Part shown: positions 1 through 64,000 of the stretch, one piece after another
How the letters are laid out: each line of letters begins with the position of its first letter
Numbering within the stretch: the stretch's first letter is position 1
Assembly: GCA_000091205.1 (NCBI GenBank)
Contig: AP006491.2
Reading direction: 5' to 3' (one strand)
DNA length: 64,000 nt
DNA from: Cyanidioschyzon merolae
Taxonomy: Eukaryota
Notes under the pieces: generated by a model
What the model saw: only the letters and a program-made list of their open reading frames with translations
Told to the model about the DNA's origin: nothing
Database searches by the model: none
Program-made: the position numbers and the translations under genes

Positions 1-109
1 TATTTCTTCAAATGGACGCACTGCGGAAGCGTCTGATATAAATCGCGAAAAACCAGTAGACGACATGTAGTAGGGGTGGAACCCAAACGAGGTAAGAGAC
101 TATAAAATG

Positions 110-1400
110 CGACACTGAACTGCTCGCTCTTTGGCTGCCTTGCGATTTTTCCGAGCTTTTCTTGAGATGCGGATCCAAAATTCCAATTGTAGCAATTAGG
201 ACCGAGGATATCGTGGGTATAATGGGCTTCTTTGTCGTCTTTTCAAAGTGACACCTTCGACTCTTTGCTTCTAAAATCCGTTATGCCACCGTCAGCAAGA
301 TGATTTACGATGCCTTCGAAAGCGAGTTCTTAAAATAACCGCGATCATTGTCCAATTCACACATACAAGCCTCCATTCTCTTCTCCTTTCTTTACGTCTA
401 GTATGCGCACATCGCGCATTCTGCAAGGTTAAAATCTTTCCGTTTCGAGACTGCTCGTAGGATTTGCAATTTGCGCTGCTGGGTGGACGAGAAGAAAACT
501 CGACGCAGTACCCTGAAGACTTTTTTGCAAGCTCCTGCCGTAAGTTCAAGGAACTGTTCACTTCAAACAATAGGTTCCGTTCGAATCGCCAATTTTCTTC
601 TGTTTGCGGCCACCGACCATACGATTCTCGACAACAGCATGATGGCTTAAACGAGATAAGCTCCCAGAGGCCCCGTCGATTTTGCTTGCATGGAAAAGGG
701 TCTTTGACACGAATTCCAGCCTTCGCAGCGATCGCTTTCGGTAGAAATTGCATCCGTGCTTTGCATGGAGTGTAAATGGATCGAGATTCCTCGAGTCGTT
801 CTCCAATCTACATCCCCCTCCGATGTGTGATTCAAGGCGAACAACATTGCGTTCAACAAATCTATCATCGGATAGAGAGGCATGTCCATGCGCGAGCAGC
901 AGGCCAAGAACTCGCCGGCTGTATAATCCCGAAGCAGCCCATGAGCGCAGAGTACGCCACGGGGCGCGCAAACGGAGGAAAGCATTGGTAAGATCCTTCT
1001 ATATCCGTCAAGGGCATTTCCTGACCGATAATGCAAATGCTCCCGCGCCGCAGGGCAGCCCGTGGTGCAGATGTGATGGGAAAATGGAAAAACCTGGTTA
1101 CAGCCGAGTGTCACCTCTGCGAAAGGCACACCGGAGCTGTACAAAAAGCAAATGAAAAAGGCGAACGAAGCGTGGATCGCAAATTGGAACTGTGAAAGGA
1201 TTGCGTTGATAGCAGCGGGAAGAGGCGAAATTGGGTCTATAACGCTGGTATGATCCCCTTTAGCTTACGGCCATGGAGCTGGTAGGACGTGAATGATCAG
1301 CGTAACTGAGGCCGGAGATTAGACAGATGAGAAGAAATCAGCTGTAGAAAACGCACTCTAAGGCTGGTGTTGGTGAACGTGGGAAGAAATCCAAAATTTG
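110..1400 (+). pseudogene. Y-family TnpB/Fanzor-like relic, most diverged copy (approximate bounds)
   Basis: It is collinear with the 17.4-18.5 kb copy. The 5' block ttccgagctttt (149-160) is shared. The translated stretch GAVQKANEKGERSVDRKLEL*KDCVDSSGKRRNWVYNAGMIPF (1133-1261) matches EAVQKEDANGKRSSDRDSRQCIKRVYNSEKPRNRDFNATISIL. Stops and frameshifts are present, and the RNRD position reads RRNW. The overlapping 60-165 aa ORFs in all frames are not convincing genes. Confidence 0.35.
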
Positions 1401-1544
1401 AGAGTAAACGTCCGTGTTATTTGAGTGGACCTGTTCAATTTTACTCTATGCTGGGTGTGTCTCTGATCTAAACAAGGGAGTGGCGCTTCCCCTGTTCCAA
1501 AGTCGAATAGTTGAACAATTGCTAACGGCTCGCTTGCTCTCACT

Positions 1545-2327
1545 TTATGTCGAGAGACCATTCCCTGACAGCCAGTGAACCAAGGTTGCGCGAACGCGCT
1601 TCCAAAACCCCGGTCGATTCACCTTTCGCGGACGCGTTTCGGGAACTCTCGAAAAGGTCAGATTGTATCTCGAGGCCTGATCTGCGAACGGTGGAATATG
1701 CAGTGAAGTATTGCGGTGCTCTGCGGACTCGTCAGCATCCGTGACACTTCCATTGACGCCCAACCATTTTGCTGCCTGGAAGCTGTAAAACAACTGCTTG
1801 GCCGCATCGCGCACGTTTGGCTCTGAGCTGTGCTGTAGCTCTCCATAAAGCTTCCGTGCGTCTTCACACGAGCCGAGCGCGTCCTGACAGAGAGCAACTT
1901 GCAGCAAAACACGAGACCCCAGCTCGCCGCGGACTCTTGCAAGTGGCCTCACTGCAGTTAGTTGCTCCAGCGCGGATTCGTACTTCCCGGCCTGAAGCAT
2001 TCGCTCAGCTGACTCCAGAGCAGCGGATAACGCGCTCCTCTCTTCTTCAGTTTCCGCATTTTCGTTTCGTTTCATGCGATACCGTTCTAAAAGCACCCGG
2101 AGTCTCTGTTCTCGTTTTTGGGCGGCATCATCTGGGACAGATACTCCACCAATAGGGATCGATCGGCCACCACCGAATGTTTGTGAAACATCAAGAGGTC
2201 GGGGGAAAACGCCCCAGGTAGAGACCCTGGGCTTGTATACCGAGTCAGGCGGTGCTGCGCGCTCTAGCTTCTCGGGTTCCATGTTGTTCTCAGAACACAT
2301 AGCTGGCCCCGATAGAAACAATTTCAT
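1545..2327 (-). CDS. Hypothetical protein with helical TPR-like C-terminal half
   Basis: The ORF-track ORF is 1545..2738 (397 aa). Only the last ~260 aa, from the Met at 2327 (MKLFLSGPAM...), look protein-like: WGVFPRPLDVSQTFGGGRSIP, then helical repeats LQAGKYESALEQL and ALCQDALGSCEDARKLY. The upstream part is Cys/Arg-rich and probably non-coding. The start is uncertain. Confidence 0.45.
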   Translation of the reverse strand: MKLFLSGPAMCSENNMEPEKLERAAPPDSVYKPRVSTWGVFPRPLDVSQTFGGGRSIPIGGVSVPDDAAQKREQRLRVLLERYRMKRNENAETEEERSALSAALESAERMLQAGKYESALEQLTAVRPLARVRGELGSRVLLQVALCQDALGSCEDARKLYGELQHSSEPNVRDAAKQLFYSFQAAKWLGVNGSVTDADESAEHRNTSLHIPPFADQASRYNLTFSRVPETRPRKVNRPGFWKRVRATLVHWLSGNGLST

Positions 2328-3770
2328 TCGGATAGGAACTCGCTTTGGGTTACCTCGCGCTGCGCCTTTGCAAATTTTCGGGCTAATGATCGATAAAAAC
2401 ACTAAGCAAGGCTGTCGGCAGCAGACCCTTCTCGGAGCAAGCCTCGGGTCCTCGTGCTCTAGCGGGAGTTCGTACAGACCTCCTCGGTCACAAGAGCTCG
2501 CGTGATTGAACGAAAATCTGAGGCGCATGAGACGTTCAAACAGTAGCTTATTCGTCACCGTCTTCGCCGATAGATAGGTGACCCTGAAAAACGAACAGCG
2601 GCAACGTGGCCTCGCCTCGGAGAGAAGTGCGCTGCACAGAATACTTTGCACGCTCGCTTCGAAAAACTGTCGTTCCAGCTGCTCTTGTTTGAGGTTGCTT
2701 TCGGAACCCCACTTTATTGCAAGTTCAGTACCTTCCAAAACGTTCCGCTCTCTGGGTCTGTGGAAAGCACCAGCGTGCAGGTGACCGTGCTCCAGTGATC
2801 AGACGCCACTGGGGATCAAAATGTTTCACCAGTCATGAACCAAGTTGGCGCATGCGACTTTCTCAGATGACAGAACGTTTAGATTGACCATAGCTCCCAG
2901 AATTCGGAATGGATAATAGCTTTCGGGAGAGGGTCCATGATGAAGCGCCTATCTTAGAGTTCCATTACCCATACTTGCTCTCGGATATACTGGTCGTTTC
3001 GTATGCTCGATCGTGCGACAAGTGCCTGCCGTGAACACCCGCCGTGGCGCTTATACCACTGAAGCAGATGCTGCACGGAGACAGAACGGCTTTGCCATAC
3101 CACTGAGGGCGCCCGCTCGAAGAATGATTCATTCAACATAGGGTCGGAATACATAATAATAATCCTGGGAGCCTGTAAGCTGCGCAGACAGATGCGCTGC
3201 CTGCGACAGCGCGAAGCGATACACTAAGAGTCCACTGCGACCAGGGTGACGCCCAGACGCAGCATCCTGCTCCTAGTCCCAAAGTGAATTCCGTTGCGGA
3301 CGAGCTGCGCAGGTCTCGCCACAGCACCTGCCACTGGTGGAAGCGTGAAGCACTAGGCCTGCAGACTCGTCCGGCTCGCGGGACCTTCTGCCTAGAGGGT
3401 AAACTTTCGAAGATACTGAAACTTTTCCCCATTTCGACGCTTATTATCAATGTCGAAAGAAACTGTTATCGAGTTGCTAGTCAGTGGTTAGTTTCTGTTA
3501 TTTCTTCCCTAGGAGAGTACTTGCTGCTCACGGGACGGGCACAACTGGAGGGCCCACCAGTCCGAGGACTGGCCTTTGCTGCCGCTATCTCTATTCAAAG
3601 CCCTGCCGAGTGCTCTCTCATTTTCTCTCTCTACAACCTCCTGTCCGCGCCCTTGGCCAAACCTGTGAAAAGATATCGCTCGCGTCACTCGTGTTCATAT
3701 GTAGGGTACATTGGCGCATGCGATACCCAATGAAATCGGCGTCGTCATCTAACGGATTGGTTGCTAGACT

Positions 3771-4349
3771 TTGCGCGGCTGTTGGAGAAGTTATTGTATG
3801 GCCTGGCACCAAAGCATATCAGAGTTTGCGCGAACTTCCCGGTTTGGCTTGACAGGGGTGCCAGCTGTGGAAAATCCATCTGATGAACCATACGCCTTCC
3901 GATACTTCGTGCTACAGTTCAGAATTCGGTGTTCAGTTCGCGATGACGAGTGGCTAGGCGTTTGGGGCTCGCTTCCTCTGCTGCACGATTGTTTCAACGC
4001 ACCACTTCCGATGAAAAAACTACGTCGCTCAAGGGGCCAGATCGAGTGGGCTTTGCGTGTGCGTTTTCCAAAGCATCTTTATGACGGTTGCGAGTTTACG
4101 TATATATACTGCCTGTTACGGAAAGTTTCTGCGGATAGCCAGTATGAATCTTCCTACGAAGTCGTTGGCTGCGAGCCCTGTCCGTTACGCAAAAGTATTC
4201 TGAGCAGCGAAATCTTGCCATACGGTTTCTACGAACATGACGATCGCTGGGGTCATAATGACGGGAAGGTATATCCAAGGCAGGATCGCCTGGGTGTACT
4301 TGTATACAAGCATCTTTCGCGAGACGCCGCTCCATGCCGCATATCATAG
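3771..4349 (+). CDS. Hypothetical protein, possible CBM20-like carbohydrate-binding fold
   Basis: This is a 192-aa ORF. The segment FVLQFRIRCSVRDDEWLGVWGSLPLLHDCFNAPLPMKKL...IEWALRVRFPKHLYDGCEFTYIYCL loosely follows the CBM20 pattern recalled from memory. The match is weak. Confidence 0.3.
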   Translation: MRGCWRSYCMAWHQSISEFARTSRFGLTGVPAVENPSDEPYAFRYFVLQFRIRCSVRDDEWLGVWGSLPLLHDCFNAPLPMKKLRRSRGQIEWALRVRFPKHLYDGCEFTYIYCLLRKVSADSQYESSYEVVGCEPCPLRKSILSSEILPYGFYEHDDRWGHNDGKVYPRQDRLGVLVYKHLSRDAAPCRIS

Positions 4350-6322
4350 GCAAGAGACAAAGTGACAGCTTGAACGCGCACGTCACACTTGTCTGCAGCA
4401 CTTTGACGTTTATGAGAAAGCGCTCAAGGTGTAGTCGAAAATTCCATCTCACGTGGCCCAAATGCACAGCGACACAGCACTTCATAGAGCGCGCTCCACC
4501 GGCAAACACGAACGGCGGCAGGCATCAATCGTGACCCTGTGCCCGAGCGGAATTTCCTCTGTTCTTACGACTTACAGTTGTTCCGCTCGGTGCAAATATT
4601 TCCTACTCAGCTTTAGTTGATAATGAGGCCGAGATCCCCAATATCTGGAATATTGGAATGAGAAGCATGAAGTCGTTTCGTGGTGGCGTCGATTAGCAGC
4701 AGTCTACCTAGAGAAATCGCCTATCCGCTCTTTTGCCCCCGGCTTCTTGTTGTATTTGGAGCTGTAATTTCTGGAATCATTGTACCAGAGCACCTTTTTG
4801 GTTTTGGTCTGTTTTCGTCGCAGTTATGGAACGAAAGCAATGTGTTCTGTAGATTCGAGAGAGGTCCCGGAAGTATGCTATACTGTCACTGTTAACTTGA
4901 GAAAGAATGGCCTTGGCCCTAGAGCTCACTTCTTCCACGGTAAGCAGGTTGATCAACCAAACATGTAGCAGTCCTTATTCTTAACGTCTCGCAATCTAGA
5001 CAGAATTTATGAATCTCCATTCACGCGAACGTCTTTTGATCAATTCATTCTGCACCATAAGCTCCGTGGGAAATTCTATCCAAGAATCCACGCGATTTTA
5101 AGCTTCCTTACCCCTGATACGAACGATAATGAAGAAACACGGATGGACAAGGAAAAAACACATTCTCGTGCGAGACCGTCGCATCTTGAACAACAGACTA
5201 CCGATTCCATACAGAAACGCGAAAGCTCATTACAGGAGTGAAGGGCGATCGCCTCACTCGATGCAGACTCATTAGGAAGAAATGGTAGACCTCTAGATGG
5301 ATAATTAAAGAGGGAGTAAACCATTTTTCATGAAGAAGAGACAAGCGAGAATGAGGACAATATTAGTCGTATCGGCAATTCGATCCTGTGGTCGCCTATA
5401 TGTCACTTAGATGACAGGGCCTGTCAACACCTTATCCATCATCGAAAGCGTCTGAAAGCTTTTCTTTTCAGTATTTCTCTTTAAAACTTGTCGAGAAAAC
5501 AGTTGCCATGACTCCAACGCGTTTAGAACATACGCAGCTGAGATTGGCGTGAAGCCGCTCCACGTGCCCACCTACTTTCACTGGTTCAGCCGAGTCGGGG
5601 GCGCACTCTCTGTGGTCAGACGCCATGATCACGCTCATGGATTCATGAAAGTGTCTTTTGTGTCCATTACACCGTTTTGTGACGAGCCTATTTTCTACAA
5701 GATGCTCTCTACCTTCACCAGGGTTGAGTTGCAGTGTTGGTCTTCTGCTTGGGCACGGGAGGGAGCCAAAAGGCGAGCCGGACTCGTTGGCGTGCTCGAG
5801 ACGGATAAGGTGACGGAAAATGTTCGTAGAAGTAGTAAATGTACACATAGAAAACGCAAGTCTCAGAGCCATCGTAAACCCAGTGCATCTGAATACCGAG
5901 GAAAAACTGATATGGAGTATAGCGATCACATCTATACCACTTTTCGAAGAAGGGGAGAAATAGAAGAGAACACCAGACAAAGAAGAAAGCTCCATCCTGT
6001 GGGAGGACGAGGAGAGACAGGAAATCATAACACGTCGAAGCGGAAACATCAGTCTGAAACTTTTGACAAAGCCTCCCAGCTAAAACTCATGAGCGGCGAG
6101 AACCTTTGGTAATGTGGGATGCAGAACTCCATTGGGGAACGCGCTGACTGTCACTCCATGTGGGGGCGCTTAGCTTCCCTCGCCCTGGTGCATCTCGCCA
6201 AACGACTGATCGCAACAGTTTCATTCGCAGGGATCCAAGCTGTCAACATTCCTCTGTAACTTCTCGATCAAGCATGCATCTGAAACCTGATGCTCGGGAT
6301 AGACGATGCAATACGACCTGAC

Positions 6323-7235
6323 TTTTTCCATGGCTCTGTATTATCTGGAGTCGGGCGTGATGGACGCCAGGCGGCATGCCAGCGGGTGGAATAGCGGCGT
6401 CAGACCCGATGATAGCGCTCTGAGCACCTGAACGAGTTGAGCGGGATGCGTTGTGCGCGCCACTCACAGAGCGTACAAGAGCGTGTATCTGGCTCACGTG
6501 GGCTATCCCTGGCAGGTTTCCATGAGACCGCATTGAGATCGCCAACCAGCTCGGTGCGATGAAACCACGAGCGCGCACCAGCTCACTTCTTCAATGGAGA
6601 GCAGAGGGAGATGATCGACAATTCGCGTCGTTTGGCGGTAGCCTGTGGCGCTCGACGCGCAGTGCTGCGCACAGGCTGTACTCCCGTGCCTTCGACGGCG
6701 GCGTGCAACGAGTGCACGAGTCGATTCTGCACTATTGCTGTCAATGCGAACAGGGCGATGGACGCGCATCACAGGCAGGGGTGCACGCTGGAGCTGGTAG
6801 AGAGGAACAGCGTAGAAGCGTGTCGGATGCACGGGCTGGTCAACGGCAAACTGACCGGGCGTCAGTTGACGAGGCCATCGAAGATAGGAGACTTGCTATG
6901 CCGCGGCTCGATCCGCAACAAGTGCACATGCACTTGCTGCACCCAGACCTGAGCGCCTCGATCAACTTACGGAAATGCCGGGAGCGTTCGGAGCGTCCCG
7001 CGGCATTGTGTCGAGCGAACTCTTGAGGGAATCCTTTAGTGCTCAGTGGAGGTATTGTGCTGGGAAGCTGATGCGTTGCGATGAATACGAATCGGTGGTC
7101 AGGTGGGCGGACATTGGATATCCGCCCTGGGCGAGTCGCTGGTGTAGCACGGGTCAGCGAACCGGAAAGGCTGGAGCATTACACAGATGTATATAATGGG
7201 AACCTTTTCTCCTGGGTGATTGGTGGACCACAATG
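6323..7235 (+). repeat. R1 repeat: third, partial copy of the outer ~0.9 kb of the 32-40 kb inverted-repeat arms
   Basis: ORFs 6503..6832(-), 6559..7026(+), 6611..6952(+) and 6975..7196(+) translate almost identically to 39816..40145, 39872..40339, 39924..40265 and 40288..40509. Near-identity stops at ~6323. A diverged continuation is visible upstream: acatagaaaacgcaagtctcag at ~5845 versus acacagaaaacgcaagtctcag at ~39219. Confidence 0.85.
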
Positions 7236-7528
7236 AAGCTGGATAATCCCATATTACCGCGTATCCGTATTCCGACGCTCCCATGACTTTACGTGCATCG
7301 CATATGAACTCTACAGCCACGTCGCGCTGCACTGTCGCAGGGCCTGGGCCCGTACGCGTTCCGCCATCCCAGCTATGATCGCATAACCGATGCGGGCCGC
7401 TCATCGTTTCGCGTTCTGGGCACGCGGTCACCGCGATTCGCGGTAACATTACAGACCAGCTTTTTAACATTTTTTGTCTCGGTGACTTCGCGAACGGTGC
7501 TCACGACGCGAGTTACTTTACATAGGAC

Positions 7529-7795
7529 ATGAGTAGCGCGGATACACCCGAGAGGGTGCAAGCGTTCAAAGCTTACCTCGAAGAACAGGGCGTGAACGCT
7601 TTTCTGGTCGAGGCGATCAGCGATCTGTACGCTTCGCAACCACGACCGACGAACGCGCTGCAGTTTCTCGAGCAACGATTGAGTGAAACGCTTAAAAAGC
7701 GGAAAGATCCTTCGAAAGTCGCAGCTCCAGAAGCAAGCAAGACGGACGAAGGGATAGGTCCCGAAACTACAGGGAAGGAGACGGAAAATTATTAG
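7529..7795 (+). CDS. MYCBP: c-Myc-binding protein (MYCBP/AMY-1, FAP174-like) homologue
   Basis: This is an 88-aa ORF. ERVQAFKAYLEEQGVNAFLVEAISDLYASQPRPTNALQFLEQRL is collinear with the MYCBP core (F-R-x-YLE-x-x-GV...L...LYE.P.KP.NAL.FL...L) as I recall it. Confidence 0.7.
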   Translation: MSSADTPERVQAFKAYLEEQGVNAFLVEAISDLYASQPRPTNALQFLEQRLSETLKKRKDPSKVAAPEASKTDEGIGPETTGKETENY

Positions 7796-8201
7796 CGGAA
7801 GGAACAAGAGTGCTGGGGACAACGCCGAGAACTGCGCACGTTGAGTTCTCAAAGAACTCCACTGGTTGATAGCGCCTTCCTTGCAGAACGCTTCTACCGG
7901 CTGGCAGTTCCCAAGCTTGCTGTACGACGTCAGACGAGATGCGCAAGTGACTAGTATCCATGCGGATAACTTGGACAATGTAAACGACGTCTCGCAGCGC
8001 CGCGCCAATGGCTGGCGCCTTTCCAAGAATGCAGCTGTTCAGGAAAGTCTTTACTCCTCGGAAAACGCTCAGATTTGGGATACTAGAATCTCTGCTTCCT
8101 GCAAGAGGGTGTATGTTGGAATCGTCTCAATTTGCCTCGAGTTCTAGTCCAGGCTCAAGGTGATCGTGCCCCTTTTAAATATGGTGGGAATTCTACAGAT
8201 T

Positions 8202-9479
8202 TCAGTTATATACCATGTAGCGCCCTGTCGCGCTGAACTTGGCGTAACCGCGGATGACCTTATTGATCGCATCCAGAAAGTCCTGCTCACAGACAGTCTT
8301 CCTCCGAGCTCGAATGGCGAACATTCCCGCCTCGGTGCAGACACTGCGAAGATCCGCGCCGGTCGTGTTTGGGCACAGACGCGCCAAAAGTTCAAACCGG
8401 ATGCCTCGTTCACAATTCATGCTGCGTGAGTGAATGCGTAGTATCGAGGTTCTGCCTTCTAGGTCGGGCAAACTGAACTCAATCTTTCGATCGAGCCGTC
8501 CAGGACGTAAAAGTGCTGGGTCCAGCGTGTCGGGTCGGTTTGTAGCCATAAGAACCTTGATATTTCCCCGTGCATCGAATCCATCGAGCTGGTTAACAAT
8601 CTCAAGCATTGTTCTTTGTACTTCGTTATCACCTCCTTGCCCATCATCGTATCGCGCTCCACCAATCGCGTCCACTTCGTCAAAGAATACAATTGCAGCC
8701 CTTTTTGAGCGCGCCAACTGAAACAATTCACGCACCATGCGGGCGCCTTCTCCGACATACTTTTGCACAAGTTCAGATCCTATCACTCGAATGAACGTCG
8801 CATCGGTCCTGTTCGCAACTGCACGAGCAAGGAGAGTTTTTCCAGTACCAGGAGGGCCGTACAACAAGACTCCTTTCGGCGGATCGATGCCAAGTTCAAT
8901 GAACCTTTCCGGATGCAGAAGAGGTAATTCGACAACTTCCCGAATCCGTTCAATCTGCTCTTTGACACCGCCAATATCTGCATAAGTCACGTCAGGTTTC
9001 TCTTCCACGGTCATCATTGTAACGCTGGGATCAATACGTGGCGGCAGAGGAAGCTGGATTTGGAACTTGTTACGGTCGACGCCAACACGCATTCCCTCCT
9101 CAATGTCCGTGGGCGCAACGCGCTCCCCGAGACCCACAACGTACTTTGCAATCTGGCGGATGTTAATGACGTACTTTGCTCGCTCAGCTCCTTCATCGAT
9201 GATTTTGGTGCAACGCGCCACTTGTAGGGGCTGCTCTTCTTGCATAGCCTGTTTATCGGCAACGAGATCCCACGAACTCGGGGCTGCTAGACCCGTGTCA
9301 AGCTCGCGAACGCCCACAAGCTCGTCAATATTTTTCGTACACTCCTCTATCTCTTTCTCCAACTGCTTGATTCTGTTGCTGTAAGGGCCGAGACCGTAAG
9401 ACCGGAGCAGTTGTATATCTCCAGCATCAAGAGGTTTCGTGCTCTTACTTCCAGTACCCGTCTCAGAGTCCCCTGCCAT
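8202..9479 (-). CDS. RPT1: 26S proteasome regulatory subunit 7 (Rpt1/PSMC2), AAA ATPase
   Basis: The ORF carries Walker A GPPGTGKT and Walker B IVFFDEVD. It is collinear with PSMC2 throughout ([53 protein letters not shown]-terminal [13 protein letters not shown]). The likely start is the Met at 9479 (MAGDSETG...); the ORF-track Met is at 9551. Confidence 0.95.
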
Positions 9480-9780
9480 GATTAAGAAAGGTTGCCGCTG
9501 CAGGGCGTTCAACTCGCTAACAAATTGAGAGAAGACAATATTGTACGCCACGGGAATACAAAGAGAAGTGCGCCAGTGTCCGCCCTAAACTAATAGCGCC
9601 TCAGCGGTACTTCCCCGTGCTGAAAAGAACTCAAAGAATTCAACAGTCGGACCTATAGCTAAGATTCAGCGGCGCGCACACGCCATCAGAGCCACCGTAC
9701 GCCGCGTGCACCCATGTTGCCATAACACGGGCTATGTTCCCGAACTCACGACTATACTCGAAAGTTCGTGCCACTCACCG

Positions 9781-10640
9781 TTACCGCAAACGACGGCCTT
9801 GGCGGGCTTTTACCGCTATCGCTTCCATTTCCCCTCTCGCCTCTGGCTTTGAATACGCCGGTTGCTCATGTCTCTCCAGCCCCATGGTCACCAGCCGAAG
9901 GATACTGATCGTAGCGTTGAAGTCTCTGTTTCGCGGCTTCTCGCTGTTGTAGACCCGTTTTATGCACTGGCGCGAGTCACGATCTGAGCTTCGTTTACCA
10001 TTTGCATCCTCTTTCTGCACGGCCTCGGGGTGCACTCCCCAGCCGTTACACTTGGACCTGGTCAGGTGTTCCCATGTGCATCCACCAGTCCTCCACCGCC
10101 TCTGAGCGCCACTGTGTGGCGCGTAAACGCTTGACCCATCCCTCGGTACATGCGCTTTACCGTTCCGGAAGGCTCCGCCCGATGCCGTCCTCCGTTTCCG
10201 CGCGCTGCGCCATGCCCAATGATCACAGGCCTCTCCCGGGTGATTTCCTCAGCGAGTACTCTGTTCGCTGCACATTTGTGTGCGCGCTGTCGGATTCGAG
10301 TACTCGGACCCCGCCTCCTTGCCCGCTCTTCGTTTTTCTGCCAATTCTTCGCACAAAAAGTGCCGATGAGCTTGACGCGAATCGAGACACCTTGCCAACT
10401 CGTGGGTGTCGAGCCCGCATGTACTGTTTATTAGCGACGATGCGGCCAAGACGTCTGAGACTCACGCCGGGCTCGCTCGCAGGCGGCAGGCCTATCTTCG
10501 CCTCGGCGCCCTCGTATTTGAGGAATATTCGACCAAGGTTTAGAAACTGGCTGCTGATACCGGTTGCTCCCAGAAGCAGCGTCCGGGGTCGTCGTCGACG
10601 TCTCGCTGACCGTGATGTCCACGACATTCAGCACCAAAGA
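9781..10640 (-). pseudogene. Y-family TnpB/Fanzor-like RuvC nuclease relic (arm A copy)
   Basis: The minus-strand translation, spread across frames, reads VVDITVSET, then LGRIVANKQYMRARHPRVGKVSRF, then PVIIGHGAARGNGG, then EHLTRSKCNGWG (10036-10071), then RQCIKRVYNSEKPRNRDFNATISILRL (motif at 9892-9933). This follows the TnpB order: RuvC-I, helical RxxNxRxDxxHK, RuvC-II region, TSKxCxxCG, CxxC and DRDxNAAxNI. Frameshifts are present and Zn-ribbon cysteines are lost. Confidence 0.55.
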
Positions 10641-11139
10641 GTCGAAGGAGTGCTCAGAAACGAGGACCCGGAATCTCCAACATACCTATGAGTTCGTAGA
10701 ACATTACTGATGCGCTTCGAATGCCGAAGCTGTACGTCTGAACAAAAGTTCAGAAGCAAATCGAACGACGGCCACAGAGAAAGCAGTTTAGTGTTCTCTT
10801 TATAAATCTGACATGGACTAATGGTCTATAAACTCAACTGTATTCCTGCCGCACTGTGTATGATCGAATGCTGTTTGCGGTCTAGGGCGGGGGCCAGAAA
10901 TCACGATGCCATGTACCCGATAGATCGTAGGCGAATCGCCTGTGCGATACATATTCTTTCCTGAACAGTGCATGGAGGACTGCGTTCCTCCTCCAGGTCG
11001 GTCGTACAACAGTACTCAGATGGTTGACGAACACTGACCGAAAGAAGTAGATGCACTCTGCGTCAAACATCGATATTCTCAGAGAATGCGCGCGATCAAC
11101 GGTAGAAAACGGCCCGCTGACCACCTTTTACGAAAGACA

Positions 11140-11780
11140 AATGCGAAAATAGTAGTCGCTACGCGCGTCCCTGTTCCTTAAAAGCGTGTTCGAGTGGTCC
11201 TGAATACACGGGGTACAGTCGCAAAAAGAAAGTCTCAGTTCGTGCACGGCCATTTCCCACCGAGGTCACAGCTACTTCAGCGTTCGTGGAACGCCACTAT
11301 CCGTATGGAGCACAGGGACCGGGACACGGACGTCGGTTTGCTTGTTCAGTCGATGAAACTTGCTTCGGACGAGGCGGCCGGAGCGTAAATGGGTATTCGC
11401 GGACAGTGCACCCGCTGGATGTACGATCGAGCTCGAAGAGAGCGAGGATGTCATCATCTGCTCCAGACGGAGTGGACTTTATTTGCGGCCTCAGATTCAC
11501 TAGTGGAGAAGGCTCATCGACCAACACCAGCCACTTGATCGAATCATGGAAGATTTCGCCCCGACGTCGGGCGACGTCCTTCTGCTGGACACCGTGGCAT
11601 TTCACCATCCCCCTTGCGTTCGGGCTTTTGCCGATCCTGTCGAGGTATAGTGCTGCTTTTCATTCCTCTGTGCTCTACTTGATTCAACCTCATCAAAAGA
11701 ATGTTTTCCATTGTGAAACGTATGATGTCGCTCCAGTGGGGTCATCGCTGAAGCTTCCGGCACACGTTGACACACGGGCG
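11140..11780 (-). pseudogene. X1-family TnpB/Fanzor-like relic (arm A copy), 5'-truncated
   Basis: The minus-strand pieces run in TnpB order: SSRAQRNEKQHYTSTGSAKARTQ (11617-11676), VARRRGEIFHDSIKWLVLVDEPSPLVNL (11492-11569), SGADDDILALFELDRTSSGCTVRE, VSSTEQ...CPGPC, and FCDCTPCIQDHSNTLLRNRDARSDYYFRI (11140-11226). There are at least three frameshifts or stops. A ~310-bp non-coding tail runs to 10831. Confidence 0.5.
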
Positions 11781-11839
11781 CATGGTGTCTTACTTTCGCG
11801 AGTCCTAGCTTTTGCGGGAAGGTCCTCACCTAAACGAAT

Positions 11840-12363
11840 GAACAATCGCTATGATTTTGAAGAAACAGAGAATCCAAGGGAATGGTATGGATGTGGAAGT
11901 CGGGGATCCTGAGTTCCGTCATTGCTGGATTCGACGCAGCCAGAACGAAAAATGCCTCTTCTCGCCGACCATCGAGCGAAGAAGAGCAAGTGGCGAAGAA
12001 GGAGAAGAACGGAGATAGGCGAGGGACGGTGTTTGTCGAGTGGAACGATGACGAGACTGTAGCGGAACAGAGGGCACGAGTACTAAGAACCGTCGGTGTG
12101 ATGAGATCAGGGATCGGCAGTAAACGCATGGAGCTCGTAAGCCGAGACTTGAACGCTGCTACCAATATCAGACGATGCGTTGTGCTGGAGACGAGACCCG
12201 AGCAGCTGACACGATCCAACGCTATGCGGCAACTGCTGAGGCTCGAAGTGTACGTGAATCAACTGGAACCGATTGCAGGCGGCGGGTCAAAAAAGGCTGG
12301 GAGGCGTCCGCATGTGGGTATATATTTACCCTCAATGGCCGGGAAGCATGTCTCGTTTTACTG
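11840..12363 (+). pseudogene. X2-family TnpB/Fanzor-like relic (arm A copy), C-terminal half plus 3' tail
   Basis: The plus-strand translation reads PKRMNNRYDFEE, then (from copies B and C) GMDVEVGDPEF, then PTIERRRASGEEG, then GTVFVEWNDDETV, then ELVSRDLNAATNIRRC (12140-12178). Spacing matches RuvC-II through the LxYKA helix to RuvC-III. All four Zn-ribbon cysteines are missing, and there is a frameshift near 11890. Confidence 0.6.
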
Positions 12364-12709
12364 AATATAGTGTTGGACCGCAGGCCATACTATTACCCTC
12401 TGTGAAGACGAACATCCCACTTCTGGGTTTCACTCGAGCGGAGCGAATGCTTCCCGCTCGGGGCATGCATCGGCACGTACTCCATGCAGCGCGTTGCGCA
12501 GCCGTCGTAGCACTGGCGCGCAGCTCGTTGGATTGTGAACTGGACATCGGGGCGCTGCGCGCTGCGCGCCAGTGTCCAATCTCCGGTAGCATGATGATCG
12601 CTGGATGCGTCCAGGCCAGGCGAGCGTGCTCATCTCCGTACGTGCGCAGGCGTGTGTGTCTGGATGTGCGTACATACTTTTTGCTGGAACGCCGGTTATT
12701 AAAGGCCGC

Positions 12710-15016
12710 ATGTCTGCTGCAGGTTTCCCTAGAGTTTCGACGGCACTTTCCGCCGCGCTGAGGTCTAGGGGAGCACAACGCTGTGGAAGAGTATGGTGGG
12801 CGAGGGCGCCATCGCAGAGCTTGCGGGTTCTGCTTCGGAACTACACACCAAGTCTGGGTTCTTTCGGGCTACGGCGGCAGCTTTATCGTCTGGAGCGAGA
12901 AGCAGACTTGTACCCTGAAGATTGGAGAAAGCAGATGATACTCTTAGAACAGCTAAACCGAGAAGGATCTGTTCAAAGTGCCGAGAAAGTTATTCAACGC
13001 ATCGAATCCGGGAGGTATGCTCTCGGAGAAGAGGCAAAGTACGAGTACATCAAAGCCCTTGTACGAGTTGGAAAACTGGAGGAGCGGTCGAAAACTGGCG
13101 GTGGCCTCGAGTCCGTGTTGCGAAATATTCCAGGCTCTGGAAGTGTCCTTTCTCGAACTGGGAATAGTTCGGAAAGTGGTCGCCTTCCCAGAGGCGCTGC
13201 CGAGCCTCCGACTGCCGCGCGCTACACAGACAACTTTAACAGTCCTCTCCAAATGTATGCCGGTGAAGGCACGCACCCAACGAGCGCCGGTGCGACAGCT
13301 CCCTCCTCAGCGCGAGCGTTGATGGGAGGTGCCTCCGGCGGAGCGTCCGGCAGCACCGAGGAACCGCTTGTCGTCACCCTTGCTGAGCCTACCTTCAGGA
13401 CGCAACTGTGGAAAACGATCCGCACGCTTGGCACTGTATTTCTGCTAATGTCAGGAGTTGGTGCAGTTATGGAGGAGCGGGGCCTATCCCGAGGAATCAG
13501 TATGCAGCAAGAGGTGCTACCCGAAGAAGGCAACAAAAATCTGCGACGGTTCTCTGATGTGAAAGGCTGTGACGAGGCGAAGGATGAACTCATAGAGATA
13601 GTCGAGTATTTGAAGGCGCCACAGAAGTTTACGCGCCTCGGCGGAAAACTCCCCAAGGGCGTGCTTCTAGTCGGGCCACCTGGAACAGGCAAGACACTGT
13701 TGGCGAGAGCGATTGCGGGCGAGGCTGGCGTTCCGTTTTTCTACGCATCCGGCTCTGAATTTGAAGAAATGTTCGTAGGCGTCGGCGCTCGCCGCGTGCG
13801 GGAACTCTTTAACGCAGCTAAGAAGCGGGCTCCCTGTATCGTGTTCATTGACGAAATAGACGCAATAGGCGGCAAGCGGAACCCCAAAGATCAAATGTAT
13901 ATGAAAATGACCCTGAATCAGCTGCTTGTTGAGCTCGACGGATTTTCGTCCTCTGAGGGTATTATCGTGATCGGAGCTACGAACTTCCCGGAATCGCTCG
14001 ACAAGGCGTTGATTCGTCCGGGCAGATTCGATCGCCATGTTATCGTTCCGAACCCTGACGTTCGTGGACGAGAAGAGATCCTCACCCTTCACACCGAGAA
14101 GATTCCGCTTGCGGACGATGTGAATCTCGAAATACTTGCTCGGAGCACGCCTGGATTTTCTGGCGCAGATCTAGCGAATCTGGTGAACATGGCAGCTTTG
14201 AAGGCGGCCCGTGAAGGCGCTTCCCTCGTTACTATGGAGAACTTTGAGTTCGCCAAAGACAAGATAATCATGGGTGCCGAGAGACGCAGCGCAGTTATAT
14301 CAGAGGAAAACCGTCGTTTAACTGCTTACCACGAAAGCGGGCACGCGCTAGTCGCGCTCTTCACGGATGGCGCGCTGCCGGTGCATAAGGCAACCATTGT
14401 GCCGCGTGGCGTCGCTCTCGGCATGGTCGCGCAGCTCCCGGAAAAGGATATGACGTCTATGTCACGCAAACAGATGCTTGCTAAACTCGACGTGTGCATG
14501 GGCGGCAGAGCTGCTGAGGAACTGATTTTCGGACCTGAAAATGTCACGAATGGGGCGGAGTCTGATATAGAGCAGGCAACAGAGCTGGCAGAGGCAATGG
14601 TGACCCGCTTTGGTATGAGTCCCAAGCTGGGTAACATGGCTTACGACATTCAGAGGGAGGTATGTGGGGAGCTTCTGCACGTGGTGGAGAAGGAGGTCAA
14701 ACGATTTTTGGACGAAAGCTACCAGCGGGCAAAGCAAGTGCTGCTGACTCATGAAAAGGAACTCCATCGAGTGGCAGCGGCCCTACTGGAGAAAGAAACC
14801 TTGGGCCGGGAGGAGATCATTCGTATCGTGAGGGGCGATCCTCTCCGCGAGCAGTTGTCGGAGGAAACGACCGTGAAATCCGAAGAGGAGGCCGCCGACA
14901 CTGGCAGCCTGGCTGAAAACGTTGCAGCAAGAGCACGAGGCGCTGTCGCCGCAGCAGCGGCAAAAGCTGGCGTGCCTCGGCCTGGAAAAGTCCCGGCAAC
15001 AGCGAAAACGGCCTGA
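12710..15016 (+). CDS. YME1: ATP-dependent zinc metalloprotease YME1-like (mitochondrial i-AAA FtsH family)
   Basis: The ORF has one TM ([15 protein letters not shown]), Walker A GPPGTGKT, Walker [10 protein letters not shown], and the HEXXH site [10 protein letters not shown]. It is collinear with yeast Yme1 as recalled ([56 protein letters not shown]). The likely start is 12710 ([21 protein letters not shown], presequence-like); the ORF-track Met is at 12605. Confidence 0.93.
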
Positions 15017-15927
15017 GCATAGAGCTGAAGGTGCAAATGCGATTGCTTTGCACCTCATCAGCTGAGCAGAAGAGCAACCTGGATTCTGCGTCCGGCTTCG
15101 GTTTGTTTCCGGGAACCGTGTCCTGTACAGGTATGACGATGCTCAAAGGTACATGAACCCGAATCGCTATTTCGAATGTGTGCAAATGCAAGTCTCCTCT
15201 GGAAAATTTCGTTCTGGATATCTCAACAGGTCGCAATGACCGTTGATTCGACGTACACCTGTACGCCCAGAAGACAGGATGAAAAGGAATGGATCTAGAT
15301 CTATCCGGGTCCGAACTAAATGCACATAAAATCAAAAATCCCACGATGCTAGGTGCTGCATGTTTCAGCGCTGACGCATTCTCTCTATAGGTGATGATGC
15401 TCTTCGCGTCGGCGGGATTTGGTAAGCTTCTTAAGAGAGGTACGAGGCACCCAGTCACCACCAAAACCATACATGCGTCATCATTTTTGACGGAAAGTAG
15501 GAATTCGCTCCTCATCGGACACTACAAACGGGTTTTGAGTCGCCACCCGAGCAGTTCGTTCCACGCATGCAGTTCGCTTGCGGCATTTTGAGGTTGAAGC
15601 ACTCTTGGTCCAAGAAAAAGCGTTTCGATATCCTGTTCGCGGCTGAGGGACTTTACATTGTTACTGGAACGAATATGTCGGTTCACAAACCTGGATATAT
15701 TGTCGAAACACTTCAGTATAAACAATCCTCAGAAACGAGAAATTTCAGACGTCGTAGTGCAACGTTTTTACTGGCACTCGAGCATCGTCACAGAGCTTTT
15801 TTATTGCCTGCTTCGAGACCGGCCTTAGAGCCAATTTTGAAGTTTGCGGCATATACATATGTTAAGCAGAAAAAAAGATTCGCAATTGTGTGCGGTAAAA
15901 GAATATCCACTCGCAGAAGCTTATTAT

Positions 15928-18489
15928 CCTTTTTTGACCCGCCGCCTGCAATCGGTTCCAGTTGATTCACGCACACTTCGAGCCTCAGCAGTTGCCACAT
16001 AGCGTTGGATCGTGTCAGCTGCTCGGGTCTCGTCTTCAGCACAACGCATCGTCTGATATTGGTAGCAGCGTTCAAGTCTCGGCTTACGAGCTCCATGCGT
16101 TTACTGCCGATCCCTGATCTCATCACACCGAGGGTTCTTAGTACTCGTGCCCTCTGTTCCGCTACAGTCTCGTCATCGTTCCACTCGACAAACACCGTCC
16201 CTCGCCTATCTCCTTCTTCTCCTTCTTCGCCACTTGCTCTTCTTCGCTCGATGGTCGGCGAGAGGAGGCATTTCTCGTTCTGGCTGCGTCGAATCCAGCA
16301 ATGACGGAACTCAGGATCCCCGACTTCCACATCCATACCATTCCCTTGGATTCTCTGTTTCTTCAAAATCATAGCGATTGTTCATTCGTTTAGGTGAGGA
16401 CCTTCCCGCAAAAGCTAGGACTCGCGAAAGTAAGACACCATGCGCCCGTGTGTCAACGTGTGCCGGAAGCTTCAGCGATGACCCCACTGGAGCGACATCA
16501 TACGTTTCACAATGGAAAACATTCTTTTGATGAGGTTGAATCAAGTAGAGCACAGAGGAATGAAAAGCAGCACTATACCTCGACAGGATCGGCAAAAGCC
16601 CGAACGCAAGGGGAATGGTGAAATGCCACGGTGTCCAGCAGAAGGACGTCGCCCGACGTCGGGGCGAAATCTTCCATGATTCGATCAAGTGGCTGCTGTT
16701 GGTCGATGAGCCTTCTCCACTAGTGAATCTGAGGCCGCAAATAAAGTCCACTCCGTCTGGAGCAGATGATGACATCCTCGCTCTCTTCGAGCTCGATCGT
16801 ACATCCAGCGGGTGCACTGTCCGCGAATACCCATTTACGCTCCGGCCGCCTCGTCCGAAGCAAGTTTCATCGACTGAACAAGCAAACCGACGTCCGTGTC
16901 CCGGTCCCTGTGCTCCATACGGATAGTGGCGTTCCACGAACGCTGAAGTAGCTGTGACCTCGGTGGGAAATGGCCGTGCACGAACTGAGACTTTCTTTTT
17001 GCGACTGTACCCCGTGTATTCAGGACCACTCGAACACGCTTTTAAGGAACAGGGACGCGCGTAGCGACTACTATTTTCGCATTTGTCTTTCGTAAAAGGT
17101 GTCAACGGGCCGTTTTCTACCGTTGATCGCGCGCATTCTCTGAGAATATCGATGTTTGACGCAGAGTGCATCTACTTCTTTCGGCCAGTGTTCGTCAACC
17201 ATCTGAGTACTGTTGTACGACCGACCTGGAGGAGGAACGCAGTCCTCCATGCACTGTTCAGGAAAGAATATGTATCGCACAGGCGATTCGCCTACGATCT
17301 ATCGGGTACATGGCATCGTGATTTCTGGCCCCCGCCCTAGACCGCAAACAGCATTCGATCATACACAGTGCGGCAGGAATACAGTTGAGTTTATAGACCA
17401 TTAGTCCATGTCAGATTTATAAAGAGAACACTAAACTGCTTTCTCTGTGGCCGTCGTTCGATTTGCTTCTGAACTTTTGTTCAGACGTACAGCTTCGGCA
17501 TTCGAAGCGCATCAGTAATGTTCTACGAACTCATAGGTATGTTGGAGATTCCGGGTCCTCGTTTCTGAGCACTCCTTCGACTCTTTGGTGCTGAATGTCG
17601 TGGACATCACGGTCAGCGAGACGTCGACGACGACCCCGGACGCTGCTTCTGGGAGCAACCGGTATCAGCAGCCAGTTTCTAAACCTTGGTCGAATATTCC
17701 TCAAATACGAGGGCGCCGAGGCGAAGATAGGCCTGCCGCCTGCGAGCGAGCCCGGCGTGAGTCTCAGACGTCTTGGCCGCATCGTCGCTAATAAACAGTA
17801 CATGCGGGCTCGACACCCACGAGTTGGCAAGGTGTCTCGATTCGCGTCAAGCTCATCGGCACTTTTTGTGCGAAGAATTGGCAGAAAAACGAAGAGCGGG
17901 CAAGGAGGCGGGGTCCGAGTACTCGAATCCGACAGCGCGCACACAAATGTGCAGCGAACAGAGTACTCGCTGAGGAAATCACCCGGGAGAGGCCTGTGAT
18001 CATTGGGCATGGCGCAGCGCGCGGAAACGGAGGACGGCATCGGGCGGAGCCTTCCGGAACGGTAAAGCGCATGTACCGAGGGATGGGTCAAGCGTTTACG
18101 CGCCACACAGTGGCGCTCAGAGGCGGTGGAGGACTGGTGGATGCACATGGGAACACCTGACCAGGTCCAAGTGTAACGGCTGGGGAGTGCACCCCGAGGC
18201 CGTGCAGAAAGAGGATGCAAATGGTAAACGAAGCTCAGATCGTGACTCGCGCCAGTGCATAAAACGGGTCTACAACAGCGAGAAGCCGCGAAACAGAGAC
18301 TTCAACGCTACGATCAGTATCCTTCGGCTGGTGACCATGGGGCTGGAGAGACATGAGCAACCGGCGTATTCAAAGCCAGAGGCGAGAGGGGAAATGGAAG
18401 CGATAGCGGTAAAAGCCCGCCAAGGCCGTCGTTTGCGGTAACGGTGAGTGGCACGAACTTTCGAGTATAGTCGTGAGTTCGGGAACATA
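15928..18489. mobile_element. Composite repeat, arm B (inverted copy of arm A): X2 (15928-~16380, minus), X1 (~16440-17390, plus), Y (17391-18489, plus)
   Basis: ORF-track translations are identical to arm A for the 229-, 134-, 94-, 84- and 72-aa ORFs of the Y part. The X part differs at a few residues. The X2 motif lies at ~16046-16084(-) and the Y motif RNRDFNATISILRL at 18289-18330(+). The X2 3' terminus is replaced: similarity to copies A and C ends at 15928, so about 70 bp of tail is missing. Confidence 0.9.
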
Positions 18490-19816
18490 ATCCTTTTTGT
18501 AGTTACCTGGGTCTAAAATCGAAGGCTTGAACGAGATGCCCTATGGATGCGCGGTAGCTGCTATCATCTTTGGAGGAGACGGCTTCCCTTTTCTAATCAT
18601 CACGACGTTACACAAGCTTGGGCCCATTTCTTTCGTCGAAAATGGGGCCTGGATCGTTCCAGCGATGGATCCGCGCAACGCGAAGGCACCAAAGACAGAA
18701 ATTAATGGTAAACTGCGAACGGGTATACTGGATTAATCTGCTGCCCGGGGGGTTCCGTGTAAATTACATAGCACGTACGCGTGGTGGGCCTCATGCTCAG
18801 TAACTTTCGCGAAACTTCTCTCGGGCGCGATGCGGTTTCCAATCAATACCCTCGAATCAGTATTGTTTCGAGTCGTGACGGATTGAAGCATCCCCTGCGC
18901 TTTTCCCCCGAGCGATCGCAAGCAATGATTCACGGAATTCCCTGGCAAGAGCTCCACGAGATGCTTTTTTGCTCTAGGAGCACATGGTGCCGGATTGAAT
19001 TACCTGAGACTTATCTTGGCATGGTAGCCCTACCCTCCAAGGTAGCTACTGTCAGCCAACTCAGATACTAAAAAGCGAGGCATCTCGTTCAGATATCTGC
19101 TCACGCGCGTCGAACCGGACTGTGGGGATTTCGTGAGCTTTCCTGGCGCGTTTACCTCAGCCATAGGCATTTGCTGTAGTCACTGGAACCGAGGGCACAC
19201 TCGAGGTCTCATGCAGAATATCGCTTGGCGCTGGTATATTACCAAATCATATGCAGAGAATTAATGATTTGAGCGTATTGCACAAAACCGCTGTTCAACG
19301 AAAGAGAGGAGATTCATTTCGTGTAAAGCGGGCGAACGGAGACTCTTAAAGCCGGAACGGGATCGACGACATCAGATTTGCACGCGCGCTTCGGGTCCGA
19401 AGCTGAACGTGCGCGACTCCCGACAAGAGGCCCCGTCCATTTTTTTACCTCTGGAAGATTTACACTGACTATGGATCTCCCGTGGCGCGATTTGTGTTTG
19501 CATCCGGAAAAACGATCATTTTTCCACACTATATCATCACGTCCTGTCGCCCGCCACCCACATTTTCCAGACAGAGACACCGTTCATATTGCTTCCTCAG
19601 TAGAGCACCAAACTGTTGTGAGTACCGAAATTAGCGCCTAAAATGCCAGGGTAGACGCCCCAACGAGACGGAACGGCTTTGCCTTACCCTCATGGGCATC
19701 GGCCTCAGAGGCCACGTCCATGAGCGGTCGCAATCGCCACTTATGTGGAGCGTAGCGCACGCTTGCTGCACGAATCCCGGACTTCTTACAAGTGTGGCGC
19801 ATGGAAAAGTTGGCAG

Positions 19817-20509
19817 TCACATTACTATCGCCCGTGAACTCCAAAATTCAACGGCTTGAAGGTACAACTGCCTGTCGAAAGGCACACTGCTACCACCTTC
19901 CGTCAGGATTGCGTTTCGCATAATAGTTATTGGTTGCATGGGAGTCTCATACGGTTCATCCTGCGCTTTAATGCTCACAACGCGCCACGGGGCAGGGTCC
20001 TCCGGTGGCTTTTCAGCCATCGCTAGCGCCTCTTTGATGCACTGCTCTCGGGAATACAGAATAATGTCAAGATAGCGAGCAACGGGCAAACTTTCGTAAC
20101 CACCGATTTTTTCAAGTGGAAAATATCGAATTAGTACCGGAACCTCTTTCTCTGTGCGGGCATCATATTTCGTCCTCAAAAGAATTTCGTTCTCGGGTGT
20201 TATCTTCCAAACTGAAACGCGTGCGTTTGTAAAGTTTGGGATGAACAAATGCTTACAGAAATCAGCGTACCCTTGTACGAGAGCAGGTTTGTCTCTGAAC
20301 TCTAGCTCTAGAGCGAGTCGTTCCCTGTAATACTCGTTCAGCTTATCCTCGAACAGCTGAGGTTCAAAGAATATTCTCGTCCCACTGTGAGCAGGGTTAT
20401 TAAACTGACGCAGAACGAAGCGATCGAGCTTAAGGAAACTAGAAGTTGCCATAGAAGCGTCAACGACGATCGGAAATGTGGCGTCCAGATGGCTCTGATT
20501 TACGGCCAT
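19817..20509 (-). CDS. Conserved protein of unknown function (DUF3228-like)
   Basis: This is a clean 230-aa ORF with globular composition. Family recognition is from memory only. Its start codon lies 35 bp from the divergent P5C reductase start. Confidence 0.7.
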   Translation of the reverse strand: MAVNQSHLDATFPIVVDASMATSSFLKLDRFVLRQFNNPAHSGTRIFFEPQLFEDKLNEYYRERLALELEFRDKPALVQGYADFCKHLFIPNFTNARVSVWKITPENEILLRTKYDARTEKEVPVLIRYFPLEKIGGYESLPVARYLDIILYSREQCIKEALAMAEKPPEDPAPWRVVSIKAQDEPYETPMQPITIMRNAILTEGGSSVPFDRQLYLQAVEFWSSRAIVM

Positions 20510-20544
20510 GGAAGATTGGAGTTCTCATTAGCCCGAAAGTCAAA
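20510..20544. promoter_or_regulatory. 35-bp head-to-head intergenic spacer (putative bidirectional promoter/5' UTRs)
   Basis: It lies between the ATG of the DUF3228-like gene (20509, minus) and the best-supported ATG of P5C reductase (20545, plus). Confidence 0.4.
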
Positions 20545-21372
20545 ATGGAGCCCCTAAGAATAGGTTTTCTTGGCGGAGGTGCCATGTGTGAAGCCATACT
20601 CCGTGGGCTGTTGGACAAAAAGGTTGTGCAGAGCTCCGATGTATGGGTAAGCGACGTCGCTGAGTCTCGTCTGGAAGTAATGCGAGGTCTCGGCGTCAAC
20701 GCCACTGCAAACGGTCGAAAGGTAGTTGAAAAAGCCTCTGTGATTTTGCTTGCCGTCAAACCGGACACGGTACCTGAGGTACTACGCGATGTTCACGACC
20801 TGATCAAGCAGAGCCAACTCCTTGTGTCAATCTGCGCTGGAGTGCCTTTACAAGCTTTGGAGGACCTCGTGCCGGACGGTGTGGCGGTCGTCCGAGTCAT
20901 GCCCAACACCCCGTGCCTCGTCGGCGCCGCAGGCTCCGCCTATGCTCTCGGAAAGAACGCTTCACTCGCAAACCATGCGAATATCGTGGAGGCAATATTT
21001 GGAGCCGTTGGACTGACTGTCCGTGTTCCAGAGAAGCTGCTCGATGCAGTTACGGGAGTGAGTGGCTCCGGACCGGCATACGTTTTTATGTTCATGGAGG
21101 CGCTCGCTGACGGAGGCGTTTGTGCGGGGCTCCCACGTGACATTGCAAAGAAACTGGCTGTCCAAACAGTGTACGGATCAGCGAAGATGGCCATGGAAAA
21201 CGAAAACATGCATCTCGCAGAGCTCCGTAACCGCGTTGAATCACCGGGTGGAACAACAATAGCAGCGTCTCGCGCTCTAGAGGCAAACAGCTTCCGTGCA
21301 ACTGTCATCGGCGCGGTCATGGCCGCGGCCCAGAGAAGCGCTGAAATGCGAACAAAGCCGTCGCCGTTCTAG
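20545..21372 (+). CDS. P5CR: Pyrroline-5-carboxylate reductase
   Basis: The N-terminal Rossmann motif is RIGFLGGGAMCEAI. The ProC signature region is LRNRVESPGGTTIAASRALE. The start was chosen at MEPLRIGFLGGG; the ORF-track Met at 20476 would overlap the neighbouring gene. Confidence 0.9.
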   Translation: MEPLRIGFLGGGAMCEAILRGLLDKKVVQSSDVWVSDVAESRLEVMRGLGVNATANGRKVVEKASVILLAVKPDTVPEVLRDVHDLIKQSQLLVSICAGVPLQALEDLVPDGVAVVRVMPNTPCLVGAAGSAYALGKNASLANHANIVEAIFGAVGLTVRVPEKLLDAVTGVSGSGPAYVFMFMEALADGGVCAGLPRDIAKKLAVQTVYGSAKMAMENENMHLAELRNRVESPGGTTIAASRALEANSFRATVIGAVMAAAQRSAEMRTKPSPF

Positions 21373-21459
21373 AAAGGGGGCATGGCCTTCGTCAGACTGA
21401 ACCGTAACATAGTGGAACGAGAATTGTTTTAAGACCGCAAAACCAGAAAGTAATTTCTC

Positions 21460-22284
21460 TCATGAATCTATATCCTCAGCAGAGCCAAGTCTTTGGCCAG
21501 TACCCCAGTGATGCCCCCGTATTTGTGAAAGAATGGAAGCGCTGCGGGGCTGAGTTATTTCGTTTCTCTGATTGCGAGGTTGGTTGCGTGGACGTTCTCC
21601 AAACAGTCGGTACATCCAACTGGGCGTTTTGGTGATTCCCGCTCTTTGGTGTCCATGAAGCGATGGATATATCGCATCCAAGAAGTAGAAGAGGTGACCA
21701 CTGAGCACGCCAACGATGCCTGGGATATCGAGCCGTCCTGCGAGCAGCGTATTAATTGCCAAAAGCGCGAAAGAAAGGTACGCAGCGGGGACGGCAAAGA
21801 CAAAGACATGAACTCGTTCACGTGGAAACTTTCGCGACCATACATGCATTATGGCCATCATTAAACATCTGCCGAGAATCGGAAGTGGTACCAAGACCAT
21901 TGAGGCCAAACACAAGAAAAACTCGATTACTACCAACATCCAAGTGTACTCAGCGGAAGAGCCCATGAAGACTCCGGTTTCGAGGGATTTTGAGAAGCGA
22001 TAAAGAAACACTAGATCGAACAGGAAATTCAAGCCGAGCGGCCCCAGAAGAAATGACGCTGTCAACGGCCGCCAGATCTCGTACTTTCGAAGGACCCGAT
22101 CCCAGTCAAGAAGTACCGCCCCAAACGGAACGAAACCCAGACCACAGGCAAGGGTGAATAAAGTGGCAGCAGTCAGCCAAGTTCTTGTCACCCGGGGAAT
22201 AGAATAATAGAACGAGGTTAGAGACAGCTCGTCCCCTCTCCAGTCACGAACGTTTGCCATTGTGCAGCAAGCAGTACGAAACAA
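21460..22284 (-). CDS. DER1: Derlin (Der1-like ERAD membrane protein)
   Basis: YYSIPRVTRTWLTAATLFTL opens the Der1-like domain. The WR motif is KYEIWRPLTASFLLG. There are four hydrophobic helices, and GHLFYFL is present. An alternative start lies at 22260 (MANVRDW). Confidence 0.85.
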   Translation of the reverse strand: MFRTACCTMANVRDWRGDELSLTSFYYSIPRVTRTWLTAATLFTLACGLGFVPFGAVLLDWDRVLRKYEIWRPLTASFLLGPLGLNFLFDLVFLYRFSKSLETGVFMGSSAEYTWMLVVIEFFLCLASMVLVPLPILGRCLMMAIMHVWSRKFPRERVHVFVFAVPAAYLSFALLAINTLLAGRLDIPGIVGVLSGHLFYFLDAIYPSLHGHQRAGITKTPSWMYRLFGERPRNQPRNQRNEITQPRSASILSQIRGHHWGTGQRLGSAEDIDS

Positions 22285-22303
22285 TTAGATTTAGGTTTCG
22301 CTC

Positions 22304-23284
22304 ATGGAATCGTGGAGACGTTCTTGCAAGTCGTGGAGGGAGCGCTTTTCCGATGATCTGGTTTATGAAATAAATATTCATACCGACGAATACTTCGGAA
22401 AATTGAAAATTTTTCTCCAACAGGCACCGTCTGGGAGTTACGTCAAGAAAAAGTTTAGAAGCTGCGAAGCCTCTGGTGGAGCAACTGTAGTGAAAAACTT
22501 GAGCTGCGGAGCACCAGTAACGTCAGGAACTCTGGCGTCGCACGGTCCACATCCCAGCGATTTCCGAATCGTCGGTTATGCTCTTAACGAAAAGCGCCTG
22601 TGTCGAGATATTACACCTCCAGAAGAACCGAATCGTTTGTGCGACAGCGCTGCCACTGGCTGGACCGCCTGGGATGCTAGCCTAGTACTAGCGAAGTGGT
22701 TGGAAAGGCGGCCTTACCTCGTGTGTAACAAGTTATGTCTTGAGCTCGGAGCTGGTATCGGCTTAGTATCCTCAGTAGCCTACTGCCTCGGGGCAAAGCT
22801 AACTGTATCCACAGACCGGGACGATGTGATATTCCTCCTGAAAAGCAACTTAAACCGTACAGTGGAGGCCTACATAGCGTATAATAATCAACTTAGGGTG
22901 AAACGAGCAGTTGACTCGAAGCTCGCGGCAGAAGTACTTCACTGGGAATCGAAGGAACATTTGGAGCGTGTACTGGCCGTGTATGGCGCTCCTGAAGTCA
23001 TTTTATGTTCAGATCTGGTTTACGAAGAGTTAGCTTCCCGCGCGCTTGTGCACGTACTTGTCCGAATATCGCGAGCAAGCTTGCAAATGGGGAGAAAACC
23101 TTTGATCATAATGGCGCAGGACGAGCACGTCCCTGAAGTTCTCGAACAATTCTTGGCCGGCATAAGTGCGTTTTTCACTGTTGACCGTGTGCCATGCTTA
23201 GATTTTAATCCGAATTTTAGCAGTGAGTTGATTAGAGTTTACCTTTTCCGGCCAAAAGCTGAACACTTTTTATATAATCAGTAA
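22304..23284 (+). CDS. Protein-lysine N-methyltransferase-like (Methyltransf_16 / FAM86-METTL21 type)
   Basis: ATGWTAWDASLVLAKWL...LCLELGAGIGLVSSVAYCLGAKLTVSTD matches SAM motif I and post-I of family 16. The last codon and stop (CAG TAA, 23279-23284) lie inside the terminus of repeat copy C. Confidence 0.75.
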   Translation: MESWRRSCKSWRERFSDDLVYEINIHTDEYFGKLKIFLQQAPSGSYVKKKFRSCEASGGATVVKNLSCGAPVTSGTLASHGPHPSDFRIVGYALNEKRLCRDITPPEEPNRLCDSAATGWTAWDASLVLAKWLERRPYLVCNKLCLELGAGIGLVSSVAYCLGAKLTVSTDRDDVIFLLKSNLNRTVEAYIAYNNQLRVKRAVDSKLAAEVLHWESKEHLERVLAVYGAPEVILCSDLVYEELASRALVHVLVRISRASLQMGRKPLIIMAQDEHVPEVLEQFLAGISAFFTVDRVPCLDFNPNFSSELIRVYLFRPKAEHFLYNQ

Positions 23285-24811
23285 CACGAGACATGCTTCC
23301 CGGCCATTGAGGGTAAATATATACCCACATGCGGACGCCTCCCAGCCTTTTTTGACCCGCCGCCTGCAATCGGTTCCAGTTGATTCACGCACACTTCGAG
23401 CCTCAGCAGTTGCCACATAGCGTTGGATCGTGTCAGCTGCTCGGGTCTCGTCTTCAGCACAACGCATCGTCTGATATTGGTAGCAGCGTTCAAGTCTCGG
23501 CTTACGAGCTCCATGCGTTTACTGCCGATCCCTGATCTCATCACACCGAGGGTTCTTAGTACTCGTGCCCTCTGTTCCGCTACAGTCTCGTCATCGTTCC
23601 ACTCGACAAACACCGTCCCTCGCCTATCTCCTTCTTCTCCTTCTTCGCCACTTGCTCTTCTTCGCTCGATGGTCGGCGAGAGGAGGCATTTTTCGTTCTG
23701 GCTGCGTCGAATCCAGCAATGACGGAACTCAGGATCCCCGACTTCCACATCCATACCATTCCCTTGGATTCTCTGTTTCTTCAAAATCATAGCGATTGTT
23801 CATTCGTTTAGGTGAGGACCTTCCCGCAAAAGCTAGGACTCGCGAAAGTAAGACACCATGCGCCCGTGTGTCAACGTGTGCCGGAAGCTTCAGCGATGAC
23901 CCCACTGGAGCGACATCATACGTTTCACAATGGAAAACATTCTTTTGATGAGGTTGAATCAAGTAGAGCACAGAGGAATGAAAAGCAGCACTATACCTCG
24001 ACAGGATCGGCAAAAGCCCGAACGCAAGGGGAATGGTGAAATGCCACGGTGTCCAGCAGAAGGACGTCGCCCGACGTCGGGGCGAAATCTTCCATGATTC
24101 GATCAAGTGGCTGCTGTTGGTCGATGAGCCTTCTCCACTAGTGAATCTGAGGCCGCAAATAAAGTCCACTCCGTCTGGAGCAGATGATGACATCCTCGCT
24201 CTCTTCGAGCTCGATCGTACATCCAGCGGGTGCACTGTCCGCGAATACCCATTTACGCTCCGGCCGCCTCGTCCGAAGCAAGTTTCATCGACTGAACAAG
24301 CAAACCGACGTCCGTGTCCCGGTCCCTGTGCTCCATACGGATAGTGGCGTTCCACGAACGCTGAAGTAGCTGTGACCTCGGTGGGAAATGGCCGTGCACG
24401 AACTGAGACTTTCTTTTTGCGACTGTACCCCGTGTATTCAGGACCACTCGAACACGCTTTTAAGGAACAGGGACGCGCGTAGCGACTACTATTTTCGCAT
24501 TTGTCTTTCGTAAAAGGTGGTCAGCGGGCCGTTTTCTACCGTTGATCGCGCGCATTCTCTGAGAATATCGATGTTTGACGCAGAGTGCATCTACTTCTTT
24601 CGGTCAGTGTTCGTCAACCATCTGAGTACTGTTGTACGACCGACCTGGAGGAGGAACGCAGTCCTCCATGCACTGTTCAGGAAAGAATATGTATCGCACA
24701 GGCGATTCGCCTACGATCTATCGGGTACATGGCATCGTGATTTCTGGCCCCCGCCCTAGACCGCAAACAGCATTCGATCATACACAGTGCGGCAGGAATA
24801 CAGTTGAGTTG
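23279..24811. mobile_element. Solo X element (X2+X1 relic pair), copy C, same orientation as arm B
   Basis: It is 1.54 kb and nearly identical to 15928-17390. It also retains the ~70-bp X2 terminus seen in arm A. The X2 motif lies at 23464-23502(-) and the X1 RNRD region at ~24416-24502(+). The high-coordinate boundary is at 24811: acagttgagt, then unique sequence. Confidence 0.9.
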
Positions 24812-25238
24812 AAAAACTCTAGTATCCGAGGTCGATTTCCTTCAAGTCAATGCGTTCCGGTTCGTCGTCTTATGCGCAAGTTGTGGAAGCTACGTGCTGT
24901 ATTCCGTGTTGCCGCATTTAGGTACGCATTCGCATCCAGAGCGCTCTTTGATGCGAACCGGTCCGCAATATGCAGCGCACATGGCAAGGACTCACACCGT
25001 CAAAGCACGCCGAGCTTCGCACATGAAACTTTTCGAAAGCTGGGAAAGATAATTTGCTCGTCGGTTACCGGACGGGCATCCAGAAGAGACGTATCGACCT
25101 TGTCGAGACATCAAAGGTTTTAGGTTTCTCGTTGCAGCGTCAAGTCGCGCGGACACAAATCCAAGTTTCTTAAGATGATCATCGAGCGGTCGAGGTGGTG
25201 CTCTGTGAGAATAAAGCACATCGCTCGCATCGGTGCTC

Positions 25239-27257
25239 TCAGTACGATGGATACGTGCCGGATGCCTGGCCTGGCAGCGCTCCCGGAACATTCCCAGTGC
25301 CTCCAGTGTTAAAGGGTGACTGCATGCCCCCGCCGGCGGCACGCTGGCCCTGCCATACAGGGTATTGCTGGCTGCCATATGGTTGTGTGGCATACGGTTG
25401 ACCAGCAAACGCCTGTCCAGTATAACCGGAACCGCCGAAAGACTGGTTTCCGTAGCCCTGGGCGTTATACATCATTCCTCCATATGGTTGCGACGCGGCT
25501 GCCTGGTGAGATGTCCCGTAAAATGAACCGAATCCACTGCCGTAGTTGCCTCCTACGGACATGCTTCCACTCGCTGGGTAGAAGTCTGGGTTGCGATTGC
25601 GTCGGACGCTACGAGTCTGCTCATTGGGGACGCCGACCCCTAGGCCTCCTGATGAAATGCCATACGCAGCGGCGTACTGCTGGGGATACGCACCGCTACC
25701 GTAATACAACTCAGTTTGGTTGTAGCCAGTGCTGTGCGTGGGTGCTGCTCCCGAGCTGCCCATTGATGCCGGTTGCGCATGGGGCATCGTACTCAGTTTC
25801 GGTTCACCAGGACCGGCAGCATATGAAAGGTTTTGGTTTGTCATATTCGGCGCTGCTTTCGGGGGGTATGCTGTGTCGGTGTAGCCACCATACGGCTGGT
25901 AATACGGATAGCCCTGGAGGCCATAATTTGGAACATGGCCCGGCACTCCGTAGGGGTAGTATCCGTAATAGTTAGGGGGTACACCGTTCACTTGTGCCGG
26001 ATAATGTTGTGGTGACTGAATGTGCTCCGCAGGCGCCGAGTAAGTTTGTCCGCTGTTATTCTCATTCGATGTGTTCGCAGCGGTTTCAGAACCCGACTGC
26101 TGGTTCTCTAACCGCGCATTCTCGCGTGGTTGGCTGCGAACTGCGTTCGGGTTTGGTGCCATCGACCATGATTCTGGCGTGCTGAGTTTTGCATTTGATT
26201 CAACCTGCAAGGACTTGCTCTGCGCAGCAGAAATTGTTGCAGGGGGCTGCAGGCCCGACGGCAGTCTTTCGGCCCCATCGTACGGAACTTGCCTCGAGGG
26301 CTCTAATGGCCGGCTCCCTTGTGCAACACCGCTTTCCGTACTGTCCAATGATTGGTTGGGCAGAGGCTGCCCGTTCACCGCCATGTTGCTAAAGCTCATG
26401 CTCAGATGGTGCTCTTCATTCGGGTAATGCTTCTCTATAGTCGGCATATTCGATACAGGCGGAGCATTAGCCCGGCTTTCAGTCGATACCATGCGTCCGT
26501 GACTCACTGTCTCCGCTCCGGTCTCCGCTGATGTCGCTACCGCAGAACTCGAGGCAGTGTACTGCGCTTTGTGAGACTCGAGCGACGAGCCAGTAGGCGC
26601 CGTGCTAGGCTCGAGACTCGAATTCGCACCAGCATCCACGGGCTGATTATTCTCAGTGGGTGCTGTTACTTCTTGCACTTTCTTCGCCTTCAAACGATCC
26701 GCCCAGGTAGGGCCCGCTGGTTTCGGTGGGGCGAGCCCCGCAGCCTTCGTCGGAGCTGGTGCGTTGTCCGCTTCCTCTTTAGCAGCGGTCTGCTTCGAGC
26801 GCTCCCCGTTCCTGGCGCTAGCGTTTGCCTTGCGTTCAGGAAACGGCTTCCCTGATTTAGCGCCACCTTTTGGTCTCGACGGACCGGGGCGTCTCGGCTT
26901 GATTTTTGAGTCTGGTTCAGCAGCAGCGCTCGAGGCTCGACTATTCTGCTGACGCACCTGCGCGCCCTCCGTGTTGGGCACTCCCCGCCCCTGGTGCACC
27001 TTCCTGGGTGCACCACCGGTAAGGGGCACCGATCGATTGTTATTGTTGTTTTTTGTCTGGCTCCCGGGACGTCTCTTCTTGTCGCCAACCTCGTGCCATA
27101 CGTCGACCTTGCCCGTGAGAAACTTTTCAACAGCCACTTCCTCGTCCATATGTACCTGCTGGAGAATCCTGTACGCGTCTTCCTTCCCAACGTTACAAAC
27201 TTCCGCGACGTTCGCGACTTTCTTAGCTGCCGAAGCAGGGATACGAGTGGAACTCAT
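25239..27257 (-). CDS. GBF-interacting-protein-1-like (DUF1296/UBA-like N-terminus) low-complexity protein
   Basis: The N-terminus IPASAAKKVANVAEVCNVGKEDAYRILQQVHMDEEVAVEKFLTGKVDVWHEV resembles the GIP1 N-terminal domain. The remaining ~550 aa is rich in Q, P, S, G and Y (YYGYYPYGVPGHVPNYGLQGYPYYQPYGGY). The start was taken at MSSTRIP (27257); the ORF-track Met is at 27296. Confidence 0.6.
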   Translation of the reverse strand: MSSTRIPASAAKKVANVAEVCNVGKEDAYRILQQVHMDEEVAVEKFLTGKVDVWHEVGDKKRRPGSQTKNNNNNRSVPLTGGAPRKVHQGRGVPNTEGAQVRQQNSRASSAAAEPDSKIKPRRPGPSRPKGGAKSGKPFPERKANASARNGERSKQTAAKEEADNAPAPTKAAGLAPPKPAGPTWADRLKAKKVQEVTAPTENNQPVDAGANSSLEPSTAPTGSSLESHKAQYTASSSAVATSAETGAETVSHGRMVSTESRANAPPVSNMPTIEKHYPNEEHHLSMSFSNMAVNGQPLPNQSLDSTESGVAQGSRPLEPSRQVPYDGAERLPSGLQPPATISAAQSKSLQVESNAKLSTPESWSMAPNPNAVRSQPRENARLENQQSGSETAANTSNENNSGQTYSAPAEHIQSPQHYPAQVNGVPPNYYGYYPYGVPGHVPNYGLQGYPYYQPYGGYTDTAYPPKAAPNMTNQNLSYAAGPGEPKLSTMPHAQPASMGSSGAAPTHSTGYNQTELYYGSGAYPQQYAAAYGISSGGLGVGVPNEQTRSVRRNRNPDFYPASGSMSVGGNYGSGFGSFYGTSHQAAASQPYGGMMYNAQGYGNQSFGGSGYTGQAFAGQPYATQPYGSQQYPVWQGQRAAGGGMQSPFNTGGTGNVPGALPGQASGTYPSY

Positions 27258-28991
27258 TGCTTCGTTCTCGCTAGAAGATAGCTGGCTCCAACGCAATCCC
27301 AGCGACAGTTGCTGCAGCGCGCGTGATGGGAGCCGCCGCGCATGCGGCCGGCCGCGTTCCCGGCGGCGGGCGATTGCTGGCGGCGCTCATGCCAAGGTGT
27401 CCAGCACCTGCGGAGCAGTACGGATGCCAGTGCTGGTGCTAGTGTTAGAGGCGTCCTTATTGGGTGGAGCTCGAAGGTCTGTAGAGTCCACATCGACGAT
27501 GAGGATATCGGGTAGGGTGCACAGCGGTCAGGCATAGTTCACAGAAGCGTCAAGCAAAATTCCACGAAGCCGAAGAGAGCTTGCGCACACATGAGCGGAG
27601 ATCGCGGAGGTCATTCTGTGGGTACCGCCCACCTTATATGCATCATCTCTTGATGAGCTTGCCTTGGCGTTCGAGGAATGCACCTGTGCAGCTTATCCAG
27701 GTCTGAAACGCTGCTGCGCTGCGCCTCACCTGCTCTGGCAGCTGCGACGTGACGGAGTTGCGGTTGCAGCTACGTCAAAGACAAAAACCTTTCAGTGATG
27801 GTCTCGGAAGGATTTTGTTGAAGAACAGGTTGCATTATTCAACGGACATGGAGAGTGTGATTCAGCTTAGATTAGGCGGGAACAGCAAGGAATGGGGCGT
27901 GGCCCTTGGGTGAGGCTTTGGGAATGTCGGAGACGGTCATGAAGGTTGCGCACGGCCTGGTGGGCACCAGTACGGACAGCACCATACGGCAGCGCTTGAA
28001 GGCATTCTCAGGCAGCTGTCCGTCGAGGGCGCGGATCAGCCAATTGCTCAATTCTAGCGATGATTTTTTTCATTTCGCTCTCCGAGTGACAGGCTCGCGC
28101 TCCCTGTAAACTTCATCCCATGCCTGGAATGGCGAGCATGTATCGACTCAAACCAGATTTCTACGAATGTATATTTTCAAAGCGTGCAGAAGCTTTTTGA
28201 CCGCTGCTCGCAATGCTTTCCGAGACAGGTATTCCAAAACTAACCGGAAAGCACCGAGATAGGAACGAGGCCGTCAAAAGGTTTTCCATCTCGCGGAAAG
28301 CAAGGTTCATTTTTTCTTAAACTTTTCATCTAAATATTTAACACGACTGCCGATAAAACTACTGAGAAAGCACGGCCTGAGCATTTCATCTGTGCTACCG
28401 CTGGTGTTGAACGCACCCACAGCTCGCCTGCTTCTATGCAGCTTCGCGGCCTTACAAGCCTTACGAACCGGAGCGCGCTCACTCGTAGGTGCCATTACTT
28501 CTCGTGTCAGCGCATAGAGCGTGTACGTTCAAGGCACGCTTTCCCGAAGAATATGCACGCACAGCCGTCTCCCCTGGTAAACCAAGCGTATCGTGCACCG
28601 TTGCAATGATTAGGATTCGTCCTGCATAACGTACAAAGCTCGTCGAGAACTTGCAGCAAACGTCTCACTGCCCTTCGTTCGTCTGTAATATGAAAGCAGA
28701 AACTCCAAAGAGGCACCGTATCCAGCGCATAGCAAAGCTGCGCAACAGACACTGCACGAAGCGCGTGCGGATCCATCGCTCAGATCGCGCGCGATGCAAC
28801 CCGGCGAGCCGTGCGACGTTGCGTGACAACGGGACGCCCTGCAGCGCACAGCCGCCGGATCCGCTCGATCCAGAAAAGCTGCACGCCTCCGCTGGAGGAT
28901 CGCAACTGATGCCGGTGCGCGTGTAATGCAGCCGGACAGACGGCACTTCGGAGCGCTGTTCCTGGGTACTCTTGCGTAGCCTTTACTCACG

Positions 28992-30419
28992 ATGAGCCTG
29001 CCTGCCCGGGTGCCGTCTAATTCTGCAGATGATGAGCTCCACCCTTACACAAGGATTTTGTCCCCACGAGAAAACCTGCTCGGAGGTGAGCCTGTCGGTA
29101 AGTTTGGCGTCCCGCACTTGCGACAGTTCTTTGAACATATAGGGCGCTTCCCTTCGCCCCTTTTGACGGCGACGGAGACGCACTCTCTTGGAAGGTCATT
29201 CATACCCGACGATGAGACTGTGCTCGTGGACATTGTGACCAGATGGGGTGAACCGTCTCCATCACGCGAATATATGCGTTCTGGTCCACGGGAGTTTCTT
29301 GCATTTCATCCGCAAACGGTTCGCGCAGCTATTGTTACTTGTGGTGGCCTTTGCCCCGGTATTAATACGGTAGTGAAAGAAATTTACCAATCGCTACGCA
29401 ACATCTATGGCGTGAAGGAGGTTCACGGTGTACAAATGGGCTACCGTGGCTTTTACACTGCCGAGCTCGATACCATTCTCTTGAACGACGTGTACCTGAA
29501 GGGAATACAACATCGTGGTGGCAGCGTTCTGGGCACCACAAGAGGCGGCTTCGACTTAGGGCTGATTGTCGACTCGATTGCTTCCAGGGGTTTCAATCAG
29601 GTGTATATTATCGGCGGGGATGGCACGCATCGAGGCGCATACAAGATCTTTGAAGAATGCATCCGGCGGAGACTCATGGTTTCCGTCGTTGGCATCCCGA
29701 AGACAATTGATAATGATATTGCAATCATCGACCACAGCTTCGGATTTGTTACTGCTGTCCAGGAAGCGCAGCGCGCTATTCGGGCTGCTTACGTAGAGGC
29801 CACCTCCGGATACAATGGAATTGGACTCGTGCGTCTTATGGGACGAAACTCGGGCTATATCTCTATGATGGCTACGCTGGCGGCCGGTGACGTTGACGTC
29901 TGCCTCATACCTGAGATCGACTTCGACCTGGATGGGCCTCACGGCTTGCTTGTGCATATCGAAAATCTGCTTCGGCACAAGAAATACTGCGTCATTGTGA
30001 TTGCGGAAGGAGCGGGACTGCAGTATACTCAGAATGCTCAAGAAGAGAAGAAGGAAGTTGACGCGAGCGGGAATATTAAGATGCAAAATGTGGGGCTGTG
30101 GTTGGCCGAGAGGATCAACAGTTGGTTCAGCCTCCGAGGAATTGAGGTCAACCTGAAATTCTTGGATCCGACCTACGAGATCAGATCAGTTCCCGCCGTG
30201 GCGACTGACAACATTATGTGCACGTTGCTGGCGCAGAGCGCAGTACACGGAGCTATGGCTGGATTTACTGGCTTTACATGCGGGACGGTGAATACACACC
30301 ACGTCATGATACCGATGAAAGAAATTATCAGCAGAGGGCGAAATCGTGTGGATCTCAGCTCCCGTATGTGGCATCGAGTGCTCGCGGCGACCATGCAGCC
30401 ACCACTGAAGAACAAGTGA
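28992..30419 (+). CDS. PFK: 6-phosphofructokinase, plant/trypanosomatid-type PfkA clade (GGDG, so predicted ATP-dependent)
   Basis: Four PfkA motifs are present: AIVTCGGLCPGINTV, IIGGDGTHRGA, GIPKTIDNDI and MGRNSGYISM. Confidence 0.9.
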   Translation: MSLPARVPSNSADDELHPYTRILSPRENLLGGEPVGKFGVPHLRQFFEHIGRFPSPLLTATETHSLGRSFIPDDETVLVDIVTRWGEPSPSREYMRSGPREFLAFHPQTVRAAIVTCGGLCPGINTVVKEIYQSLRNIYGVKEVHGVQMGYRGFYTAELDTILLNDVYLKGIQHRGGSVLGTTRGGFDLGLIVDSIASRGFNQVYIIGGDGTHRGAYKIFEECIRRRLMVSVVGIPKTIDNDIAIIDHSFGFVTAVQEAQRAIRAAYVEATSGYNGIGLVRLMGRNSGYISMMATLAAGDVDVCLIPEIDFDLDGPHGLLVHIENLLRHKKYCVIVIAEGAGLQYTQNAQEEKKEVDASGNIKMQNVGLWLAERINSWFSLRGIEVNLKFLDPTYEIRSVPAVATDNIMCTLLAQSAVHGAMAGFTGFTCGTVNTHHVMIPMKEIISRGRNRVDLSSRMWHRVLAATMQPPLKNK

Positions 30420-32041
30420 TGTCACTGGAGAGCTCCGTGTCTATGCGCTCAATCATGTATGTCGAAGGAAACGGGTTCTGGTTGGTGGCCCTTTCACAAT
30501 AACTGAGATTGCCGAGACTTTGCACGCCCAGAGCGGAACTCAGGTTCCAGCGTATAGTTTTCGAGACCAGGAACTATGGAATATGCTGCCAGCCTGCTCA
30601 AGTAGTCCGACGAGGAGATGTCGATGCCAGAATTGAGAGCCTTTCACGGTAAATGTATGGCGAAGTCTCATTTACGAGTGCAGCTCTAAAGCCGTGGTGG
30701 AGCGATTCAGCGGGCTAAGCCAGAGGCTTCCATACGAAGATGGGTCGCTCCACAAGGAATCGGTCGACGACTGATCCTCGGAACGCACACAACATTGGAG
30801 AATCCCGAAGAGCACCATCACTCAGGAGGCCCAGGAGTGAATTGTGCGATGCGCTCAGCCAGCCGACATCGTTCTGGTGACCAGGCAAACGCACATCCCG
30901 CATCTGTCTGCCCTGAAAACTCAATCCCCAAGACCACTGCCGACGACATATGGTGAGTTGCTATGCACTCATGGCCCTTTCTGACAGCATGCCACGGACT
31001 TGGCAAACATCATGCGAAGGGTAACCTTTGCAGGATTTGCCGCTTGCCACCGAATACGGCAAACATGTCGAAACCAAGTGCTAAGGATATCTGTGGTAAA
31101 ATGCAGTGCTGTTCTGTGCTCTGGCACAGACTATTATAGGTGAAATCTGAACCGAAGTTTCTGCGACCTTTCTTCGAATAGAATGACCCAGCACCGCTGG
31201 TTCACTCAAGCCCAAAAGCGCAGAGCTTTTTGTGACCTGCAAGGAGATTTGGTGCGTTTCTGGGAGGCAAACCATGTACACATATTTGCCCAAAACATGT
31301 ATATGCATTTACACAACTTTACGTCCATAGACACATGTACACGGACACACGAGAATATCCGCATCTGCACGAAAGTTCACGCACACGTGCGCGACTAGAG
31401 GCATATACATACATAAATGCGGACGCAGCGATATACGCAAACACGCACTGCCTGAGGGACTATAGAAAACTTGGTTCTCTAGCCATAAACAACCGCATGC
31501 AACACCAATACTCGAAAGTAGTTCTTCAGCAGCGCAATGAACATGTCCAGGACGTATGAAAAAGTGCATGGCGATCTCTCCCGCGTCTATCGAGTACAGC
31601 AGATGAGTTGAAAGGCTTCCTTGTTTTCCACAGCGCCTCCGAAGCACAGACCAATGGCAGCGAAAACTGTTTCCAGGCGTCGCATGAGAGAGTCTCAAGA
31701 CAAGTACCGTCGGGAAGGGCCAACGCATCAGTTGACTTATACAACCGCGAGCACTATCCACTTGAATGCGAGATGTTCAGTTCGTCTTTGAGACATAACA
31801 TCCTGAACATTAAGTTTAAAATCGATAGCAAACAGGACCCAATGAAGCCTCTCCACATATGCTCGCGACCAGTTAGCCACGAAGCCCATGTCACAGACGT
31901 GAAATCTTTCAGAGCTGGTATGCAAAAGAATGACAAAACCTGGTTTGACGGAGCCATCGGACCAGCAGGAATGTCTTCGATTGGACAGATGTGATGTGCG
32001 TGTCGGGCATACTGTGTGGCACACATTCATATAGCAGCTCC

Positions 32042-34432
32042 ATCGTTCACCAATTGCCCAGGAGAAGGTTCCCATTACATACATCTTTGTAGTGCTCCAG
32101 CCTTTCCGGTTCGCTGACCCGTGCTACACCAGCGACTCGCCCAGGGCGGATATCCAATGCCCGCCCACCTGACCACCGATTCGTATTCATCGCAACGCAT
32201 CAGCTTCCCAGCACAATACCTCCACTGAGCACTAGAGGATTCCCTCAAGAGTTCGCTCGACACAATGCCGCGGGACGCTCCGAACGCTCCCGGCATTTCC
32301 GTAAGTTGATCGAGGCGCTCAGGTCTGGGTGCAGCAAGTGCATGCGCACTTGTTGCGGATCGAGCCGCGGCATAGCAAGTCTCCTATCTTCGATGGCCTC
32401 GTCAACTGACGCCCGGTCAGTTTGCCGTTGACCAGCCCGTGCATCCGACACGCTTCTACGCTGTTCCTCTCTACCAGCTCCAGCGTGCACCCCTGCCTGT
32501 GATGCGCGTACATCGCCCTGTTCGCATTGACAGCAATAGTGCAGAATCGACTCGTGCACTCGTTGCACGCCGCCGTCGAAGGCACGGGAGTACAGCCTGT
32601 GCGCAGCACTGCGCGTCGAGCGCCACAGGCTACCGCCAAACGACGCGAATTGTCGATCATCTCCCTCTGCTCTCCATTGAAGAAGTGAGCTGGTGCGCGC
32701 TCGTGGTTTCATCGCACCGAGCTGGTTGGCGATCTCAATGCGGTCTCATGAAAACCTGCCAGGGATAGCCCACGTGAGCCAGATACACGCTCTTGTACGC
32801 TCTGTGAGTGGCGCGCACAACGCATCCCGCTCAACTCGTTCAGGTGCTCAGAGCGCCATCATCGGGTCTGACGCCGCTATTCCACCCGCTGGCATGCCGC
32901 CTGGCGTCCATCACGCCCGACTCCAGATAATACAGAGCCATGGAAAAACTTGAGCAGCCTCATGTGCTTTCCATTCACTTCGTAGCGTCTGAGCGCTTCA
33001 CCCAGAGGTACGGCGATGTCCTTGAGGTTGATAGACCGGAGATTCACACCCGCCACGACGCTTGTCTCCTTCTCTCGGTTGAACTGTCGCAAAGCACCCT
33101 CTTTGCTCGATTCAAGCCTCCGTTTCACAAAGTGTGGGCAAATGGATATTCAGTGTGATCTTGACCCTCGGATAATTTCCCCCGGGTGCCCTCCCGGGTC
33201 CTCTTGTCATACGGATTCTGCTGTTCTGTAACCAACGGAATTTTCTCCATCTCCTAATGTTGGCGCGGTGCTATAGACGTGGACCCTATATCGCATGCCC
33301 GCTTTTCTTCCTCGGGGTTCAGAGGCACTGGATGGCCGCCGGCACTGAGACTTGCGTTTTCTGTGTATGTATCTCCAAGTCTTCGAGCGCTCTTCCTCAC
33401 CTGCTCTGTCGCGGGCACGCTCACGCACCGTAGTGCACCTGTCCGCCCCCTTGGTTTCACACGCGATCGGAGAAGCGGGAGTGCGGTTCAGGCCTGGTGA
33501 AGCAAGAGAACGAGTCGTCGTAGGACGGTGCTGCGGATGCAAACGAAGCGTCTATGGATCCGTGAAAGTAGAGACGGCGTTTGACGAAACAGAAGTCGCC
33601 TTCGGCTGGGTGCAACCAAAGAGCCTAGGTTGGAACGAGGGACAGCTCAACGCCAATCTCAATTGCAGACGCCCTGACCGCGTTTGACCGATGGAAAAGC
33701 GGCACTGCCGAAGAGCAGTGCAGAAGAATTCGGTACTGGGAGCTCACGAACCGCTTCGATGAGGAAATGGACCATTGAACGATCCTGTCTGTTTGGTGAT
33801 TTGAGGGCGATCCCAACTGAATCCGGGGGCGAGGCGCATGTCGTCACCGTACGCGCCTGTGCCATATTTACGACCAGCGGTGATCCGCTGTTTGAGCACC
33901 CATATCGAGGTCGACCATTTCGCTCGGATGATACCTCATCGAGTGAAACGGAGACCGGCCCGTTCTGTACTAACCGTGCGCGTTACAGCATGAGATCGGT
34001 AGCGCGTTATTCAACGCACGACGGTCTCCCGAAGAAGAGCGCTTTTTGCTCTGTCCATCCGTGTCTCTTGGTGGCCATTGTATCGAGGGCACGGAAGCTA
34101 CACATCCTGTTGGTTCGTTAGGAACGTTTCCGAGAGCACGTATGGAGTGGATTGGATTGACTGGGAGACAATTTTGTGTACCGAGTTTGATCGTTTCCGT
34201 CGTGATGCCCAGAACGCAGAATAAGTAGTATGAGGAGTGCGGCTCATGTACCAGCTCACCGTAGAACAACTGACTTGAGCAAGTAAGGCCGTGTGTCGGA
34301 AGCTGGCAGTCACAGCATAAAGCATTTCCGCGATCTTTCTCCGATCCACGAGATACGTTCCTCTTGGTGAATACCTGCGCGAAGAGAACAAAAGAGGGTG
34401 TGCTTGTAAAGATATCCTAGAACGTACTGCTC
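32042..34432 (-). repeat. IR2 left arm (2.39 kb), degenerate RT-like (non-LTR retroelement?) sequence
   Basis: It is the reverse complement of 38153-40542. Boundaries were read directly: atcgttcaccaattgccc at 32042 corresponds to gggcaattggtgaacgat ending at 40542, and gaacgtactgct ending at ~34432 corresponds to agcagtacgttc at ~38153. The ORF translations of the two arms differ at only a few residues. Confidence 0.9.
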
Positions 34433-34808
34433 TGCATACGGCATTTCGCTTGGGCTACTACTAACTGCGAGAGGCTTGCTGTCGGATGCGCGCTTTAGTG
34501 CGCTGCCCATGCAGAAAAGCTAAAAGACTGTATTCGCTCTTTACAGAGCTGACTGCTGCTCCTCGTGTGGTTCGTGGACCCTCTCGCTTCTCGGGCACGA
34601 GTGTCTGCAGGCCGCGCGTTGCACGTACCGAGAACAGAAAGCAGAACTGCTCGTTTGAGACGCTAGGCGCGGCAGGGAAACGAAAACAGTCGGCACTGTC
34701 CTGTGGTAGTCCCTGCTCCAGGGACTTTTGGCGGTGGCTCTTGAGCCAGTCCACAAACACTGAGCGTTAGCTACGAGAAAAAAGTGTGTTCTGGAAAGCC
34801 GGTGTAAA

Positions 34809-35372
34809 ATGGCGGAGCATCGAAAGCGCAAGCCGACGAAGTGTCTGCGGAATCTTCTCCTCACTGGAACTCCGGGAACCGGCAAATCTACAGTTGCTGC
34901 GAAGTTTTGTGCGAGAATGCGGTTGAACGTACCTGCAAACGACTGGCCTGTTCATATAAACGTCTCTGAACTGATCAAGGAGAACCCGTCGCGGTTCGCT
35001 GAGGAGTTTGATAGCGAACGCGACTGCTTCGTTATCAACGAAGACGCCGTAGTTGAGCACCTAGAGCCCATAGTGCAAAAGTGTAATGTGGTCTTAGAGC
35101 ACCATTCCAGTGACTGGTTCCCGGAACGCTGGTTTTCCCGAGTTGTGGTCCTGGCCAGCGCGACTGATGTACTGTATCGACGACTCGAGGCGAGAGGATA
35201 CACGACGGAAAAAGTGCAAGAAAACGTAGAAGCAGAAATCATGCAAGTTTGTGCAGATGAAGCGATGACGAGTTATGACCGCAAGATTGTTGACATTTAC
35301 GAGAACAATACTGAGGACGATATGGAGCGAATCGTAGGGAACCTCTGCGAATGGTGGTTGATCAGAAGTTGA
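34809..35372 (+). CDS. AK6: Adenylate kinase isoenzyme 6 (AK6/Fap7/hCINAP)
   Basis: The P-loop is NLLLTGTPGTGKST. The size (187 aa) and layout fit the AK6 family. Confidence 0.85.
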   Translation: MAEHRKRKPTKCLRNLLLTGTPGTGKSTVAAKFCARMRLNVPANDWPVHINVSELIKENPSRFAEEFDSERDCFVINEDAVVEHLEPIVQKCNVVLEHHSSDWFPERWFSRVVVLASATDVLYRRLEARGYTTEKVQENVEAEIMQVCADEAMTSYDRKIVDIYENNTEDDMERIVGNLCEWWLIRS

Positions 35373-36846
35373 TCTGTCGACAAGCAGCAACCTGCTGCTC
35401 ACTCGGGCAATATGGGCACTTGAATCTTGTGTTGCCCCTGGGCAGGCGGTTCACTGTTTCTTTGCAGAGCACGTGGCCACAGGGGAGCAAGTACGGCGGA
35501 TTCGTTGGAGTGCTCTGCTCTCTGGAAACTGGGCAGACGAATATAGAGTGGTATTTGTACTTCTTGCCCAGGTCTATCTCAACAGGAAGTTCTTCCCGTT
35601 GTGTCCAGGATTCACGCGTTGCGAGCAGTCGAGTAGCGCGCATCAAAACTGGCAGTGCTATCGTTCCGCACGCAACAACGCTGTACAGGGGACTCTCCTC
35701 GCTTAGATCGAGATGTGCCCAGAAACAACGCCGAAAGGATTGCTCGGCGTCATCGGATAGCGCAGAGGTAAAAAATGAGGCATATGGAGATTTTGCGATA
35801 CGCGATACGAAGGCAAAGCAACCCATAAGTTGCTGAATTTCCTTAGTCTGGGAACGCTGGAAACGAGCAAAATGCTGGCGGGCGTATGCCAGGGCCTCTG
35901 GTAGTCGCCTTTCCTGTAGATAATTGACGAATCGCAAACGATGAAGTTTGAATTCCAGTTCACGTAGTTTTTCGGCAAGCGCTTGACGTCCAGCGTTCGT
36001 GGGTACAGACGGGGTAGCGCTGTGCGGTATGTATGTCGAGTCCTGCATCCTTTGCGCCGCTGAGCTCTCCGAGGCGCCGTCCTGGCTATCGCTGCTTCGC
36101 TCTATCCAGGAAGAGACCCGCTGTGTCCAGAGAATAGCAGGCTCAAGCGTTCCGTGGCGAATATCGTTCAAAATAGCGTACAAATCCCTGAAAGGGAGTC
36201 GATACGTGTCCTCAAAGCTTTGGCCGGACTCTCTAGCGAAGGAGTCCGCGATATCGAAGTGACCTTCTCGATAGAGGTGCTCACCGATTGCTCGTTCAAG
36301 AAGTGTTTTCTCCAGCGGTTGAACATTGCATAGTTGAGAGATCTGTGGGTCAAAACAATTTTCCCCGCTTTTCGTGTACTTGGTAATTGCAGCTTTCAAC
36401 TCCTTCTCTCGTACAGACAGAGTCTCGAAGAGAGCCAAAACTTGTTGCTGAAACTCTGCCAACAGCAACTTGCGTGCTTCTACAGATGTCGTAGGCGACA
36501 GTATGGCGACTTGGAAGCGATCCAGAGCATCCTTCAGGTTCTGGCACGCGTCAAAACTGGAGCCCGAAAGTTTCTTCTGTTTCGCGACCAGCCGCACCAG
36601 GTCCGCCGCAACACTCACAAGTCCAGCGCCGCGTTCTTTTGGCAACTGGCCGCTCATCAGAGCCTGTGATGTCTCGGTGCCAGACATGTCGCCTCCTGGG
36701 GGCCTTTTCCACAAGCGCCGACACGAGAGTAACGACCTCGTATACCAGCACAGGAACCGTTCCAGGACACGCACTCGATCTGCTTCGTCTGTTGATGAGT
36801 CGCAGTCGATCGCGGCCGTCGCCCCTGTTGCGGCCCCCAGCAGCAA
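35362..36846 (-). CDS. RMD5: RMD5/GID2-type CTLH-complex E3 ligase subunit (LisH-CTLH-CRA plus degenerate RING)
   Basis: A LisH/CTLH-like region is present (LERAIGEHLYREGHFDIADSFARESG, LNDIRHGTLEPAILW). The C-terminus FVCPVSREQSTPTNPPYLLPCGHVLCKETVNRLPRGNTRFKCPYCPSEQ is collinear with RMD5. It overlaps the AK6 3' end by 11 bp. Confidence 0.8.
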   Translation of the reverse strand: MLLGAATGATAAIDCDSSTDEADRVRVLERFLCWYTRSLLSCRRLWKRPPGGDMSGTETSQALMSGQLPKERGAGLVSVAADLVRLVAKQKKLSGSSFDACQNLKDALDRFQVAILSPTTSVEARKLLLAEFQQQVLALFETLSVREKELKAAITKYTKSGENCFDPQISQLCNVQPLEKTLLERAIGEHLYREGHFDIADSFARESGQSFEDTYRLPFRDLYAILNDIRHGTLEPAILWTQRVSSWIERSSDSQDGASESSAAQRMQDSTYIPHSATPSVPTNAGRQALAEKLRELEFKLHRLRFVNYLQERRLPEALAYARQHFARFQRSQTKEIQQLMGCFAFVSRIAKSPYASFFTSALSDDAEQSFRRCFWAHLDLSEESPLYSVVACGTIALPVLMRATRLLATRESWTQREELPVEIDLGKKYKYHSIFVCPVSREQSTPTNPPYLLPCGHVLCKETVNRLPRGNTRFKCPYCPSEQQVAACRQINF

Positions 36847-37189
36847 AGGCGACAGCAGCAGCGTCGTGAAACAATACCGAGAGACGTCCCAGCGGGTATC
36901 AGTTGTTACTCCCCGAAATTACCATAGGAAATATGGCGCTGAAATATGCGGAAAAGAAAGCATCACGGTTGGCGCGACTTTTTCTGTCCGTGCTGACGCC
37001 CTGTTAAGCTTGGATGTTCATCGGAAGGGGCGCTGTGCTCCAGTAGATTCATGTTGCAGCGCTGCGGCTGTTGTATCTCTTTCCGAGAGATAAGATGTGG
37101 AAATTCTCGTTATGTGCCGCTCTTGTGCACTGAACATGCGTCTTGAAACTTGGCAATACATTGCCTTGGCTCGTGGGAGAGTGCATGCA

Positions 37190-38150
37190 TTAGACGCCTT
37201 CAGCCGTGGTCAGTGCATGTCGATGGTGCCGTGGTGACTGGGAGCAATCCGCCATGGTGGCTGATAATTGCGCAAAACCCCGCTCAATACGGAGCAAAAT
37301 ACGTCTGGCGCTCGAATCCGCACCGTCACCACAGATATAGAGCCCGTTGGCAACAAGCGAGTCGCGATTATGTCCCACGTTTGGACTTGGTTGCATCGCG
37401 CCTGCGGTTAATGTGCATGCTTGCAGCTATTGCCGCGTTTGCGCCGGGCATGCGTGCCCGCCTGAGGCTTCCCCTCGTTATGCATTTCCAAAGCGCACTC
37501 GGGATTGCGCAGCTGCTACTTCAAGCACACACGAGCCCGAGGACGGCCGCCGCCATAGCATAGAGAAGTACCGCTGTTCGTGAATGCCGCCAGAGAGGTC
37601 CCCGAATGCAGCCTCTCTTCTGAACGAGGATTACTGTTCGGGAAGTCCAAAAGGATGCTCCTCTTGGGGGCTTGTATCGAGCGTTCGCAAGATTTCTCCT
37701 GACACGCGCTCGGAGGACAGCAATGCAACACCGGCCCGAGTGGTCAGCGATCTTTCAACTCCGGGGGCACTTTCGCTCTACCTACCAAACTGTCGATGGT
37801 CTGGACGCATGAATAAGCTGCTAGATTCCGGACTTTACGACGCAAAACAACAGGTTTGCGTCATGGTACAGAGGTGCGCCCTCGGTAGAGGTGCCTGAAG
37901 GACCCATTCCATGCCAGGCTGAACACCAGAACGATACGGCGCAGAAACAACCATCACGCGTTCAGATGATGCTGGTTAGATTCAGGAAGCCAGAAGTACC
38001 CACATCTGGGAAGCGGCTTGAGCTCCTTTGGACAGAGCTGCGTATGCTTTACTGGCAAGTGGGTCAATTAGAGTCCAGCCGAGCCAGTGACTCTCCAGCA
38101 GGACGTGCACACGATGCTGATTTCCGGTTTGTCGGTACGCGTTACATTCA
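37190..38150 (-). pseudogene. Fragment of an FAD-dependent oxidoreductase-like gene (COG2509-like?), with in-frame stops, cut off by IR2 right arm
   Basis: A single minus frame reads ...GVALLSSERVSGEILRTLDTSPQEEHPFGLPEQ*...DSLVANGLYICGDGADSSARRILLRIERGF. The GLYxxGDGA terminal FAD motif is present, and the upstream part is xGHSARD-like. There are about 5 in-frame stops. The expected N-terminal dinucleotide-binding part would lie beyond 38152, where the repeat arm begins. Confidence 0.3.
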
Positions 38151-38152
38151 AA

Positions 38153-40542
38153 GCAGTACGTTCTAGGATATCTTTACAAGCACACCCTCTTTTATTCTCT
38201 TCGCGCAGGTATTCACCAAGAGGAACGTATCTCGTGGATCGGAGAAAGATCGCGGAAATGCTTTATGCTGTGACTGCCAGCTTCCGACACACGGCCTTAC
38301 TTGCTCAAGTCAGTTGTTCTACGGTGAGCTGGTACATGGGCCGCACTCCTCATACTACTTATTCTGCGTTCTGGACATCACGACGGAAACGACCAAACTC
38401 GGTACACAAAATTGTCTCCCAGTCAATCCAATCCACTCCATACGTGCTCTCGGAAACGTTCCTAACGAACCAACAGGATGTGTAGCTTCCGTGCCCTCGA
38501 TACCAATGGCCACCAAGAGACACGGATGGACAGAGCAAAAAGCGCTCTTCTTCGGGAGACCGTCGTGCGTTGAATAACGTGCTACCGATCTCATGCTGTA
38601 ACGCGCACGGTTAGTACAGAACGGGCCGGTCTCCGTTTCACTCGATGAGGTATCATCCGAGCGAAATGGTCGACCTCGATATGGGTGCTCAAACAGCGGA
38701 TCACCGCTGGTCGTAAATATGGCACAGGCGCGTACGGTGACAACATGCGCCTCGCCCCCGGATTCAGTTGGGATCGCCCTCAAATCACCAAACAGACAGG
38801 ATCGTTCAATGGTCCATTTCCTCATCGAAGCGGTTCGTGAGCTCCCAGTACCGAATTCTTCTGCACTGCTCTTCGGCAGTGCCGCTTTTCCATCGGTCAA
38901 ACGCGGTCAGAGCGTATGCAATTGAGATTGGCGTTGAGCTGTCCCTCGTTCCAACTTAGGCTCTTTGGTTGCACCCAGCCGAAGGCGACTTCTGTTTCGT
39001 CAAACGCCGTCTCTACTTTCACGGATCCATAGACGCTTCGTTTGCATCCGCAACACCGTCCTACGACGACTCGTTCTCTTGCTTCACCAGGCCTGAACCG
39101 CACTCCCGCTTCTCCGATCGCGTGTGAAACCAAGGGGGCGGACAGGTGCACTACGGTGCGTGAGCGTGCCCGCGACAGAGCAGGTGAGGAAGAGCGCTCG
39201 AAGACTTGGAGATACATACACAGAAAACGCAAGTCTCAGTGCCGGCGGCCATCCAGTGCCTCTGAACCCCGAGGAAGAAAAGCGGGCATGCGATATAGGG
39301 TCCACGTCTATAGCACCGCGCCAACATTAGGAGATGGAGAAAATTCCGTTGGTTACAGAACAGCAGAATCCGTATGACAAGAGGACCCGGGAGGGCACCA
39401 GGGGGGAATTATCCGAGGGTCAAGATCACACTGAATATCCATTTGCCCACACTTTGTGAAACGGAGGCTTGAATCGAGCAAAGAGGGTGCTTTGCGACAG
39501 TTCAACCGAGAGAAGGAGACAAGCGTCGTGGCGGGTGTGAATCTCCGGTCTATCAACCTCAAGGACATCGCCGTACCTCTGGGTGAAGCGCTCAGACGCT
39601 ACGAAGTGAATGGAAAGCACATGAGGCTGCTCAAGTTTTTCCATGGCTCTGTGTTATCTGGAGTCGGGCGTGATGGACGCCAGGCGGCATGCCAGCGGGT
39701 GGAATAGCGGCGTCAGACCCGATGATGGCGCTCTGAGCACCTGAACGAGTTGAGCGGGATGCGTTGTGCGCGCCACTCACAGAGCGTACAAGAGCGTGTA
39801 TCTGGCTCATGTGGGCTATCCCTGGCAGGTTTCCATGAGACCGCATTGAGATCGCCAACCAGCGCGGTGCGATGAAACCACGAGCGCGCACCAGCTCACT
39901 TCTTCAATGGAGAGCAGAGGGAGATGATCGACAATTCGCGTCGTTTGGCGGTAGCCTGTGGCGCTCGACGCGCAGTGCTGCGCACAGGCTGTACTCCCGT
40001 GCCTTCGACGGCGGCGTGCAACGAGTGCACGAGTCGATTCTGCACTATTGCTGTCAATGCGAACAGGGCGATGTACGCGCATCACAGGCAGGGGTGCACG
40101 CTGGAGCTGGTAGAGAGGAACAGCGTAGAAGCGTGTCGGATGCACGGGCTGGTCAACGGCAAACTGACCGGGCGTCAGTTGACGAGGCCATCGAAGATAG
40201 GAGACTTGCTATGCCGCGGCTCGATCCGCAACAAGTGCACATGCACTTGCTGCACCCAGACCTGAGCGCCTCGATCAACTTACGGAAATGCCGGGAGCGT
40301 TCGGAGCGTCCCGCGGCATTGTGTCGAGCGAACTCTTGAGGGAATCCTTTAGTGCTCAGTGGAGGTATTGTGCTGGGAAGCTGATGCGTTGCAATGAATA
40401 TGAATCGGTGGTCAGGTGGGCGGGCATTGGATATCTGCCCTGGGCGAGTCGCTGGTGTAGCACGGGTCAGCGAACCGGAAAGGCTGGAGCACTACAAAGA
40501 TGTATGTAATGGGAACCTTCTCCTGGGCAATTGGTGAACGAT
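38153..40542 (+). repeat. IR2 right arm (2.39 kb), degenerate RT-like sequence
   Basis: The plus-strand frames give, in order, EQQNPYDKRTREGTRG (~39360; QxGFxxGR-like), VVAGVNLRSINLKDIAVP (~39520; xxDxxKAFDxV-like) and GWNSGVRPDDGALS (~39690; GVRQGDPLSP-like). There are many stops. The assignment is weak. Confidence 0.4.
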
Positions 40543-40749
40543 AGAGGTGTTATATCATTGGATACTAGTAAGAATACTCGGGATATAACGAGAGCGTTTG
40601 GTAGCATTGCTACAACGCAGGATCGGAGTCCTGGTTATGCATTGAAATATTAAATAACTCTCAGCGGAAACCTCCGAGGGCGTTTTCAAATCAAGAGGGA
40701 AAACGGTTCGCTCGGAGTCTACACCTGTGTGACACTAATACAGAAAACT

Positions 40750-41958
40750 GAAGAGCTCGCTCTCTTCATGCCTCGAGATTTTCCCGACCTTATTCAGCTG
40801 ACGTCCAATTACAAGGGTTCGTAAAGTAACCGATATCATCATCCTGTTCATACGGCCAGGCCAAGCGTCCACTCGCCTCGTTTTTTTTTCTGTTTAGCAT
40901 GCTCGAATCAAGCAGACTACAAGCTTTCGCTCTTTCTTTTTCAGAGGTAACTCGTGAGCGTAGTGATCTGTGCAACGGGATTGATGAGTAAAAATACTTG
41001 ACGTCGCCCATGCGCGACCTCTTCACAAGCTCATGCCGAAACTTCACTGAATTTCTCCCGTTAAATGATAAATTACGTTCGGATTACAAATTCAGCTCTT
41101 TTTGTGGCCATTTACGAAGCGGTATTCAATTGCTGTTGGATAGCTCTCACGGGATATGCTGCCAGAGGCTCCCGTCTCGTTGGTTTGCAGGGAAAAGAGT
41201 TTCGGACTGGGACTAGAGACATCGCTGCGGTCGCTCCCAGTGTAGGGAGTGTAACGATTTTGTACGACGCGAGCGTAGAACGGATCGAAATCCATCGATT
41301 TCTTCACCACCCTGGATTTTCGTTCCGGAACTTGTTTCAGTACGCAGAAAGTAGCGTTCCACAAATCCTCTATCCAATGGAGCAGCATGCGCTTACGTGT
41401 GCTGCGGACGGAGCATTCGCAATGGGAATCGCCCAGAAGAAGCCTTTGATCATGTGATAGGGCAGCAGGCGTCGAAAACAAAGACCGCATCAGGCGGAGC
41501 CTTCTAGACCGGTAAAGGGCGTGTACCGAGCGTTGAAGGAAGCGTTCACGCTTCACAAGGCAACCATCGGAGGAGCAGTAACGGCCGACACGTGGGATCA
41601 CTTCAACTCTGTTAAATGTTACCGCTACGAGGGGCGACTTGGGGCTGCGTTCGAATGTGATGAAAATAGCAAACAGACTGTAGATCGCTTCTTCCGCCTG
41701 TGTATGAAATGCATCACCAGCAGCAGCAAGCAGCAGAGTCGGGACTTGAGTAGCGCCATCCACATCCTTCCCCTGGTGACATCGAAGCTGATGGGAACGG
41801 AGAGACCACCATAGAAATCCGCATATTACAGTGGAAAAGTAAGTAGTGGCAGAACGAGCCTACAAGACTAATGTTGATGATAGCGCGAAGAGACCCAAAC
41901 GTCTGCTCGTACGTTCCTGTTAGCTAGACGGGACTCGTTCCGTTTTAGTGTGACATGG
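40750..41958 (+). pseudogene. Y-family TnpB/Fanzor-like relic (diverged solo copy)
   Basis: The plus-strand translation reads ERIEIHRFLHHPGFSFRNL, then KKPLIM*, then TWDHFNSVKC (41593-41619), then FFRLCMKCITSSSKQQSRDLSSAIHILPLV (motif at 41737-41778, with one CxxC retained). The antisense ORF 41092..41763 shares SVHALYRSRRLR with the 229-aa antisense ORF of arms A and B. Confidence 0.5.
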
Positions 41959-42281
41959 AGCCCATACTTTGCGTGGAGCTCTTGGAGGGATTGGACGTCT
42001 GGCATCCGGCAGGCCGCCGTTTAAGCTACGTGTATGGTTTTGTGCTGAAGTAGACGTGCGACGAGCTGCCTTCGTGTCCACTTGTACACATGCCTTCACT
42101 TGTTGGCGTCTAAGGAGCAAGCGGACGCGCACGGGTCGCGGACGCGAGTTGGCGCCAAACAACTTGAAAGTGTGCTCCTCCTCGTCGAGGTCGACGTTTT
42201 CGCAGCTCACAGAGAAGCGAAAAGTCTTTCCTGCAGAGTTCTCGCCGCTCCCTGATTCGATCTTTTGGGTGGAGCTTCGAC

Positions 42282-43706
42282 ATGAAGGTTCCATTCTGGC
42301 TATTTGCACTTATGGTTGCTTTGGTTTCGTTCAACGGGTGCAATATAGCGAAACCCGCTCAGTCTTGCCTTGGCTCGGGGCTCGCAGGCTGCTCGGCGCA
42401 GTTGTATTCTGGGAACCGGAAGGGTTGGTTCAGCGTATCCGGCTCCGTACAGGATACAATATTTACTCAGAATGAGCTTGCATCAAGCTTGGAGAGACTC
42501 GTCAGCCACATAATAGAACCTTTCCGAAATGCAACAGCGGAGGAGCTTCGCCACAGACTACGCACACTGTTCGAGCGCAAGACGTATCGCGTAACCCCGA
42601 ACGGTGCACGCAAAGCCGAAGGTTGTGTCGTCTGGTCGTGGCAGGGAGGAAACCTTACGTTCAACGCACCGACAGAGACGGAAACGATGATGCACCGCAC
42701 GAAACCTTTCTGGTACAATCGCTTACGCTGGACGTGGGAGCTGTTTGAAGCGATAAAAATGCCCAGAGACGACTTTGAGATAGCGCAGTGCCTGCATGAC
42801 TGTGTTCAGACTGTTCGAAAGGAGCCGCAGTTCGCCAAAATGCCTCGGTATCCCGAACCTGGACCGATTCCAATTCTCAGTCTCATCCAGTGCTGCGGCA
42901 TTAGCGATGATATTCCCGCACCAGTTTTTGAATCTGGCAGACCTGGCCCGAGAACGATTTTCTCAACTGGTCTTCGCGACTGGGATGTTGCTTGCGCGCT
43001 CCAAGCTGCTTCTGCTTTACCGTGGGCGTTTAGACTGCCCAAGGCAGTCTTCCGCGGCTCCGCTCGAGAATCTCTAGAGGAAACCAGACTTGCGACCGTC
43101 TCTGGGCGGAGAGGAATCCACGGACGCAGAGGGTCGAACGCGTATGGCCGGCGAGCCCTGGCAGAGCATGGCCGCCGACACCCAGCATTGCTGGATGTAC
43201 TTGTCACAGAATCCGGGGGCAACAGAAGTGCCGGCGGCTTTATGTCTGTCCGGAAGTTGGTGAACTACCGCTACTCTGTGCATGCTGAAGGCAACTGTGG
43301 CTGGGCAGACCGCTTATGGTGGCAGCTACACGCTCCGCAAGTGCTGCTAAAGCAGCGATCACCGTGCGGTCTGTACTTCGAACCCCTGATGAAGCCATAC
43401 AGAGATCACATCCCTGTCTCTGGGTCATTTGACGACCTCAGTCGCAAAGTAAAGTGGCTCCAGCGCCACGAGTCGGATGCTCTCGTAATGGCGACGAATG
43501 CAATGAGATTCGCGGAGGCGTACCTCGTTAGACGGAGCATACTCAAATACTTTGAGATGGTCCTAAACCAGTACGCACAAATTTGGCGACATCATTCTTA
43601 TGGAGATCGCGGGCACTTCCAATCAGGAGGTGGTGGCGCTGAATGCCTTCGACCTCGTTTCGACTTTTGGTTCTTAGAAGAAAAAAGGGATGCAGATGCG
43701 GGATAG
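42282..43706 (+). CDS. CAP10-domain glycosyltransferase (GT90, POGLUT/KDELC-like), secreted/ER
   Basis: The N-terminal signal is MKVPFWLFALMVALVSFNGC. The CAP10 core is AVFRGSARE...YRYSVHAEGNCGWADRLWWQLHAPQVLLKQ...YFEPLMKPYRDHIPVSGSFDDLSRKVKWL. Confidence 0.8.
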   Translation: MKVPFWLFALMVALVSFNGCNIAKPAQSCLGSGLAGCSAQLYSGNRKGWFSVSGSVQDTIFTQNELASSLERLVSHIIEPFRNATAEELRHRLRTLFERKTYRVTPNGARKAEGCVVWSWQGGNLTFNAPTETETMMHRTKPFWYNRLRWTWELFEAIKMPRDDFEIAQCLHDCVQTVRKEPQFAKMPRYPEPGPIPILSLIQCCGISDDIPAPVFESGRPGPRTIFSTGLRDWDVACALQAASALPWAFRLPKAVFRGSARESLEETRLATVSGRRGIHGRRGSNAYGRRALAEHGRRHPALLDVLVTESGGNRSAGGFMSVRKLVNYRYSVHAEGNCGWADRLWWQLHAPQVLLKQRSPCGLYFEPLMKPYRDHIPVSGSFDDLSRKVKWLQRHESDALVMATNAMRFAEAYLVRRSILKYFEMVLNQYAQIWRHHSYGDRGHFQSGGGGAECLRPRFDFWFLEEKRDADAG

Positions 43707-44593
43707 GGGCCCACCTCGTAAGCAAGCTTTCAAGTCGCGTTTACCGATCAGTATTGCCATGCATTCTGCACTGTCCATAAACGTACCCAGGAAGTGGCTG
43801 TCACTGCTGGTCGAGCAGGTTCCCGGAACGATGCTACGTCTTGCGTCTTGGACGATTATTGTTCCGGAGTATGGAACAGGCGGATCTTTTTTTGATTCGT
43901 CCATGATGTACAGAGAATCTACCATGATCATAATGGAAATCGTGCGCCCTGAGTAAATGTCGACAGCGGCCTGCGCGGAGCGCCGAGTTATAAACAGTAC
44001 CGGGTAATTCGACACTGGAGCGAATCAAATACAAAGGTCTAAGCGTTGCAAATGAACCCCACAGGAAGGCATGGGTATGCGCCGGCGTGCTGCAGCGGGC
44101 AACTGGACCCTTCTCATCTAGTCATGCGTGAAGGTTATCATCACGATGGCCGGTAGTAGAACCTGAAACGCTTTCATCGTGGATGCCACCTTCTCGGGCC
44201 AAGCCGGATGGCCCTCATCACAATGAATGGAAGCAAAAGCCCGGTATCCTTTTATCCCGAACAGGCAAGGCCAGCAGAAGCATCATGTTTCGTAACAGAC
44301 TGCTGCTCAACGAGCTTCGGATTCGACGGCGTACGATGCGAGCAGCCCCAGGCCATCTGCAAGCTGCAACGTGACAGAGATTATTCTCGCACAGCGAAAA
44401 AAGTCTTTCTCATTCGGGACGCCTGCATCCCTCGCAAGCGCTCGCAGCCACTTACGCGCAGTTTTGGAAGCTTCGTCTTCCACAAGCCGACTGCGAGGAT
44501 CGCTCGCAAAATCATGATAATTGAGCACCGATATTCAGTAAGCGTTCTGCGAAAGCCCAATCTTTCTTCCTAACAACCACCCACAAGGCGATG

Positions 44594-44989
44594 CTACGTG
44601 CAGGTCGCTACCCCCGTAAAAGTCGAGGTTGTCGTACCACCTGTTCCACAGGTAAAGCGGTACAGCAACCGACCTGCTTCCGCGCACTCGAGCACCAAGT
44701 TTCCATTCCCAGTCGTACCGGACGCACGAAGGAGTTCATTCAGATCAAACCGAGTAGTTTGTGAACGAATAGTCGCCAGGTTTTGGTCGTTCTGTTCCAA
44801 TGCAGACACGTGCGCCCGGAGTTGGGAAACAACAGCCCGCAACTCTGCGTTCTCAGCTGACGCTTTCCGCACAGCAACATCTAAAGAACTAGCCACCGTG
44901 CCAAAGCAGGTCCCGAAAGATCCTACAAAAAGACTTATCCCAATAAGTATGACGAGAGCCTGCCAAGGCTTGAGACTGAAAGTTTGCAT
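44594..44989 (-). CDS. Small signal-anchor/coiled-coil protein, paralogue 1 (novel family)
   Basis: The start was chosen at MQTFSLKPWQALVILIGISLFVGSFG (131 aa). The C-terminus is LVLECAEAGRLLYRFTCGTGGTTTSTFTGVATCT. It is a paralogue of 45278..45712. Confidence 0.5.
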   Translation of the reverse strand: MQTFSLKPWQALVILIGISLFVGSFGTCFGTVASSLDVAVRKASAENAELRAVVSQLRAHVSALEQNDQNLATIRSQTTRFDLNELLRASGTTGNGNLVLECAEAGRLLYRFTCGTGGTTTSTFTGVATCT

Positions 44990-45277
44990 CTTCGAACAAT
45001 ACTTGTCTTTACAAAACAGAGTAGGAAAAAGAATTTTAATGAGATGCAAGCGGCGTAAAGGTGCGTGTTGCGCGCCGTCACGCGGAGCATCCGTTGATCC
45101 CAGTGTCACGAATCGACGACACCAGTGCAACAAACAAGCGACGGCGGCCGGCGGCAACAACACATATCGATGGAAAAATTGCCACTACGTGCTGGAGATC
45201 ACTGGAGGGATCGGATCGCATCGATCGATCCGTGTCTGCTCTGCTCACCATCGCATCTAGCGTTGTTTCTCTCAAAA

Positions 45278-45712
45278 ATGACGCAACGGAGTTACCACCT
45301 TACGCCAGTATTCGTATGCTGCTTCTGGATTATGGCGTGGTTCGTTTGCATATTTACGTTAGGAGCGGTGGAGGCTTTGGGACGCTTTTCTCTGGGAAGT
45401 ACAAGGGAGGGCGTGCTTGCGGCACTTGTAGAGGACAATATTCGCCTGCGAAATGAAGCACGCATTCTGCTCAACCGCTTGAACCACTTTGAGGCTTCGA
45501 ACAGGCGTCAGATTTTGGTTTCCCACGGCAGCGTGCCAGGAGTCTATCCGTATGGAGGTATTTTCAATACCACCGTGCGTGCGAGCACGGGCAGCGGCGG
45601 AGCGGCGACTTCCGTGATTGAGTGCGCCGCGACCGAGAGAGTCCTGTACCGTTTTTCATGCCCAGCAGACGTTGTAGCCGCCACGACGATGACCGGTGTG
45701 ATTGACTGTTAA
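45278..45712 (+). CDS. Small signal-anchor/coiled-coil protein, paralogue 2 (novel family)
   Basis: The start was chosen at MTQRSYHLTPVFVCCFWIMAWFVCIF (144 aa). The C-terminus is SVIECAATERVLYRFSCPADVVAATTMTGVIDC. Confidence 0.5.
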   Translation: MTQRSYHLTPVFVCCFWIMAWFVCIFTLGAVEALGRFSLGSTREGVLAALVEDNIRLRNEARILLNRLNHFEASNRRQILVSHGSVPGVYPYGGIFNTTVRASTGSGGAATSVIECAATERVLYRFSCPADVVAATTMTGVIDC

Positions 45713-45731
45713 CGGAACGCGCTTCGAGCGT

Positions 45732-46352
45732 TCACTGCGTTTCGAAAAAGTCAAGTGTTTGCCAACCGAGACGATCCCGAATTCGTTCCAAACGTTTTCT
45801 GTTGGACCCAAAGTCACCAAGCGGTTGATGGAAAGGATATATATAGGTGACCTTCTGTGACCTCGATCGGTAAAGTACAAGCTTCTCCTCAGGTCGGAGC
45901 AGAAACTCGATGTCGTCCTCGCCGCCCGGTGGAAATACACTCGGTGCAGTCGCATGTAGATAGAAACCATCCACTTCGCGGACAGCGACGCCAGGCTCCG
46001 CTCTTACCGCCGCCTCGAGTGCCGACCAGGCTTCTCGAGGACTATCAGTGACTGTAGCATACGACCACGGCGCGCCGTACTTGACGGGACTCCCGATTGC
46101 GGAAGAGGAGACACAGTTTTCTTCGCTGCCACAGCTCCCGAGCGACTTGATCTGCACCGCCGAGAAAATGCCACCATCGGCACTGGAAACTGGCACTCGA
46201 AAAGCCCCTTCAAGCGAAAGTGCAATCATGACAGCAGCGCAAGCTGACGATCGTCCCCAGGGAGTAGCGGCCGTGGCCGCTAGTCGGAAGCTGCGCCAGC
46301 TCCTGTGCAGGGCGAAACGGCGAGTTCTGACCCTGGAATTGACCACAAACAT
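45732..46352 (-). CDS. DUF1499-domain protein with N-terminal targeting-like extension
   Basis: CGSEENCVSSSA...YGAPWSY...YLHATAPSVFPPGGEDDIEFLL...LYRSRSQ...GDFGSNRKRLERIRDRLGW is collinear with DUF1499 as recalled. The N-terminus is R/S/A-rich. Confidence 0.7.
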   Translation of the reverse strand: MFVVNSRVRTRRFALHRSWRSFRLAATAATPWGRSSACAAVMIALSLEGAFRVPVSSADGGIFSAVQIKSLGSCGSEENCVSSSAIGSPVKYGAPWSYATVTDSPREAWSALEAAVRAEPGVAVREVDGFYLHATAPSVFPPGGEDDIEFLLRPEEKLVLYRSRSQKVTYIYPFHQPLGDFGSNRKRLERIRDRLGWQTLDFFETQ

Positions 46353-46719
46353 GTCTGTACCCTAGAAAATCCTACTTATTCCTAACGTTATTCGGAAGTG
46401 TATCTGACGTTCGCGCAGAGGTATCGTTTGACCACCACAGGAACCTAATGGTGATCGATAAGAGTCAGCGGCCAACTGTTTGCAAAAATTACAGCGCCGC
46501 TGTGTAGCCGGGTAACCCGTACCTCAACATAGTCGCTCTTGAAAGCGTTAAGTTGGCGTTACAGGCAGTTCGCTGACTCCGAATCGAGTACATCTTTGGT
46601 ACGAAAAGAATCAAGCAAGCTCTTATAGTCTTTAACGTCAATTCTGTTGAATCCTTAAGTGAAAGTAATCAACTGCTTTTTCGCGGTCCACGGCAAACGT
46701 GTTCGAAGTACGCTGTTTT

Positions 46720-47205
46720 TTAAGAATAGAAAATCCTAGGCTAAGTTATGGACTTGCAAGTCGCGAATCGAGGAAGGCCATCACCGCCGGCTGCCGACAG
46801 AAGAAAAAGCAAAAATCCTCTTCTCGCCGAACATCAAACGAAGAAAAGCAAGTGACGAAGAAGAAGAGCGGAGATATGCGAGAAAAGGCGTTCGTACGAC
46901 GGGGCGATGACGAGGCTGTAGTGGCATAGAGGTCGCGAACTCTAGGAATCTTTGCAATGGTACGTTCCACCAGCGGCAGCAAACGCATGCAGTTCGTGGA
47001 CCGAGACTTCAGCACCGCCATGAATATCAGACGATGTATGATGCTGAAGAAGAGAACTGAGGAGCTGACGCGATCCAACGTCGTGGTGCAGCCTCTCAGG
47101 CTCGAAGTGTGCCTGCGTAAACTGAAACCGATAGCAGTGGTCCGGTCACAAAAGTCTGGGAGACGTCTGCGCGTGGGTGTATCTGTATACACTCTATGGT
47201 CGTTG
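46720..47205 (+). pseudogene. X2-family TnpB/Fanzor-like relic (diverged solo copy)
   Basis: EKAFVRRGDDEAVVA*...MVRSTSGSKRMQFVDRDFSTAMNIRRCMML (motif at 46999-47037) is collinear with GTVFVEWNDDETVAEQ...GIGSKRMELVSRDLNAATNIRRCVVL. The 3' tail is also alignable at DNA level to 12179-12350. Confidence 0.55.
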
Positions 47206-48346
47206 AACGTTTATCTTTTTGCCGATCACAAACAGAGACTGCGTGAATACGTTACGGGGCTGGCGCTGCGGATGAGCCAACTTCCATACGAGCTCGATGG
47301 AAGGGCCCGGAGACAAGGACACCGCAGCGTTCCAATGCACTCTGTAGGGTTTGTAACCCAACCTGTCTTTCACACAATGAACACATTTCCCACCATGCTC
47401 CACCAGATACGTATCTTTGTTTCCAATTTTTAAGAGACTTTGCAACAGATGCTGGATGCATCCAATTTTCTTTCCGTCAACAGGAGCTCGCTCGCATCAA
47501 TTCCCGGTACACACACATCCATCGCAGTGCTGTTAGAGCGGCTGATGCGATTTTTAATTTCGGTAATGAAGATGTTTCAAGCCGATGTGATCCTCCAAAG
47601 CAAAATGTCTTACAGAGTCCATTGCTGTGGGCCTGAAACCAACAACGCCTGCTTGACTGGTCGAATAACAGGGTAGAGGTGAGCGCGCCATCAACTCGCA
47701 TCTTGCGAAAGTTCTCCCCGCACCCGGAATTCGAAAACCAAGCGCATCACTGGTCGAACAGGCACCGAAACTCCGGCAAGGACAGCAAGATGTTAGATGT
47801 TGGAATGTCACCTTTGGCGTCGGTGACTCACGTGGGCAACGGCAGGTATTTGCACCTGCTGCGCATAAATTCTTGCCATTTTACTCGATGCATTAGAGAA
47901 GTGGCATTATTCAAAGCAATACGGCTGCGCACGATGTCTGCACCGAGAGCCCTCGTGCAGCAATTCCGAACATTAACGGAGAAAGACGTGCTTGAGCTTT
48001 TCAAGTAAGTACCGTACCAGTGTGAAACCTGTTTAGGCGACTCCTTCATGCGTTCGTCGCGCACCGCTTCGTTTTGAATAGTCCATCGTGCGGTTTGGTG
48101 CTATAGTCGTGATCAGCGGACACAAGCGAATTTTGAATCACGCAGCACCGCAGAAAAAGACAAGCCGTCGAAGCTCCGTGTCGACGACGTCTGCGCAGCG
48201 CTCAGCCGCTCCAACAAGTCATCGGTTGCAAGACCGATGGCCGTAATCGAGCTTTTCGCTCTTCTGCGCAGTGCGGGACAAGCGCTCGCAACGGATACAC
48301 GATGCGCCACGTAGTGCATCGAACTGCGGCGGAATGGGTGAAACCG

Positions 48347-50332
48347 TCAACAGGGAGCCCTTTTTCTCGTCAAGTCGGGGTCACTGCTATCTGCAGCATC
48401 CTGTGGAGTATATCGCCTGCGGAAAAATATCTCGAGTTCCCTTGTCGTGAGCTGGCGAAACGTTGGACGCCCATGCGGACACGTGCGAGGTGCTTTCGTT
48501 CGGAGCCATTGGTCCACCAATGACTGCATCCTCTCTCGATCCAATTGCGTTCCGTTCTTCACCGCTGCCCTGCAGGCGAGAAGCGCTAAGCGATCCTCCA
48601 GACTGGATGCAGAACCGAGTGCTTGTAGCAGGAATTGCATCTTTCGCTCAGACTGCGACCTGGGGCAATCATTCTCAGGGTCTAGGAGTCCCGCTTCGAT
48701 GAACATTTGCGGGGCGCGTTCCACTTTCCATTCCAATGGACCGATCATGGTCATGTGGATGCCCAGGGATTCTCGCAGCTCCTCGACCTGAGCTTGAGCG
48801 AACAGACCTCGCATAATAATTGGTTCGCGGAGCTCGACAATATTACGCGCCAGAGACGTATACTGGTCCCTGTACTTTTCGTAGAGCACGCGTTCGTGTG
48901 CGGTATGCTGTTCAATAATCCAAATATCACCGCTCTCCATATTGGTGGCGATGATGTAGGTCTTACCAATCTGGGTCATGGCTTCGAGTCTGAGCAGCTG
49001 GTTACTTTGGGGTTCATCAGCGGCACCGTTTAAGGCGCCTTCTTCCATATCGATAAGTTTCCGAAGATAGGTCGATGCAAATAAGTCTGCGGCGGATACC
49101 TCTGATAGCGGCATCGAGAAGCAACGATCGATGCCCTCTCGAAGTTTCTGAAACCAGTACTCGGGGTCACGTAAACGCATCATAGTTTTCATCGGGTGAA
49201 TATTCCAATCGACATCTCTTCCAGGGCATCTTATGTGAATGAAGATTATCGGGAAGCGACCGGAAGGTAACGTGTGCTGCACATGGCTCAGCGCCGCGTT
49301 CACGAGGTCCGCGTTCTGTACAGCTCTACCGTTCACAGCCACAATGACCGCATCCGCCCGTGAGCGATGGTGCCCCCGGTCCGGATACCCGAGCACACAG
49401 AGGACTTGATCGCTAGCGAAAGCACCACACTCCTCAGGCGCAATTTCCATGATCTGACTAAACATGCGGATAAGGGCGTGCTTAGCTCGCTCTGTCTCCG
49501 ATTCCTCGTCAGAGAATTCAAGTTTGCCGTATAGGGTAAGAAGATTGCGTCCGCTATCTCGAACTCTCCAAGAAACGTTCGGATGGCATAAAGCCGTTGC
49601 GCGGACGAAGGATAGGAGCTGTTGCCGCAGCTGCCTCTTGTGCGGCATGGCGGAACGCCGCGGGGCAAACTGTTCGTCGCAAAAGAGACCAGTGACCTGG
49701 ACAATGGTTCCCTGGGGAAGGCCGACAGGCTCAACCGGTTTCGTTTCAACTTGTTGTGGGCTGTATTGAATCATGTAACCACAGGGGCTGGTCTCCCCTT
49801 TCGAGCGAACCTCAATACACGCACAGAGCTGGGATATTGCCCAGAGACCCTGACCTCGAAAGCCGAGTGTGTGCACCCGTCCAGCAACGAGCTGCTCCAG
49901 TGAGGCGAGCTTACTCGTCGCGTTCTGCTGAAGACAACGTTCAAGGTCATTTGGCCTCATCCCTCGTCCATTATCTCGTACGACGATATTGCCAGCATCA
50001 AAGTCGATGTCGATCTCCACCGCGGTGGCCTCCGCGTCCAGCGCGTTCTCGACGAGCTCTCGCACAGCAGCGACGGGGCTATCAATGACTTCGCCACTCG
50101 CTATTCGCTGAATGACCTCTGTAGGCAAGACGGAGATCCGCAAGGTCAACGGTACTGACCTCCTTGGGGATGTTCGTCGATAAACGGATCTCGGACAGAG
50201 CTTCAACGGCGTTGACGACCAAGGCTGCGCTGGGCTCAGAACAACCCGTCGTGATGATGCGTCGCTTTGCTGCAGCTTGCCCACGTTGCTCGAGATATGC
50301 TTTCTTCTGATGAAACAATATGATATGAACAT
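48347..50332 (-). CDS. MUTL: DNA mismatch repair protein MutL, bacterial-size, with N-terminal extension
   Basis: The GHKL ATPase region reads IASGEVIDSPVAAVRELVENALDAEAT and VRDNGRGM. The C-terminal endonuclease-type motif is EQHTAHERVLYE, and CPHGRPT is present. The ~590-aa core sits behind a ~70-aa S/R-rich leader. Confidence 0.9.
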   Translation of the reverse strand: MFISYCFIRRKHISSNVGKLQQSDASSRRVVLSPAQPWSSTPLKLCPRSVYRRTSPRRSVPLTLRISVLPTEVIQRIASGEVIDSPVAAVRELVENALDAEATAVEIDIDFDAGNIVVRDNGRGMRPNDLERCLQQNATSKLASLEQLVAGRVHTLGFRGQGLWAISQLCACIEVRSKGETSPCGYMIQYSPQQVETKPVEPVGLPQGTIVQVTGLFCDEQFAPRRSAMPHKRQLRQQLLSFVRATALCHPNVSWRVRDSGRNLLTLYGKLEFSDEESETERAKHALIRMFSQIMEIAPEECGAFASDQVLCVLGYPDRGHHRSRADAVIVAVNGRAVQNADLVNAALSHVQHTLPSGRFPIIFIHIRCPGRDVDWNIHPMKTMMRLRDPEYWFQKLREGIDRCFSMPLSEVSAADLFASTYLRKLIDMEEGALNGAADEPQSNQLLRLEAMTQIGKTYIIATNMESGDIWIIEQHTAHERVLYEKYRDQYTSLARNIVELREPIIMRGLFAQAQVEELRESLGIHMTMIGPLEWKVERAPQMFIEAGLLDPENDCPRSQSERKMQFLLQALGSASSLEDRLALLACRAAVKNGTQLDRERMQSLVDQWLRTKAPRTCPHGRPTFRQLTTRELEIFFRRRYTPQDAADSSDPDLTRKRAPC

Positions 50333-50519
50333 ACTTGACTACCCTGGTGGTCACTAAAACCGCACGACGACTCTCCACATCAGCGCAGCGGATTATCGGT
50401 GATGTGATATGGATATTCGTGTCTGAGAAGCCACGCCAACGCGTTCCCGCTGATCGCAGTCCGGTGCTTTTGTGGCGAAACCTGCACCAGATTCAAAGGG
50501 AACAAAAAGCCACTCATTC

Positions 50520-51860
50520 TAAGACTGAATTTCGTTCTTTCCGAGCTTTTTGTCAGATGAGCAGCCTCGACATCCGAAGTGCATCAGTAAGGGCACTGCG
50601 GATTCATGCAAAGCTTGAGGAGTTTCGGGGGTGTTTTCGGAGTGACCCCTTCGACGCTCTGCAGCCAGAATTCGTCCGTCATCGGTACCAGGACGATTCG
50701 CGACGGCCTCGAAGAAGGACCCCTAAACTAAGCGACGGCACCATTGAATTCACATGTACGAGACTCCAGGCCGCTCGTTTCCATGCGTTCAGGGTGTCCT
50801 ACTCACGCATGCCTCGCACGCTCGACCTTTCTGTTCCAGGGCAACTCGTAGGCACAACAACTCGCGCTCCTTCGTTGACGGGTAAGTAAATCGACTTTAT
50901 GCGTTGGCGGCATGCTCACAATATCATGCGCAAACTTCACCGAAATTCTCGCTTCGAAAAAATAGACTCCGTTCAAACGACACATCCGGCTCTCTTTGGA
51001 GCCAACTAGGCATCGGCTTTGCACAGAAGCAGTTTCCCGTCGACGGGGCATGCTCCCAGAGGCTCCCGGCTCTTGTCATCGGAAACCGGACTCGGGCTCG
51101 GGCTCGGACTTTAGTCATCGCGGAGGTCGCTTCTGGTACGGTCTGCATCACTGCCTTGGACGAGCGCAGCGGACATAGATCGAATTCTCTGGGCTTGTTC
51201 ACCAACCGGGATTTCCCTTCCTGGGCTTGTTCACCATCGACATCATCGCATGGCACAAGTCCACTGTCGACTGGGACAGCGTGCGTCTGCGTGTCCAGCG
51301 CGCAGGGCACTTGCCCAGCGCATGACCCCGAAGAAGCCCGTGATCGTCGAGTGCAGCACCGGTCGCGCAAAAGCATGAGGGCATCGAGGCGAGCGTTCTG
51401 TGCACGCTCACGGCATGTATCTGGCGCAGGAACAAGTGCTCAAGCAACACAGGGCCTCTTGTCTGAAGAGACTGCGTTGTAGTCACATGGGATCACCTGA
51501 TGACGCAGACAGGTCACCGCTGCAACAAGGCGCACAGCGTCTGTATACAACGAGGATGGAAATGGCAAACGCAGCGTAGATCGCAACCTTTGCGTGTGCT
51601 CGAAAGACGTCAACAACGAGCCGGAAGCGGCGAAATCGGGACTTGAGCGCTGCTATCAACATGGTTCGTCTGTCGGCACCTGAGCTGGTGGGAAAAAGAT
51701 AGACCAGCGCGTTTGAAGCTGGATAGCAGAGTTAGGAACAGTAAACACGTGCAGAGACATCCCGTAGCGGCTTGTGTTGATGATAGCGAGAAGGGACCCA
51801 AACCTGAGCGTGTACTTCCGTGTTAGATAAGTTGGCCCGTTCCGTTCTATTCTGACATAG
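50520..51860 (+). pseudogene. Y-family TnpB/Fanzor-like relic (diverged solo copy)
   Basis: The 5' block ttccgagcttttt (~50540) is present. The translation reads KKPVIVECSTGRAKA (~51331-51375), then VVTWDHLMTQTGHRCNKAH (~51476-51535), then FACARKTSTTSRKRRNRDLSAAINMVRL (motif at 51631-51672). Frameshifts and stops are present. Confidence 0.5.
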
Positions 51861-52878
51861 TTGTAGAGGCTGCCCCTGCCATTGATGCTTTCCTTTGAAA
51901 ACTTGAAACCCCGCTGACGCGGCCCATTCCCCAAGTTGCATGCAGCGTGATCTCCGATGGCTGCGAACGCAGTAGCTTGCGAACGGTACAGGAGCGATCT
52001 CTCTAAACGCCATTTTCCGCTGAATCGTTCCATAACCGCTCGCCTTCGAGACGGACGTGCGCCCCACAGCCATGATATCCAATCTTTCGCATTCTGGAGG
52101 CGGTGGGGGCGGGAGGCGGCTATACGCATCCAGAGGCGATAGTCTCCATGATACCTAGAAAAGCAAGGGTATTCGGGATGCCCTTCCAGGCGATGTCGTG
52201 ACGTATGCTAGTTGCGCTGAAAACAAGATGGTATGTACCACAAAGCAGATACATTACAGGTGGAAACGGACAATGCAGTGAATTCTACGTGAATTGCCAA
52301 CCAAACTAGCGGGGTTTTCACTGATCCATGTAAACTCAGAGGCATGCGAGCGCGCTTGTAGGCAGCGAAACACCCCAGAGCACCCCAAATGCATAATGTA
52401 TGGCGCTGTGCAACTCAAAAGGCCGCCCACTCTACTTTGCATCGCCACTTGGCCGGATGGTAAACGGAAGCTGTCTTCTTTTGCGCTCATGGTGCAAGTC
52501 AACTGGAGAATGAGGTTCATGTGCTAACTAAGGGCACCAGTAACCTATGCAGAGTGAAAGGATGCAAATGAGACAGTACTCATATGACACGTGTTGCGCG
52601 CAAAAACCGTTTTCCATGAGTAACGCATGTGGCTGAGCATCACAATCGAGACGAGCGCGATCATCTGGGAAGATCCTGCAGCGAAATCTGGCGCATGAAA
52701 ATGAACGCGATGATCAGTCGGCGGTAGCGCAGTTCCCGGCAAGCACAGCGCCACGATGCGTAGCGATCGCGTTGCCCCACCAGGAACGGAACCCTGAGAC
52801 CTGCCAGGAGGCGCGAGGAGAACACCTTTCGTTTAGACCTAAGACTGCCTGGCGCAGCGTTCACAACCGAACGCGCTT

Positions 52879-54675
52879 CTAGATGTTGATGTTGAACGAC
52901 ACACCAAGGTTCCCGGGCCCGACTCCGCTCGTGAACCCGTTCGGGCCCAGCAGACCCGCCTGCTCATCGGGTACCATGCTCAGCTGGACCTGCGTCCGGC
53001 CCTGCTGATGCAGCAGCGACATGTTCACATTCGTATCCGGAGGCCGGTACGCCAGCCCAATGTTCCAGTTGCCGAGCGCACCACCATACTGCTGCTGCTG
53101 AACCGCCTGCAGCTGCGCCTGCTGCAGCTGCATGTACTGCATTGCCTGACGCTGCTGCTCAGCCGCCTGGATCTGCACGTGAATAAGCTGCTTCCGCCGT
53201 GCAGAGATCTCCGCCATGGTCTGCTGCAGGTCGCTACGCTCATTCGCATAGGACCAGTCGGATCCGGGCCGCACGCTCTCCTCCGCCTCGCGCTGGAAAA
53301 GCGCATCCGCTGTGTAGAACGCAAAGTCGCCAGGAATCTCCTCAGATGAAGACGCAGTCTTAAAGTGCTGCAGCGCGTTCTCCCGAATTATCTGCAGCTG
53401 CTTCAGGAACAGCGACTGCAACGACGCATCGAGCACAGTCTCGAGCTCCGCCAGTTTCCGCTCGCGCACTTCAGTTCCCGCATACGCCTCCGTAGCCGAT
53501 TCAAAGCCACTCAGGTACTTTTGCAGAAGCTCCTCCGCCCGGCGTCCAAAACCACTGATCTTCTCGCCCTCGTCCAGTTGACTCGCAAGCTCCCCGAGCT
53601 CCTCGGCGCTGTTCCGAAGCGCCTCGGAGAAAGCGGCATCGCAGTGATACGCTGCTGCCAGTGCCTCTGGCGTGAGCGCTTCCCCAGCGGCTCCTTCATC
53701 CGCCGCCGCCGCCGCCGCCGCCGCCGTAGCGACACGCATGGCCAGCGGCTTCGCAGCACGCATCGCCCCAGCGGGCTGTGCACGAATGCCCTCCCAGAGG
53801 CGTCGACTGAAGGCACCGAATCCATCCGCAGGCAGACCCTTGCTGTATTGCGAGGACAGCAGGCCGCCATCGCCACTGCCACTGCCACTGCCGTCTAGGA
53901 GGTCCCGCCGCAGACGCTGCACAGCGGCGTCGTAGGCTGAACGCGACGTGCGCGGCGACGGCAGCAGAGCTACGCGCAGCTCGAGGGCAGCGCGCAGCGC
54001 CTCCACCGAGTGACTCGCTGCTGTCGGTGCTGATGCTGCTCCGTCGCCGATTTCGCGCTGCCAGTGCTCCTCGGCGTCCAGCCAGAGAGACTCCGCGATC
54101 AACGATGCAGTGCTCTCGGTGGTATCCGCGTCCGCGCCCGTATCCGCGTCTGCGTCGCGCACCACGAACACAACGCAGGTGCGCAGGAGAGGGCCCTCCG
54201 CGTGAGCCAACTCGCGCACGATCGTGCTCAAGTACCACTGTGGGTCTGCGTCGTAGCGTCCCAGGTCGTGGTACCAGACGTTGCACAGAACAACATCGGA
54301 CACACTGGACACGTAGCGGAGGCAGCGCTCCTGCAGCTGCTGCCCCGTCGCGCCTCCGTCCCCGCCGTCGATCTCCAGCACCAGAAGCGTCTCCTGGTTT
54401 GCTGCCAGTGCTGCAGAGACGCCGCGGGTCTTCCAGCGCCGACGCTCAGTCGCCCGCGCGTGCGACACCGCGAAACGCGTCCCGAAAATGTCATTCAAGA
54501 GACTCGACTTGCCTGATAGCGGGCTCCCGATGCACCCGACGACACGATAGCATTCAGCGCCGACATCGAGCTCGCTTGGGAACCAGGGCGTGCGCTCCAG
54601 CATCACGCCATGTTCATCAATGATCTGCAGCACGCCCGCTGGCGCACTGGCAGATTGCGCTGTTCCGTTGCTCAT
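52879..54675 (-). CDS. RHD3/Sey1-type (GB1/RHD3) dynamin-like GTPase lacking the C-terminal TM hairpin
   Basis: LQIIDEHG, then GSPLSGKSSLLNDIFGTRFAV (P-loop), then LLVLEIDGGDGG, then ERCLRYVSSVSDVVLCNVWYHDLGRYDA is collinear with Sey1/RHD3. The C-terminus is Q/A-rich (QQQYGG, poly-Ala from the GCC repeat) and has no hydrophobic segment. Confidence 0.7.
   Translation of the reverse strand: MSNGTAQSASAPAGVLQIIDEHGVMLERTPWFPSELDVGAECYRVVGCIGSPLSGKSSLLNDIFGTRFAVSHARATERRRWKTRGVSAALAANQETLLVLEIDGGDGGATGQQLQERCLRYVSSVSDVVLCNVWYHDLGRYDADPQWYLSTIVRELAHAEGPLLRTCVVFVVRDADADTGADADTTESTASLIAESLWLDAEEHWQREIGDGAASAPTAASHSVEALRAALELRVALLPSPRTSRSAYDAAVQRLRRDLLDGSGSGSGDGGLLSSQYSKGLPADGFGAFSRRLWEGIRAQPAGAMRAAKPLAMRVATAAAAAAAADEGAAGEALTPEALAAAYHCDAAFSEALRNSAEELGELASQLDEGEKISGFGRRAEELLQKYLSGFESATEAYAGTEVRERKLAELETVLDASLQSLFLKQLQIIRENALQHFKTASSSEEIPGDFAFYTADALFQREAEESVRPGSDWSYANERSDLQQTMAEISARRKQLIHVQIQAAEQQRQAMQYMQLQQAQLQAVQQQQYGGALGNWNIGLAYRPPDTNVNMSLLHQQGRTQVQLSMVPDEQAGLLGPNGFTSGVGPGNLGVSFNINI
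53700..53726. repeat. (GCC)n microsatellite inside the RHD3-like CDS (encodes poly-Ala on the minus strand)
   Basis: The run cgccgccgccgccgccgccgccgccg was read directly. Confidence 0.9.
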
Positions 54676-56370
54676 GGGCAGTGTTCAATGCTTCGCTGAA
54701 GGCACCTGGTGTCCCCACAGTTCAGCTCTGTACCGTATGAGGCTTTGTAAAGACTTGACTCCGATCCACTGTGAAGTGTATTCGGTTGGGTTCCGGGCGC
54801 AGCACTGCGTGGGACGCCGTCCGCGTTTCCAGCTGTGTACGCGTTTCTAGCCACAAGAGCGCTGCTCGCCACGGTAGTGACTCCGGTTAGGCGCGAGGTG
54901 ACAGCACGTGCGCACGTTTGGTGTTATTTGGGCAGAGTTCCCGTCAGCAGGCTGCTGTGCCTTTAGGGCTGGGCCTTCTGGCTGCGCTGCAAACCCAACA
55001 GGAAGCTGAACTGCCGCAGTGCGCTCGAGTACGCCTAGGTCGTTGCGGTGCGCGCCGGCGTGTGCTGCTCGCGCTCAGGGTAGTTGCCGTAGACCGCGCT
55101 GGAAACCAACTAGGCACGCGCCTCGTCGTCCTTCTACTCGCAGGGGCCTCCTACCGCACTGCGCTTCTCGCTCGCGCTGCAGACTCGGGTAGGGTTCCGC
55201 GGCGCCGTGCTCAGAATTCGCACAGGCTATGAAACCTTGGTGCCTGAGAGCACGAACCTGTCTCCAGATGCGGTCGGGGCTCACCGGCTCAACGCGCTGG
55301 TGCTTTCCTCTCTTGTGGGTGCGCGCACGCGTAACTGGTCAATAGTGCTCGCAAGGCGTGTTGGTATGCAGCCCCTTCAAACTCCCCGTTTCACCGGGCA
55401 GAGACTCGGACTCGCTCACGCGTTTATGATCTGCGTACCACGGGCAAAGCGTCGAGTTGCACGCGCACCTAGCGCTCGAAGCTATCTATAAGAAAAGAAT
55501 GTTCACGACACAGCGCGACGCTAACGGCGACGTCCTGCAGCCTGGAGTCGTCTGCGCGCAGCCAGCGGTCATTTGGCGACGGCGGGGCGGGCGACGCGGC
55601 GGCTGCGCGCTGGTGCAGCGCCCTGCTGGTGTCCGTATTGTCGCAGAGCGCAATCGCCGCACCAGCGCAAGGCGCGCGCATCCCAGCGGCAGTGCACGCC
55701 ATCACTCAGGCAGGCAACCTGGCGCATCGTGCAGCGCACCCAGCGGCAGCGCACGTCTGTTGCCCATCCAGCTCGCTGAGCCTGTGAACGGCCAGGCCGC
55801 ATGCCGGACGCTTCGGGCGCGCGCCTCTCGCGATTCGCACGAGCGTTCCGTTTCGACGCGAGACGTCGACACTCGCGTCAGCACACGGTGAATTCCGCGT
55901 ACTGGACAGCATAAGGAGACGCTCGCTCTCGCTTGCTGGAGCCGTGTGCAGCGCACAAGTTGCGCAGCAGAAGAGCTGTCTTGTACAGACCGAGACAATA
56001 TCCGATACGTCGAGCAAGCCACAGAGCTGCCGGAAATACACAACGAGGAAGCAGTGTCGCGAGCTGTTATAGCGCTACACCTGACACGTCGAGCCTCGGG
56101 GGTGCTACGACCTGCACGAGGGCAACGACGGCGCACGGCATAACAAGCACGGGTAGACGGGTGCTGGGCACGTTCGGCTTGCTGCGACGCTGGTAGGAAC
56201 CGAACGGGGTGCTCGTACTCGCACCGCTCGCCACTCAGGGTCGCGATCGACACGAGAAGCGCCCACAGGGGAAACGATGGCACCACGAGCGCTGGACGCA
56301 TCGTCGGTGATCTCGGAACCGCTGACACTGCCGCTGACGGGCCGCGCCGCACGAGACCGGGACGCACTCT

Positions 56371-57531
56371 TTGGAGCAAGCGCGGGCACTGCGCCTAACC
56401 CTGCGCCTGTGTCGAGGCGCAAGCAGCCAGTCGCTGGTGCGGAGAAGCGCCCCGCGGCCCGGCCGACCGTTGAACGGAGCCGCTGATGCGGCCGTTCGCG
56501 GGCTGGAAGTCGCAGGGGAAGCGGCTCCACCTTCCACATTCGCAGCAAGCACCAGTGCGCCGGACGCCGAGCTGTTGCAGAGCCGCCAAACTCAGGTTGA
56601 GCAGCTGCGGCGCCAGGCTACGGACGCTGCGCTGCGGGGGCGTCAGTCATCGCGCCGGGCGCTGCAGCTTGCACGAGAGGCGCGAGCGATAGGCGTCGAC
56701 GTTACCATGAGGCTGGGCGAGCAGGACGAACAGCTGGATCGCGTGCAAAACGATCTGGACGAGATTCACGGCCACCTGACGCACAGCGACGAAATCATTC
56801 ACGACATGCAGAGTTTCTGGAAGAAGATGTGGCCTTGGGCGCGCGATCGGAATCGGCGGCACGAGCGCTACGCCCCGGTGCTGGGGGCAGACGGGCCCTC
56901 GACGTCAGCGACGCGGCACGAGATTGCATGCCTGCAGCGCCAGCGCGAGGCGGGGACACTGAACCTGCGGGAACGGCCGCCAGCTGCTTGCTCGTCTGAG
57001 CGTTCGGCGGATGAAGCGCGAGCAGCTGACGATGCGCAGGTCGGGTCATCGCCAGGGTCGGTACCGGCGCACGCGCTTCTACAGGACGCGGTGGATGGCG
57101 AGGCGGCGTCGCTCGATGGCGACAGCGAGCGTCGGCGGGGTCTGCTCTCGTCGCTGCGGCGCGTAACGCGGCGGGTACGCGGCGTCGACGAGCCCGAGGA
57201 CCGTGTGCGGCGCGAGCGGGCTGCGCTGCTCGCAGAGGGTACCGCTCCGACGGCTGCTGCTGGTGCTGCGGCAGCGTCGCCTGCGGACGCAACCGAATGC
57301 GCGGATGCGTCTGCGCAGGCCTCGGCGGCGCCGTGGGAAGAGCACGTTCAGGCACAGGATCGGGACCTCGACGAGCTGAGCGTTGTGGTGTCGGACCTGC
57401 GGACGCTTGCAGTTGGCATCGGAGAGCAGGTGCGCCACCAGAGCACCAAGATCGACGTGATTTCGAAGGACGTGGACTATGGGCGCGAGCGCATCCACGA
57501 GAATAACCGTCGCATTCGACGCATGCTCTAG
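56371..57531 (+). CDS. SNAP25/Sec9-family Qbc-SNARE-like protein (two SNARE motifs, no TM)
   Basis: The first heptad motif is LQLAREARAIGVDVTMRLGEQDEQLDRVQNDLDEIHGHLTHSDEIIHDM (Qb-like, central Q). The C-terminal motif is QDRDLDELSVVVSDLRTLAVGIGEQVRHQSTKIDVISKDVDYGRERIHENNRRIRRML (Qc-like). The start is uncertain, and in this GC-rich region all frames are open. Confidence 0.6.
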   Translation: MEQARALRLTLRLCRGASSQSLVRRSAPRPGRPLNGAADAAVRGLEVAGEAAPPSTFAASTSAPDAELLQSRQTQVEQLRRQATDAALRGRQSSRRALQLAREARAIGVDVTMRLGEQDEQLDRVQNDLDEIHGHLTHSDEIIHDMQSFWKKMWPWARDRNRRHERYAPVLGADGPSTSATRHEIACLQRQREAGTLNLRERPPAACSSERSADEARAADDAQVGSSPGSVPAHALLQDAVDGEAASLDGDSERRRGLLSSLRRVTRRVRGVDEPEDRVRRERAALLAEGTAPTAAAGAAAASPADATECADASAQASAAPWEEHVQAQDRDLDELSVVVSDLRTLAVGIGEQVRHQSTKIDVISKDVDYGRERIHENNRRIRRML

Positions 57532-60500
57532 AGCTACGGATGTGGCGGCAGCGAATGCCGCCGCCACTGCCGCCGCCGCCGCCTGGACGCACGCACGCAC
57601 GCAGGTGTCTGTTCGTGTGCGCGGTGCGTGCGATCGAGGCCTGTATGTGAGGCCGGCGAGCGCTGCTGTTGTGTTTGACGGGAAGCGCGAAGCGCTGCAT
57701 GCGCGCAGCGCCTCATCGATCTCATCGAACGATGGACAGGCGCGCTTGCGCACTGTACGCCAATGCGGGAGATGGAGGATGAGCGGTGAGGCCAGGAGCG
57801 CCTCGGTGTCTTCGGGGTGCGTCTGGGGTGCAGAGCTGCGAGGCAAGCGGCTGGCGCGTCCAACGCGAGATCGTTGTGTGTCAGTGTCGGGCGTTTCGTG
57901 GCGTGACTTGGCGGTGCTTCAGGGAGTTATCCACGTGCGAGGTATCCGTTGTCGATCGGCGGAGGACGCTGGTTCTGGTTCGCGCTTCTCTCTGTGCGTC
58001 ACTGAGACAGGGGGCGGTACTGCATGGCATCGATATTTAATACCTGGATTGGCTGAATCACTTGAAATGAACTTCTGACCTGGCATTAGTCTGTGCGCCT
58101 CCAGTCCTGTTTGATAGACCATGATTGAATTGGATCCGATGTGAATGGGCAGAAGTGACTGACTCTATGAAGTTAATGATAAGACCTCACCCGCTGATCG
58201 AAGTTTTCGGTCAGTGAACACAGTATCTGTTCTAGCGGGGGGTCTTATGGGTTGAAATATACTCTGAGGAGTGAATTCCGGACCGAATGTAGCAGCACGT
58301 CCTCTTTGATTTTTATGTGTCTCTTTCGCAGGTATCCGACATAAGGAAAGTGTCACGCGGGCTGGAGAAAGGTCGCGGGACGTTTTATGCTGTTACTGCT
58401 AGTTTGCGAGAAAACATTCTTACTTGTCTATATCAGTTATTCAACGCTGAGTAGCTGGATAATCCACTCTTCTCGTCGTCCCTGTTCCGAACGTCGTGCA
58501 CCCAAAACGGTGCTTGACAGACGCGATCTACTCGACCCTATCATCGTCGATCCATTCTACGCCGTAACTTCTCTACGAAATGCGACTAGACAAGCCACAG
58601 GATGGCACGTTGCTGTACGGTCCGTGCGAACAGTAATGAAGTGCCACGGATGGATGAAGAACGAAGCGCGACTCTAGAGGAGAACACTGCGCGTTGAACA
58701 GCACGCCAGCGATTTAGCACGGAAACGCGAACGCGTATGCCGGGATTGACCGATGTTTGTCTCGGTCACCCTCGATGGGAGATTATGATGGGGGTCTATG
58801 TGGTATTCCTCCATATGCGTAATGCAAGACAGGGGCTAACCAGTATCCGTCAAGAAGAGACAAACAGCGTGCATGACAACGACACAAGTCCTACTGGCTT
58901 TGCTATCATCGTGTGGTCACTTCCATATCGCCAAACGGACTAGTCCGTTCAACACCTCGTGCACCATCGAAACAGTGTTTGGCTTCACCGCCTCACGCAT
59001 GCTTTTGTCCTGCTCTTTGACAACGTCGGTTTTCATCGCTCATGAGCGTTCAGGGCGCACACCGCTGGGGCTGCTGTTCAGCTGCGCTTCATACCAGCAT
59101 CGATATCCGGGTTCAAGGCAGTCGAAGGCGTCATCTGTGTTGCGGAGCGTCTTTTGCGGACTGGTGGATCAATAGACGAGTCGTTCGGATCTGTGGCCCC
59201 GTTCTTCGACGAATCTTTCTGTACGAGCCTCACCAGCGCTGAACAGCTCTGCTGCTCGTATGCTGTTGCGCAGCAGGGGGCGGAAAGGCGCGCGTCGGTC
59301 CGCGAGCACACTCGCGACAACGAAGGCGACCACGAGGTGCATAAGGAGAAATAGACGCACACGTCGATAGGAAGTGTGGGCTTCAATTCCGCCGCCCACC
59401 GTGTGCGTATGGACTCTCAGGGAAAAAACGTAGACGAACTGCCGCGAACGCCTGTTTGTTGTCGCACCAAGTTTCGGCGAAGGACAGGATACCAGGGACA
59501 CGGAGGTGAACGGTCCTCCAGAAGAGACGGCGAGCAGGTACCGGAAACAGACACCTCTGGAGCGGAAAGTCGAGTCTGAGCCGAACACCACGGCCGCAGT
59601 ACCGAACACACATCGTTTGGGAGGATCTCCCAGACAGTGCGGTGCAGGGTGCCTTGGCTAGTCGCGTGGCGTCTTTCTAGGATACGGTAGGCCTAGTGTC
59701 TCTCGCTTTGACGCCCCTCGTCAAGCAGTAGTTTGTTGGAGTTCCGGATGCGAGGCTGAGCTGCCAGCGATGCACATTCTGCGGGAATACTTGAATCCAA
59801 CCTTCGTGCGACGACACAGCTGGTACTCGGGACACAAGATGCACTGGGGCCTGATCGTGGAATCCGAGGACACCACAAACGCTTCCCAGCAAATACCCTG
59901 AGGTGTCGCTGCGCCAGTTCGGCGCTCGTGATATCGTCAGCGCAGGAGCAGAAACGTATGAGAAAATTACCGTCTAACGAACCGGAATCGTATGCGAGTC
60001 CGAGTCGAGCGCTGCATGAGGCGCATACTGTGTCCGTTGGGCCCGCTGTAGCTTCGCTTTACGAGTGGCGAAAATTGGGGACGGACACGAGCGGTATTTG
60101 GAGTGCGGCTGGAGACTGCGGACGAGCTGGCGGTGGCGGAAGAAGCCGAAGCTGTAGCGAGTGCGGAAGCGATCTCGCAAGGAGCGCGAGACTCGCTTCA
60201 GAGTGTCGGAGCATATCGAGTTAGTCTTGGCCTCGAGGTTACGGAAGTCGTACCTGGGGGCTGGTTGGAACGTGATGTCTGTCTGCGTTTCATCGTGGGG
60301 TAGAAGGTTTTCCGGAACAAAGCCCTGCAGAGCAAAGCCGACTACCTCATCGAGTGCGAGCGCCCTAGCCGCCTCAAGCATCTATCTGGTGTGATCCGCG
60401 TATCTCAGATCAAGGCGCATGACCGCACCGTAGACGCCCGTAGAGTGTATGACGGCAGGGATGAGCGACCACTGGTCTCTGAAGGCTGTGACGACACATG

Positions 60501-61020
60501 GAAACAGCTTTGCGAAGAGCGTCGGCCGATGTTGTCCAAAGCTTGTGGTTTGCAGGCAGGGCACGGGAAGCAGTTTACGGGGATGATGAAGTCCGACGGA
60601 ACATCAATCTGGGTGCGCTTTGTGAAACCTATAAAACTCTTGAAATTGTTGAAACCCGCGAAACCTAGATCTGTGCCGAGCAGCGATAATAATTCCGAGC
60701 CGTTCGAGGCGGATGAAGAGGACGACTCTGTAGCGGGCTTCGATTCTAGGTCGAGGTCGCTCGTAGTCGTTGCGGTATCTCCGAAAAGGAAGCAGACAGC
60801 GCCCAGATTCTGAACGGAAAACGAGTGACGCCGCTTAGTTTTTCCAGAGCTCATAATTCACGGGAGTCAGGTTCCATGGACAAGAGGAGTCATCCCCACA
60901 AATTGAATGACGGCATCAGGACCCGTTTTTGCGTGCCGAGCACCGTGCCGTGCAGAGGCGAATGCTCCGCACGCGGTTTTCAGAGCGTCCATGTGCGTGC
61001 GGACGACACTCAGCAAGCGA

Positions 61021-61120
61021 GCATGAGCATAATCATAAATATAAATAAGCTTGAGCACGAGCACGAGCACGAGCAAAAGCATGAGCATAATCATAAATAT
61101 AAATAAGCTTGAGCACGAGC
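61021..61120. repeat. 58-bp tandem duplication (1.7 copies)
   Basis: gcatgagcataatcataaatataaataagcttgagcacgagc occurs at 61021 and again at 61079. Confidence 0.85.
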
Positions 61121-62324
61121 TTGAGCTTGCACTGAGGCCGCCAACGATTTCGGTTGAACGGAGGCAAGCAGCGTGCACTCTCCTACTCTTTCACTGACTT
61201 GGCAACGTAACTGACCGATACTTCGCGTCGCGTGGTATGGTGGAGGTCGTGTATTGCGCGGCATGTTCTGTAGCACGCAATGGTTGCCCGCCTGCTCGCT
61301 CGATGGAGGCGCGCAACAAGTGGAGGCACCGATTCTGCTCGATTCTCGTTGATGCGCTCGGGACGGCATGTGTGCACGACGAGCACGAGTACACGCTGGA
61401 AAATATAGAGAGGAAGAGTGTGGAACGTTGATGGGCGCACGAGGTCTTGTGCGGGAAGTTTATCGAACGTCAGATGCCGAGCCAATCGCAGGCGTGATGC
61501 TCGCTATGATGCATCTCCATAAGCAAGGAGGCACGCGAGCACCCTCTGCACCACCGAGACGTCAACGCCTCGAAACAAGTCTGGAAATGTCTCGCGCTTG
61601 GGGACCATCCAACGACTGTGTGCTCGATGGAGCCTCCTGAGGGAGTCACTCTGCGCGCAGTGCGAGATTTGTGGTGAAACGCTGAGGAGCTCTGATGAAC
61701 AAGTCCGTGACCTGGAGAAAGGAGTTTTTTGATTCTCGCCTGGAGCAGAGCAGTGGTATTGAACTGTGCAGGAATGCAGAGAGCTCGGTATACCGCATAT
61801 TCAAGACCGCAACGGGTCTCCTGGGCAATTGTTGAAAGATAATGGTGGTCTGTTTGTCGATATCACAGAGTGTAATGTGAAGGATTCGAGAATCATGAAG
61901 GGTTTCCAAACATTTGGTCTGCATGGTGAGGTAAATTTAGCAGTATAGCTAAAGATCCAGAGGACTCCGCCACGAAAAACCGTCAGGACAGGATAACACC
62001 CCTCGCCGCTTGGGTCGTGGTTTTCTCCACACTTGATAAAAACGTTTGACGTTCTGTATCCTACATGGATCCGACGGGGGATTTCTTCGGAGTCTGTCCA
62101 CCACGGAAGGAGAATAGAAAAATAGAGCCCTCGAACGAAGAACGCATTCGGATGATCATCTCAATCAGTGGAATCAAGTCACAGAGGCAACGGATACAGA
62201 TCGGGCTTCCTCGGCAATCATGTTGCAGTCGCTGCGTACGGAATGCAATGCGCGTTGCAGCGCAGAACTGTTGCTGACGCGCATGGCACGTAGGAAGGAC
62301 CTCTGCGAGAAGCAATGCAAGGCT

Positions 62325-63293
62325 TCATGCCAATTCTTCTTTATCGCGAATCCAGCCCAACGAAGAAAGCAAACCAACGCTCGTAAATAGTCCTTTCCTC
62401 GAAGCACGTCCTCGACGCCCAACCCGCGGCAACACTCTTGTGATCATGTACACCGTGTACCCGACGTAGACTGCTAGACCTGCATAGGCTATAGCGCCGA
62501 AAGAATCCCGCGTTAGCGCTCCTTGGAGTAGCATTCCAACATGAACATTATAAAAGTCAAAGGGTGGTTCAAGCCAGGCTGCACATTGCGGGTCGCTCAG
62601 TAGTTCATTCGGCGCGATGGTAAGGCATCGCAATGTGCTTAGTTGCGTGACAGCACCCGCGAGCGCTAAAATTGTTGCCAAGGGCCTCCATAACAAAAAG
62701 AGGCGCTCTAAAGAGCGTCCCTGGGTTGCGGAGACTCTAATTTCTTCTTCGAGATCACGCCACCAAAATAATGAGATTGGGATCATTACTTGCGCGACAA
62801 GCGCCGTCAAAAAGCCTATTGGCTGTTGCGCGATGTTAAAGAAAACAGTCAGCATGAGCATAGAGCTCGCTTGCCAGTAGCCAACCATAAGTCGACGGAG
62901 CGCTTCATGCGCGTCATCTTGCGTGAAGCTGCCGAAAAAGATCCCCAGAGGCGCCACAACGAAAAGCGGCACGGCTAGCTCGAAGTCCAGCCATACGAGA
63001 GTGCGCAACGCCGCTGGAGTGGCCTCGTTCAGCACAGTCGCAATCACAGGAGCACCTAAGAGAGTTGCTCGCAGAGCACGCCCATTACGTGGGCCTATGC
63101 GTTTCCGCCTGGAATCCGCAGGAGTGTAACGCCAAGCTACAGATCTTCTCACCGGTGACGTGCGTGAGTTACACAAGCAAAGCTTTTGCTGTTTGTGTGC
63201 GCCGTCTGCAAAGCTAAGCTCCTTTCCCTCAAAAGCTTTCTGATAAGTTGCTGCACTAACGAAGAACACTCTTTGAATGAGGCTGTTTGACAT
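62325..63293 (-). CDS. Multi-pass membrane protein with basic N-terminal extension (unknown function)
   Basis: This is a 322-aa ORF with at least 5 hydrophobic segments (LLGAPVIATVL, LAVPLFVVAPLGIFFGSF, SSMLMLTVFFNIA, IGFLTALVAQVMIPISLFWW, ATILALAGAV, AIAYAGLAVYVGYTVYMI). The R/S-rich leader suggests organelle targeting. I did not recognise the family with confidence. Confidence 0.6.
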   Translation of the reverse strand: MSNSLIQRVFFVSAATYQKAFEGKELSFADGAHKQQKLCLCNSRTSPVRRSVAWRYTPADSRRKRIGPRNGRALRATLLGAPVIATVLNEATPAALRTLVWLDFELAVPLFVVAPLGIFFGSFTQDDAHEALRRLMVGYWQASSMLMLTVFFNIAQQPIGFLTALVAQVMIPISLFWWRDLEEEIRVSATQGRSLERLFLLWRPLATILALAGAVTQLSTLRCLTIAPNELLSDPQCAAWLEPPFDFYNVHVGMLLQGALTRDSFGAIAYAGLAVYVGYTVYMITRVLPRVGRRGRASRKGLFTSVGLLSSLGWIRDKEELA

Positions 63294-64000
63294 ATACAGC
63301 AGAGCAATCTGAGCTTTCTGTCGCGCAACACAGACAACGTCCTCTCTTTTCTGAAACTATTGCACTACATCAAACACATTGATCACTTGCTGATCCAAAG
63401 GGCCGGTACGGCGCCGTGCCTGCGGCCGTGAAACGCCATCCGCAGGCTGCGTACGCGCAATGTACCGAGTGCAATAGCAGTATGCCGATCCCGTCAGAGA
63501 AGAGGCTTTGCTCGTGATGCATATCGGTCGGGATTCTAGGTGAGTCGCTTCTCGGAAATCGATATGTTCGGAAGACTGGAGTGAGGACTTCCCGAGTGTA
63601 GGCGATCTTCATCGATGGCATGATGGCAACGCGACACGTGCCGATGCAGCGCCCGTATTCATGCCTGCGATACAAGACGGAGGCAGCAGCATGGATTGTA
63701 ATCACAGAGGCACGTGCTGCGTGTAGTTGGAGCTGTGTGAGATGGTTGGCTCAACCCCGGCCGTGAAGCTGCTCCATTTGGATCCCTTCGTTAGAATCTG
63801 CGGGATTAGAAAGATTCTTCATCGCAGTAACGTAAAATAGAGATCGGGAATCGCTGTGTAGCGGATTTTGCAACAACTCGCTTGCTGATTGTACACATAC
63901 TCATCGAGTTCAGATGTATACCTGCGCGGAGAAACGATGCATCCTGGAGTGCTATCGGCGTGCTCACCGCTGGAACCAGGCGCTCTCCGGGCCTGCGCTC

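Follow-up and report, generated by a model that had tools for sequence, protein, structure and literature searches.

Inverted copies of a Fanzor1-derived repeat flank a reversed YME1 gene in Cyanidioschyzon merolae

Inversions between inverted dispersed repeats are well known, be they Ty- or IS-mediated or, as at the human Xq28 FLNA–EMD region, associated with 11-kb inverted duplicates. Arm-to-arm gene conversion is familiar from the palindromes of the human Y chromosome and from the large inverted repeat of plastids with its flip-flop isomers. The appeal of Cyanidioschyzon merolae as a model organism rests on a genome that is minimal, fully sequenced and supposedly stable. Repeats make up 12.7% of this genome, compared with 0.59% in the sister genus Cyanidiococcus (PMC9812998), and homologous recombination in its nuclear DNA is highly efficient (PMC12770821). 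Inversion mediated by repeats is already known, as are Fanzor1 relics in this genome; the YME1 inversion described here is a new instance, with no new mechanism.

The inverted repeat and the X2 family

The window, by which we mean the whole analysed stretch of 64,000 nucleotides, is nuclear DNA of C. merolae 10D, with whose records its YME1, PFK and MutL proteins agree exactly. It contains a gene for a YME1-like protease placed between two oppositely oriented copies of a dispersed repeat, X2:

9733..12369, plus strand: arm A, full-length copy of X2, a dispersed repeat of 2.64 kb (blastn)
12297–12369, plus strand: type-a tail of arm A, with the 3' terminus ...TTTTACTGAATATA common to copies C and D, in different flanks
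12370..15871, no strand: spacer, 3502 nt between the two element termini, inverted relative to outgroups
12605..15016, plus strand: YME1-like i-AAA protease gene, AAA and peptidase M41 domains (Pfam PF00004, PF01434)
15872..18489, minus strand: arm B, a full-length X2 copy in inverse orientation (blastn)
15927–15872, minus strand: type-b tail of arm B, 56 nt, matched exactly by the copy E tail in three metagenome contigs
23273..24810, minus strand: copy C of X2, 5'-truncated at a point corresponding to 10831 in arm A, with a type-a tail

An earlier note, made from the letters of the window, had described 9733–12294 and 15928–18489 as near-identical reverse complements, and the repeat is real: blastn aligned 9733–12296 (plus) with 18489–15928 (minus) at 99.53% identity over 2564 columns, the differences being 10 mismatches and 2 one-base indels. 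The pair was also recovered in a repeat search of the window, as three blocks (9710–12330 versus 15894–18512), and a shuffle control was unneeded because 2.5 kb at 99.5% identity is beyond chance. The arm differences are distributed unevenly, much as the note had described with an identical outer 1.1 kb and a few inner substitutions. The outer 1304 nt are identical and all 12 differences (at 11037, 11117, 11121, 11527, 11609, 11949, 11959, 12010, 12092, 12188, 12227 and 12252) fall in the inner 1260 nt (probability 2e-4). At the rate of the inner half, the outer half would show ~12 differences; none was observed. Just outside the 99.5% block, both edges retain in-register homology of ~61–62% for 23–34 nt (P ~2–3e-4).

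Arm B was thought to have lost its last ~70 bp, which proved wrong: past the equivalent of position 12296 it continues into a different, 56-nt tail of the same family. As arm B ends in this alternative tail, the true arms are 9733–12369 and 15872–18489, and the spacer shrinks from the proposed 3.63 kb to 3502 nt, while the YME1-like gene stands as the only recognisable gene within it. The type-b tail of arm B and the tail of arm A are identical at 21 of 34 positions, in register (P 1.5e-4).

The arm pair is not isolated: besides the third copy at 23273–24810, two more (D and E) are found immediately beyond the left edge of the window. When JGI metagenomes were scanned for exact 24-mers, 10 stretches emerged, all in the five contexts A–E, and the five copies thus counted all sit inside ~50 kb of one chromosome. 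Copy C, 99.35% identical to A and 99.73% to B (blastn), forms a direct repeat with arm B and an inverted one with arm A. Tails are of type a in A, C and D and of type b in B and E, which conflicts with the similarity of the bodies: B is closest to C, yet B has the type-b and C the type-a tail. Two metagenome contigs (L002, L020) show mosaic alleles, which may be chimeras of assembly.

Fanzor1 remnants within the arms

X2 has no intact ORF. A repeat specific to the C. merolae lineage, it is pieced together from decayed remnants of Fanzor1 (CMe-1-type) transposons. For comparison we used the CMe-1 protein and the CMe-1A consensus published by Bao & Jurka 2013 (supplements; PMC3627910). The inner 270–400 nt of each arm match the C-terminal 90–115 residues of the CMe-1 Fanzor1 protein, and the remnants are located as follows:

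12053..12319, plus strand: R1, Fanzor1 (CMe-1-type) C-terminal remnant, from RuvC-III 'SRDLNAATNIRRC' to 'GRRPHV'
16300–15908, minus strand: R1 remnant in arm B (tblastn)
23718–23323, minus strand: Fanzor remnant in copy C (tblastn)
9781..10292, minus strand: R2, a putative second, heavily decayed Fanzor1 remnant, 'NRDFNATISILR ... EAIAVKARQGRRLR*' in minus-strand translation
~17930–18441, plus strand: mirror of R2 in arm B, counterpart of 9781..10292

R1 is 51% identical to CMe-1 residues 640–729 (tblastn, E 6e-20), matches a profile of six Fanzor1 proteins (E 1.6e-14) and carries the RuvC-III motif SRDLNAATNI; its residual ORF stops at 12364. The nuclease-relic DNA noticed earlier is thereby matched to a known family, and the reading that the nuclease 3' ends face inward toward the gene was correct. 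At the nucleotide level, R1 shows ~72% identity to positions 2882–3088 of the CMe-1A consensus (72.7% over 209 nt), at the 3' end only. By this sequence measure the X2 remnant is a diverged sub-lineage, below the ~80% identity of members of the same CMe-1A transposon family. Coverage of the CMe-1 protein in the arms is limited to residues ~615–729 of 734, the upstream frames are full of stop codons, and no Pfam domain was found in the arm ORFs; the arm nuclease is a relic, not an active element.

On the opposite strand, R2 is tentatively a second Fanzor1 remnant. Its 3' end lies ~50 nt from the outer arm boundary, an arm-restricted tblastn gave E 0.005, and two weak HMM matches are collinear and consistently spaced (hmm 533–591 at 10292–10109, E 0.086; hmm 658–672 at 9930–9885, E 2). 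A search for a conserved guide-RNA (omega RNA) scaffold across six family 3' ends returned few compensatory pairs and an RNAalifold covariation term of +2.56, which is a penalty, and no Rfam match was found.

Near full-length Fanzor1 ORFs occur in natural populations (P0158, P0197 and P0198). The intact relative P0197 is 42–43% identical to CMe-1, and the seven best Foldseek PDB matches of its structural model (pLDDT 64) are all Fanzor structures (8gkh, E 5e-12, TM 0.51–0.61), with Cas12 proteins ranking after them and only above E 0.1. Sequence-only PDB searches returned nothing; judged from the model, these proteins are predicted to adopt a Fanzor/TnpB-like fold.

Orientation of YME1 and the origin of its inversion

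The locus was compared with three outgroup assemblies: a Cyanidiococcus genome (L028, GCA_026122185.1), a Cyanidiococcus-like JGI assembly (L031) and a more distant cyanidiophyte (L029). The genes that anchor the comparison are:

8202..9551, minus strand: Rpt1/PRS7-like 26S proteasome ATPase, left flank (Pfam PF21236, PF00004)
19820..23284, no strand: four-gene block DUF3228, P5CR, DER1 and Methyltransf_16, between the direct repeats B and C
25239..27296, minus strand: unk670, right collinear anchor, located immediately upstream of YME1 at each of the three outgroup loci

YME1 is identified by its best solved-structure match, yeast YME1 (6az0, E 2e-162); the annotated protein BAM80037 has 768 aa and starts at 12710, inside the ORF beginning at 12605. 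That the gene is essential, as the earlier note had it, is an assumption. Rpt1 is 94.6% identical to the Cyanidiococcus protein and on the strand that collinearity predicts, and unk670 was found by tblastn in L028 (56.5% identity, 7236–9248), in L029 (33%, 7518–9527) and in L031. The order Rpt1–YME1–unk670–PFK is kept in all three outgroups, each of which has the arrangement unk670(+) YME1(+) small gene(−) Rpt1(+). In the window, the strands of Rpt1, unk183, unk347, unk670, PFK, AAA_18 and CTLH are collinear with the outgroups, and YME1 alone is reversed. Neither X2 nor Fanzor homology was found in the three outgroup loci, in agreement with the published repeat expansion in C. merolae (PMC9812998). 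Since YME1 is opposite in all three outgroups, at loci that lack X2, it was in the C. merolae lineage that the inter-arm segment became inverted. The comparison with sister species that the earlier note had proposed thus bears out, as a historical event, its expectation that the arms should recombine and flip YME1.

We consider it probable that homologous recombination between A and B inverted the YME1 segment and that gene conversion keeps the arms alike. From an ancestral order Rpt1(−) YME1(−) unk670(−), an exchange between the oppositely oriented arms would have inverted the 3.5-kb segment, and later arm-to-arm gene conversion, or a further exchange, would have wiped out the differences in the outer 1.3 kb. 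The structure would be a passive by-product, with expanding repeats serving as recombination substrate, and neither a mobile cassette nor a regulatory switch. That exactly these two arms took part, and that conversion homogenised them, we infer from their position and sequence. The arms diverge by 0.47%, comparable in magnitude to the 0.14–0.40% by which the spacer differs between strains, and recent duplication could explain much of the arm identity without gene conversion. Since an FKBP-type gene that the outgroups have between YME1 and Rpt1 is missing from the C. merolae locus, and the four-gene block between B and C is absent from the outgroup YME1 neighbourhoods, YME1 could also have reached its orientation by another path, for example an A × C exchange together with other events.

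As a tentative extension, which we regard as unlikely, the segment may still isomerise, both orientations coexisting in culture or in natural populations, the alga being haploid and proficient in recombination, with X2 copies as portable recombination sites that would have repeatedly reshuffled gene blocks. Every one of the five copies sits at a synteny breakpoint, and direct X2 repeats enclose two gene stretches (D...B and B...C), a layout that would fit excision of a circle and its reintegration at another copy.

An unlikely alternative is that the inversion and the second arm arose together in a transposition-coupled or replication-template-switch event, given that intramolecular replicative or alternative transposition, or a template switch, inverts the DNA between donor and target and leaves inverted copies at the breakpoints. 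The arms lie exactly at both breakpoints, the X2 copies have common defined ends and all five sit at synteny breakpoints within ~50 kb; the near full-length Fanzor1 ORFs make activity in trans conceivable. Duplication of a single donor would, however, give identical ends, whereas A has the type-a tail and B, like E, the type-b tail. X2 is moreover a dead composite without transposase, Fanzor is a nuclease not known to transpose DNA, and by inspection no target-site duplication was found in either a direct or an inversion-split configuration.

With similarly small probability, X2 reached both intergenic regions independently and other rearrangements reoriented YME1. Compared with the outgroups, at least five to six breakpoints fall in the region, and at ~3.4 kb per gene in this genome, any repeats in neighbouring intergenic regions will automatically enclose a single gene. 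A is inverted relative to C as well, and an A × C exchange with the block between Rpt1 and YME1 would yield the same YME1 orientation; A × C exchange plus more events, or rearrangements in which the four-gene block was also relocated and the FKBP gene lost, are possible routes. These need more events than a single A × B exchange, and between the anchors Rpt1 and unk670 the sole reversed gene is the one between the inverted arms. Elsewhere, DEAD2, left of the window, is also inverted and has no obvious flanking inverted repeat, so X2 arms are not needed for every inversion here. The spacer of a second inverted-repeat pair in the window (32029–34437 and 38146–40555) is not inverted relative to Cyanidiococcus.

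The earlier suggestion of a composite-transposon layout, with the arms as ends of a unit carrying YME1 around the genome, has geometry in its favour, as inverted element copies flank a gene in Tn10 or Tn5, but is highly improbable: YME1 has not moved, since it lies between the same neighbours as in all three outgroup assemblies; it is single-copy with one context across all assemblies; the 15 ORFs of arms and spacer other than YME1 have no transposase or Pfam domain; and no duplication flanks the unit at 9733 and 18489. Read as a programmed device, the invertible-segment architecture likewise failed: no recombinase domain was found, the arms are 2.6 kb long and not short specific sites, and, with the whole gene and 235–340 nt of upstream DNA inside the spacer, flipping would switch nothing.

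An assembly artefact, a reference repeat collapsed or falsely duplicated, has a vanishingly small probability: only the general risk with 2.6-kb repeats speaks for it, whereas twelve differences and two different tails tell the arms apart and each of the four junctions turns up again in JGI, ENA and Logan assemblies made independently from many samples, which excludes the collapse or duplication error that the note had named as its refutation. Both inner junctions recur in contigs L003–L009, L024 and L025, the outer junction of arm A with its Rpt1 flank in ENA and Logan contigs L010–L016 (Logan unitigs at this junction end 30 nt inside the repeat) and the outer junction of arm B in JGI contigs L022 and L027; environmental contigs cover the spacer at 99.6–99.86%. 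Among the available contigs, none runs through an entire arm into unique sequence at either end.

The locus and known systems

The YME1 locus ties a lineage-specific repeat expansion to gene-scale rearrangements: one single-gene inversion bracketed by inverted X2, and at least four further breakpoints in ~60 kb, each with an X2 copy. Gene targeting in this alga depends on homologous recombination; constructs, primers and short-read assemblies can be led astray by a 2.6-kb, 99.5% identical inverted repeat around YME1 with three further copies close by. Were the isomerisation true, Fanzor-relic repeats would drive micro-rearrangement in a genome usually called exceptionally simple and stable.

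Among known systems, Hin/Gin, fim and the yeast 2-micron FLP system share with YME1 a DNA segment between inverted repeats; unlike them, the YME1 segment has no recombinase and kilobase-long arms, and no expression switch is expected because promoter and gene flip together. Tn10 and Tn5 likewise place inverted copies of an insertion element around a cargo gene, whereas the YME1 unit lacks a functional transposase, shows no sign of having moved and has no target duplication, and its cargo is in the ancestral place. X2 resembles the CMe-1A Fanzor1 elements (Bao & Jurka 2013, PMC3627910) in that its inner ends encode a CMe-1-type RuvC-III region and tail, and both are decayed, without terminal inverted repeats or a recognisable target duplication. 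It differs in holding only the last 90–115 residues, in its 72% identity to the consensus against ~80% for typical copies, in being a composite with a probable second remnant in opposite orientation, and in forming five ~99%-identical copies in ~50 kb against ~150 dispersed, ~80% identical copies.

As in palindromes under gene conversion, the arms are far more alike than their age suggests, their identity drops sharply from 99.5% to ~60% at the edges, and their differences are unevenly spread; unlike those palindromes, they are transposon remnants without genes, and conversion is read only indirectly from the arm sequence. Compared with inversions by non-allelic homologous recombination, the YME1 locus is known from its historical outcome and also involves gene loss and block insertion. 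Its likeness to them lies in the high-identity inverted repeats at both breakpoints of the YME1 segment, in the intervening gene, intact and reversed, and in flanks that are collinear with those of its relatives.

Near-identical X2 repeats on either side of YME1

The window is nuclear DNA of C. merolae 10D, from a chromosome of 810,151 bp, and exact protein look-ups identified its YME1-like, PFK and MutL proteins as BAM80037, BAM80043 and BAM80049, respectively, while the same look-up gave no record for the P5CR protein. YME1 encodes an i-AAA protease with AAA and peptidase M41 domains (closest solved structure, yeast YME1 6az0, E 2e-162) and is bracketed by two oppositely oriented copies of the repeat X2, arms A and B. 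By blastn, 9733–12296 and the reverse complement of 15928–18489 are 99.53% identical, the 2564 aligned columns containing 10 substitutions and 2 one-base indels; a repeat search returned the same pair slightly longer (9710–12330 / 15894–18512). The earlier note had described near-identical inverted arms differing in their inner part only, and both observations stand: all 12 differences lie within 11037–12252, leaving none in the outer 1304 nt, a skew to the inner half with P = 2e-4.

The inverted repeat is real and not an assembly artefact, as every junction recurs in independent JGI, ENA or Logan assemblies. Both inner junctions are reproduced by JGI and ENA contigs (L003–L009, L024 and L025), L003 spanning 11960–16268 at 99.6%. 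The outer junction of arm A is crossed by L010 (6937–9893), and that of arm B, with the terminus of a third copy, by L022 and L027 (18343–23514). Six Logan unitigs end at 9762, 30 nt inside arm A, as expected with a k=31 graph. Within the spacer, environmental strains diverge from 10D by 0.14–0.40%.

A scan of JGI metagenome contigs with one 24-mer from X2 found 10 stretches, all in five contexts:

9733–12369, + strand: copy A (arm A), unit length 2637 nt
15872–18489, − strand: copy B (arm B)
23273–24810, − strand: copy C, truncated at its 5' end, with 99.4% identity to A and 99.7% to B in self-comparison
~3.3–5.9 kb left of the window start: copy D, full-length, on a JGI contig
next to an Nse1 gene: copy E, 5'-truncated, sharing a 31.6-kb contig with D

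The copies differ in their tails. The type-a tail (A, C and D) ends ...TTTTACTGAATATA at 12369 in copy A, and the type-b tail (B and E), a variant of 56 nt, terminates in ...GCGAATCTTTTT at 15872 in copy B. The two are identical at 21/34 positions in register (P 1.5e-4), and GCTTCTGCGAGTGG is common to the type-b tail and an older relic. As copy E has the same type-b tail, arm B, once thought to have lost ~70 bp, is full-length and ends in an alternative family tail. After this correction the true spacer is 12370–15871, and YME1 is indeed its only recognisable gene; a Pfam search of 15 other ORFs from the arms and spacer gave no match and no transposase or recombinase. The YME1 ORF has 803 aa from the first ATG and the annotated 10D protein 768 aa (window 12605–12710); environmental gene calls give 693 or 796 aa, and homology with Cyanidiococcus begins at 12710.

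Fanzor1 remnants in the arms

The arms are remnants of a Fanzor1 gene and the repeat consists of a TE family already described for the C. merolae genome, where CMe-1A, a Fanzor1 element, has ~150 decayed copies (Bao & Jurka 2013, PMC3627910). An arm ORF ending in '...VSRDLNAATNIRRC...', which resembles the TnpB/Fanzor RuvC-III motif, had no match in Pfam. The 734-aa CMe-1 protein and the 3169-bp CMe-1A consensus (both from PMC3627910) were compared with the arms. By tblastn, CMe-1 aa 640–729 aligned to 12053–12319 (51% identity, E 6e-20) and aa 615–729 to arm B (16300–15908) and the third copy (23718–23323), and a profile of six Fanzor1 proteins matched the arm at E 1.6e-14. At the DNA level the match to CMe-1A reaches only 72% and is limited to the last ~200 nt. 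As an independent test of the family, a model was built of P0197 (702 aa, pLDDT 64), an intact relative from the environment: the seven PDB folds closest to it are all those of Fanzor proteins, led by SpuFz (8gkh, E 5e-12) and followed by GtFz and PpFz, with Cas12 proteins far behind. Only this fold comparison succeeded, PDB sequence searches with an intact family member and a five-protein profile giving no match. The assignment of the arms rests on these tblastn and profile matches together with the Fanzor-like fold. The arms are dead, retaining only the last ~115 residues (remnant R1), and no other arm ORF has a Pfam match.

In the outer part of each arm, weak collinear minus-strand matches point to a probable second Fanzor1 remnant, R2, in a state of greater decay; the candidate, 'NRDFNATISILR...GRRLR*', lies on the opposite strand with its stop codon at 9781–9783. 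In sensitive tblastn, tblastx and blastn comparisons with CMe-1/CMe-1A and a second repeat family, X1, the 2.2 kb of the arm outside R1 yielded nothing beyond these matches. If R2 is real, both X2 ends would be 3' termini of Fanzor elements. Covariation lent no support to a conserved RNA structure among six 3' ends of the family, and Rfam at the gathering threshold and a tRNA scan gave no match in the whole window.

Fanzor relics are unusually common in the window when set against the published figure of ~150 copies per 16.5 Mb. Near full-length Fanzor1 ORFs of 698–752 aa (P0158, P0197 and P0198) occur in environmental Cyanidioschyzon-type populations (JGI metagenomes). Further repeats and features of the window are as follows:

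2866–3507, +: TE-N2_CMe-like copy, 83% identical to CMe-1A 2–640
6323–7228: partial X1 copy
32029–34437 / 38146–40555: inverted X1 pair, 98.9% identical over 2410 nt, containing a remnant of Fanzor1 aa 462–702 with 3' ends pointing outward
34809–35420 and 35362–36846: AAA_18-like and CTLH/RING genes in the 3.7-kb spacer of the X1 pair, which is not inverted relative to Cyanidiococcus
46624–47200, +: CMe-1A-like relic with an internal deletion, consensus 786–969 joined to 2809–3088
54001–58000: local G+C peak, 63–67% versus ~53% elsewhere, including overlapping long ORFs on both strands (55.7–57.8 kb)
59642–61620, +: long multi-frame Fanzor1 remnant, aa ~83–682, of the P0197-type subfamily, the most complete relic of the window
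61020–61062 and 61078–61120: exact 43-nt direct repeat in this relic, 58 nt start to start

Orientation of YME1 and synteny breakpoints

We compared the YME1 neighbourhood with 22-kb loci from three outgroup assemblies:

L028: Cyanidiococcus yangmingshanensis, with 79% identity in YME1
L031: an environmental genome, the second that is Cyanidiococcus-like
L029: a more distantly related cyanidiophyte, with 69% identity in YME1

The gene order in all three is unk670(+) YME1(+) small gene(−) Rpt1(+), Rpt1 being a proteasome ATPase gene and unk670 the gene next to YME1 on its upstream side. In Cyanidiococcus, unk670 is followed outward by PFK, AAA_18 and CTLH, and Rpt1 by unk183, unk347 and a DEAD2 helicase. 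When the outgroup proteins were mapped on the window, Rpt1, unk183, unk347, unk670, PFK, AAA_18 and CTLH were collinear and in the same relative orientation. A flip of the segment had been anticipated from the similarity of the arms, and the outgroups bear this out as a past event: YME1, between arms A and B, is the sole reversed gene. By parsimony the C. merolae orientation is the derived state. X2 or Fanzor homology is absent from the outgroup YME1 loci, in agreement with a published repeat content of 12.7% for C. merolae versus 0.59% for Cyanidiococcus (PMC9812998). Galdieria partita shows no synteny at the YME1 locus and is uninformative. The micro-inversion appears to have no account in the literature searched, PMC9812998 and PMC13353863 reporting inversions at chromosome scale only. 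T2T assemblies are described in PMC13353863, and an inversion between strains 10D and MS1 has been reported.

Every X2 copy sits at a synteny breakpoint. In L030, from a related cyanidiophyte, a DUF3228-P5CR-DER1-MT16 block is next to unk230 and an Oxidored-like gene; in C. merolae, the latter two flank copy D and the four-gene block follows copy B. Comparison of these orders indicates an ancestral adjacency split by ~25 kb, with D and B as direct repeats at its two ends. Copy E links ILVD to the Nse1 block. The DUF3228/P5CR/DER1/Methyltransf_16 block lies in 18490–23272, between the direct repeats B and C (with contigs L018, L019 and L030). The DEAD2-type helicase gene (L018 2080–4317), ~0.9–3.2 kb to the left of where the window starts, has the opposite orientation to its counterparts in both outgroups; the Fanzor relics on its two sides, copy D and a 72% relic (L018 1100–1577), are direct and not inverted.

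The locus has also lost an FKBP-type gene that the outgroups carry between Rpt1 and YME1, and gained the four-gene block between B and C, so more complex histories are possible; the 22-kb outgroup loci gave no unique series of inversions and transpositions leading to the C. merolae order. For the FKBP_C gene of Cyanidiococcus (L028 14085–14966; L031 11341–11784; window interval 15017–15871), no homologue could be detected in the window, and a 232-aa ORF at its position (14817–15515, −) has no Pfam or outgroup match.

Probable recombination between X2 copies

The simplest account has three steps: X2 copies would have come to lie oppositely oriented in two intergenic regions, homologous recombination between them would have inverted the YME1 segment, and gene conversion or further exchange would later have homogenised the arms. 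Sequence exchange is supported by the outer arm half, which has 0 differences versus ~12 expected at the inner-half rate; by the sharp arm edges, where identity falls from 99.5% to ~61–62% with the arms still in register for 23–34 nt; and by the disagreement between tail type and body similarity among the X2 copies. The C. merolae nuclear genome has efficient homologous recombination (PMC12770821). A one-step duplication-inversion would derive both arms from a single donor, and against it A and B carry different tails. Under recombination between X2 copies, we infer that the exchange was between exactly arms A and B, and the segment may continue to flip today.

Allele mosaics in the metagenome contigs L002 and L020 were considered as proof that gene conversion or an E × A inversion had occurred, and were rejected because sites >0.5 kb within a 99% repeat are beyond the phasing range of short-read assemblers. 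L002 (JGI 3300050748, 6822 bp) connects YME1 with the Nse1 flank of E by way of an X2 copy that lacks its 5' part and has a type-a tail; the junction is just what E × A recombination (a large inversion) would produce and could equally be a short-read chimera.

The layout had been likened to a composite transposon or an invertible segment, and of the defining features tested none was found. The likeness to a composite transposon is in shape only: there is no transposase, YME1 has not moved and inspection of the flanks in direct and inversion-split configurations found no target-site duplication. An invertible switch is likewise similar in shape only, as there is no recombinase and the gene flips together with its upstream region. 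The locus, relevant mainly to C. merolae genome evolution and gene-targeting practice, instead has the testable features of a repeat-mediated inversion.

Follow-up and report, generated by a model that had tools for sequence, protein, structure and literature searches.

Analysis of a window of Cyanidioschyzon merolae DNA (the whole stretch of 64,000 nucleotides, from contig AP006491.2) suggested that three near-identical repeat copies within it, A, B and C, are probably older, dead insertions derived from CMe-1 that have been recombining with each other, and that the neighbourhood was reshuffled likewise. They would belong to a cluster of no fewer than five members (A, B, C, E and J) of a non-autonomous derivative that arose from the C. 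merolae Fanzor1 element CMe-1 by internal deletion; E and J lie just left of the window and are known from metagenome contigs of near-identical strains only, not from 10D. We propose that ectopic homologous recombination (gene conversion and crossovers) among members within ~50 kb swapped the central parts of these older insertions while their extreme ends stayed diverged, and that recombination among copies also rearranged the neighbouring genes. The relics would now be passive homology tracts only, encoding no functional nuclease.

Copies A, B and C are composites of three modules

Self-blastn found copies A, B and C where the first-pass annotation had placed them (Table 1), with pairwise identities of 99.35-99.73%. 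A 9733-12296 matched B 18489-15928 at 99.53% over 2564 bp, A 10831-12369 matched C 24810-23273 at 99.35% over 1539 bp, and B 15928-17391 matched C 23346-24810 at 99.73% over 1465 bp. Each unit is a composite of modules that we call Z, mid and X, with X forming the final ~500 bp of each copy.

Table 1. Coordinates of the repeat copies, their modules and reading frames, and neighbouring features in the window
Feature	Position	Strand	Description and evidence
Copy A	9733..12369	+	composite Z + mid + X, type-1 tail; self-blastn, alignments
Copy B	15855..18489	-	composite Z + mid + X, type-2 tail; self-blastn, alignments
Copy C	23273..24810	-	mid + X, lacks Z, type-1 tail; self-blastn, alignments
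Z module of copy A	9733..10830	+	separate repeat family; sensitive blastn, Pfam six frames
mid module of copy A	10831..11851	+	5' part of ~1.54-kb mid+X element
X relic in copy A	11852..12369	+	Fanzor1 CMe-1-type ORF; blastn/tblastn against CMe-1A consensus
X ORF of copy A	11882-12364	+	160 aa
ORF of copy B	15788-16372	-	194 aa, uninterrupted
ORF of copy C	23278-23790	-	170 aa, uninterrupted
1-bp indel	12010	+	C in A; absent in B (after 16214) and C (after 23632)
X relic G, old	1-103 (5' part), runs off left edge	-	abuts Z-like 101-1371
Z-like copy, diverged	101-1371	-	abuts 5' part of old X relic G
Copy D, old X relic	46624..47225	+	71-75%; same internal deletion, CMe-1A-like 5' UTR
Rpt1 gene	8202-9551	-	left-hand neighbour of copy A
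FtsH gene	12605-15016	+	right-hand neighbour of copy A
FtsH segment	12370..15854		between inverted copies A and B; inverted versus neighbours relative to Cyanidiococcus
Block M (DUF3228, P5CR, DER1, Methyltransf_16)	18490..23272		between direct copies B and C

Besides the copy listed in Table 1, sensitive blastn found diverged Z-like copies on the minus strand at 41383-41860 and 50488-51719, all three being 60-65% identical. Z and mid showed no similarity to nt 1-894 of the CMe-1A consensus, the region of its 5' module, and a TE-N2_CMe-like copy lies separately from Z and mid at 2866-3507. Weak tblastn matches (E 0.1-4) between CMe-1 and the minus strand of Z were put down to low-complexity noise. 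Pfam searches of individual ORFs and of six frames of 9700-11950 found no protein domain in Z, mid or X, and an Rfam search over the whole window returned no family at threshold. The window also contains a 260-aa gene at 1545-2327.

The element termini were shared between copies. The 5' terminus of mid, TTTC/AACTCAA, was common to C, J (in contig L022) and the diverged copy K (in L027, 70%), all three of which carry the 5' end TTTCAACTCAA. At the other end, X in copy A finishes with ...TTTTACTGAATATA at 12369, and the 3' end ...TTTTACTGA(A/T)TATA was found in A, C and E within differing flanks, and in diverged form in B and G. Copy boundaries fall on module termini (10831 and 12369).

X is the relic of an internally deleted Fanzor1 ORF

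By blastn, X aligned to the CMe-1A consensus (taken from PMC3627910) solely at nt 895-1019 and 2811-3088, with 66-71% identity, and its match to the CMe-1 protein was confined to aa ~615-729, with 51% identity at ~640-729. Consensus nt ~1020-2810, about 1.79 kb or ~597 codons, are deleted, and X keeps the N-terminus and the RuvC-III C-terminus alone. The peptide MDVEVGDPEF is kept in A at 11887-11916, and the RuvC-III motif RDLNAATNI lies at 12143-12169 in A and on the minus strand at 16055-16081 in B and 23473-23499 in C; it aligns with VNRDFNAAINI of P0156, such that the RuvC-III aspartate of RDxNAAxNI is present. The other two members of the D/E/D triad, which is invariant across the CMe-1 family, fall inside the deletion: the RuvC-I aspartate (DPG motif, CMe-1 aa ~428) and the RuvC-II glutamate (DEFRT motif, aa ~590). 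Since RuvC-I, RuvC-II and the whole REC/WED part are missing, X in these copies cannot act as a nuclease. The missing cysteines noted earlier do not reflect point losses, the corresponding portion of the protein being within the ~597-codon deletion.

Searches of the CMe-1 family against PDB sequences by phmmer and by profile gave no match, and the fold search alone succeeded. For the AlphaFold model (pLDDT 57.7) of P0156 (in L028), the best relative found, the top 7 Foldseek PDB matches were all Fanzor structures (E 8e-11 to 1e-7), the best being SpuFz (9ceu, E 8e-11). On this model, the parent family of X is predicted to be a Fanzor-fold, RNA-guided nuclease. X itself covers 66-71% identity over two stretches of ~130-280 bp only, below the ~80% identity over most of the length that defines CMe-1A, and by sequence is a related but distinct subfamily. 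The exact X ORFs had no match in the protein collection searched.

The X-type protein of Fanzor/TnpB elements is a nuclease, not a transposase, so that finding an intact X-like ORF would not amount to finding the activity that mobilises the element. These elements encode a guide RNA at their 3' end. RNAalifold of the 3' ends of six diverged sequences, too few to exclude a fold, gave -11.4 kcal/mol with a covariation term of +0.95, and thus no covariation support for an omega-RNA-like fold. There is a very slight chance that the relics are more than passive: their 3' ends might still be recognised by a trans-acting Fanzor nuclease encoded elsewhere, and guided double-strand breaks at or beside the copies, repaired from sister copies, would drive both concerted evolution and the rearrangements at precisely these places; if true, eukaryotes would have an equivalent of TnpB 'homing'.

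The deletion preceded multiplication, and single-base indels followed

The fusion of N-terminus to C-terminus was present not only in A, B, C, E and J (99% identical) but also in D, G, K and the metagenome ORFs P0034 and P0035, which are 43-75% identical. Because the same deletion occurs in strongly diverged copies, inactivation preceded multiplication, in agreement with the order of events proposed in the first-pass annotation, and it is strongly supported that the ~597-codon deletion arose once, long ago, and that the dead derivative then multiplied. An intact X frame restored by a spliced intron, which had been named as evidence that would overturn this order, cannot apply and was rejected, since the copies do not contain homologous DNA for ~600 codons, including RuvC-I and RuvC-II.

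The frameshifts had also been described as the same in all copies. This is correct for the internal deletion and for the frameshift after MDVEVGDPEF, but not for the 1-bp indels at A 12010 and A 11121. The part common to A, B and C contains 12 variable sites, two of them 1-bp indels; eight are private to A and four to B, while C has no private substitutions there. The loss at A 12010 joins the frames in B and C, and the frame of A stays split. At the second site, a 1-bp deletion in B alone, opposite A 11121, produces a 286-aa ORF compared to 208 aa in A. The peptides quoted earlier do exist, AKKEKNGDRRG in A and GEEGEEGDRRG in B and C, but they differ in frame because of the indel at A 12010 and not by substitutions, as the reading of slight divergence had implied. 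GGISRSG (B) and GGIFRSG (C) are likewise real, but they lie on the strand antisense to X.

The compensating indel that gives B and C an uninterrupted ORF, together with the position of the copies in promoter-proximal intergenic DNA, would fit a host function of the unit, or of the 170-194 aa ORF of B and C, as a regulatory element, RNA or small protein whose near-identity is kept by selection. We find this barely credible, as the uninterrupted ORF is missing from A, Z and mid have no Pfam domain and no Rfam match, the conserved 3' RNA fold is without covariation support, diverged family members decay freely, and selection would not push identity above that of adjoining coding genes between strains.

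Copies have near-identical centres and diverged ends

An exact 26-mer scan of the metagenome contigs returned contexts A, B, C, E and J only, and divergence among these copies was strongly uneven. A and B had 0 differences over 9733-11036, followed by 12 in the next 1260 bp (P = 2e-4). The type-2 tail of B (15855-15927, ~73 bp) was ~52% identical to the tail of A, with ~35 differences in 73 bp compared to 12 in 2564 bp of body, and its first 56 bp were identical in J. Both ends of E, and the first 66 bp of J, were diverged, and the tail of J is shared with B. Furthermore, all four combinations of Z and tail type occur: Z with tail 1 (A and E), Z with tail 2 (B), tail 1 lacking Z (C) and tail 2 lacking Z (J). 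B and C would be the expected reciprocal products of a crossover between an element with Z and tail 1 and a J-like element with tail 2 and no Z. For five clustered E-specific differences (10042-10204), comparison with the diverged Z copies gave a mixed pattern and no donor was identified. As judged from these alignments, homogenised centres, diverged ends and recombinant markers indicate concerted evolution by gene conversion or ectopic recombination. The A-C pair, at least, could be a truly recent copy, because the tail is common to both (2 differences in 73 bp).

The choice offered in the first-pass annotation, between segmental duplication and mobilisation by an active relative, thus leaves out the best-supported process. 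Plain segmental duplication was rejected: the boundaries coincide with element termini instead of being arbitrary, and divergence is too uneven. Recent mobilisation in trans would have active machinery insert a non-autonomous element of 1.5-2.6 kb at five neighbouring sites by local hopping, with the few differences arising later. Its termini are defined and common to copies with different flanks, and the family is repetitive genome-wide, with ~150 CMe-1A copies (PMC3627910). However, we consider it improbable: the copies are unequal in length and end sequence, inspection by eye revealed neither target-site duplications nor terminal inverted repeats at them, CMe-1 has no known transposase, and the best relative found, P0156, has no ATG and stops prematurely. 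Moreover, typical members are ~80% identical to the consensus (PMC3627910), which argues for old activity, and the copies occupy identical, fixed positions in every strain sampled.

Indeed, in metagenome contigs 99.4-99.8% identical to the window the junctions of A, B and C were unchanged. Between strains the repeats differed by 0.78% and unique DNA by 0.355%. Within 10D, B and C differed by 0.27%, compared to the 0.78% of orthologous repeats between strains, where metagenome contigs may be chimeric inside repeats; in copy C of L001, three sites, one of them the 12010 indel, had alleles of the A/E type, in a contig that may be chimeric in the same way. Such chimerism in near-identical repeats weakens arguments from orthologs versus paralogs and from allele sharing. 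The earlier statement that the copies were made recently is not supported as worded, given that high identity is limited to the centres, with old and diverged ends, that the variants are mutual recombinants and that the sites are the same across strains. We infer that the present ~99.5% identity does not give the age of the duplications, and pairwise divergence would be unusable for dating repeat copies in the C. merolae genome.

Copies lie at synteny breakpoints

We compared 11 gene adjacencies, from the Oxidored-like gene to G1, with Cyanidiococcus. Six were conserved and five differed; every one of the five differing adjacencies holds an X-type copy (E, G, A, B and C) and none of the six conserved ones does (1/462 by chance). 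The Cyanidiococcus-type loci showed no similarity to X, Z or CMe-1. Block M, whose P5CR ORF is identical to BAM80039.1 and identifies the window as nuclear DNA of C. merolae 10D or a near-identical strain, lies between XPD and the Oxidored-like gene in Cyanidiococcus-type genomes, and the adjacency of DUF3228 to the Oxidored-like gene is common to two other species, so the relocation of M is derived in C. merolae. For the FtsH and XPD inversions the comparison gives relative orientation only, the direction not being polarised. Copy-mediated recombination probably reshuffled these genes: the FtsH segment would have been inverted between the inverted pair A/B, and the four-gene block M would have come to lie between the direct pair B/C, with the solo copy E marking its former position. 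XPD is likewise inverted, yet E and G, the copies on either side of it, are direct repeats; simple recombination between present copies does not account for every rearrangement. Insertion of transposable elements into already enlarged or fragile breakpoint intergenic DNA could also give the same co-location without causing rearrangement.

A copy at every new junction, an inverted pair bracketing the inverted segment, a direct pair bracketing the moved block, almost identical copy bodies and only five clustered contexts would also be expected if duplication was recent and coupled to rearrangement, such that the repair or replication events behind the move of M and the flip of FtsH (for example break-induced replication or template switching, or else replicative transposition within the molecule) made a fresh copy per junction. 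We regard this as unlikely, though less so than the other alternatives: by itself it does not account for the homologous, strongly diverged ends of B, E and J, it leaves the four-way combinations of Z and tail type unexplained, and the boundaries match element termini, not arbitrary points. Recombination among older insertions is the reading we favour.

Comparison with known systems

The C. merolae genome is 1.38x the size of that of its sister Cyanidiococcus, due to repeats (12.7% vs 0.59%), and 11/20 chromosomes are rearranged between the two (PMC9812998). In this minimal-genome model alga, the locus would be a concrete case of repeat expansion with rearrangement, in which a dead Fanzor-derived family forms homology tracts at every local synteny breakpoint and undergoes concerted evolution. 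The system is not of a new type, since each ingredient (the element family, deletion derivatives, gene conversion, rearrangement through repeats) is already well known; the outcome is ordinary in kind and informative locally.

The closest relative, CMe-1A, is a Fanzor1 element of the same host (Bao & Jurka 2013, Mob DNA 4:12; PMC3627910), and X is homologous to its ORF start and C-terminal/3' part. CMe-1A has no recognisable TIRs or TSDs, as in A, B and C, and its 5' module (first 635 bp), TE-N2_CMe, also occurs as solo copies (PMC3627910), to which Z is analogous here. Unlike CMe-1A, X is reduced in identity and lacks ~1.79 kb, Z and mid are unrelated to its 5' 905 bp, and A, B and C share >99% identity among themselves, compared to the ~80% identity of that family to its consensus. 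Compared to Fanzor/TnpB nucleases (SpuFz, GtFz, PpFz; PDB 8gkh, 9ceu, 9cer, 9cf1), which the parent P0156 model matches and whose D/E/D RuvC triad the parent family shares, X retains RDxNAAxNI of RuvC-III but lacks RuvC-I, RuvC-II, REC/WED and a supported omega-RNA-like fold. Like Ds from Ac and MITE-like derivatives, many copies carry one ancestral internal deletion, keep the 3' end and multiplied after coding loss; in contrast to them, TIRs and TSDs are missing and the 5' part does not correspond to the known autonomous consensus. Finally, homogenised centres, diverged ends and recombinant variants, an inverted pair around an inverted segment, and a direct pair around a moved block whose donor site holds a solo copy resemble yeast Ty/delta elements, bacterial IS-flanked inversions and IS26-type translocatable units, although here the events are deduced from comparative sequence and the XPD inversion misfits present repeat orientations.

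Modular organization and termini of the repeat copies

Exact look-ups assign the window to Cyanidioschyzon merolae 10D or a strain nearly identical to it. Self-comparison of the window confirmed the three near-identical copies (A, B and C) reported in the first-pass annotation, with pairwise identities of 99.53% (A/B), 99.35% (A/C) and 99.73% (B/C), and added a diverged fourth copy, D. The peptides quoted in that annotation were also recovered, GGISRSG and GGIFRSG being translations of the strand antisense to X, the last ~500 bp of each copy. Two further copies, E and J, are known from metagenome contigs 99.4-99.8% identical to the window, and when the metagenome collection was scanned for exact 26-mers, contexts A, B, C, E and J were the only ones returned.

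Positions of repeat copies, modules, relics and neighbouring genes (window coordinates unless stated)
Feature	Position	Strand	Description
Copy A	9733-12369	+	self-comparison
Copy B	18489-15928	-	self-comparison
Copy C	24810-23273	-	self-comparison; counterpart of A 10831-12369
Copy D	46811-47199		fourth copy, 74% identical; self-comparison
Copy E	~3.3 kb left of window		full length, 99.0-99.4% identical; between XPD and Oxidored-like gene (L015/L017)
Copy J	farther along 31.6-kb contig (L022)		mid+X; adjoins Nse1 and ILVD
Z module	9733-10830		separate repeat family
mid module	10831-11851		with X forms ~1.54-kb element
Z-like copies	101-1371, 41383-41860, 50488-51719	-	60-65%, old
Relic family Y	6318-7228	+	98-99% identical among copies
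Relic family Y	32029-34437	-	long copy
Relic family Y	38146-40555	+	long copy
Solo element	2866-3507	+	TE-N2_CMe type
Fanzor-like remnant	60202-60995	+	distant
Rpt1	8202-9551	-	in cluster of BAM80036
FtsH	12605-15016	+	in cluster of BAM80037
P5CR	20476-21372		identical to BAM80039.1

Three modules, Z, mid and X, make up the composite 2.6-kb unit. Segmental duplication, recognizable by arbitrary boundaries, had been proposed as one origin of the copies. However, the 5' terminus of the mid+X element (TTTC/AACTCAA) is common to C, J and the 70%-diverged copy K, and the 3' terminus, ...TTTTACTGA(A/T)TATA at 12369, is common to A, C and E, whose flanks differ, and is diverged but recognizable in B and in G, an old X relic immediately left of the window. 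Thus, the left boundary of C, like the right boundary common to the copies, is an element terminus and not arbitrary. Searches of Z and mid for protein domains and RNA families recognized none. The Z-like copy at the left edge of the window adjoins G, so Z and X have either become associated or stayed associated in two family lineages.

X is a remnant of a Fanzor1 ORF of the CMe-1 type

The C-terminal ORF of X bears VSRDLNAATNIRRC. CMe-1A, one Fanzor1 family described for C. merolae, has a 3169-bp consensus, a 734-aa protein and ~150 copies whose identity to the consensus is roughly 80%; it lacks TIRs, and its TSDs were left undetermined by the authors (Bao & Jurka, 2013, PMC3627910). The consensus used here, from the supplement of that paper, matched A, B and C over just two stretches, nt 895-1019 at the ORF start and nt 2811-3088 at the ORF end, with 65-69% identity; D matched the same two blocks, and alignment of X with the CMe-1 protein was limited to ~aa 615-729. 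X is thus a fused remnant that has lost ~1.79 kb (~597 codons) from the interior of the Fanzor ORF. RuvC-I and RuvC-II, corresponding to the invariant D484 and E656 of the family alignment, lie within the absent part. The cysteines noted earlier as missing are indeed not in the copies, but the cause is their position within this deleted region.

A search for relatives with the CMe-1 consensus returned metagenome ORFs only. The longest CMe-1 Fanzor ORF found, P0156 (752 aa; L028 6001-8259, JGI Ga0504780_000149), lies in a full-length copy that is 85-89% identical to the consensus, lacks an ATG and contains a stop in frame 35 codons ahead of the expected end. A low-confidence structure model of P0156 (pLDDT 57.7) had top structure matches that were all Fanzor (SpuFz 9ceu, E 8e-11; PpFz; GtFz), and by fold the parent family of X is accordingly Fanzor. 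Inside P0156, a ~25-aa acidic motif (…TKHEE.K.A.P..Q.VQDND…) has expanded in tandem. Within elements of the TnpB/Fanzor kind, Fanzor is not known to act as the transposase, so an intact X would not explain mobilization anyway.

Other Fanzor-derived sequences were also observed. Family Y, a second relic family, matches CMe-1 over aa 462-702 (~40% identity), and its two long copies, 2.4 kb in size and inverted to each other, flank 34438-38145, the location of a CTLH-domain gene that is not inverted relative to PFK in comparison with species L013. The solo element, of a kind described by Bao & Jurka, corresponds, at 83% identity, to the 5' 640 bp of CMe-1A. The distant remnant matches CMe-1 aa 240-517 (25-36% identity); after it come two identical 43-bp direct repeats (61020-61062 and 61078-61120). 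On metagenome contig L027 (JGI Ga0556633_005064), two inverted Bestrophin genes, 195-1877 (+) and 8954-10336 (-), bracket a composite of X and Y relics together with a 70%-diverged mid+X copy, the relics lying at 3627-5386 and 10839-12047; this locus may be another repeat-associated duplication or inversion.

The copies were inactivated before they multiplied

The fusion of N- to C-terminus seen in X was found in D (71-75%), in G, in K and one other L027 copy (~70%), and, with amino-acid identities of 50% and 43%, in P0034 and P0035, two ORFs from metagenomes. The earlier claim that duplication post-dates inactivation therefore holds, since the fusion is also present in these much older copies. 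The copies do exist and were already dead when they multiplied, and they represent a new subfamily of a known transposon family.

However, the frameshifts cited for that claim are not the same in all three copies. The part common to A, B and C contains 12 variable sites (8 private to A, 4 to B and 0 to C), 2 of which are 1-bp indels: the C at 12010 in A is absent from B and C, and the base opposite A 11121 is missing from B alone. A single earlier frame break, directly after MDVEVGDPEF, is common to all copies; the deletion at 12010 compensates it in B and C, leaving uninterrupted ORFs of 194 aa and 170 aa respectively, while A is still split. Likewise, AKKEKNGDRRG and GEEGEEGDRRG are both present, but they differ in reading frame, owing to the 12010 indel.

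Near-identity probably reflects recombination among older copies

The first-pass annotation took the near-identity to mean recent copying. Several observations speak against this. Divergence between A and B is non-uniform, with 0 differences over 9733-11036 and then 12 sites in the following 1260 bp (P = 2e-4). The last 73 bp of B are homologous to those of A but only ~52% identical, and the first 56 bp of this tail are identical in J; the tail of E diverges from 12322 on and its first 20 bp are unlike A and B, and the first 66 bp of J are diverged. The ends of the copies are old. Furthermore, presence or absence of Z and the two alternative 3' end types (tails 1 and 2) occur in all four combinations, Z+/tail 1 in A and E, Z+/tail 2 in B, Z-/tail 1 in C and Z-/tail 2 in J, which requires recombination between copies. 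The A, B and C junctions occupy the same sites in contigs from several samples, suggesting that they are at least as old as the divergence of the strains, with the caveat that metagenome assemblies can be chimeric inside repeats. With the same caveat, two comparisons are in line with this age: strains differ by 0.78% in repeats and 0.355% in unique DNA, against only 0.27% between B and C within 10D, and copy C in L001 has alleles of the A/E type at three sites, one of them the 12010 indel. Altogether, the best reading of the near-identity is that clustered, older members of a known transposon family have recombined or evolved in concert.

The copies coincide with local rearrangements

Three genomes served for comparison of gene order: L007 (Cyanidiococcus yangmingshanensis), L008-L012 (a related genome) and L013 (a third species). 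The Cyanidiococcus-type order is Oxi (Oxidored-like gene); M (the block DUF3228, P5CR, DER1, MT16); XPD; 348-183-88aa-Rpt1; FKBP, FtsH; G1. In C. merolae it is Oxi, E, XPD (inverted), G, 348...Rpt1, A, FtsH (inverted), B, M, C, G1. An X-type copy lies at each of the 5 of 11 adjacencies that differ and at none of the 6 that are conserved (1/462 by chance), and no X-type element was found at the corresponding loci of the other species compared. The DUF3228-Oxi adjacency is common to two other species, so relocation of M is derived in C. merolae. The FKBP gene (L007 7817-8698), between FtsH and Rpt1 in Cyanidiococcus-type genomes, has no counterpart in the window, where 12370-15927 was compared, so C. 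merolae has lost or relocated it at the A/B breakpoints. Read from a GTG, the Rpt1 ORF has 449 aa and extends the annotated 425-aa protein by 24 codons on its upstream side; only 182 bp separate this ORF start from the beginning of copy A, which thus sits in the Rpt1 promoter region. G+C is 59-67% at 52000-58000 versus ~53% in the rest of the window.

The inverted FtsH segment is flanked by A and B in inverted orientation, the moved block M by B and C as direct repeats, and a solo copy, E, lies in the same orientation at the former site of M. We infer that M would have been cut out as a circle via recombination of flanking direct copies, leaving E behind, and would have re-integrated through a crossover with an element of tail type 2 that lacked Z and lay between FtsH and G1. 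This model fits the observed structures: it predicts B to be tail 2 with Z and C to be tail 1 without Z, and both are seen. It leaves the XPD inversion unexplained, because E and G are in direct orientation. The copies mark local rearrangements and probably mediated them. The main text of Cho et al. (2023, PMC9812998) does not contain the words "breakpoint" or "gene conversion"; it describes repeat expansion in C. merolae, 12.7% versus 0.59% in Cyanidiococcus, and rearrangement of 11 of 20 chromosomes between the two.

Follow-up and report, generated by a model that had tools for sequence, protein, structure and literature searches.

How two nearly identical, kilobase-scale sequences came to lie in opposite orientations on either side of a pair of genes is the question raised by the IR2 locus on chromosome 9 of Cyanidioschyzon merolae 10D, which was analysed here within a window of 64 kb (the whole stretch of DNA under study). 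The first-pass annotation had held that the arms arose by inverted duplication and not by two independent insertions. As detailed below, nothing about IR2 calls for a special inverted duplication: it consists of two whole repeat units that form an ordinary pair, and we consider it likely that two whole units of one repeat family (family B) were inserted in the C. merolae lineage and have been kept alike by ectopic gene conversion.

Architecture and limits of the IR2 arms

The features of the locus are as follows.

28992-30419, + strand: phosphofructokinase (PFK), left flanking gene (BAM80043)
32029-34437, + strand: left arm, a complete family-B unit in the PFK-AK6 intergenic region
34438-38145, no strand: unique spacer of ~3.7 kb, with no second copy within the window
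34809-35372, + strand: AK6, adenylate kinase isoenzyme 6 homolog (AAA_18; identical to BAM80044)
35362-36687, - strand: RMD5/GID2-type CTLH-RING E3 ligase, 441 aa from ATG (CTLH and RING domains)
38146-40555, - strand: right arm, a complete family-B unit in the RMD5-GT90 intergenic region
40801-41958, + strand: a different, decayed repeat in the gap between the right arm and GT90, with kin at 50703-51860, at 323-1447 and in the end of family A
42282-43706, + strand: GT90 glycosyltransferase-like, right flanking gene (BAM80046)

Self-BLAST aligned 32029-34437 with 40555-38146 over 2410 columns at 98.88% identity (26 mismatches and 1 gap), and global alignment of the core arms, 32042-34432 (2391 nt) and 38153-40542 (2390 nt), returned 99.0% identity, with 21 mismatches, 18 of which are transitions, and 3 gap columns; the spacer between the core arms measures 3720 nt. 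The pair was also recovered by a separate repeat detection, as two segments (I1 and I7) broken at a 1-nt indel at ~34080. Being 2.39 to 2.41 kb long and 98.9 to 99.0% identical, the arms constitute an inverted low-copy repeat (at least ~1 kb in length and at least 95% identical). Both alignments bear out the inverted repeat with ~2.39-kb arms around AK6 and RMD5 that the first-pass annotation had described; the differences that it had listed from the ORF track (GQGVCN versus GQSVCN and SPGCPPGSS versus PPWCPPGSS) are present, and the arms are, as it implied, evolutionary copies of one another and not unrelated sequences. The arm limits held upon alignment, with a slight shift: beyond the core, the repeat unit reaches 13 nt outward (to 32029 and 40555) and ~5 nt inward (to 34437 and 38146), at lower identity in 10D. 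The outer 13 nt are assigned to the repeat unit because wild haplotypes carry them, the PFK-side sequence in several wild strains being nearly the same as that on the GT90 side.

AK6 and RMD5 are indeed the overlapping convergent pair that had been reported, their 3' ends sharing 11 nt. The region at ~36850-38150, formerly read as a decayed gene fragment, returned no Pfam match and no repeat homology, and the spacer ORFs other than AK6 and RMD5 were likewise devoid of Pfam matches. No site-specific recombinase is encoded in the spacer, whose coding content consists of AK6 and RMD5 only.

Family-B copies, their termini and their nature

Four family-B copies and many family-A pieces are present inside this one window, including the following.

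4734-7288, - strand: copy 3 (c3), an old full-length family-B copy whose inner part is 45-66% identical to the arms
58262-61871, - strand: copy 4 (c4), a diverged 3.6-kb family-B copy with the same two termini
9709-12384 and 15843-18513: IR1, family-A arms around FtsH

The units measure 2.41 kb (arms), 2.55 kb (c3) and 3.6 kb (c4); c4, which carries ~1.1 kb of additional internal sequence, is 31-66% identical to the arms over 200-nt windows, with most values falling between 55 and 66%. The homology of c3 and c4 to the arms starts at the outer end and stops at the inner end, as it does between the arms themselves, and no significant homology past either end was detected for any copy pair in the 60-300 nt beyond. 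The only similarity outside these ends consists of 13 matches in 17 positions adjoining the outer end, left versus right arm; a candidate extension of homology to 25-50 nt past the outer end, suggested by nhmmer envelopes, was rejected by shuffle tests save for 13-17 nt at the boundary. Since c3 and c4 share both end points, the arm ends are the natural termini of the family, and coincident ends are therefore to be expected from two whole-unit insertions and equally from gene conversion between two resident copies. The earlier proposal of a shared stop at one internal point of the repeat family, and the deduction drawn from it, were thus not sustained.

An exact arm 40-mer, chosen for its conservation in all the copies then available, matched 8 JGI metagenome contigs only, all of them at three sites (both arms and c3), and returned 0 matches in a scan of IMG/VR, the genome-wide census of young copies thus drawing on metagenome assemblies and a single exact 40-mer. 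Exact look-ups of the arm ORFs returned the known sites only, with no further young copies. The near-identical subfamily was, accordingly, seen at the two arms and in a 906-nt patch in c3 only.

The arms are without coding capacity. No Pfam domain was found in 10 arm and spacer ORFs, the ORFs of c3 and c4 or the flank ORFs, the sole signal being a sub-threshold HTH_38 (E = 0.015). A phmmer search with a 148-aa arm segment returned 0 matches among 1.84 billion representatives, and a six-frame arm concatenate returned none at E ≤ 1e-3 among 5.8 billion proteins, in a weak search which also missed known arm ORFs. Scanning the window against Rfam and for tRNA genes gave no match. The arms show neither a terminal inverted repeat (TIR) scoring above shuffled sequence nor a target site duplication (TSD), nor a transposase, the hallmarks of a cut-and-paste DNA transposon; tandem, internal direct or inverted, and direct terminal repeats were not found in them, and the lack of an LTR, of an A-tail at either arm end and of an RT or other domain similarly sets them apart from retrotransposons. 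It is from the dispersed copies with common ends, together with the empty outgroup sites described below, that insertion of a mobile unit is suggested.

Family B probably belongs to the interspersed repeats of “WSV type”, to which it is likened by published description. Nozaki et al. (2007; PMC1955436) reported a C. merolae interspersed element of 253 copies with a mean length of 3.2 kb, which occupies ~5% of the genome, is transcribed and contains a truncated ORF weakly similar to the WSSV protein WSV486 (BLASTX 1e-5 to 4e-2); the C. merolae interspersed element has since been referred to as “WSV repeats” (PMC5405695). Like these, family B is located between genes and without an intact ORF, and within this window it is dispersed and multi-copy, with four copies sharing their termini where a WSV-type repeat would have such copies on all chromosomes. 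Size (a reported mean of 3.2 kb against 2.4 kb for the arms and 3.6 kb for c4) falls in a plausible range but is not diagnostic. The protein searches described above returned no WSV486-like similarity for the arms, a weak negative, and the published description is silent on inverted pairs, subfamilies and gene conversion. Contig ends were observed to cluster at the RMD5 5' end, for which reason some of the arm contigs may be metatranscriptomic.

Synteny, gene conversion and the origin of the pair

In Cyanidiococcus yangmingshanensis (GCA_026122185.1; contig L053), the genes PFK-AK6-RMD5-GT90 follow one another as in 10D, with their relative orientations unchanged, and the same holds for contig L040 and for a second relative, represented by the 190-kb contig L037. 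The gaps between these genes in the relatives measure ~1.1-2.2 kb and are without the element, nhmmer having detected neither family A nor family B in the syntenic regions even at E ≤ 10. The coding parts of AK6 and RMD5 are collinear with those of Cyanidiococcus, at 68-82% nucleotide identity in aligned segments. A segmental or fold-back inverted duplication fits poorly with the two outgroup species, in which the genes stand in ancestral order and orientation and both gaps are empty; the empty gaps therefore point to the arms as lineage-specific insertions of whole units into two intergenic regions. Judged by this synteny, both arms would have been gained in the C. merolae lineage after its split from Cyanidiococcus, the outgroups being too distant (RMD5 is 59-63% identical at the amino acid level) to date the insertions or to tell one event from two. 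An arm-arm difference of 1.0% appears consistent in age with the genome-wide difference of 0.71% between 10D and the Yellowstone strain MS1 (PMC13353863), and with the presence of both arms in wild contigs diverged by 0.3-0.8% from 10D.

Exchange of sequence from copy to copy is evident in both c3 and the arms. The outer 906 nt of c3 (6323-7228) are 98-99% identical to the arms: identity stands at 99% over three 200-nt windows (32229-32828) and then falls abruptly to 45-66%, with the alignment still collinear. This tract is a gene conversion patch over an old copy, and its chimeric junction recurs in the wild contigs L064, L066 and L049. Among the multi-site haplotypes at most 60 nt from the unique flanks, which could be phased directly by k-mers, are a 13-nt terminal variant, CACCAATCACCC, an AA indel with ATTATATAC, and TGTGTAATGC. 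Wild strains differ in how they combine such haplotypes on the copies beside PFK and GT90 and on c3, and in sample 3300050357 an identical c3-like terminus is present on both arms. As haplotypes lying beside unique flanks are shuffled among three copies, ectopic gene conversion must be invoked. Such conversion would also keep the arms alike over their whole length, their likeness ending 5-13 nt short of either terminus, which is somewhat more than the one documented conversion tract (906 nt) covers. A candidate “reciprocal swap”, in which 10D and wild arms would have traded the inner block of haplotypes and which would have marked a double inversion, was rejected, the block lying at least 188 nt from unique sequence and the contigs being unphased.

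We propose, with some confidence, that one family-B unit of ~2.4 kb would have settled in each of the intergenic regions flanking AK6/RMD5, in opposite orientations, and that the gene pair would have retained its ancestral orientation through both acquisitions. The 99% likeness of the arms, as opposed to the 31-66% seen with other members, would then be the product of concerted evolution through ectopic gene conversion. Beneath this conversion, the second arm may also have been made locally from the first, a possibility raised by the restriction of the near-identical subfamily, as seen, to these loci; local copying of this sort claims less than the inverted duplication put forward previously, and is not the same proposal.

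For homologous recombination, the pair acts as a passive substrate, and inversion of the spacer could, we presume, occur. An inversion of the 3.7-kb spacer would leave each gene joined to its own upstream sequence and, for that reason, would be gene-neutral. It has accordingly to be weighed whether arm-arm recombination inverts the AK6/RMD5 segment such that both orientations exist among strains or populations, a scenario which we regard as possible, if rather doubtful. Four contigs (L007, of 15 kb, L013, L015 and L016) link the GT90 flank via an arm to the AK6 side, whereas in L011 the AK6 side is joined to the PFK flank, which is the 10D arrangement; the spacer of the neighbouring IR1 (FtsH) is, by comparison with two outgroups, inverted with respect to the genes on both sides of it; and short intrachromosomal repeats are reported to recombine efficiently in C. 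merolae (PMC13353863). However, the arms are collapsed in short-read assemblies, and contigs of both orientations are, therefore, not evidence: L042, a Logan contig of 2393 nt, corresponds precisely to one collapsed arm (32042-34431) and nothing else, L008 is symmetric around the spacer, L051 consists of an arm, the spacer and the start of the arm again, L016 terminates in an Illumina adapter, and sister samples show differing allele mosaics. Moreover, the reciprocal junction (PFK flank-arm-RMD5 side) is present in 0 of ~20 PFK-flank contigs, all of which stop at the arm, and 10D itself has the ancestral orientation. On account of the collapsed arms, the sample-specific mosaics and the adapter-ended contig, the candidate finding of both spacer orientations in wild strains from metagenome contigs was rejected. 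The broader proposition that the AK6/RMD5 and IR1 FtsH segments are naturally toggling micro-inversions, present in populations in both orientations, with recombination between paired interspersed repeats as the main engine of small rearrangements in a compact genome that is in other respects extremely stable, is equally tentative.

Less probable still is a single-step segmental or fold-back duplication, in which one arm would have been copied in inverted orientation across AK6/RMD5. The arms are far closer to one another (99%) than to other family members, and the near-identical subfamily is confined, as seen, to a 35-kb neighbourhood, both of which would suit such an event. The gene conversion demonstrated here nevertheless accounts for the high identity; furthermore, both arm ends are natural family termini and not arbitrary ones, no unique sequence was duplicated along with the arms, and each spacer gene is present once, the ancestral order and orientation being preserved. 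We hold this explanation to be unlikely. Intramolecular replicative-type transposition, whereby an element copies itself to a nearby target and inverts the DNA in between, would suit the geometry of two inverted whole units around a short segment, a geometry shared by IR1, the spacer of which is inverted relative to the outgroups. The IR2 spacer of 10D is not so inverted, however, searches for a transposase, a TIR and a TSD came back empty, and replicative-type inverting transposition is not known to be established for any comparable eukaryotic element, rendering this explanation highly improbable. Finally, erroneous double placement of a single copy in the reference assembly is refuted by junction contigs, all four junctions (PFK flank-arm, arm-AK6 side, RMD5 side-arm and arm-GT90 flank) being present in many independent metagenome and SRA assemblies at 99.2-99.7% identity to the window, and by the 21-26 positions at which the arms differ.

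Implications and comparison with known systems

Two whole-unit insertions homogenized by conversion, the reading preferred here, involve no new kind of element and no new mechanism. The relevance of IR2 lies in its host, C. merolae being a model with a minimal, “unusually simple” genome in which homologous recombination is efficient, and in the ectopic gene conversion which it documents over 25-33 kb among little-studied interspersed repeats. When IR2 and IR1 are taken together, repeat pairs coincide with gene-scale inversion relative to sister genera, and inversions of this type, of 3-4 kb, may escape synteny comparisons made at gene resolution. In practical terms, short-read assemblies break or mis-join at IR2, and gene-targeting constructs or primers placed in its intergenic regions can match two or three loci.

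IR1 resembles IR2 in its arms of ~2.6 kb and 99.5% identity, its 3.6-kb spacer and the occurrence of a third, partial near-identical copy nearby. It nonetheless belongs to a different repeat family, the arm ORFs of family B being without a translated match to family A in the window, and its spacer, unlike that of IR2, is inverted relative to the outgroups.

The yeast 2-micron FLP/FRT system and the bacterial Hin/Gin systems similarly feature inverted repeats around an invertible segment. IR2 differs in being without a recombinase gene and short specific crossover sites, in that its arms are long decayed repeats and in that no regulatory consequence is expected. Another counterpart is provided by the human Xq28 FLNA-EMD region, where inverted low-copy repeats undergo recurrent inversion by non-allelic homologous recombination. 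The IR2 arms differ from those of Xq28 in being whole dispersed-repeat units and not segmental duplications of unique DNA, and a second spacer orientation is only putative for IR2; both systems, however, consist of kilobase-scale arms of at least 99% identity which enclose few genes and bear evidence of inter-arm exchange, and in both, inversion would be gene-neutral, each gene keeping its own upstream sequence.

Structure of IR2 and its occurrence in independent assemblies

The inverted repeat reported around AK6 and RMD5 (IR2), with arms of 2.39 kb, was confirmed by self-BLAST of the window, which aligned 32029-34437 with 40555-38146 in opposite orientation at 98.88% identity (2410 columns, 26 mismatches, and 1 gap). 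With the boundaries of the first-pass annotation, the core arms measure 2391 and 2390 nt, are 99.0% identical (21 mismatches, 18 of which are transitions, and 3 gap columns), and enclose a spacer of 3720 nt; repeat detection recovered the same arm pair, broken in two by one indel. The peptide differences previously quoted for the two arms were found in the ORFs of both, and the overlapping, convergent arrangement of AK6 and RMD5 was verified, while the supposed decayed gene fragment in the remaining spacer yielded neither a Pfam match nor repeat homology. The genes of the spacer and its flanks are as follows.

34809-35372, + strand: AK6 (BAM80044, identical to the window ORF)
35362-36687, - strand: RMD5, converging on AK6 with an 11-nt overlap
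Flank of the left arm: PFK (BAM80043, identical to the window ORF)
Flank of the right arm: GT90 (BAM80046, identical to the window ORF)

These three accessions are among five window ORFs identical to proteins of C. merolae strain 10D, and because the accessions of PFK, AK6, (RMD5,) and GT90 are consecutive, no annotated gene lies within the arms.

Dozens of contigs in assemblies of the JGI, ENA, and Logan collections were reached by exact-protein look-ups, together with one DNA scan, and are 99.2 to 99.7% identical to the window. All four IR2 junctions were seen repeatedly among them, with arm sequence joined to the PFK flank, the AK6 side, the RMD5 side, or the GT90 flank, and IR2 thus exists in nature. 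The arm boundaries were independently confirmed by a Logan contig of 2393 nt (L042), which corresponds exactly to a collapsed arm (32042-34431).

The arms as members of a dispersed repeat family

Two further copies of the dispersed repeat that forms the IR2 arms (family B) were located in the window by nhmmer with the arm as the query, namely, c3 (7288-4734) and c4 (61871-58262), both sharing the orientation of the right arm. End alignments place the start of homology in all four copies at approximately ATATA.CA.CTC.ATCGTTCACCAATTGCCCAGGAG and its end at approximately GAA.GTAC.GCTC...AT. Beyond either end, shuffle-controlled alignments detected no similarity in any copy pair, with the exception of 13/17 matches between the left and right arms at the outer boundary. 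In several wild strains, the outermost 13 nt of the PFK-side copy nearly match the GT90 side, and the unit therefore starts at 32029/40555. The first-pass annotation had held that both arms end at the same internal point of the repeat and that they consequently arose by inverted duplication and not by two independent insertions; of this reading, the inverted repeat itself stands, while the arm ends proved to be termini at which all four copies begin and stop their homology. As judged from these alignments, the IR2 arms are whole units of a dispersed family and were not truncated at an internal position common to both.

No Pfam domain was found in the ORFs of the arms, c3, or c4; no terminal inverted repeat, long terminal repeat, target site duplication, or tandem repeat was found in the arms, and Rfam and tRNA scans of the window returned no match. 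A 148-aa arm segment had no protein homolog among 1.84 billion representatives, and a six-frame arm concatenate had no match at an E value of ≤1e-3 among 5.8 billion proteins, the latter being a weak search which also missed the known arm ORFs. The arms of the neighboring inverted repeat, IR1, represent a second family (A), of which many fragments are scattered across the window. A "novel interspersed repetitive element" of C. merolae has been described, with 253 transcribed copies of approximately 3.2 kb that make up approximately 5% of the genome (PMC1955436), and the name "WSV repeats" has been used for a C. merolae interspersed element (PMC5405695). The repeat families of the window fit this description and are candidate members. 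Another decayed repeat, of approximately 1.16 kb and with similarity to one end of family A, is present at 40801-41958, 50703-51860, and 323-1447; the first of these copies separates the right arm from GT90, rendering this intergenic region a repeat nest.

Ancestral arrangement and sequence exchange between copies

Contigs of relatives were reached via RMD5 homologs at 59 to 63% identity, and chromosome-level DNA of Cyanidiococcus yangmingshanensis was reached via an FtsH homolog. In the frame of the window, these relatives carry PFK(+), AK6(+), RMD5(-), GT90(+), DUF1499(-), and MutL(-), i.e., the order and orientation of 10D, and the spacer of 10D is therefore in the ancestral orientation. 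Their intergenic gaps measure approximately 1.1 to 2.2 kb, compared to 4.4 and 5.6 kb in 10D, and are devoid of family A or B homology; the two arms were therefore added in the C. merolae lineage, each to a different intergenic region.

The likeness of the arms could have originated through the making of a second copy from the first or through the homogenization of two older copies. Other family B members share only 31 to 66% identity with the arms across 200-nt windows, while positions 6323-7228, within c3, are nearly identical, by self-BLAST, to the outermost 906 nt of either arm. Identity between c3 and the arms is 99% in three 200-nt windows (32229-32828) and then falls abruptly to 45 to 66%, the alignment remaining collinear past this drop. 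Copy c3 (4734-7288) is thus an old family B copy carrying a 906-nt conversion tract which ends at the family terminus. The chimera is also present in three wild contigs (L049, L064, and L066). In another wild contig, L045 (1-1171), arm-like sequence at the c3 site runs approximately 265 nt past the 10D patch boundary at 6323; either the conversion tract of this strain is longer, or the assembly strayed into the collapsed arm.

Multisite haplotypes within 60 nt of unique flanks, a distance over which variants are phased directly by any assembler, are combined differently from sample to sample across the PFK-side copy, the GT90-side copy, and c3; in sample 3300050357, a c3-like terminus is found on both arms. 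Such outer-end haplotypes are shared between flanks and cannot be moved by crossover, and their distribution therefore reflects nonreciprocal conversion. A conserved 40-mer of the compared copies matched eight JGI metagenome contigs, all at the left-arm, right-arm, or c3 sites, and so the young subfamily looks local rather than the product of a genome-wide burst. Together, the c3 patch, the flank haplotypes, and the restricted 40-mer point to local sequence exchange behind the 99% likeness of the arms. The arm divergence of 1.0% slightly exceeds the 0.71% reported between 10D and MS1 (PMC13353863), which is consistent with the finding of both arms in wild strains.

Spacer orientation and neighboring rearrangements

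On general grounds, it is plausible that recombination between the arms has flipped the spacer in some strains, and four contigs (L007, L013, L015, and L016) do join the GT90 flank via an arm to the AK6 side; one contig, L011, has the 10D connection of PFK flank and AK6. However, L008 is symmetric about the spacer, L051 consists of arm, spacer, and a repeated arm start, and L042 is an arm alone; the structure of these three contigs indicates a collapse of the arms in such assembly graphs. Moreover, allele patterns along the arm differ between sister samples and are a mosaic of both 10D arms, L016 ends in an Illumina adapter, none of the PFK-side contigs crosses the arm, and an apparent reciprocal swap of an inner haplotype block lies at least 188 nt from unique DNA and is unphased. 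Contigs with both spacer orientations were, therefore, rejected as evidence of a flip. Many independent contigs stop within the 300 nt that immediately precede the start codon of RMD5 (36733-37050), among them one with a terminal Illumina adapter and L015, which turns into unrelated sequence at 36770; these stops possibly reflect a drop in coverage or, if some samples are metatranscriptomes, transcript 5′ ends.

Beside IR2, IR1 (9709-18513) holds FtsH (12605-15016) between family A arms that are 99.5% identical. With respect to its two neighbors, RPT1 and a 685-aa gene, FtsH points the opposite way in 10D from its homologs in Cyanidiococcus yangmingshanensis (L053) and in a second relative (L037), and a repeat-bounded, gene-scale inversion has therefore occurred beside IR2. 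In 10D, genes for DUF3228, P5C reductase, DER1, and a lysine methyltransferase (19817-23284) lie between two family A copies; all four are missing from the syntenic Cyanidiococcus stretch (L053, 14085-14966), which instead carries an FKBP gene without a counterpart there in 10D. This difference looks like a second repeat-bounded rearrangement. Elsewhere, 54001-58000 has a GC content of 0.63 to 0.67, compared to approximately 0.53 in the remainder, and long ORFs overlapping on both strands, with only a weak V-SNARE_C match, on 56371-57531 (+).

A third, partial family A copy (23272-24820) matches the IR1 arms at 99.35% identity, and the resulting set of two full copies and one partial near-identical copy mirrors the pattern of family B. 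IR2 itself is a further example of a type already known, in which two interspersed repeats lie in inverted orientation and evolve in concert; homologous recombination between them could potentially invert the spacer.

What the first reader, a model, noticed from the sequence alone, without database searches (positions are those of the whole stretch)
40750..41958. Y family: ~1.2-1.35-kb TnpB/Fanzor-like elements with conserved 5' and 3' blocks, five copies in 64 kb
The copies lie at ~110-1400(+), 9733-10830(-), 17391-18489(+), 40750-41958(+) and 50520-51860(+). All share a 5' block (ttccgagctttt / cttcggcattcgaagcgcatcagtaa). All share the same ordered motifs, ending in TW[ED]H[LF]xxxxC and a RuvC-III-like string: RNRDFNATISILRL, SRDLSSAIHILPLV, RNRDLSAAINMVRL or RRNWVYNAGMI. 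The solo copies are strongly diverged from one another. The family is therefore old and was repeatedly inserted, unlike the recent segmental copies. The shared 5' end argues for a defined short element of about 300 codons rather than random truncation.
Basis: partly seen in the sequence, partly recalled or inferred. Interest (0 to 1): 0.7.

Follow-up and report, generated by a model that had tools for sequence, protein, structure and literature searches.

The report
Decayed mariner transposon with Fanzor fragment
The five repeats are real, but they are dead copies of a shortened 'cut-and-paste' transposon in a hot-spring red alga: the front 60% of each comes from a mariner-type transposase gene, only the last 40% comes from a Fanzor (eukaryotic TnpB) gene, and this is an ordinary, already known kind of element.

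Summary
Five copies lie at about 85-1457(+), 9709-10818(-), 17404-18513(+), 40722-41964(+) and 50484-51863(+). Four are distinct and old, 67-75% identical to the family consensus. B and C are a 99% identical recent duplicate. Seven more distinct copies of the same genome were found in metagenome contigs.

An 11-copy consensus has two open frames joined at one junction shared by all copies.
- Nt ~69-855 encode the first ~255 aa of an IS630/Tc1-mariner transposase. Pfam DDE_3 scores 34-38 bits (cut-off 28.6). The consensus is 39% identical over 235 aa to an intact 322-aa transposase (E 3e-54). It breaks off at '..YSP', before the third catalytic residue.
- Nt ~840-1315, in the -1 frame, encode only the last ~160 aa of a Fanzor1. 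Pfam Cas12f1-like_TNB scores 29 bits (cut-off 26.3). hhalign against Fanzor1 C-termini gives 98.6% probability, E 1e-15.
- RuvC-I, WED and REC are absent.

The ends are ~26-bp terminal inverted repeats, enriched for TA flanks. Every copy carries stops and frameshifts.

It is most likely an internally deleted, non-autonomous derivative of a mariner-type element that carried a Fanzor1 gene. Bao & Jurka (2013) described that architecture, and also a Fanzor1 family in the related alga Cyanidioschyzon merolae. It is a new member of a known kind, of low interest.

The parts
40722..41964 (+). Copy D (the finding): whole decayed element, 1243 bp, flanked by TA at 40720-40721 and 41965-41966
   Evidence: Terminal-repeat matches and flanks. 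Collinear with the other copies. Frame-aware alignment needs 6 stops and 6 frameshifts.
40722..40748 (+). Copy D 5' terminal inverted repeat (CACCTGTGTGACACTAATACAGAAAAC), degenerate
   Evidence: Match to the TIR consensus CACCCATGTCAGAATAAAATGGAACAC. The consensus 5' end versus the reverse complement of the 3' end is 20/21 identical, score 41 against a shuffle maximum of 30.
40802..41443 (+). Copy D remnant of IS630/Tc1-mariner (DDE_3) transposase, consensus residues ~50-253. The first ~50 codons are lost in a ~190-bp deletion. Both catalytic Asp are mutated (AIYEA; STQKVAFHKS).
   Evidence: tblastn of the family transposase consensus. The frame-corrected translation versus intact transposase P0227 gives 28% identity over 185 aa, E 3e-16. 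The consensus hits Pfam DDE_3 above cut-off.
41419..41899 (+). Copy D remnant of the C-terminal ~160 aa of a Fanzor1. It contains KKPLIM**G (RuvC-II region), TWDHFNSVKC..LCMKC (zinc finger) and SRDLSSAIHIL (RuvC-III). In this copy there is a stop at 41812-41814; the family consensus ORF would run to ~41899.
   Evidence: tblastn. The plain window translation 41461-41802 versus the Fanzor1 profile A6 gives hhalign E 1.8e-4, collinear. The family profile versus A6 gives 98.6%, E 1e-15. Pfam PF07282 scores 29 bits on the consensus.
41937..41964 (-). Copy D 3' terminal inverted repeat
   Evidence: the DNA search with 3 mismatches, 0 matches expected by chance.
85..1457 (+). Copy A: transposase part ~168-941, Fanzor part ~923-1398; 12 stops and 8 frameshifts
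9709..10818 (-). Copy B: 99% identical inverted duplicate of C from 9733 onward. Its last 24 nt (9709-9732) are a different, diverged Y 3' end.
17404..18513 (+). Copy C: ~270-bp internal deletion, with TA flanks on both sides (17402-17403 and 18514-18515)
50484..51863 (+). Copy E: transposase part 50557-51310, Fanzor part 51313-51802; 2 stops and 11 frameshifts; TA after the 3' end

Best explanation
The 'Y family' is an old, non-autonomous, internally deleted derivative of a Tc1/mariner-IS630-type cut-and-paste DNA transposon that carried a Fanzor1 passenger gene.

Inferred history:
- The parent had the layout TIR - transposase gene - Fanzor1 gene - TIR.
- One internal deletion of roughly 2 kb (inferred) joined transposase codon ~255 to about the last 160 codons of the Fanzor1 gene. 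The break falls just after '..PPYSP', before the NPIE motif that holds the third catalytic residue. The Fanzor1 part sits in the -1 frame.
- The resulting ~1.37-kb element kept both ~26-bp terminal inverted repeats. A full-length relative's transposase could therefore move it in trans, inserting at TA dinucleotides (inferred from the TIRs and TA flanks).
- It amplified, then all copies decayed neutrally.

Neither half can work. The transposase lacks its third catalytic residue and C-terminus. The Fanzor piece lacks WED, REC and RuvC-I. No copy has an open frame. Today the copies are inert DNA, although they may act as substrates for ectopic recombination.
For: Shown:
1. The copies are homologous over their whole length.
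2. The 11-copy consensus has frame 1 open over nt ~22-855. That frame hits Pfam DDE_3 at E 2.5e-8 to 2.4e-9, 34-38 bits against a 28.6 cut-off, with weak HTH_33, HTH_Tnp_Tc3_2 and HTH_32 hits.
3. That frame is 39% identical over 235 aa (E 3e-54) to an intact 322-aa DDE_3 transposase, P0227, starting at both proteins' Met. P0227 continues with 'PPYSPWFNPIE..' where Y breaks off.
4. Frame 3, nt ~840-1315, hits Pfam Cas12f1-like_TNB at E 1e-6, 29 bits against a 26.3 cut-off.
5. The profile of that frame matches a Fanzor1 C-terminal profile at 98.6% probability, E 1.1e-15, over 115 collinear columns. It also matches C. merolae Fanzor1 CMe-1 residues 558-685.
6. Every copy has the same junction, and 7 of 8 have the same -1 frame offset. 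Independent ORF fragments from metagenomes end at the same '..YSPRESSRRSP*'.
7. The terminal inverted repeats are 20/21 identical in consensus, score 41 against a shuffle maximum of 30.
8. Seven of 18 flanks are TA, against a 3.4% background, P 1e-6.
9. All 11 distinct copies carry 1-12 stops and 2-11 frameshifts.
10. Of 356 representative hits among 1.84 billion proteins, almost all are short fragments.

From the literature: Fanzor1 genes ride in TA-flanked mariner elements together with a mariner transposase, and C. merolae has an old Fanzor1 family (PMC3627910).
Against: - No full-length parent (same TIRs, intact transposase plus complete Fanzor1) was found in the window, in 27 metagenome loci or in the protein searches. 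The deletion is therefore inferred, not observed.
- The exact breakpoint cannot be fixed to the nucleotide. For ~150 nt upstream of the junction both frames are open in the consensus, and the Fanzor frame there weakly resembles Fanzor1 ('EQRALACAADRVLAEG').
- TA flanks are seen at only 7 of 18 ends; four more are TG.
- No empty site was available to prove the duplication.
- Single decayed copies mostly do not reach Pfam thresholds on their own. The domain calls rest on consensus sequences and profiles.
Confidence: 0.85

Rival explanations
1. One reading: each copy descends from a compact, self-contained TnpB/Fanzor-like element of ~300-380 codons with RuvC-I/II/III and its own ends.
For: The C-terminal motifs are real. 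My first 4-copy consensus could be stitched into a 380-aa 'TnpB-sized' frame.
Against: - That stitched N-terminal frame was wrong. With 11 copies the long open frame is a different one, and it is a DDE_3 transposase.
- Re-alignment to the corrected guide raised scores for most copies, for example L022 from 501 to 888 and L027 from 509 to 915.
- No RuvC-I Asp motif exists upstream of the RuvC-II region.
- hhalign and BLASTP homology to Fanzor1 begins only at 'KKPVIV'.
Confidence: 0.03
2. The chimera arose by juxtaposition rather than deletion. For example, a truncated Fanzor1 fragment was captured by, or inserted into, a mariner element that never carried a complete Fanzor1 gene, and the composite then amplified.
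For: - No complete parent was found.
- The genome is littered with other Fanzor1 fragments that could have served as donors.
- Bao & Jurka note that Fanzor1 is often found in chimeric elements.
Against: - The Fanzor part ends ~35 nt before the 3' TIR, in the same orientation as the transposase. That is what a Tpase-Fanzor1 mariner minus its middle would give.
- The Y Fanzor part is not close to the other Fanzor1 remnants in the window. tblastn finds only Y copies, and CMe-1 matches it at only 28%.
Confidence: 0.08
3. The master copy was a functional fusion. A programmed -1 frameshift at the junction produced a protein joining the HTH and partial RNase-H-like core of the transposase to the RuvC-II/zinc-finger/RuvC-III part of Fanzor.
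For: - The -1 offset is shared by 7 of 8 copies, and the frames overlap at the junction.
- Both halves derive from RNase-H-fold nucleases (established knowledge).
Against: - No intact copy exists among 11 loci or 356 representative fragments.
- No slippery-site or structure analysis supports frameshifting.
- A simple out-of-frame deletion explains the same data.
- Both halves lack catalytic residues.
Confidence: 0.02

Closest known systems
Mariner/Tc1-type Fanzor1 elements (e.g. PUl-1 and PUl-4 of Pythium ultimum, PGv-1 of Phaeocystis globosa virus; Bao & Jurka 2013, PMC3627910)
   Same: TIR-bounded, TA-flanked elements that combine a mariner-like transposase gene with a Fanzor1 gene. Some members have lost one of the two genes.
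   Different: Y keeps only the first ~255 aa of the transposase and the last ~160 aa of Fanzor1, joined out of frame. It is ~1.37 kb instead of ~3.4-3.8 kb, all copies are dead, and the host is a cyanidiophycean red alga.
CMe-1A / CMe-1 Fanzor1 family of Cyanidioschyzon merolae (Bao & Jurka 2013)
   Same: An old Fanzor1-bearing repeat family (copies ~80% identical to consensus) in a closely related alga. The Y C-terminal part aligns with CMe-1 residues 558-685. CMe-1-like remnants also lie in this window and in locus L029.
   Different: CMe-1A is ~3.2 kb, encodes a 734-aa Fanzor1, and has no TIRs and no assigned superfamily. Y is only ~28-35% identical to it in the shared region, has TIRs and carries a transposase remnant.
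Internally deleted non-autonomous DNA transposons (MITE-like derivatives of Tc1/mariner elements)
   Same: One shared internal deletion, retained TIRs, TA flanks, mobilisation in trans (inferred), and amplification followed by decay.
   Different: At ~1.37 kb it is larger than typical MITEs, and it still carries recognisable pieces of two genes.
Prokaryotic TnpB-only IS200/IS605 elements and Fanzor2
   Same: The zinc-finger/TNB and RuvC-III motifs are homologous (Pfam PF07282; weak NCBIfam guided_TnpB and Cas12f2 hits).
   Different: There are no RuvC-I, WED or REC regions and no IS200/IS605-type ends. The best profile match is to Fanzor1, with its 'GRPKE-VVV-G', 'DEFRTS' and terminal 'RPxxL' pattern.

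Membership tests
Fanzor1 / TnpB superfamily | RuvC-I aspartate preceded by WED/REC domains (the first D of the D-X(125,275)-[TS][TS]-X-X-C4-X(5,50)-RD motif) | tested here: not met
   The region upstream of the RuvC-II segment encodes a DDE_3 transposase in another frame. Fanzor1 homology starts at 'KKPVIV'.
Fanzor1 / TnpB superfamily | [TS][TS]-X-X-C4 zinc finger (TNB / OrfB_Zn_ribbon) | tested here: met
   The consensus reads 'HLTTAKCHRC...LCMKC'. Pfam PF07282 gives E 1.1e-6, 29.1 bits against a 26.3 cut-off. The feature is eroded in individual copies: copy D has NSVKCYRY..CMKC.
Fanzor1 / TnpB superfamily | RuvC-III 'RD' motif (RDxNAAxNI) | tested here: met
   The consensus reads 'RNRDFNAAINILRL'. 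The motif is recognisable in most copies and aligns with the Fanzor1 'nRDxnaAxnm' column block.
Fanzor1 / TnpB superfamily | Profile similarity specifically to Fanzor1 C-terminal halves | tested here: met
   hhalign of A5 against A6 gives probability 98.6%, E 1.1e-15, over 115 columns.
Fanzor1 / TnpB superfamily | Intact ORF and an associated omega-RNA/guide at the 3' end | tested here: not met
   No intact ORF exists in any of the 11 copies. Rfam gives no hit. An omega-RNA fold was not tested, because neutral decay leaves little power.
IS630 / Tc1 / mariner superfamily | DDE_3-type catalytic domain with the first two catalytic Asp | tested here: met
   Pfam PF13358 gives 34-38 bits against a 28.6 cut-off on the consensus. 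The motifs are 'VAIDET' and 'FIMDNIAFHKS'. The consensus is 39% identical to the intact transposase P0227, E 3e-54.
IS630 / Tc1 / mariner superfamily | Third catalytic D/E (NPIE motif) and the C-terminal part of the transposase | tested here: not met
   The match stops at profile position 117/146, after 'YSP'. The frame ends 'YSPRGSPRRSP*'.
IS630 / Tc1 / mariner superfamily | N-terminal helix-turn-helix DNA-binding domains | tested here: inconclusive
   HTH_33 (20 bits), HTH_Tnp_Tc3_2 (19 bits) and HTH_32 are all below cut-off. The N-terminus is nevertheless collinear with P0227, which has the same weak HTH hits.
IS630 / Tc1 / mariner superfamily | Terminal inverted repeats | tested here: met
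   The repeats are ~26 bp. In consensus they are 20/21 identical, score 41 against a shuffle mean of 16.7 and maximum of 30.
IS630 / Tc1 / mariner superfamily | TA target-site duplication | tested here: inconclusive
   TA is found at 7 of 18 ends against a 3.4% background, binomial P 1.3e-6, and TG at 4 more. No empty site was available to prove duplication.
Non-autonomous deletion derivative | A single internal junction shared by all copies, and an autonomous partner elsewhere | tested here: inconclusive
   The shared junction is met. An autonomous partner was not found in the data reachable here.

The most novel reading that the evidence does not exclude
The ancestral Y element was not junk but encoded, through a -1 frameshift at the shared junction, a natural hybrid nuclease. 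Its N-terminal part would be the HTH and DD part of a mariner transposase, and its C-terminal part the RuvC-II/zinc-finger/RuvC-III part of Fanzor1, two RNase-H-fold halves. Such a hybrid could itself have driven the family's spread.
Probability: 0.02. Interest if true: 0.7.

Novelty: new member of a known kind. Interest (0 to 1): 0.2.

Why it matters
The practical value is for annotation. These loci should be masked as a decayed Tc1/mariner-Fanzor1 deletion derivative. They should not be mined as a miniature RNA-guided nuclease.

The finding adds a TIR-bounded, TA-flanked, mariner-type Fanzor1 lineage to the Cyanidiophyceae. The only Fanzor1 family described there so far (CMe-1A) has no TIRs and no assigned superfamily.

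This alga's gene-poor region is a graveyard of several Fanzor1 families. One recent 99% identical inverted duplication ends inside Y copies, which hints that these dead elements still shape genome structure through recombination.

Tried and rejected
- Pfam on single ORFs of the copies found nothing; the copies are too eroded.
- A word-indexed homologue search with the 4-copy C-terminal consensus gave no hit at E<=0.01.
- PDB sequence searches with the consensus and with both profiles gave no relevant hit.
- My first reconstruction (4-copy consensus) put the N-terminal two thirds in a wrong frame. It contained tempting 'TnpB-like' strings (NRFRSNxKF, QDGL, VIAAVASG). The 11-copy consensus, DDE_3 and P0227 showed the true frame, so I rejected it.
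- I looked for a RuvC-I Asp at 'AAVASG' and 'VSDSD'. Both belong to the transposase frame or to an out-of-frame reading.
- An exact-protein contig look-up of the MutL ORF was not on record. The organism was instead identified by a homologue search.
- Alignment of window-only fragments for the big HMM search failed. I used proteins returned instead.
- Rfam and tRNA scans of the window found nothing.
- Locus L032 (a transposase fragment also ending at 'PPYSP' in a GC-rich, probably viral contig) has no Fanzor part and is an unrelated truncation.
- A search for extra Y-type TIRs in the window found only copies D and E. An exact TIR pattern in the loci found none.

Full report
**Observation.** blastn of the finding's region against the window recovers the other claimed copies at 64-73% identity, E 1e-10 to 1e-20. 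A four-way MAFFT alignment is collinear over ~1.3 kb. Copies B (9.7-10.8 kb, minus strand) and C (17.4-18.5 kb) are one 99% identical inverted segmental duplicate (pair I2). The window therefore holds four independent, old copies. All six frames of every copy are broken. tblastn between copies shows no frame preference, which is the signature of neutral decay.

**Host.** The window has low coding density and intron-less genes.
- A cyanobacterial-type MutL with an N-terminal extension lies at 48347-50332(-). Its best named relatives are Cyanidiococcus yangmingshanensis (62%) and Cyanidium caldarium (39%).
- The window therefore comes from a cyanidiophycean red alga.
- The same genome is present at ~99% identity in several JGI metagenomes and one Logan run.

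**First pass, which turned out to be wrong.**
- A 4-copy consensus gave an open C-terminal frame with 'KKPVIVEYGTG...TWEHLITAKCHRC...LCMKC...RNRDLNAAINILRL'.
- It gave a sub-threshold Pfam Cas12f1-like_TNB hit, 22.6 bits.
- I stitched an apparent 380-aa 'TnpB-sized' protein from it.
- It had no database or PDB homologues.

**More copies.**
- A back-translated motif scan of JGI metagenome contigs returned 27 loci.
- After removing loci that are this window itself, seven further distinct copies of the family remain from the same genome. All are broken.
- Bao & Jurka (2013) had already described a Fanzor1 family (CMe-1A, 734-aa protein) in Cyanidioschyzon merolae.
- tblastn with CMe-1 showed that the window and loci contain several other Fanzor1 remnants, and one nearly full-length CMe-1 homologue in L029. 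The Y family matches CMe-1 only weakly (pairwise BLASTP 34.7 bits; hhalign E 6e-4 over Y 255-374 against CMe-1 558-685).

**Turning point.**
- In most copies a frameshift was needed at the same place in my stitched protein.
- An 11-copy consensus resolved this. It has two long open frames.
- Frame 1 (nt ~22-855, ATG at ~69) contains 'LFVAIDETVFDSS..TGYAPRGSR..GKGSWTRTRVIAAIASSGE..EGS..CFIMDNIAFHKS..EYSP'.
  - It hits Pfam DDE_3 above the gathering score: 34.3 bits, and 37.6 bits with the Xs filled in, against a cut-off of 28.6.
  - It also has weak HTH_33, HTH_Tnp_Tc3_2 and HTH_32 hits.
- Frame 3 (nt ~840-1315) is the Fanzor-like part. It now passes the Pfam TNB cut-off, 29.1 bits against 26.3.
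- Re-aligning all copies to the corrected guide raised scores for most of them and reduced the number of frameshifts needed.

**The transposase half.**
- A profile search of 5.8 billion proteins found only short ORF fragments of further decayed family members. Several end at the same '..YSPRESSRRSP*'.
- A full HMMER scan of 1.84 billion representatives found 356 hits, again nearly all fragments, plus a few distant intact DDE_3 transposases.
- The Y consensus is 39% identical over 235 aa (E 3e-54) to one of these, P0227 (322 aa), from Met to the second catalytic Asp. P0227 continues 'PPYSPWFNPIE...' where Y breaks off.
- Copy D itself gives E 3e-16 against P0227.

**The Fanzor half.**
- I compared a profile of the 11 frame-corrected C-terminal parts (A5) with a profile of seven Fanzor1 C-terminal regions taken from Bao & Jurka's supplement (A6).
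- hhalign gives probability 98.6%, E 1.1e-15, over 115 collinear columns.
- The aligned features are 'PVIVEYG' with 'VVVGWG', 'P.PVKGMYRAMKQ' with 'P...FR.LL.RF', 'TWEHLTTAKC' with 'DEFRTS..C', the second CxxC pair, 'NRDFNAAINI', and the terminal 'RPA.L'.
- The untouched window translation 41461-41802 alone gives E 1.8e-4.
- Homology begins at the RuvC-II segment. There is no RuvC-I, WED or REC.

**Junction and ends.**
- In every copy the transposase part (to residue ~255) abuts the Fanzor part. In 7 of 8 scorable copies the Fanzor frame is the -1 frame. One chimeric master therefore preceded amplification.
- The consensus 5' end and the reverse complement of the 3' end share CATGTCAGA[A/T]TAAAATGGAAC, 20/21 identical. 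The score is 41 against a shuffle mean of 16.7 and maximum of 30. In several copies the repeat is preceded by CACC.
- TA abuts 7 of 18 ends against a 3.4% dinucleotide background (P 1.3e-6), and TG abuts 4 more.
- For copy D the element is 40722-41964, with TA at 40720-21 and at 41965-66.
- Only Y copies carry this TIR in the window.

**Interpretation.**
- TIRs, TA flanks, a 5' transposase remnant and a 3' Fanzor1 remnant in the same orientation, ending ~35 nt before the 3' TIR, are what is left if the middle is removed from a mariner-type Fanzor1 element. PMC3627910 describes such elements, for example PUl-1 and PGv-1.
- The deletion itself is inferred. No full-length parent was found.
- Copies are 67-76% identical to the consensus, apart from one truncated, partly misaligned copy. 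Conservation along the element is flat. The family is therefore ancient and decaying neutrally.

**Verdict.**
- The repeat family is real and the Fanzor resemblance of its 3' part is real.
- The proposed compact TnpB/Fanzor-like nuclease does not exist here.
- The element is a dead chimeric deletion derivative of a known kind of transposon, in a lineage where Fanzor1 repeats were already known.
- Interest is low, about 0.2. Novelty: a new member of a known kind.

Noticed in passing
window 6318-7038(+), 32233-32947(-), 39637-40351(+): There are three copies of a different Fanzor1 remnant, matching CMe-1 residues ~462-702 at ~40% identity. All three lie inside the 99% identical segmental repeats (D1, I1, I5). 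One ends ~370 bp upstream of Y copy D.
   Followed up: partly
window 12053-12319(+), 15908-16300(-), 23323-23718(-), 46930-47175(+); also 60202-60995(+): These are C-terminal fragments (CMe-1 residues ~615-729, 40-53% identity) of a CMe-1-like Fanzor1. A weaker match to residues 240-517 lies at 60.2-61.0 kb. The region is a graveyard of several Fanzor1 families.
   Followed up: no
L029 913-3185 (metagenome contig Ga0209012_1014570; same place as L027): A nearly full-length homologue of the C. merolae Fanzor1 CMe-1 (71% identity over residues 138-734, 65% over 1-136) sits directly downstream of a Y copy's 3' end. It may be an intact or recently active Fanzor1 of this alga.
   Followed up: no
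window 9709-9733 and 18489-18513: The 99% identical inverted duplication B/C stops 24 nt before the Y 3' terminus. The last 24 nt of B and C are two different, diverged Y ends (14/24 identical), followed by unrelated flanks. The recent duplication or conversion apparently ended inside pre-existing Y copies, suggesting repeat-mediated rearrangement.
   Followed up: partly
window ~6.3-47 kb: A dense web of 95-100% identical direct and inverted segmental repeats, up to 2057 nt with a 4.4-kb spacer (32024-34080 / 38504-40560), lies in a gene-poor stretch.
   Followed up: no
window 48347-50332(-): An intron-less MutL has a ~70-aa N-terminal extension. Beyond other Cyanidiophyceae, its closest relatives are cyanobacterial MutL proteins (35-38% identity). 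It is probably an organelle-targeted gene of endosymbiotic origin.
   Followed up: no
window 41092-41763(-): A 223-aa antisense ORF runs across Y copy D. Metagenome annotations call it a gene. It overlaps decayed transposon sequence and has no Pfam hit on record, so it is very likely spurious.
   Followed up: partly
L032 4001-4930 (JGI Ga0104935_100011, 61% GC): In an unrelated GC-rich contig a ResIII-helicase ORF runs into a related DDE_3 transposase fragment that also stops right after 'PPYSP'. No Fanzor part follows. The shared truncation point is probably a coincidence.
   Followed up: partly
P0161 (342 aa, protein library): One called ORF reads from the C-terminal end of a CMe-1-like Fanzor1 straight into a Y-type transposase remnant. 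This is the same neighbour order as upstream of copy D, so Y copies and CMe-1-like elements may tend to lie next to each other.
   Followed up: no

What the first reader, a model, noticed from the sequence alone, without database searches (positions are those of the whole stretch)
44594..45712. Divergent pair of small paralogous anchor/coiled-coil proteins with a shared Cys-containing C-terminal motif
Genes 44594..44989(-) and 45278..45712(+) share the same plan. Each has an N-terminal hydrophobic anchor (WQALVILIGISLFVGSFG and LTPVFVCCFWIMAWFVCIF). Each has a heptad-like helix (AENAELRAVVSQLRAHVSALEQNDQNL and EDNIRLRNEARILLNRLNHFEASNRRQ). Each ends in a conserved tail, LECAEAGRLLYRFTCGTGGTTTSTFTGVATCT and IECAATERVLYRFSCPADVVAATTMTGVIDC. 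They are transcribed head-to-head from a 288-bp spacer. I do not recognise the family.
Basis: seen in the sequence. Interest (0 to 1): 0.55.

Follow-up and report, generated by a model that had tools for sequence, protein, structure and literature searches.

The report
Diploid-specific paralogous secretory gene pair
Two small, related genes lying head-to-head in the red alga Cyanidioschyzon merolae are real, conserved only in its closest relatives, and switched on together in the walled diploid stage, so they probably encode a paired surface or cell-wall protein of a family nobody has described.

Summary
The window is Cyanidioschyzon merolae 10D chromosome 9. Gene A (44594..44989, -) is CMI166C, a "hypothetical protein". 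Gene B (45278..45712, +) is missing from the 2007 reference annotation and, by position, is CMX068C, added in 2026.

The C-terminal ~48 residues are significantly similar (BLASTP E 3e-9; 0 of 2000 shuffles reach the score). Both genes are under purifying selection (dN/dS about 0.1-0.15). The divergent pair keeps its place between a GT90 and a DUF1499 gene in Cyanidioschyzon, Cyanidiococcus and Cyanidium.

Published RNA-seq shows both are co-expressed and strongly specific to the walled diploid phase, while flanking genes are not.

An exhaustive profile search of 1.84 billion proteins found the family only in Cyanidiales-like sequences. There is no Pfam, NCBIfam, PDB or fold match.

Each protein has:
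- an N-terminal signal peptide or signal anchor;
- a 4-5 heptad helix with a polar residue at an aligned 'a' position;
- a Gly/Ser/Thr linker;
- a small beta module with exactly three invariant Cys.

Flanking heptad positions are complementary between A and B but mismatched in homodimers.

Best reading, inferred: a co-regulated, disulfide-linked A-B coiled-coil hetero-oligomer at the surface or in the proteinaceous wall of diploid cells. It is a new orphan family of moderate interest.

The parts
44594..44989 (-). Gene A = CMI166C (BAM80047.1 / XP_005536333.1), 131 aa, annotated 'hypothetical protein'
   Evidence: Exact-sequence look-up; purifying selection and indel-free orthologues; diploid TPM about 300 against haploid 7-37
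44900..44965 (-). A residues 9-30: N-terminal hydrophobic segment, either a signal peptide h-region or a signal anchor
   Evidence: Uncharged run with max KD19 = 2.24. The Cyanidium orthologue is predicted SP(Sec/SPI); the C. merolae protein is not predicted SP and Phobius gives 0 TM
44792..44893 (-). A residues 33-66: amphipathic heptad helix with core A-L-V-A-N-L-V-L-V-L and Asn47 at an 'a' position
   Evidence: Heptad occupancy and a/d core listing; AF2 helix 7-78 at low confidence
44597..44740 (-). A residues 84-131: conserved C-terminal module N..LRAS-(G/S/T linker)-VLECA..GRLLYRFTC..T.TGV.TC with three invariant Cys (C102, C114, C130)
   Evidence: AF2 predicts 4 beta strands here at pLDDT about 65
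44990..45277 (.). 288-bp spacer between the two start codons. It is the presumed bidirectional, diploid-phase promoter plus both 5' UTRs. Conserved blocks lie at 45105-45118 (GTCACGAATCGACG) and 45216-45232 (TCGCATCGATCGATCCG)
   Evidence: Spacer alignments of 4 and 6 lineages; co-expression of both genes while the flanking genes are not phase-specific. Motif function is not tested, and GCATCGA is not enriched in the window
45278..45712 (+). Gene B, 144 aa. It is absent from the 2007 NCBI annotation and by position equals CMX068C, one of 219 genes added in 2026
   Evidence: Only Logan/JGI predictions hold this exact protein. The order CMI166C-CMX068C-CMI167C appears in Data Set S8, with diploid TPM about 610 against haploid 4-18. 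Purifying selection
45299..45370 (+). B residues 8-31: N-terminal hydrophobic segment followed by A-V-E-A|L
   Evidence: Phobius gives 1 TM for CMX068C; the Cyanidium orthologue is SP(Sec/SPI)
45395..45499 (+). B residues 40-74: heptad helix with core ..L-L-N-L-A-L-L-F and Asn54 at the 'a' position aligned with A Asn47
   Evidence: AF2 helix 8-74
45566..45709 (+). B residues 97-144: C-terminal module N..VRAS-(G/S/A linker)-VIECA..ERVLYRFSC..T.TGV.DC with three invariant Cys (C116, C128, C144)

Best explanation
A and B are an ancient pair of paralogues restricted to the Cyanidiales. They are driven from one short bidirectional promoter that is switched on in the cell-walled diploid phase. Each product enters the secretory pathway through its N-terminal hydrophobic segment, which is either cleaved after a small-residue site around residues 30-35 or retained as a type II anchor.

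The exposed part has three elements. First, a 4-5 heptad amphipathic helix with a buried polar residue at the same 'a' position in both proteins; this favours a parallel, in-register two-stranded coiled coil. Second, a flexible Gly/Ser/Thr linker. Third, a beta module of about 35 residues with three invariant cysteines. Because the number is odd, at least one thiol is free for an inter-chain bond.

The two proteins most likely pair with each other into a disulfide-stabilised hetero-oligomer. This would sit at the outer face of the plasma membrane or in the largely proteinaceous wall of diploid cells, as a structural or assembly component.

Shown: paralogy, purifying selection, conserved divergent synteny, co-expression, diploid specificity, heptad pattern, three invariant Cys, absence from all known families.

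Inferred: secretion, A-B pairing, disulfide linkage, wall or surface role.
For: Paralogy.

Real genes: dN/dS about 0.1-0.15 and no indels.

Conserved arrangement: GT90 - A - B - DUF1499 ... MutL is found in an L001 metagenome lineage, Cyanidiococcus yangmingshanensis (L002/L003), L004, and Cyanidium (L005, L007).

Expression (PMC13353863, Data Sets S8/S9):
- CMI166C: 2n 301/299/309 TPM against n 25/19/37 and 7.5/13/17.
- CMX068C: 2n 631/564/637 against n 18/18/14 and 4/5/6.
- Cyanidium orthologue g253: 772/750/776 against 8/5/3. Orthologue g254: 746/820/872 against 14/11/13.
- Neighbours CMI164C, CMI165C, CMI167C and CMI169C change less than 2-fold.

Secretion: SignalP-5 gives SP(Sec/SPI) for both Cyanidium orthologues.

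Coiled coil: heptad a/d occupancy and an aligned Asn at 'a'.

Cysteines: exactly 3 Cys after the hydrophobic run in all 13 family members.

Heterodimer complementarity, conserved in all six lineages: A g = V/I/L faces B e' = L, and B g = E faces A e' = R. Homodimers would pair V/I/L with R, or E with L. Totals are AB 3-4 attractive and 0 repulsive; AA 0-2 and 0; BB 2-4 and 0-2.

Wall context: the diploid is the walled phase, and one older report on a Cyanidium-type strain found the wall 50-55% protein. In these genera many secretory-protein genes are differentially expressed between the phases, and fasciclin-domain (FAS1) and lysyl oxidase genes are predominantly diploid.
Against: - There is no localisation or protein-level evidence. 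The Cyanidiococcus proteome table was truncated in the held copy.
- SignalP-5 does not call a signal peptide for either C. merolae protein.
- AF2 models have low confidence (pLDDT 64 and 60) and are monomers only.
- The g-e' argument rests on one to two heptads.
- Mature A and B have almost no Lys (1 and 0 in C. merolae), so they are unlikely substrates of the diploid-specific lysyl oxidase.
- Diploid-specific expression is also compatible with roles unrelated to the wall, such as the four-daughter division mode, hatching or signalling.
Confidence: 0.45

Rival explanations
1. The proteins are uncleaved type II membrane proteins (N-in, C-out) of the plasma membrane or ER/Golgi, with a coiled-coil stalk. 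They would act as membrane-wall tethers, or in the diploid-specific division and hatching programme, rather than as soluble wall components.
For: The hydrophobic runs are long, 16-26 uncharged residues with KD19 of 1.95-2.94. SignalP-5 is negative for both C. merolae proteins and Phobius gives 1 TM for CMX068C. AF2 draws one continuous helix from the hydrophobic segment into the heptad region. The diploid divides by forming four daughters inside a mother wall, unlike the haploid.
Against: Both Cyanidium orthologues are predicted cleaved Sec/SPI signal peptides with 0 TM. Small residues at -3/-1 follow the hydrophobic run in most orthologues: VCEA|, AVEA|, VQVRA|, TQAEA|, VGA|, AGDA|. The N-terminal 40 residues evolve much faster than the rest, with dN/dS of 0.33-0.76 against about 0.1, as signal peptides typically do.
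Confidence: 0.25
2. A and B are independent, subfunctionalised paralogues that each form homo-oligomers. The head-to-head arrangement would then be only the relic of an inverted tandem duplication sharing one promoter.
For: A homodimeric coiled coil is not excluded: AA has no repulsive g-e' pairs. The A and B tails have diverged to 43% identity, and each is highly conserved within its own type.
Against: Both copies and their orientation are retained in every lineage examined. Expression is near-equimolar in Cyanidium (about 766 against 813 TPM). The g/e' positions are complementary between A and B but mismatched within each type, in all six lineages.
Confidence: 0.15
3. They are precursors of small secreted signalling peptides. 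The conserved C-terminal Cys module would be released, for example near the invariant R-A-S/T motif, and would act as an autocrine or paracrine signal of the diploid phase.
For: The layout of signal peptide, pro-region and conserved Cys-containing C-terminal module resembles plant and animal cysteine-rich peptide precursors (general knowledge). The R-A-(S/T) motif is invariant or nearly so just upstream of the module.
Against: The 'pro-region' is itself conserved as a heptad helix under purifying selection. No dibasic or known processing site is present. Very high mRNA levels (300-870 TPM) suit a structural product better. There is no match to any peptide-hormone family.
Confidence: 0.08
4. 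One or both ORFs are chance ORFs or non-coding transcripts.
For: B is missing from the 2007 reference annotation. Both are short, and an antisense ORF of 220 aa overlaps A.
Against: dN/dS is about 0.1 with saturated synonymous sites. Orthologue lengths are exactly conserved among Cyanidioschyzon, Cyanidiococcus and the L001/L004 lineages (A 131 aa, B 144 aa), with Cyanidium slightly longer (144 and 146-147 aa). 23 columns are invariant across the six-sequence A/B alignment. Gene models exist in three annotated genomes.
Confidence: 0.01

Closest known systems
Diploid-phase secretory and cell-wall gene set of Cyanidiophyceae (fasciclin FAS1, lysyl oxidase, trefoil-like and cupin proteins; Hirooka et al. 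2026, PMC13353863)
   Same: Same organisms and same expression behaviour: high in walled diploids and nearly off in wall-less haploids. The Cyanidium orthologues are likewise predicted secretory.
   Different: A and B have no recognisable domain and are not discussed in the paper. They occur as a two-member divergent paralogue pair, and no homologue was detected among predicted Galdieria proteins, whereas FAS1 is shared with Galdieria.
Leucine-zipper-type parallel dimeric coiled coils with a buried Asn at an 'a' position (GCN4/bZIP zippers)
   Same: A heptad repeat of 4-5 turns with L/V at a/d positions and one conserved Asn at 'a'. In GCN4-type zippers this specifies parallel, in-register dimers (established knowledge; pattern shown).
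   Different: There is no basic DNA-binding region, and the proteins carry an N-terminal secretory signal and a Cys-containing beta tail. No Pfam bZIP hit was found. This is an analogy of mechanism only.
FtsB/FtsL/DivIC-type small bitopic proteins
   Same: Architecture only: about 100-140 aa, an N-terminal hydrophobic helix, an extracytoplasmic coiled coil and a short C-terminal beta segment. They are paralogue-like partners that form a heterodimer (recalled from general knowledge).
   Different: No sequence relationship: Pfam and NCBIfam scans were negative at E <= 0.1. The host is a eukaryote, there is no organelle targeting peptide, and the Cys motif is absent from FtsB/FtsL.
Bacterial GloVer tandem repeat (TIGR03803, 'choice-of-anchor tandem repeat GloVer-containing protein')
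   Same: A local motif G-x-ERVLYRF-xGG-DG-x-P resembles (G/E)R(L/V)LYRF-xC-G/P... in the A/B tail. The family profile hits three GloVer proteins at E 5e-5 to 9e-4. hhalign of the tail against GloVer units gives probability 91%, P 1e-6, over 21 columns.
   Different: The TIGR03803 model does not hit A or B at E <= 0.1. The match covers about 20 residues, and its significance is inflated by summing over 4-5 repeats. The Cys residues, coiled coil and single-copy nature have no GloVer counterpart.

Membership tests
Any Pfam-A / NCBIfam family | Score above the curated gathering cut-off of a family model | tested here: not met
   Pfam: the only hits for A are DUF2576 (14.9 bits against cut-off 27.4) and Rab11-FIP3 (13.9 against 31.9), and B has none. 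NCBIfam: nothing meaningful. PDB sequence search: best E 0.094.
GloVer repeat proteins (TIGR03803) | Match to the TIGR03803 model (cut-off 44 bits), normally as tandem repeats | tested here: not met
   P0057-59 score 167-303 bits; A and B give no hit at E <= 0.1. There is only a 21-column local profile-profile match.
GloVer repeat proteins (TIGR03803) | Tandem array of repeat units of about 50 residues | tested here: not met
   A and B each contain a single copy of the motif.
bZIP / GCN4-type leucine zipper | Heptad repeat with Leu at 'd' and a conserved Asn at 'a' | tested here: met
   a/d occupancy is 0.51/0.71. Asn is aligned at 'a' in 11 of 13 sequences, with Arg in Cyanidium A.
bZIP / GCN4-type leucine zipper | Basic DNA-binding region immediately N-terminal to the zipper, in a nuclear protein | tested here: not met
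   The zipper is preceded by a hydrophobic signal or anchor and a neutral segment. No bZIP Pfam hit.
FtsB/FtsL/DivIC (PF04977/PF04999) | Match to the family models | tested here: not met
   No hit at E <= 0.1.
Secretory (Sec/SPI) proteins | Cleavable N-terminal signal peptide | tested here: inconclusive
   Published SignalP-5 gives SP for both Cyanidium orthologues and none for the C. merolae proteins; Phobius gives TM 0 (A) and 1 (B). Own analysis: hydrophobic runs of 16-26 residues followed by small -3/-1 residues. No signal-peptide predictor was available here.
Cyanidialean diploid-phase-specific gene set (PMC13353863) | Significantly higher mRNA in 2n than in n cells, in more than one genus | tested here: met
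   From published tables, not recomputed. logFC is 3.7 and 4.8 for A and 5.5 and 7.1 for B in C. merolae. It is 7.6 and 6.3 in Cyanidium. FDR is about 0.

The most novel reading that the evidence does not exclude
A and B form an obligate, disulfide-locked coiled-coil heterodimer that is a core building or organising unit of the unique proton-tight, protein-rich wall of diploid Cyanidiales. Their C-terminal module would be a single beta-propeller-blade-like unit, distantly derived from bacterial GloVer repeats by horizontal transfer, which assembles into a larger array only through oligomerisation.
Probability: 0.08. Interest if true: 0.65.

Novelty: new variant of a known kind. Interest (0 to 1): 0.4.

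Why it matters
Cyanidiales live at pH 0.5-2, and their cellulose-free, largely proteinaceous diploid wall is chemically undefined. The sexual cycle and the walled diploid of C. merolae were described only in 2026.

This pair has several useful properties. It is highly expressed, strictly diploid-phase and lineage-restricted. It is driven from a compact conserved bidirectional promoter of about 290-340 bp. It is therefore (i) a concrete candidate for a wall or surface component that can now be tested by gene targeting in a tractable alga. It is also (ii) a ready-made, small diploid-specific bidirectional promoter for tools. Finally, (iii) gene B shows that short genes specific to one phase can be missed by a reference annotation based on ESTs and sequence similarity, as the 2007 gene set was. 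The pair does not by itself overturn anything known.

Tried and rejected
- Pfam, NCBIfam and PDB sequence searches for both proteins found nothing above noise.
- AF2 monomer models were low confidence: pLDDT 63.7 for A and 60.1 for B. Foldseek of model A against PDB had a best E of 0.56, so no fold assignment was possible. I ran no further search on such models.
- The exhaustive profile search gave only cyanidialean relatives. It also returned two giant coiled-coil proteins (P0054, P0055), which I treated as spurious heptad matches, and three GloVer repeat proteins.
- The GloVer lead was followed with NCBIfam and hhalign. I rejected it as membership and kept it as a weak local resemblance.
- The JGI metagenome scan returned only four loci identical to C. 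merolae.
- Literature searches for CMI166C and CMX068 found no relevant paper. The Plant Cell paper lists the genes only in supplementary tables.
- The Cyanidiococcus proteome and H3K27me3 values for the orthologues could not be read, because the stored table is truncated.
- A candidate shared cis-element, CG(C/A)ATCGA, is present in all six spacers. However, GCATCGA is not enriched in the window (19 observed against 14 expected), so I make no claim for it.
- I considered whether the neighbouring GT90 (CMI165C) is functionally linked. It is not phase-specific (logFC 0.7) and the whole block is collinear, so synteny carries no specific signal.
- A plastid or mitochondrial targeting reading was rejected. 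The hydrophobic core starts at residues 8-11 with no transit-peptide-like region.

Full report
**What is there**

The region has low ORF density and about 53% GC. An exact-sequence look-up places the window in Cyanidioschyzon merolae 10D, on an 810-kb chromosome record. The gene ids carry the CMI prefix, which I read as chromosome 9.

Gene A (44594..44989, minus strand, 131 aa) is CMI166C (BAM80047.1, XP_005536333.1), annotated 'hypothetical protein'. Its neighbours are:
- CMI165C, a GT90 glycosyltransferase, at 42282..43706;
- CMI167C, a DUF1499 protein, at 45732..46352;
- a MutL homologue, CMI169C, at 48347..50332.

Gene B (45278..45712, plus strand, 144 aa) has no NCBI accession; only Logan and JGI gene calls hold it. 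In the 2026 re-annotation, 219 genes were added from haploid and diploid RNA-seq. There a new gene, CMX068C, sits between CMI166C and CMI167C. B is the only conserved ORF in that interval, so B = CMX068C. This is an inference from position.

**Checking the observation**

All quoted peptides and coordinates are correct. The A-B similarity is real:
- BLASTP gives E 3e-9, with 21/49 identities over the C-terminus.
- The Smith-Waterman score is 95, against 29 +/- 4.8 for 2000 shuffles, none of which reaches it.
- tblastn finds no third copy in the window.

**Are they genes?**

Orthologues of both were found in five further lineages:
- a JGI hot-spring metagenome lineage (L001);
- Cyanidiococcus yangmingshanensis (L002, L003);
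- a Logan assembly close to Cyanidiococcus (L004);
- Cyanidium: L007 from GCA_026184775.1, which I take to be Cd. caldarium from its accession series, and the closely similar L005.

They always lie head-to-head between the GT90 gene and the DUF1499 gene.

Among the Cyanidioschyzon and Cyanidiococcus orthologues the proteins align without a single gap. Synonymous sites are saturated (pS 0.64-0.90) while pN is 0.19-0.36. Where dS is measurable, dN/dS is 0.10-0.15. The first 40 codons evolve several-fold faster than the rest. Chance ORFs are excluded.

**Transcription**

Hirooka et al. 2026 (PMC13353863, Data Sets S8 and S9) report the following TPM values.

| Gene | Diploid (2n) | Haploid MS1 Ha3 | Haploid 10D | logFC |
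|---|---|---|---|---|
| CMI166C (A) | 301/299/309 | 25/19/37 | 7.5/13/17 | 3.7 and 4.8 |
| CMX068C (B) | 631/564/637 | 18/18/14 | 4/5/6 | 5.5 and 7.1 |
| Cyanidium g253 (A orthologue) | 772/750/776 | 8/5/3 | - | 7.6 |
| Cyanidium g254 (B orthologue) | 746/820/872 | 14/11/13 | - | 6.3 |

The flanking genes CMI164C, 165C, 167C and 169C change less than 2-fold. The pair is therefore a co-regulated island specific to the diploid phase.

The paper's main text does not mention either gene. No other paper in the library does either.

**Anatomy**

All 13 family members share four elements.

1. *N-terminal hydrophobic run.* A short, mostly basic N-terminus is followed by 16-26 uncharged residues. The run usually ends in small residues at -3/-1 (VCEA|, AVEA|, VQVRA|, TQAEA|, VGA|, AGDA|).
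2. *Amphipathic helix.* It has a clean heptad pattern. Strong hydrophobics fill 51% of 'a' and 71% of 'd' positions, and at most 20% of the others. An Asn is aligned at one 'a' position in A and B; it is Arg in Cyanidium A.
3. *Linker.* A poorly conserved segment rich in Gly, Ser and Thr, beginning after an invariant N-x-x-(L/V)-R-A-(S/T) motif.
4. *C-terminal tail.* About 35 residues, V(L/I)EC(A/S)..(G/E)(R/K)(L/V)LYRF.C.......T.TGV..C. After the N-terminal hydrophobic run, the proteins hold exactly three Cys, all in this tail.

AF2 monomer models are of low confidence (pLDDT 63.7 and 60.1). They agree on one long helix followed by a small 4-5-stranded beta meander.

**Signal peptide or anchor?**

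This is unresolved. The published SignalP-5 runs call both Cyanidium orthologues Sec/SPI and both C. merolae proteins negative. Phobius gives 0 TM for A and 1 for B. I lean towards cleavage, for two reasons: the conserved small -3/-1 residues, and the fast evolution of the N-terminal 40 codons. Either way the helix and the Cys module face the lumen or the outside of the cell.

**Partnering**

In a parallel, in-register dimer, 'g' of one chain contacts the following 'e' of the other. In all six lineages A has V/I/L at one such 'g' and Arg at the following 'e'. B has Glu and Leu at the same places.

An A-B dimer therefore pairs hydrophobic with hydrophobic and Glu with Arg. A-A would pair V/I/L with Arg twice, and B-B would pair Glu with Leu twice.

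| Pairing | Attractive g-e' pairs | Repulsive g-e' pairs |
|---|---|---|
| A-B | 3-4 | 0 |
| A-A | 0-2 | 0 |
| B-B | 2-4 | 0-2 |

Three more observations point the same way: both copies are retained in every lineage, mRNA is near-equimolar in Cyanidium, and the Cys count is odd. Together these favour a disulfide-linked A-B hetero-oligomer. This is inference. No multimer prediction was possible with the tools.

**Function**

The diploid is the walled phase. One older report on a Cyanidium-type strain found the wall 50-55% protein, and these algae lack cellulose synthases. In these genera 35-50% of secretory-protein genes are differentially expressed between the phases, and the fasciclin-domain (FAS1) and lysyl oxidase genes are predominantly diploid.

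A highly expressed, diploid-only secretory pair is most simply a surface or wall component, or a wall-assembly factor. The mature proteins have almost no Lys. They are therefore unlikely substrates for the diploid lysyl oxidase, and any cross-linking would go through Cys.

The rivals are:
- retained type II anchors acting in tethering or in the four-daughter division and hatching programme;
- independent homo-oligomers;
- processed signalling peptides.

**Comparison with known families**

An exhaustive HMM search of 1.84 billion representative proteins found the family only in the lineages above. It also found one A-like gene on a short 70.7% GC contig from SRR31152685. Nothing was detected among predicted Galdieria proteins. 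Small unannotated ORFs there could have been missed.

There is no Pfam, NCBIfam, PDB-sequence or Foldseek match.

The only outside signal is a motif of about 20 residues (ERVLYRF-GG-DG) shared with bacterial GloVer repeats. The family profile hits three such proteins at E 5e-5 to 9e-4, and hhalign gives P 1e-6 over 21 columns. The TIGR03803 model does not recognise A or B, and the E-values are inflated by repeat summation. I keep this as a lead, not as membership.

The helix works like a GCN4-type zipper but lacks a basic region. The overall plan resembles FtsB/FtsL in architecture only.

**Verdict**

This is a real, transcribed, conserved paralogue pair of a previously undescribed protein family restricted to the Cyanidiales. 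One member is missing from the standard annotation. Expression is strictly tied to the diploid phase.

The mechanism proposed is a secreted or surface-anchored, disulfide-linked A-B coiled-coil complex of the diploid wall. It is plausible but untested. Interest is moderate: it is valuable to people working on cyanidiophyte life cycles and walls, but not surprising in kind.

Noticed in passing
window 6323-12369, 15894-18512, 23273-24817, 32024-34437, 38146-40560: There are several dispersed repeats, 95-100% identical and 0.3-2.1 kb long, in direct and inverted orientation. Examples are 32024-34080 against 38504-40560, and 9710-11128 against 17094-18512. Inverted pairs bracket an FtsH-type protease gene (12605-15016) and the AAA_18/CTLH-RING genes (34809-36846). 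ORFs inside them have no Pfam match. The relatives have much shorter intergenic regions here, so these look like C. merolae-specific repeat insertions.
   Followed up: partly
window 46854-47187: A diverged copy (about 72% identity) of the same repeat family lies between the DUF1499 gene and the MutL gene, about 1.1 kb downstream of gene B.
   Followed up: no
window 45170-45277: An in-frame ATG lies 36 codons upstream of B's start (MEKLPLRAG...). It gives the 180-aa gene calls seen in some metagenome predictions. Cyanidiococcus has no ATG in the corresponding upstream stretch, so it is probably 5' UTR or promoter. The DNA there is nevertheless partly conserved between lineages.
   Followed up: partly
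L006 (Logan SRR31152685 contig, 1479 bp, 70.7% GC): This contig carries an A-like gene in an unidentified high-GC organism. The likely true start is MLVRVATAAAV... The tail is NLVLECADVGRLLYRFTCPTGSSSDAAFTGVGTCE. The family may therefore extend beyond the three named genera.
   Followed up: partly
L005 16334-19595; L007 1-3188: In Cyanidium, four tandem fasciclin (FAS1) genes lie about 6 kb from the A/B pair, beyond the PFK gene. The 2026 paper reports fasciclin-domain (FAS1) genes as predominantly expressed in diploid cells. In the C. merolae window I did not identify fasciclin genes in the corresponding position.
   Followed up: no
L002/L003 9285-9719 (minus strand): The B orthologue is not among the called genes in either public Cyanidiococcus yangmingshanensis assembly (GCA_026122185.1, GCA_013995675.1), although the ORF is intact there. 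This is the same annotation gap as in C. merolae 10D.
   Followed up: yes
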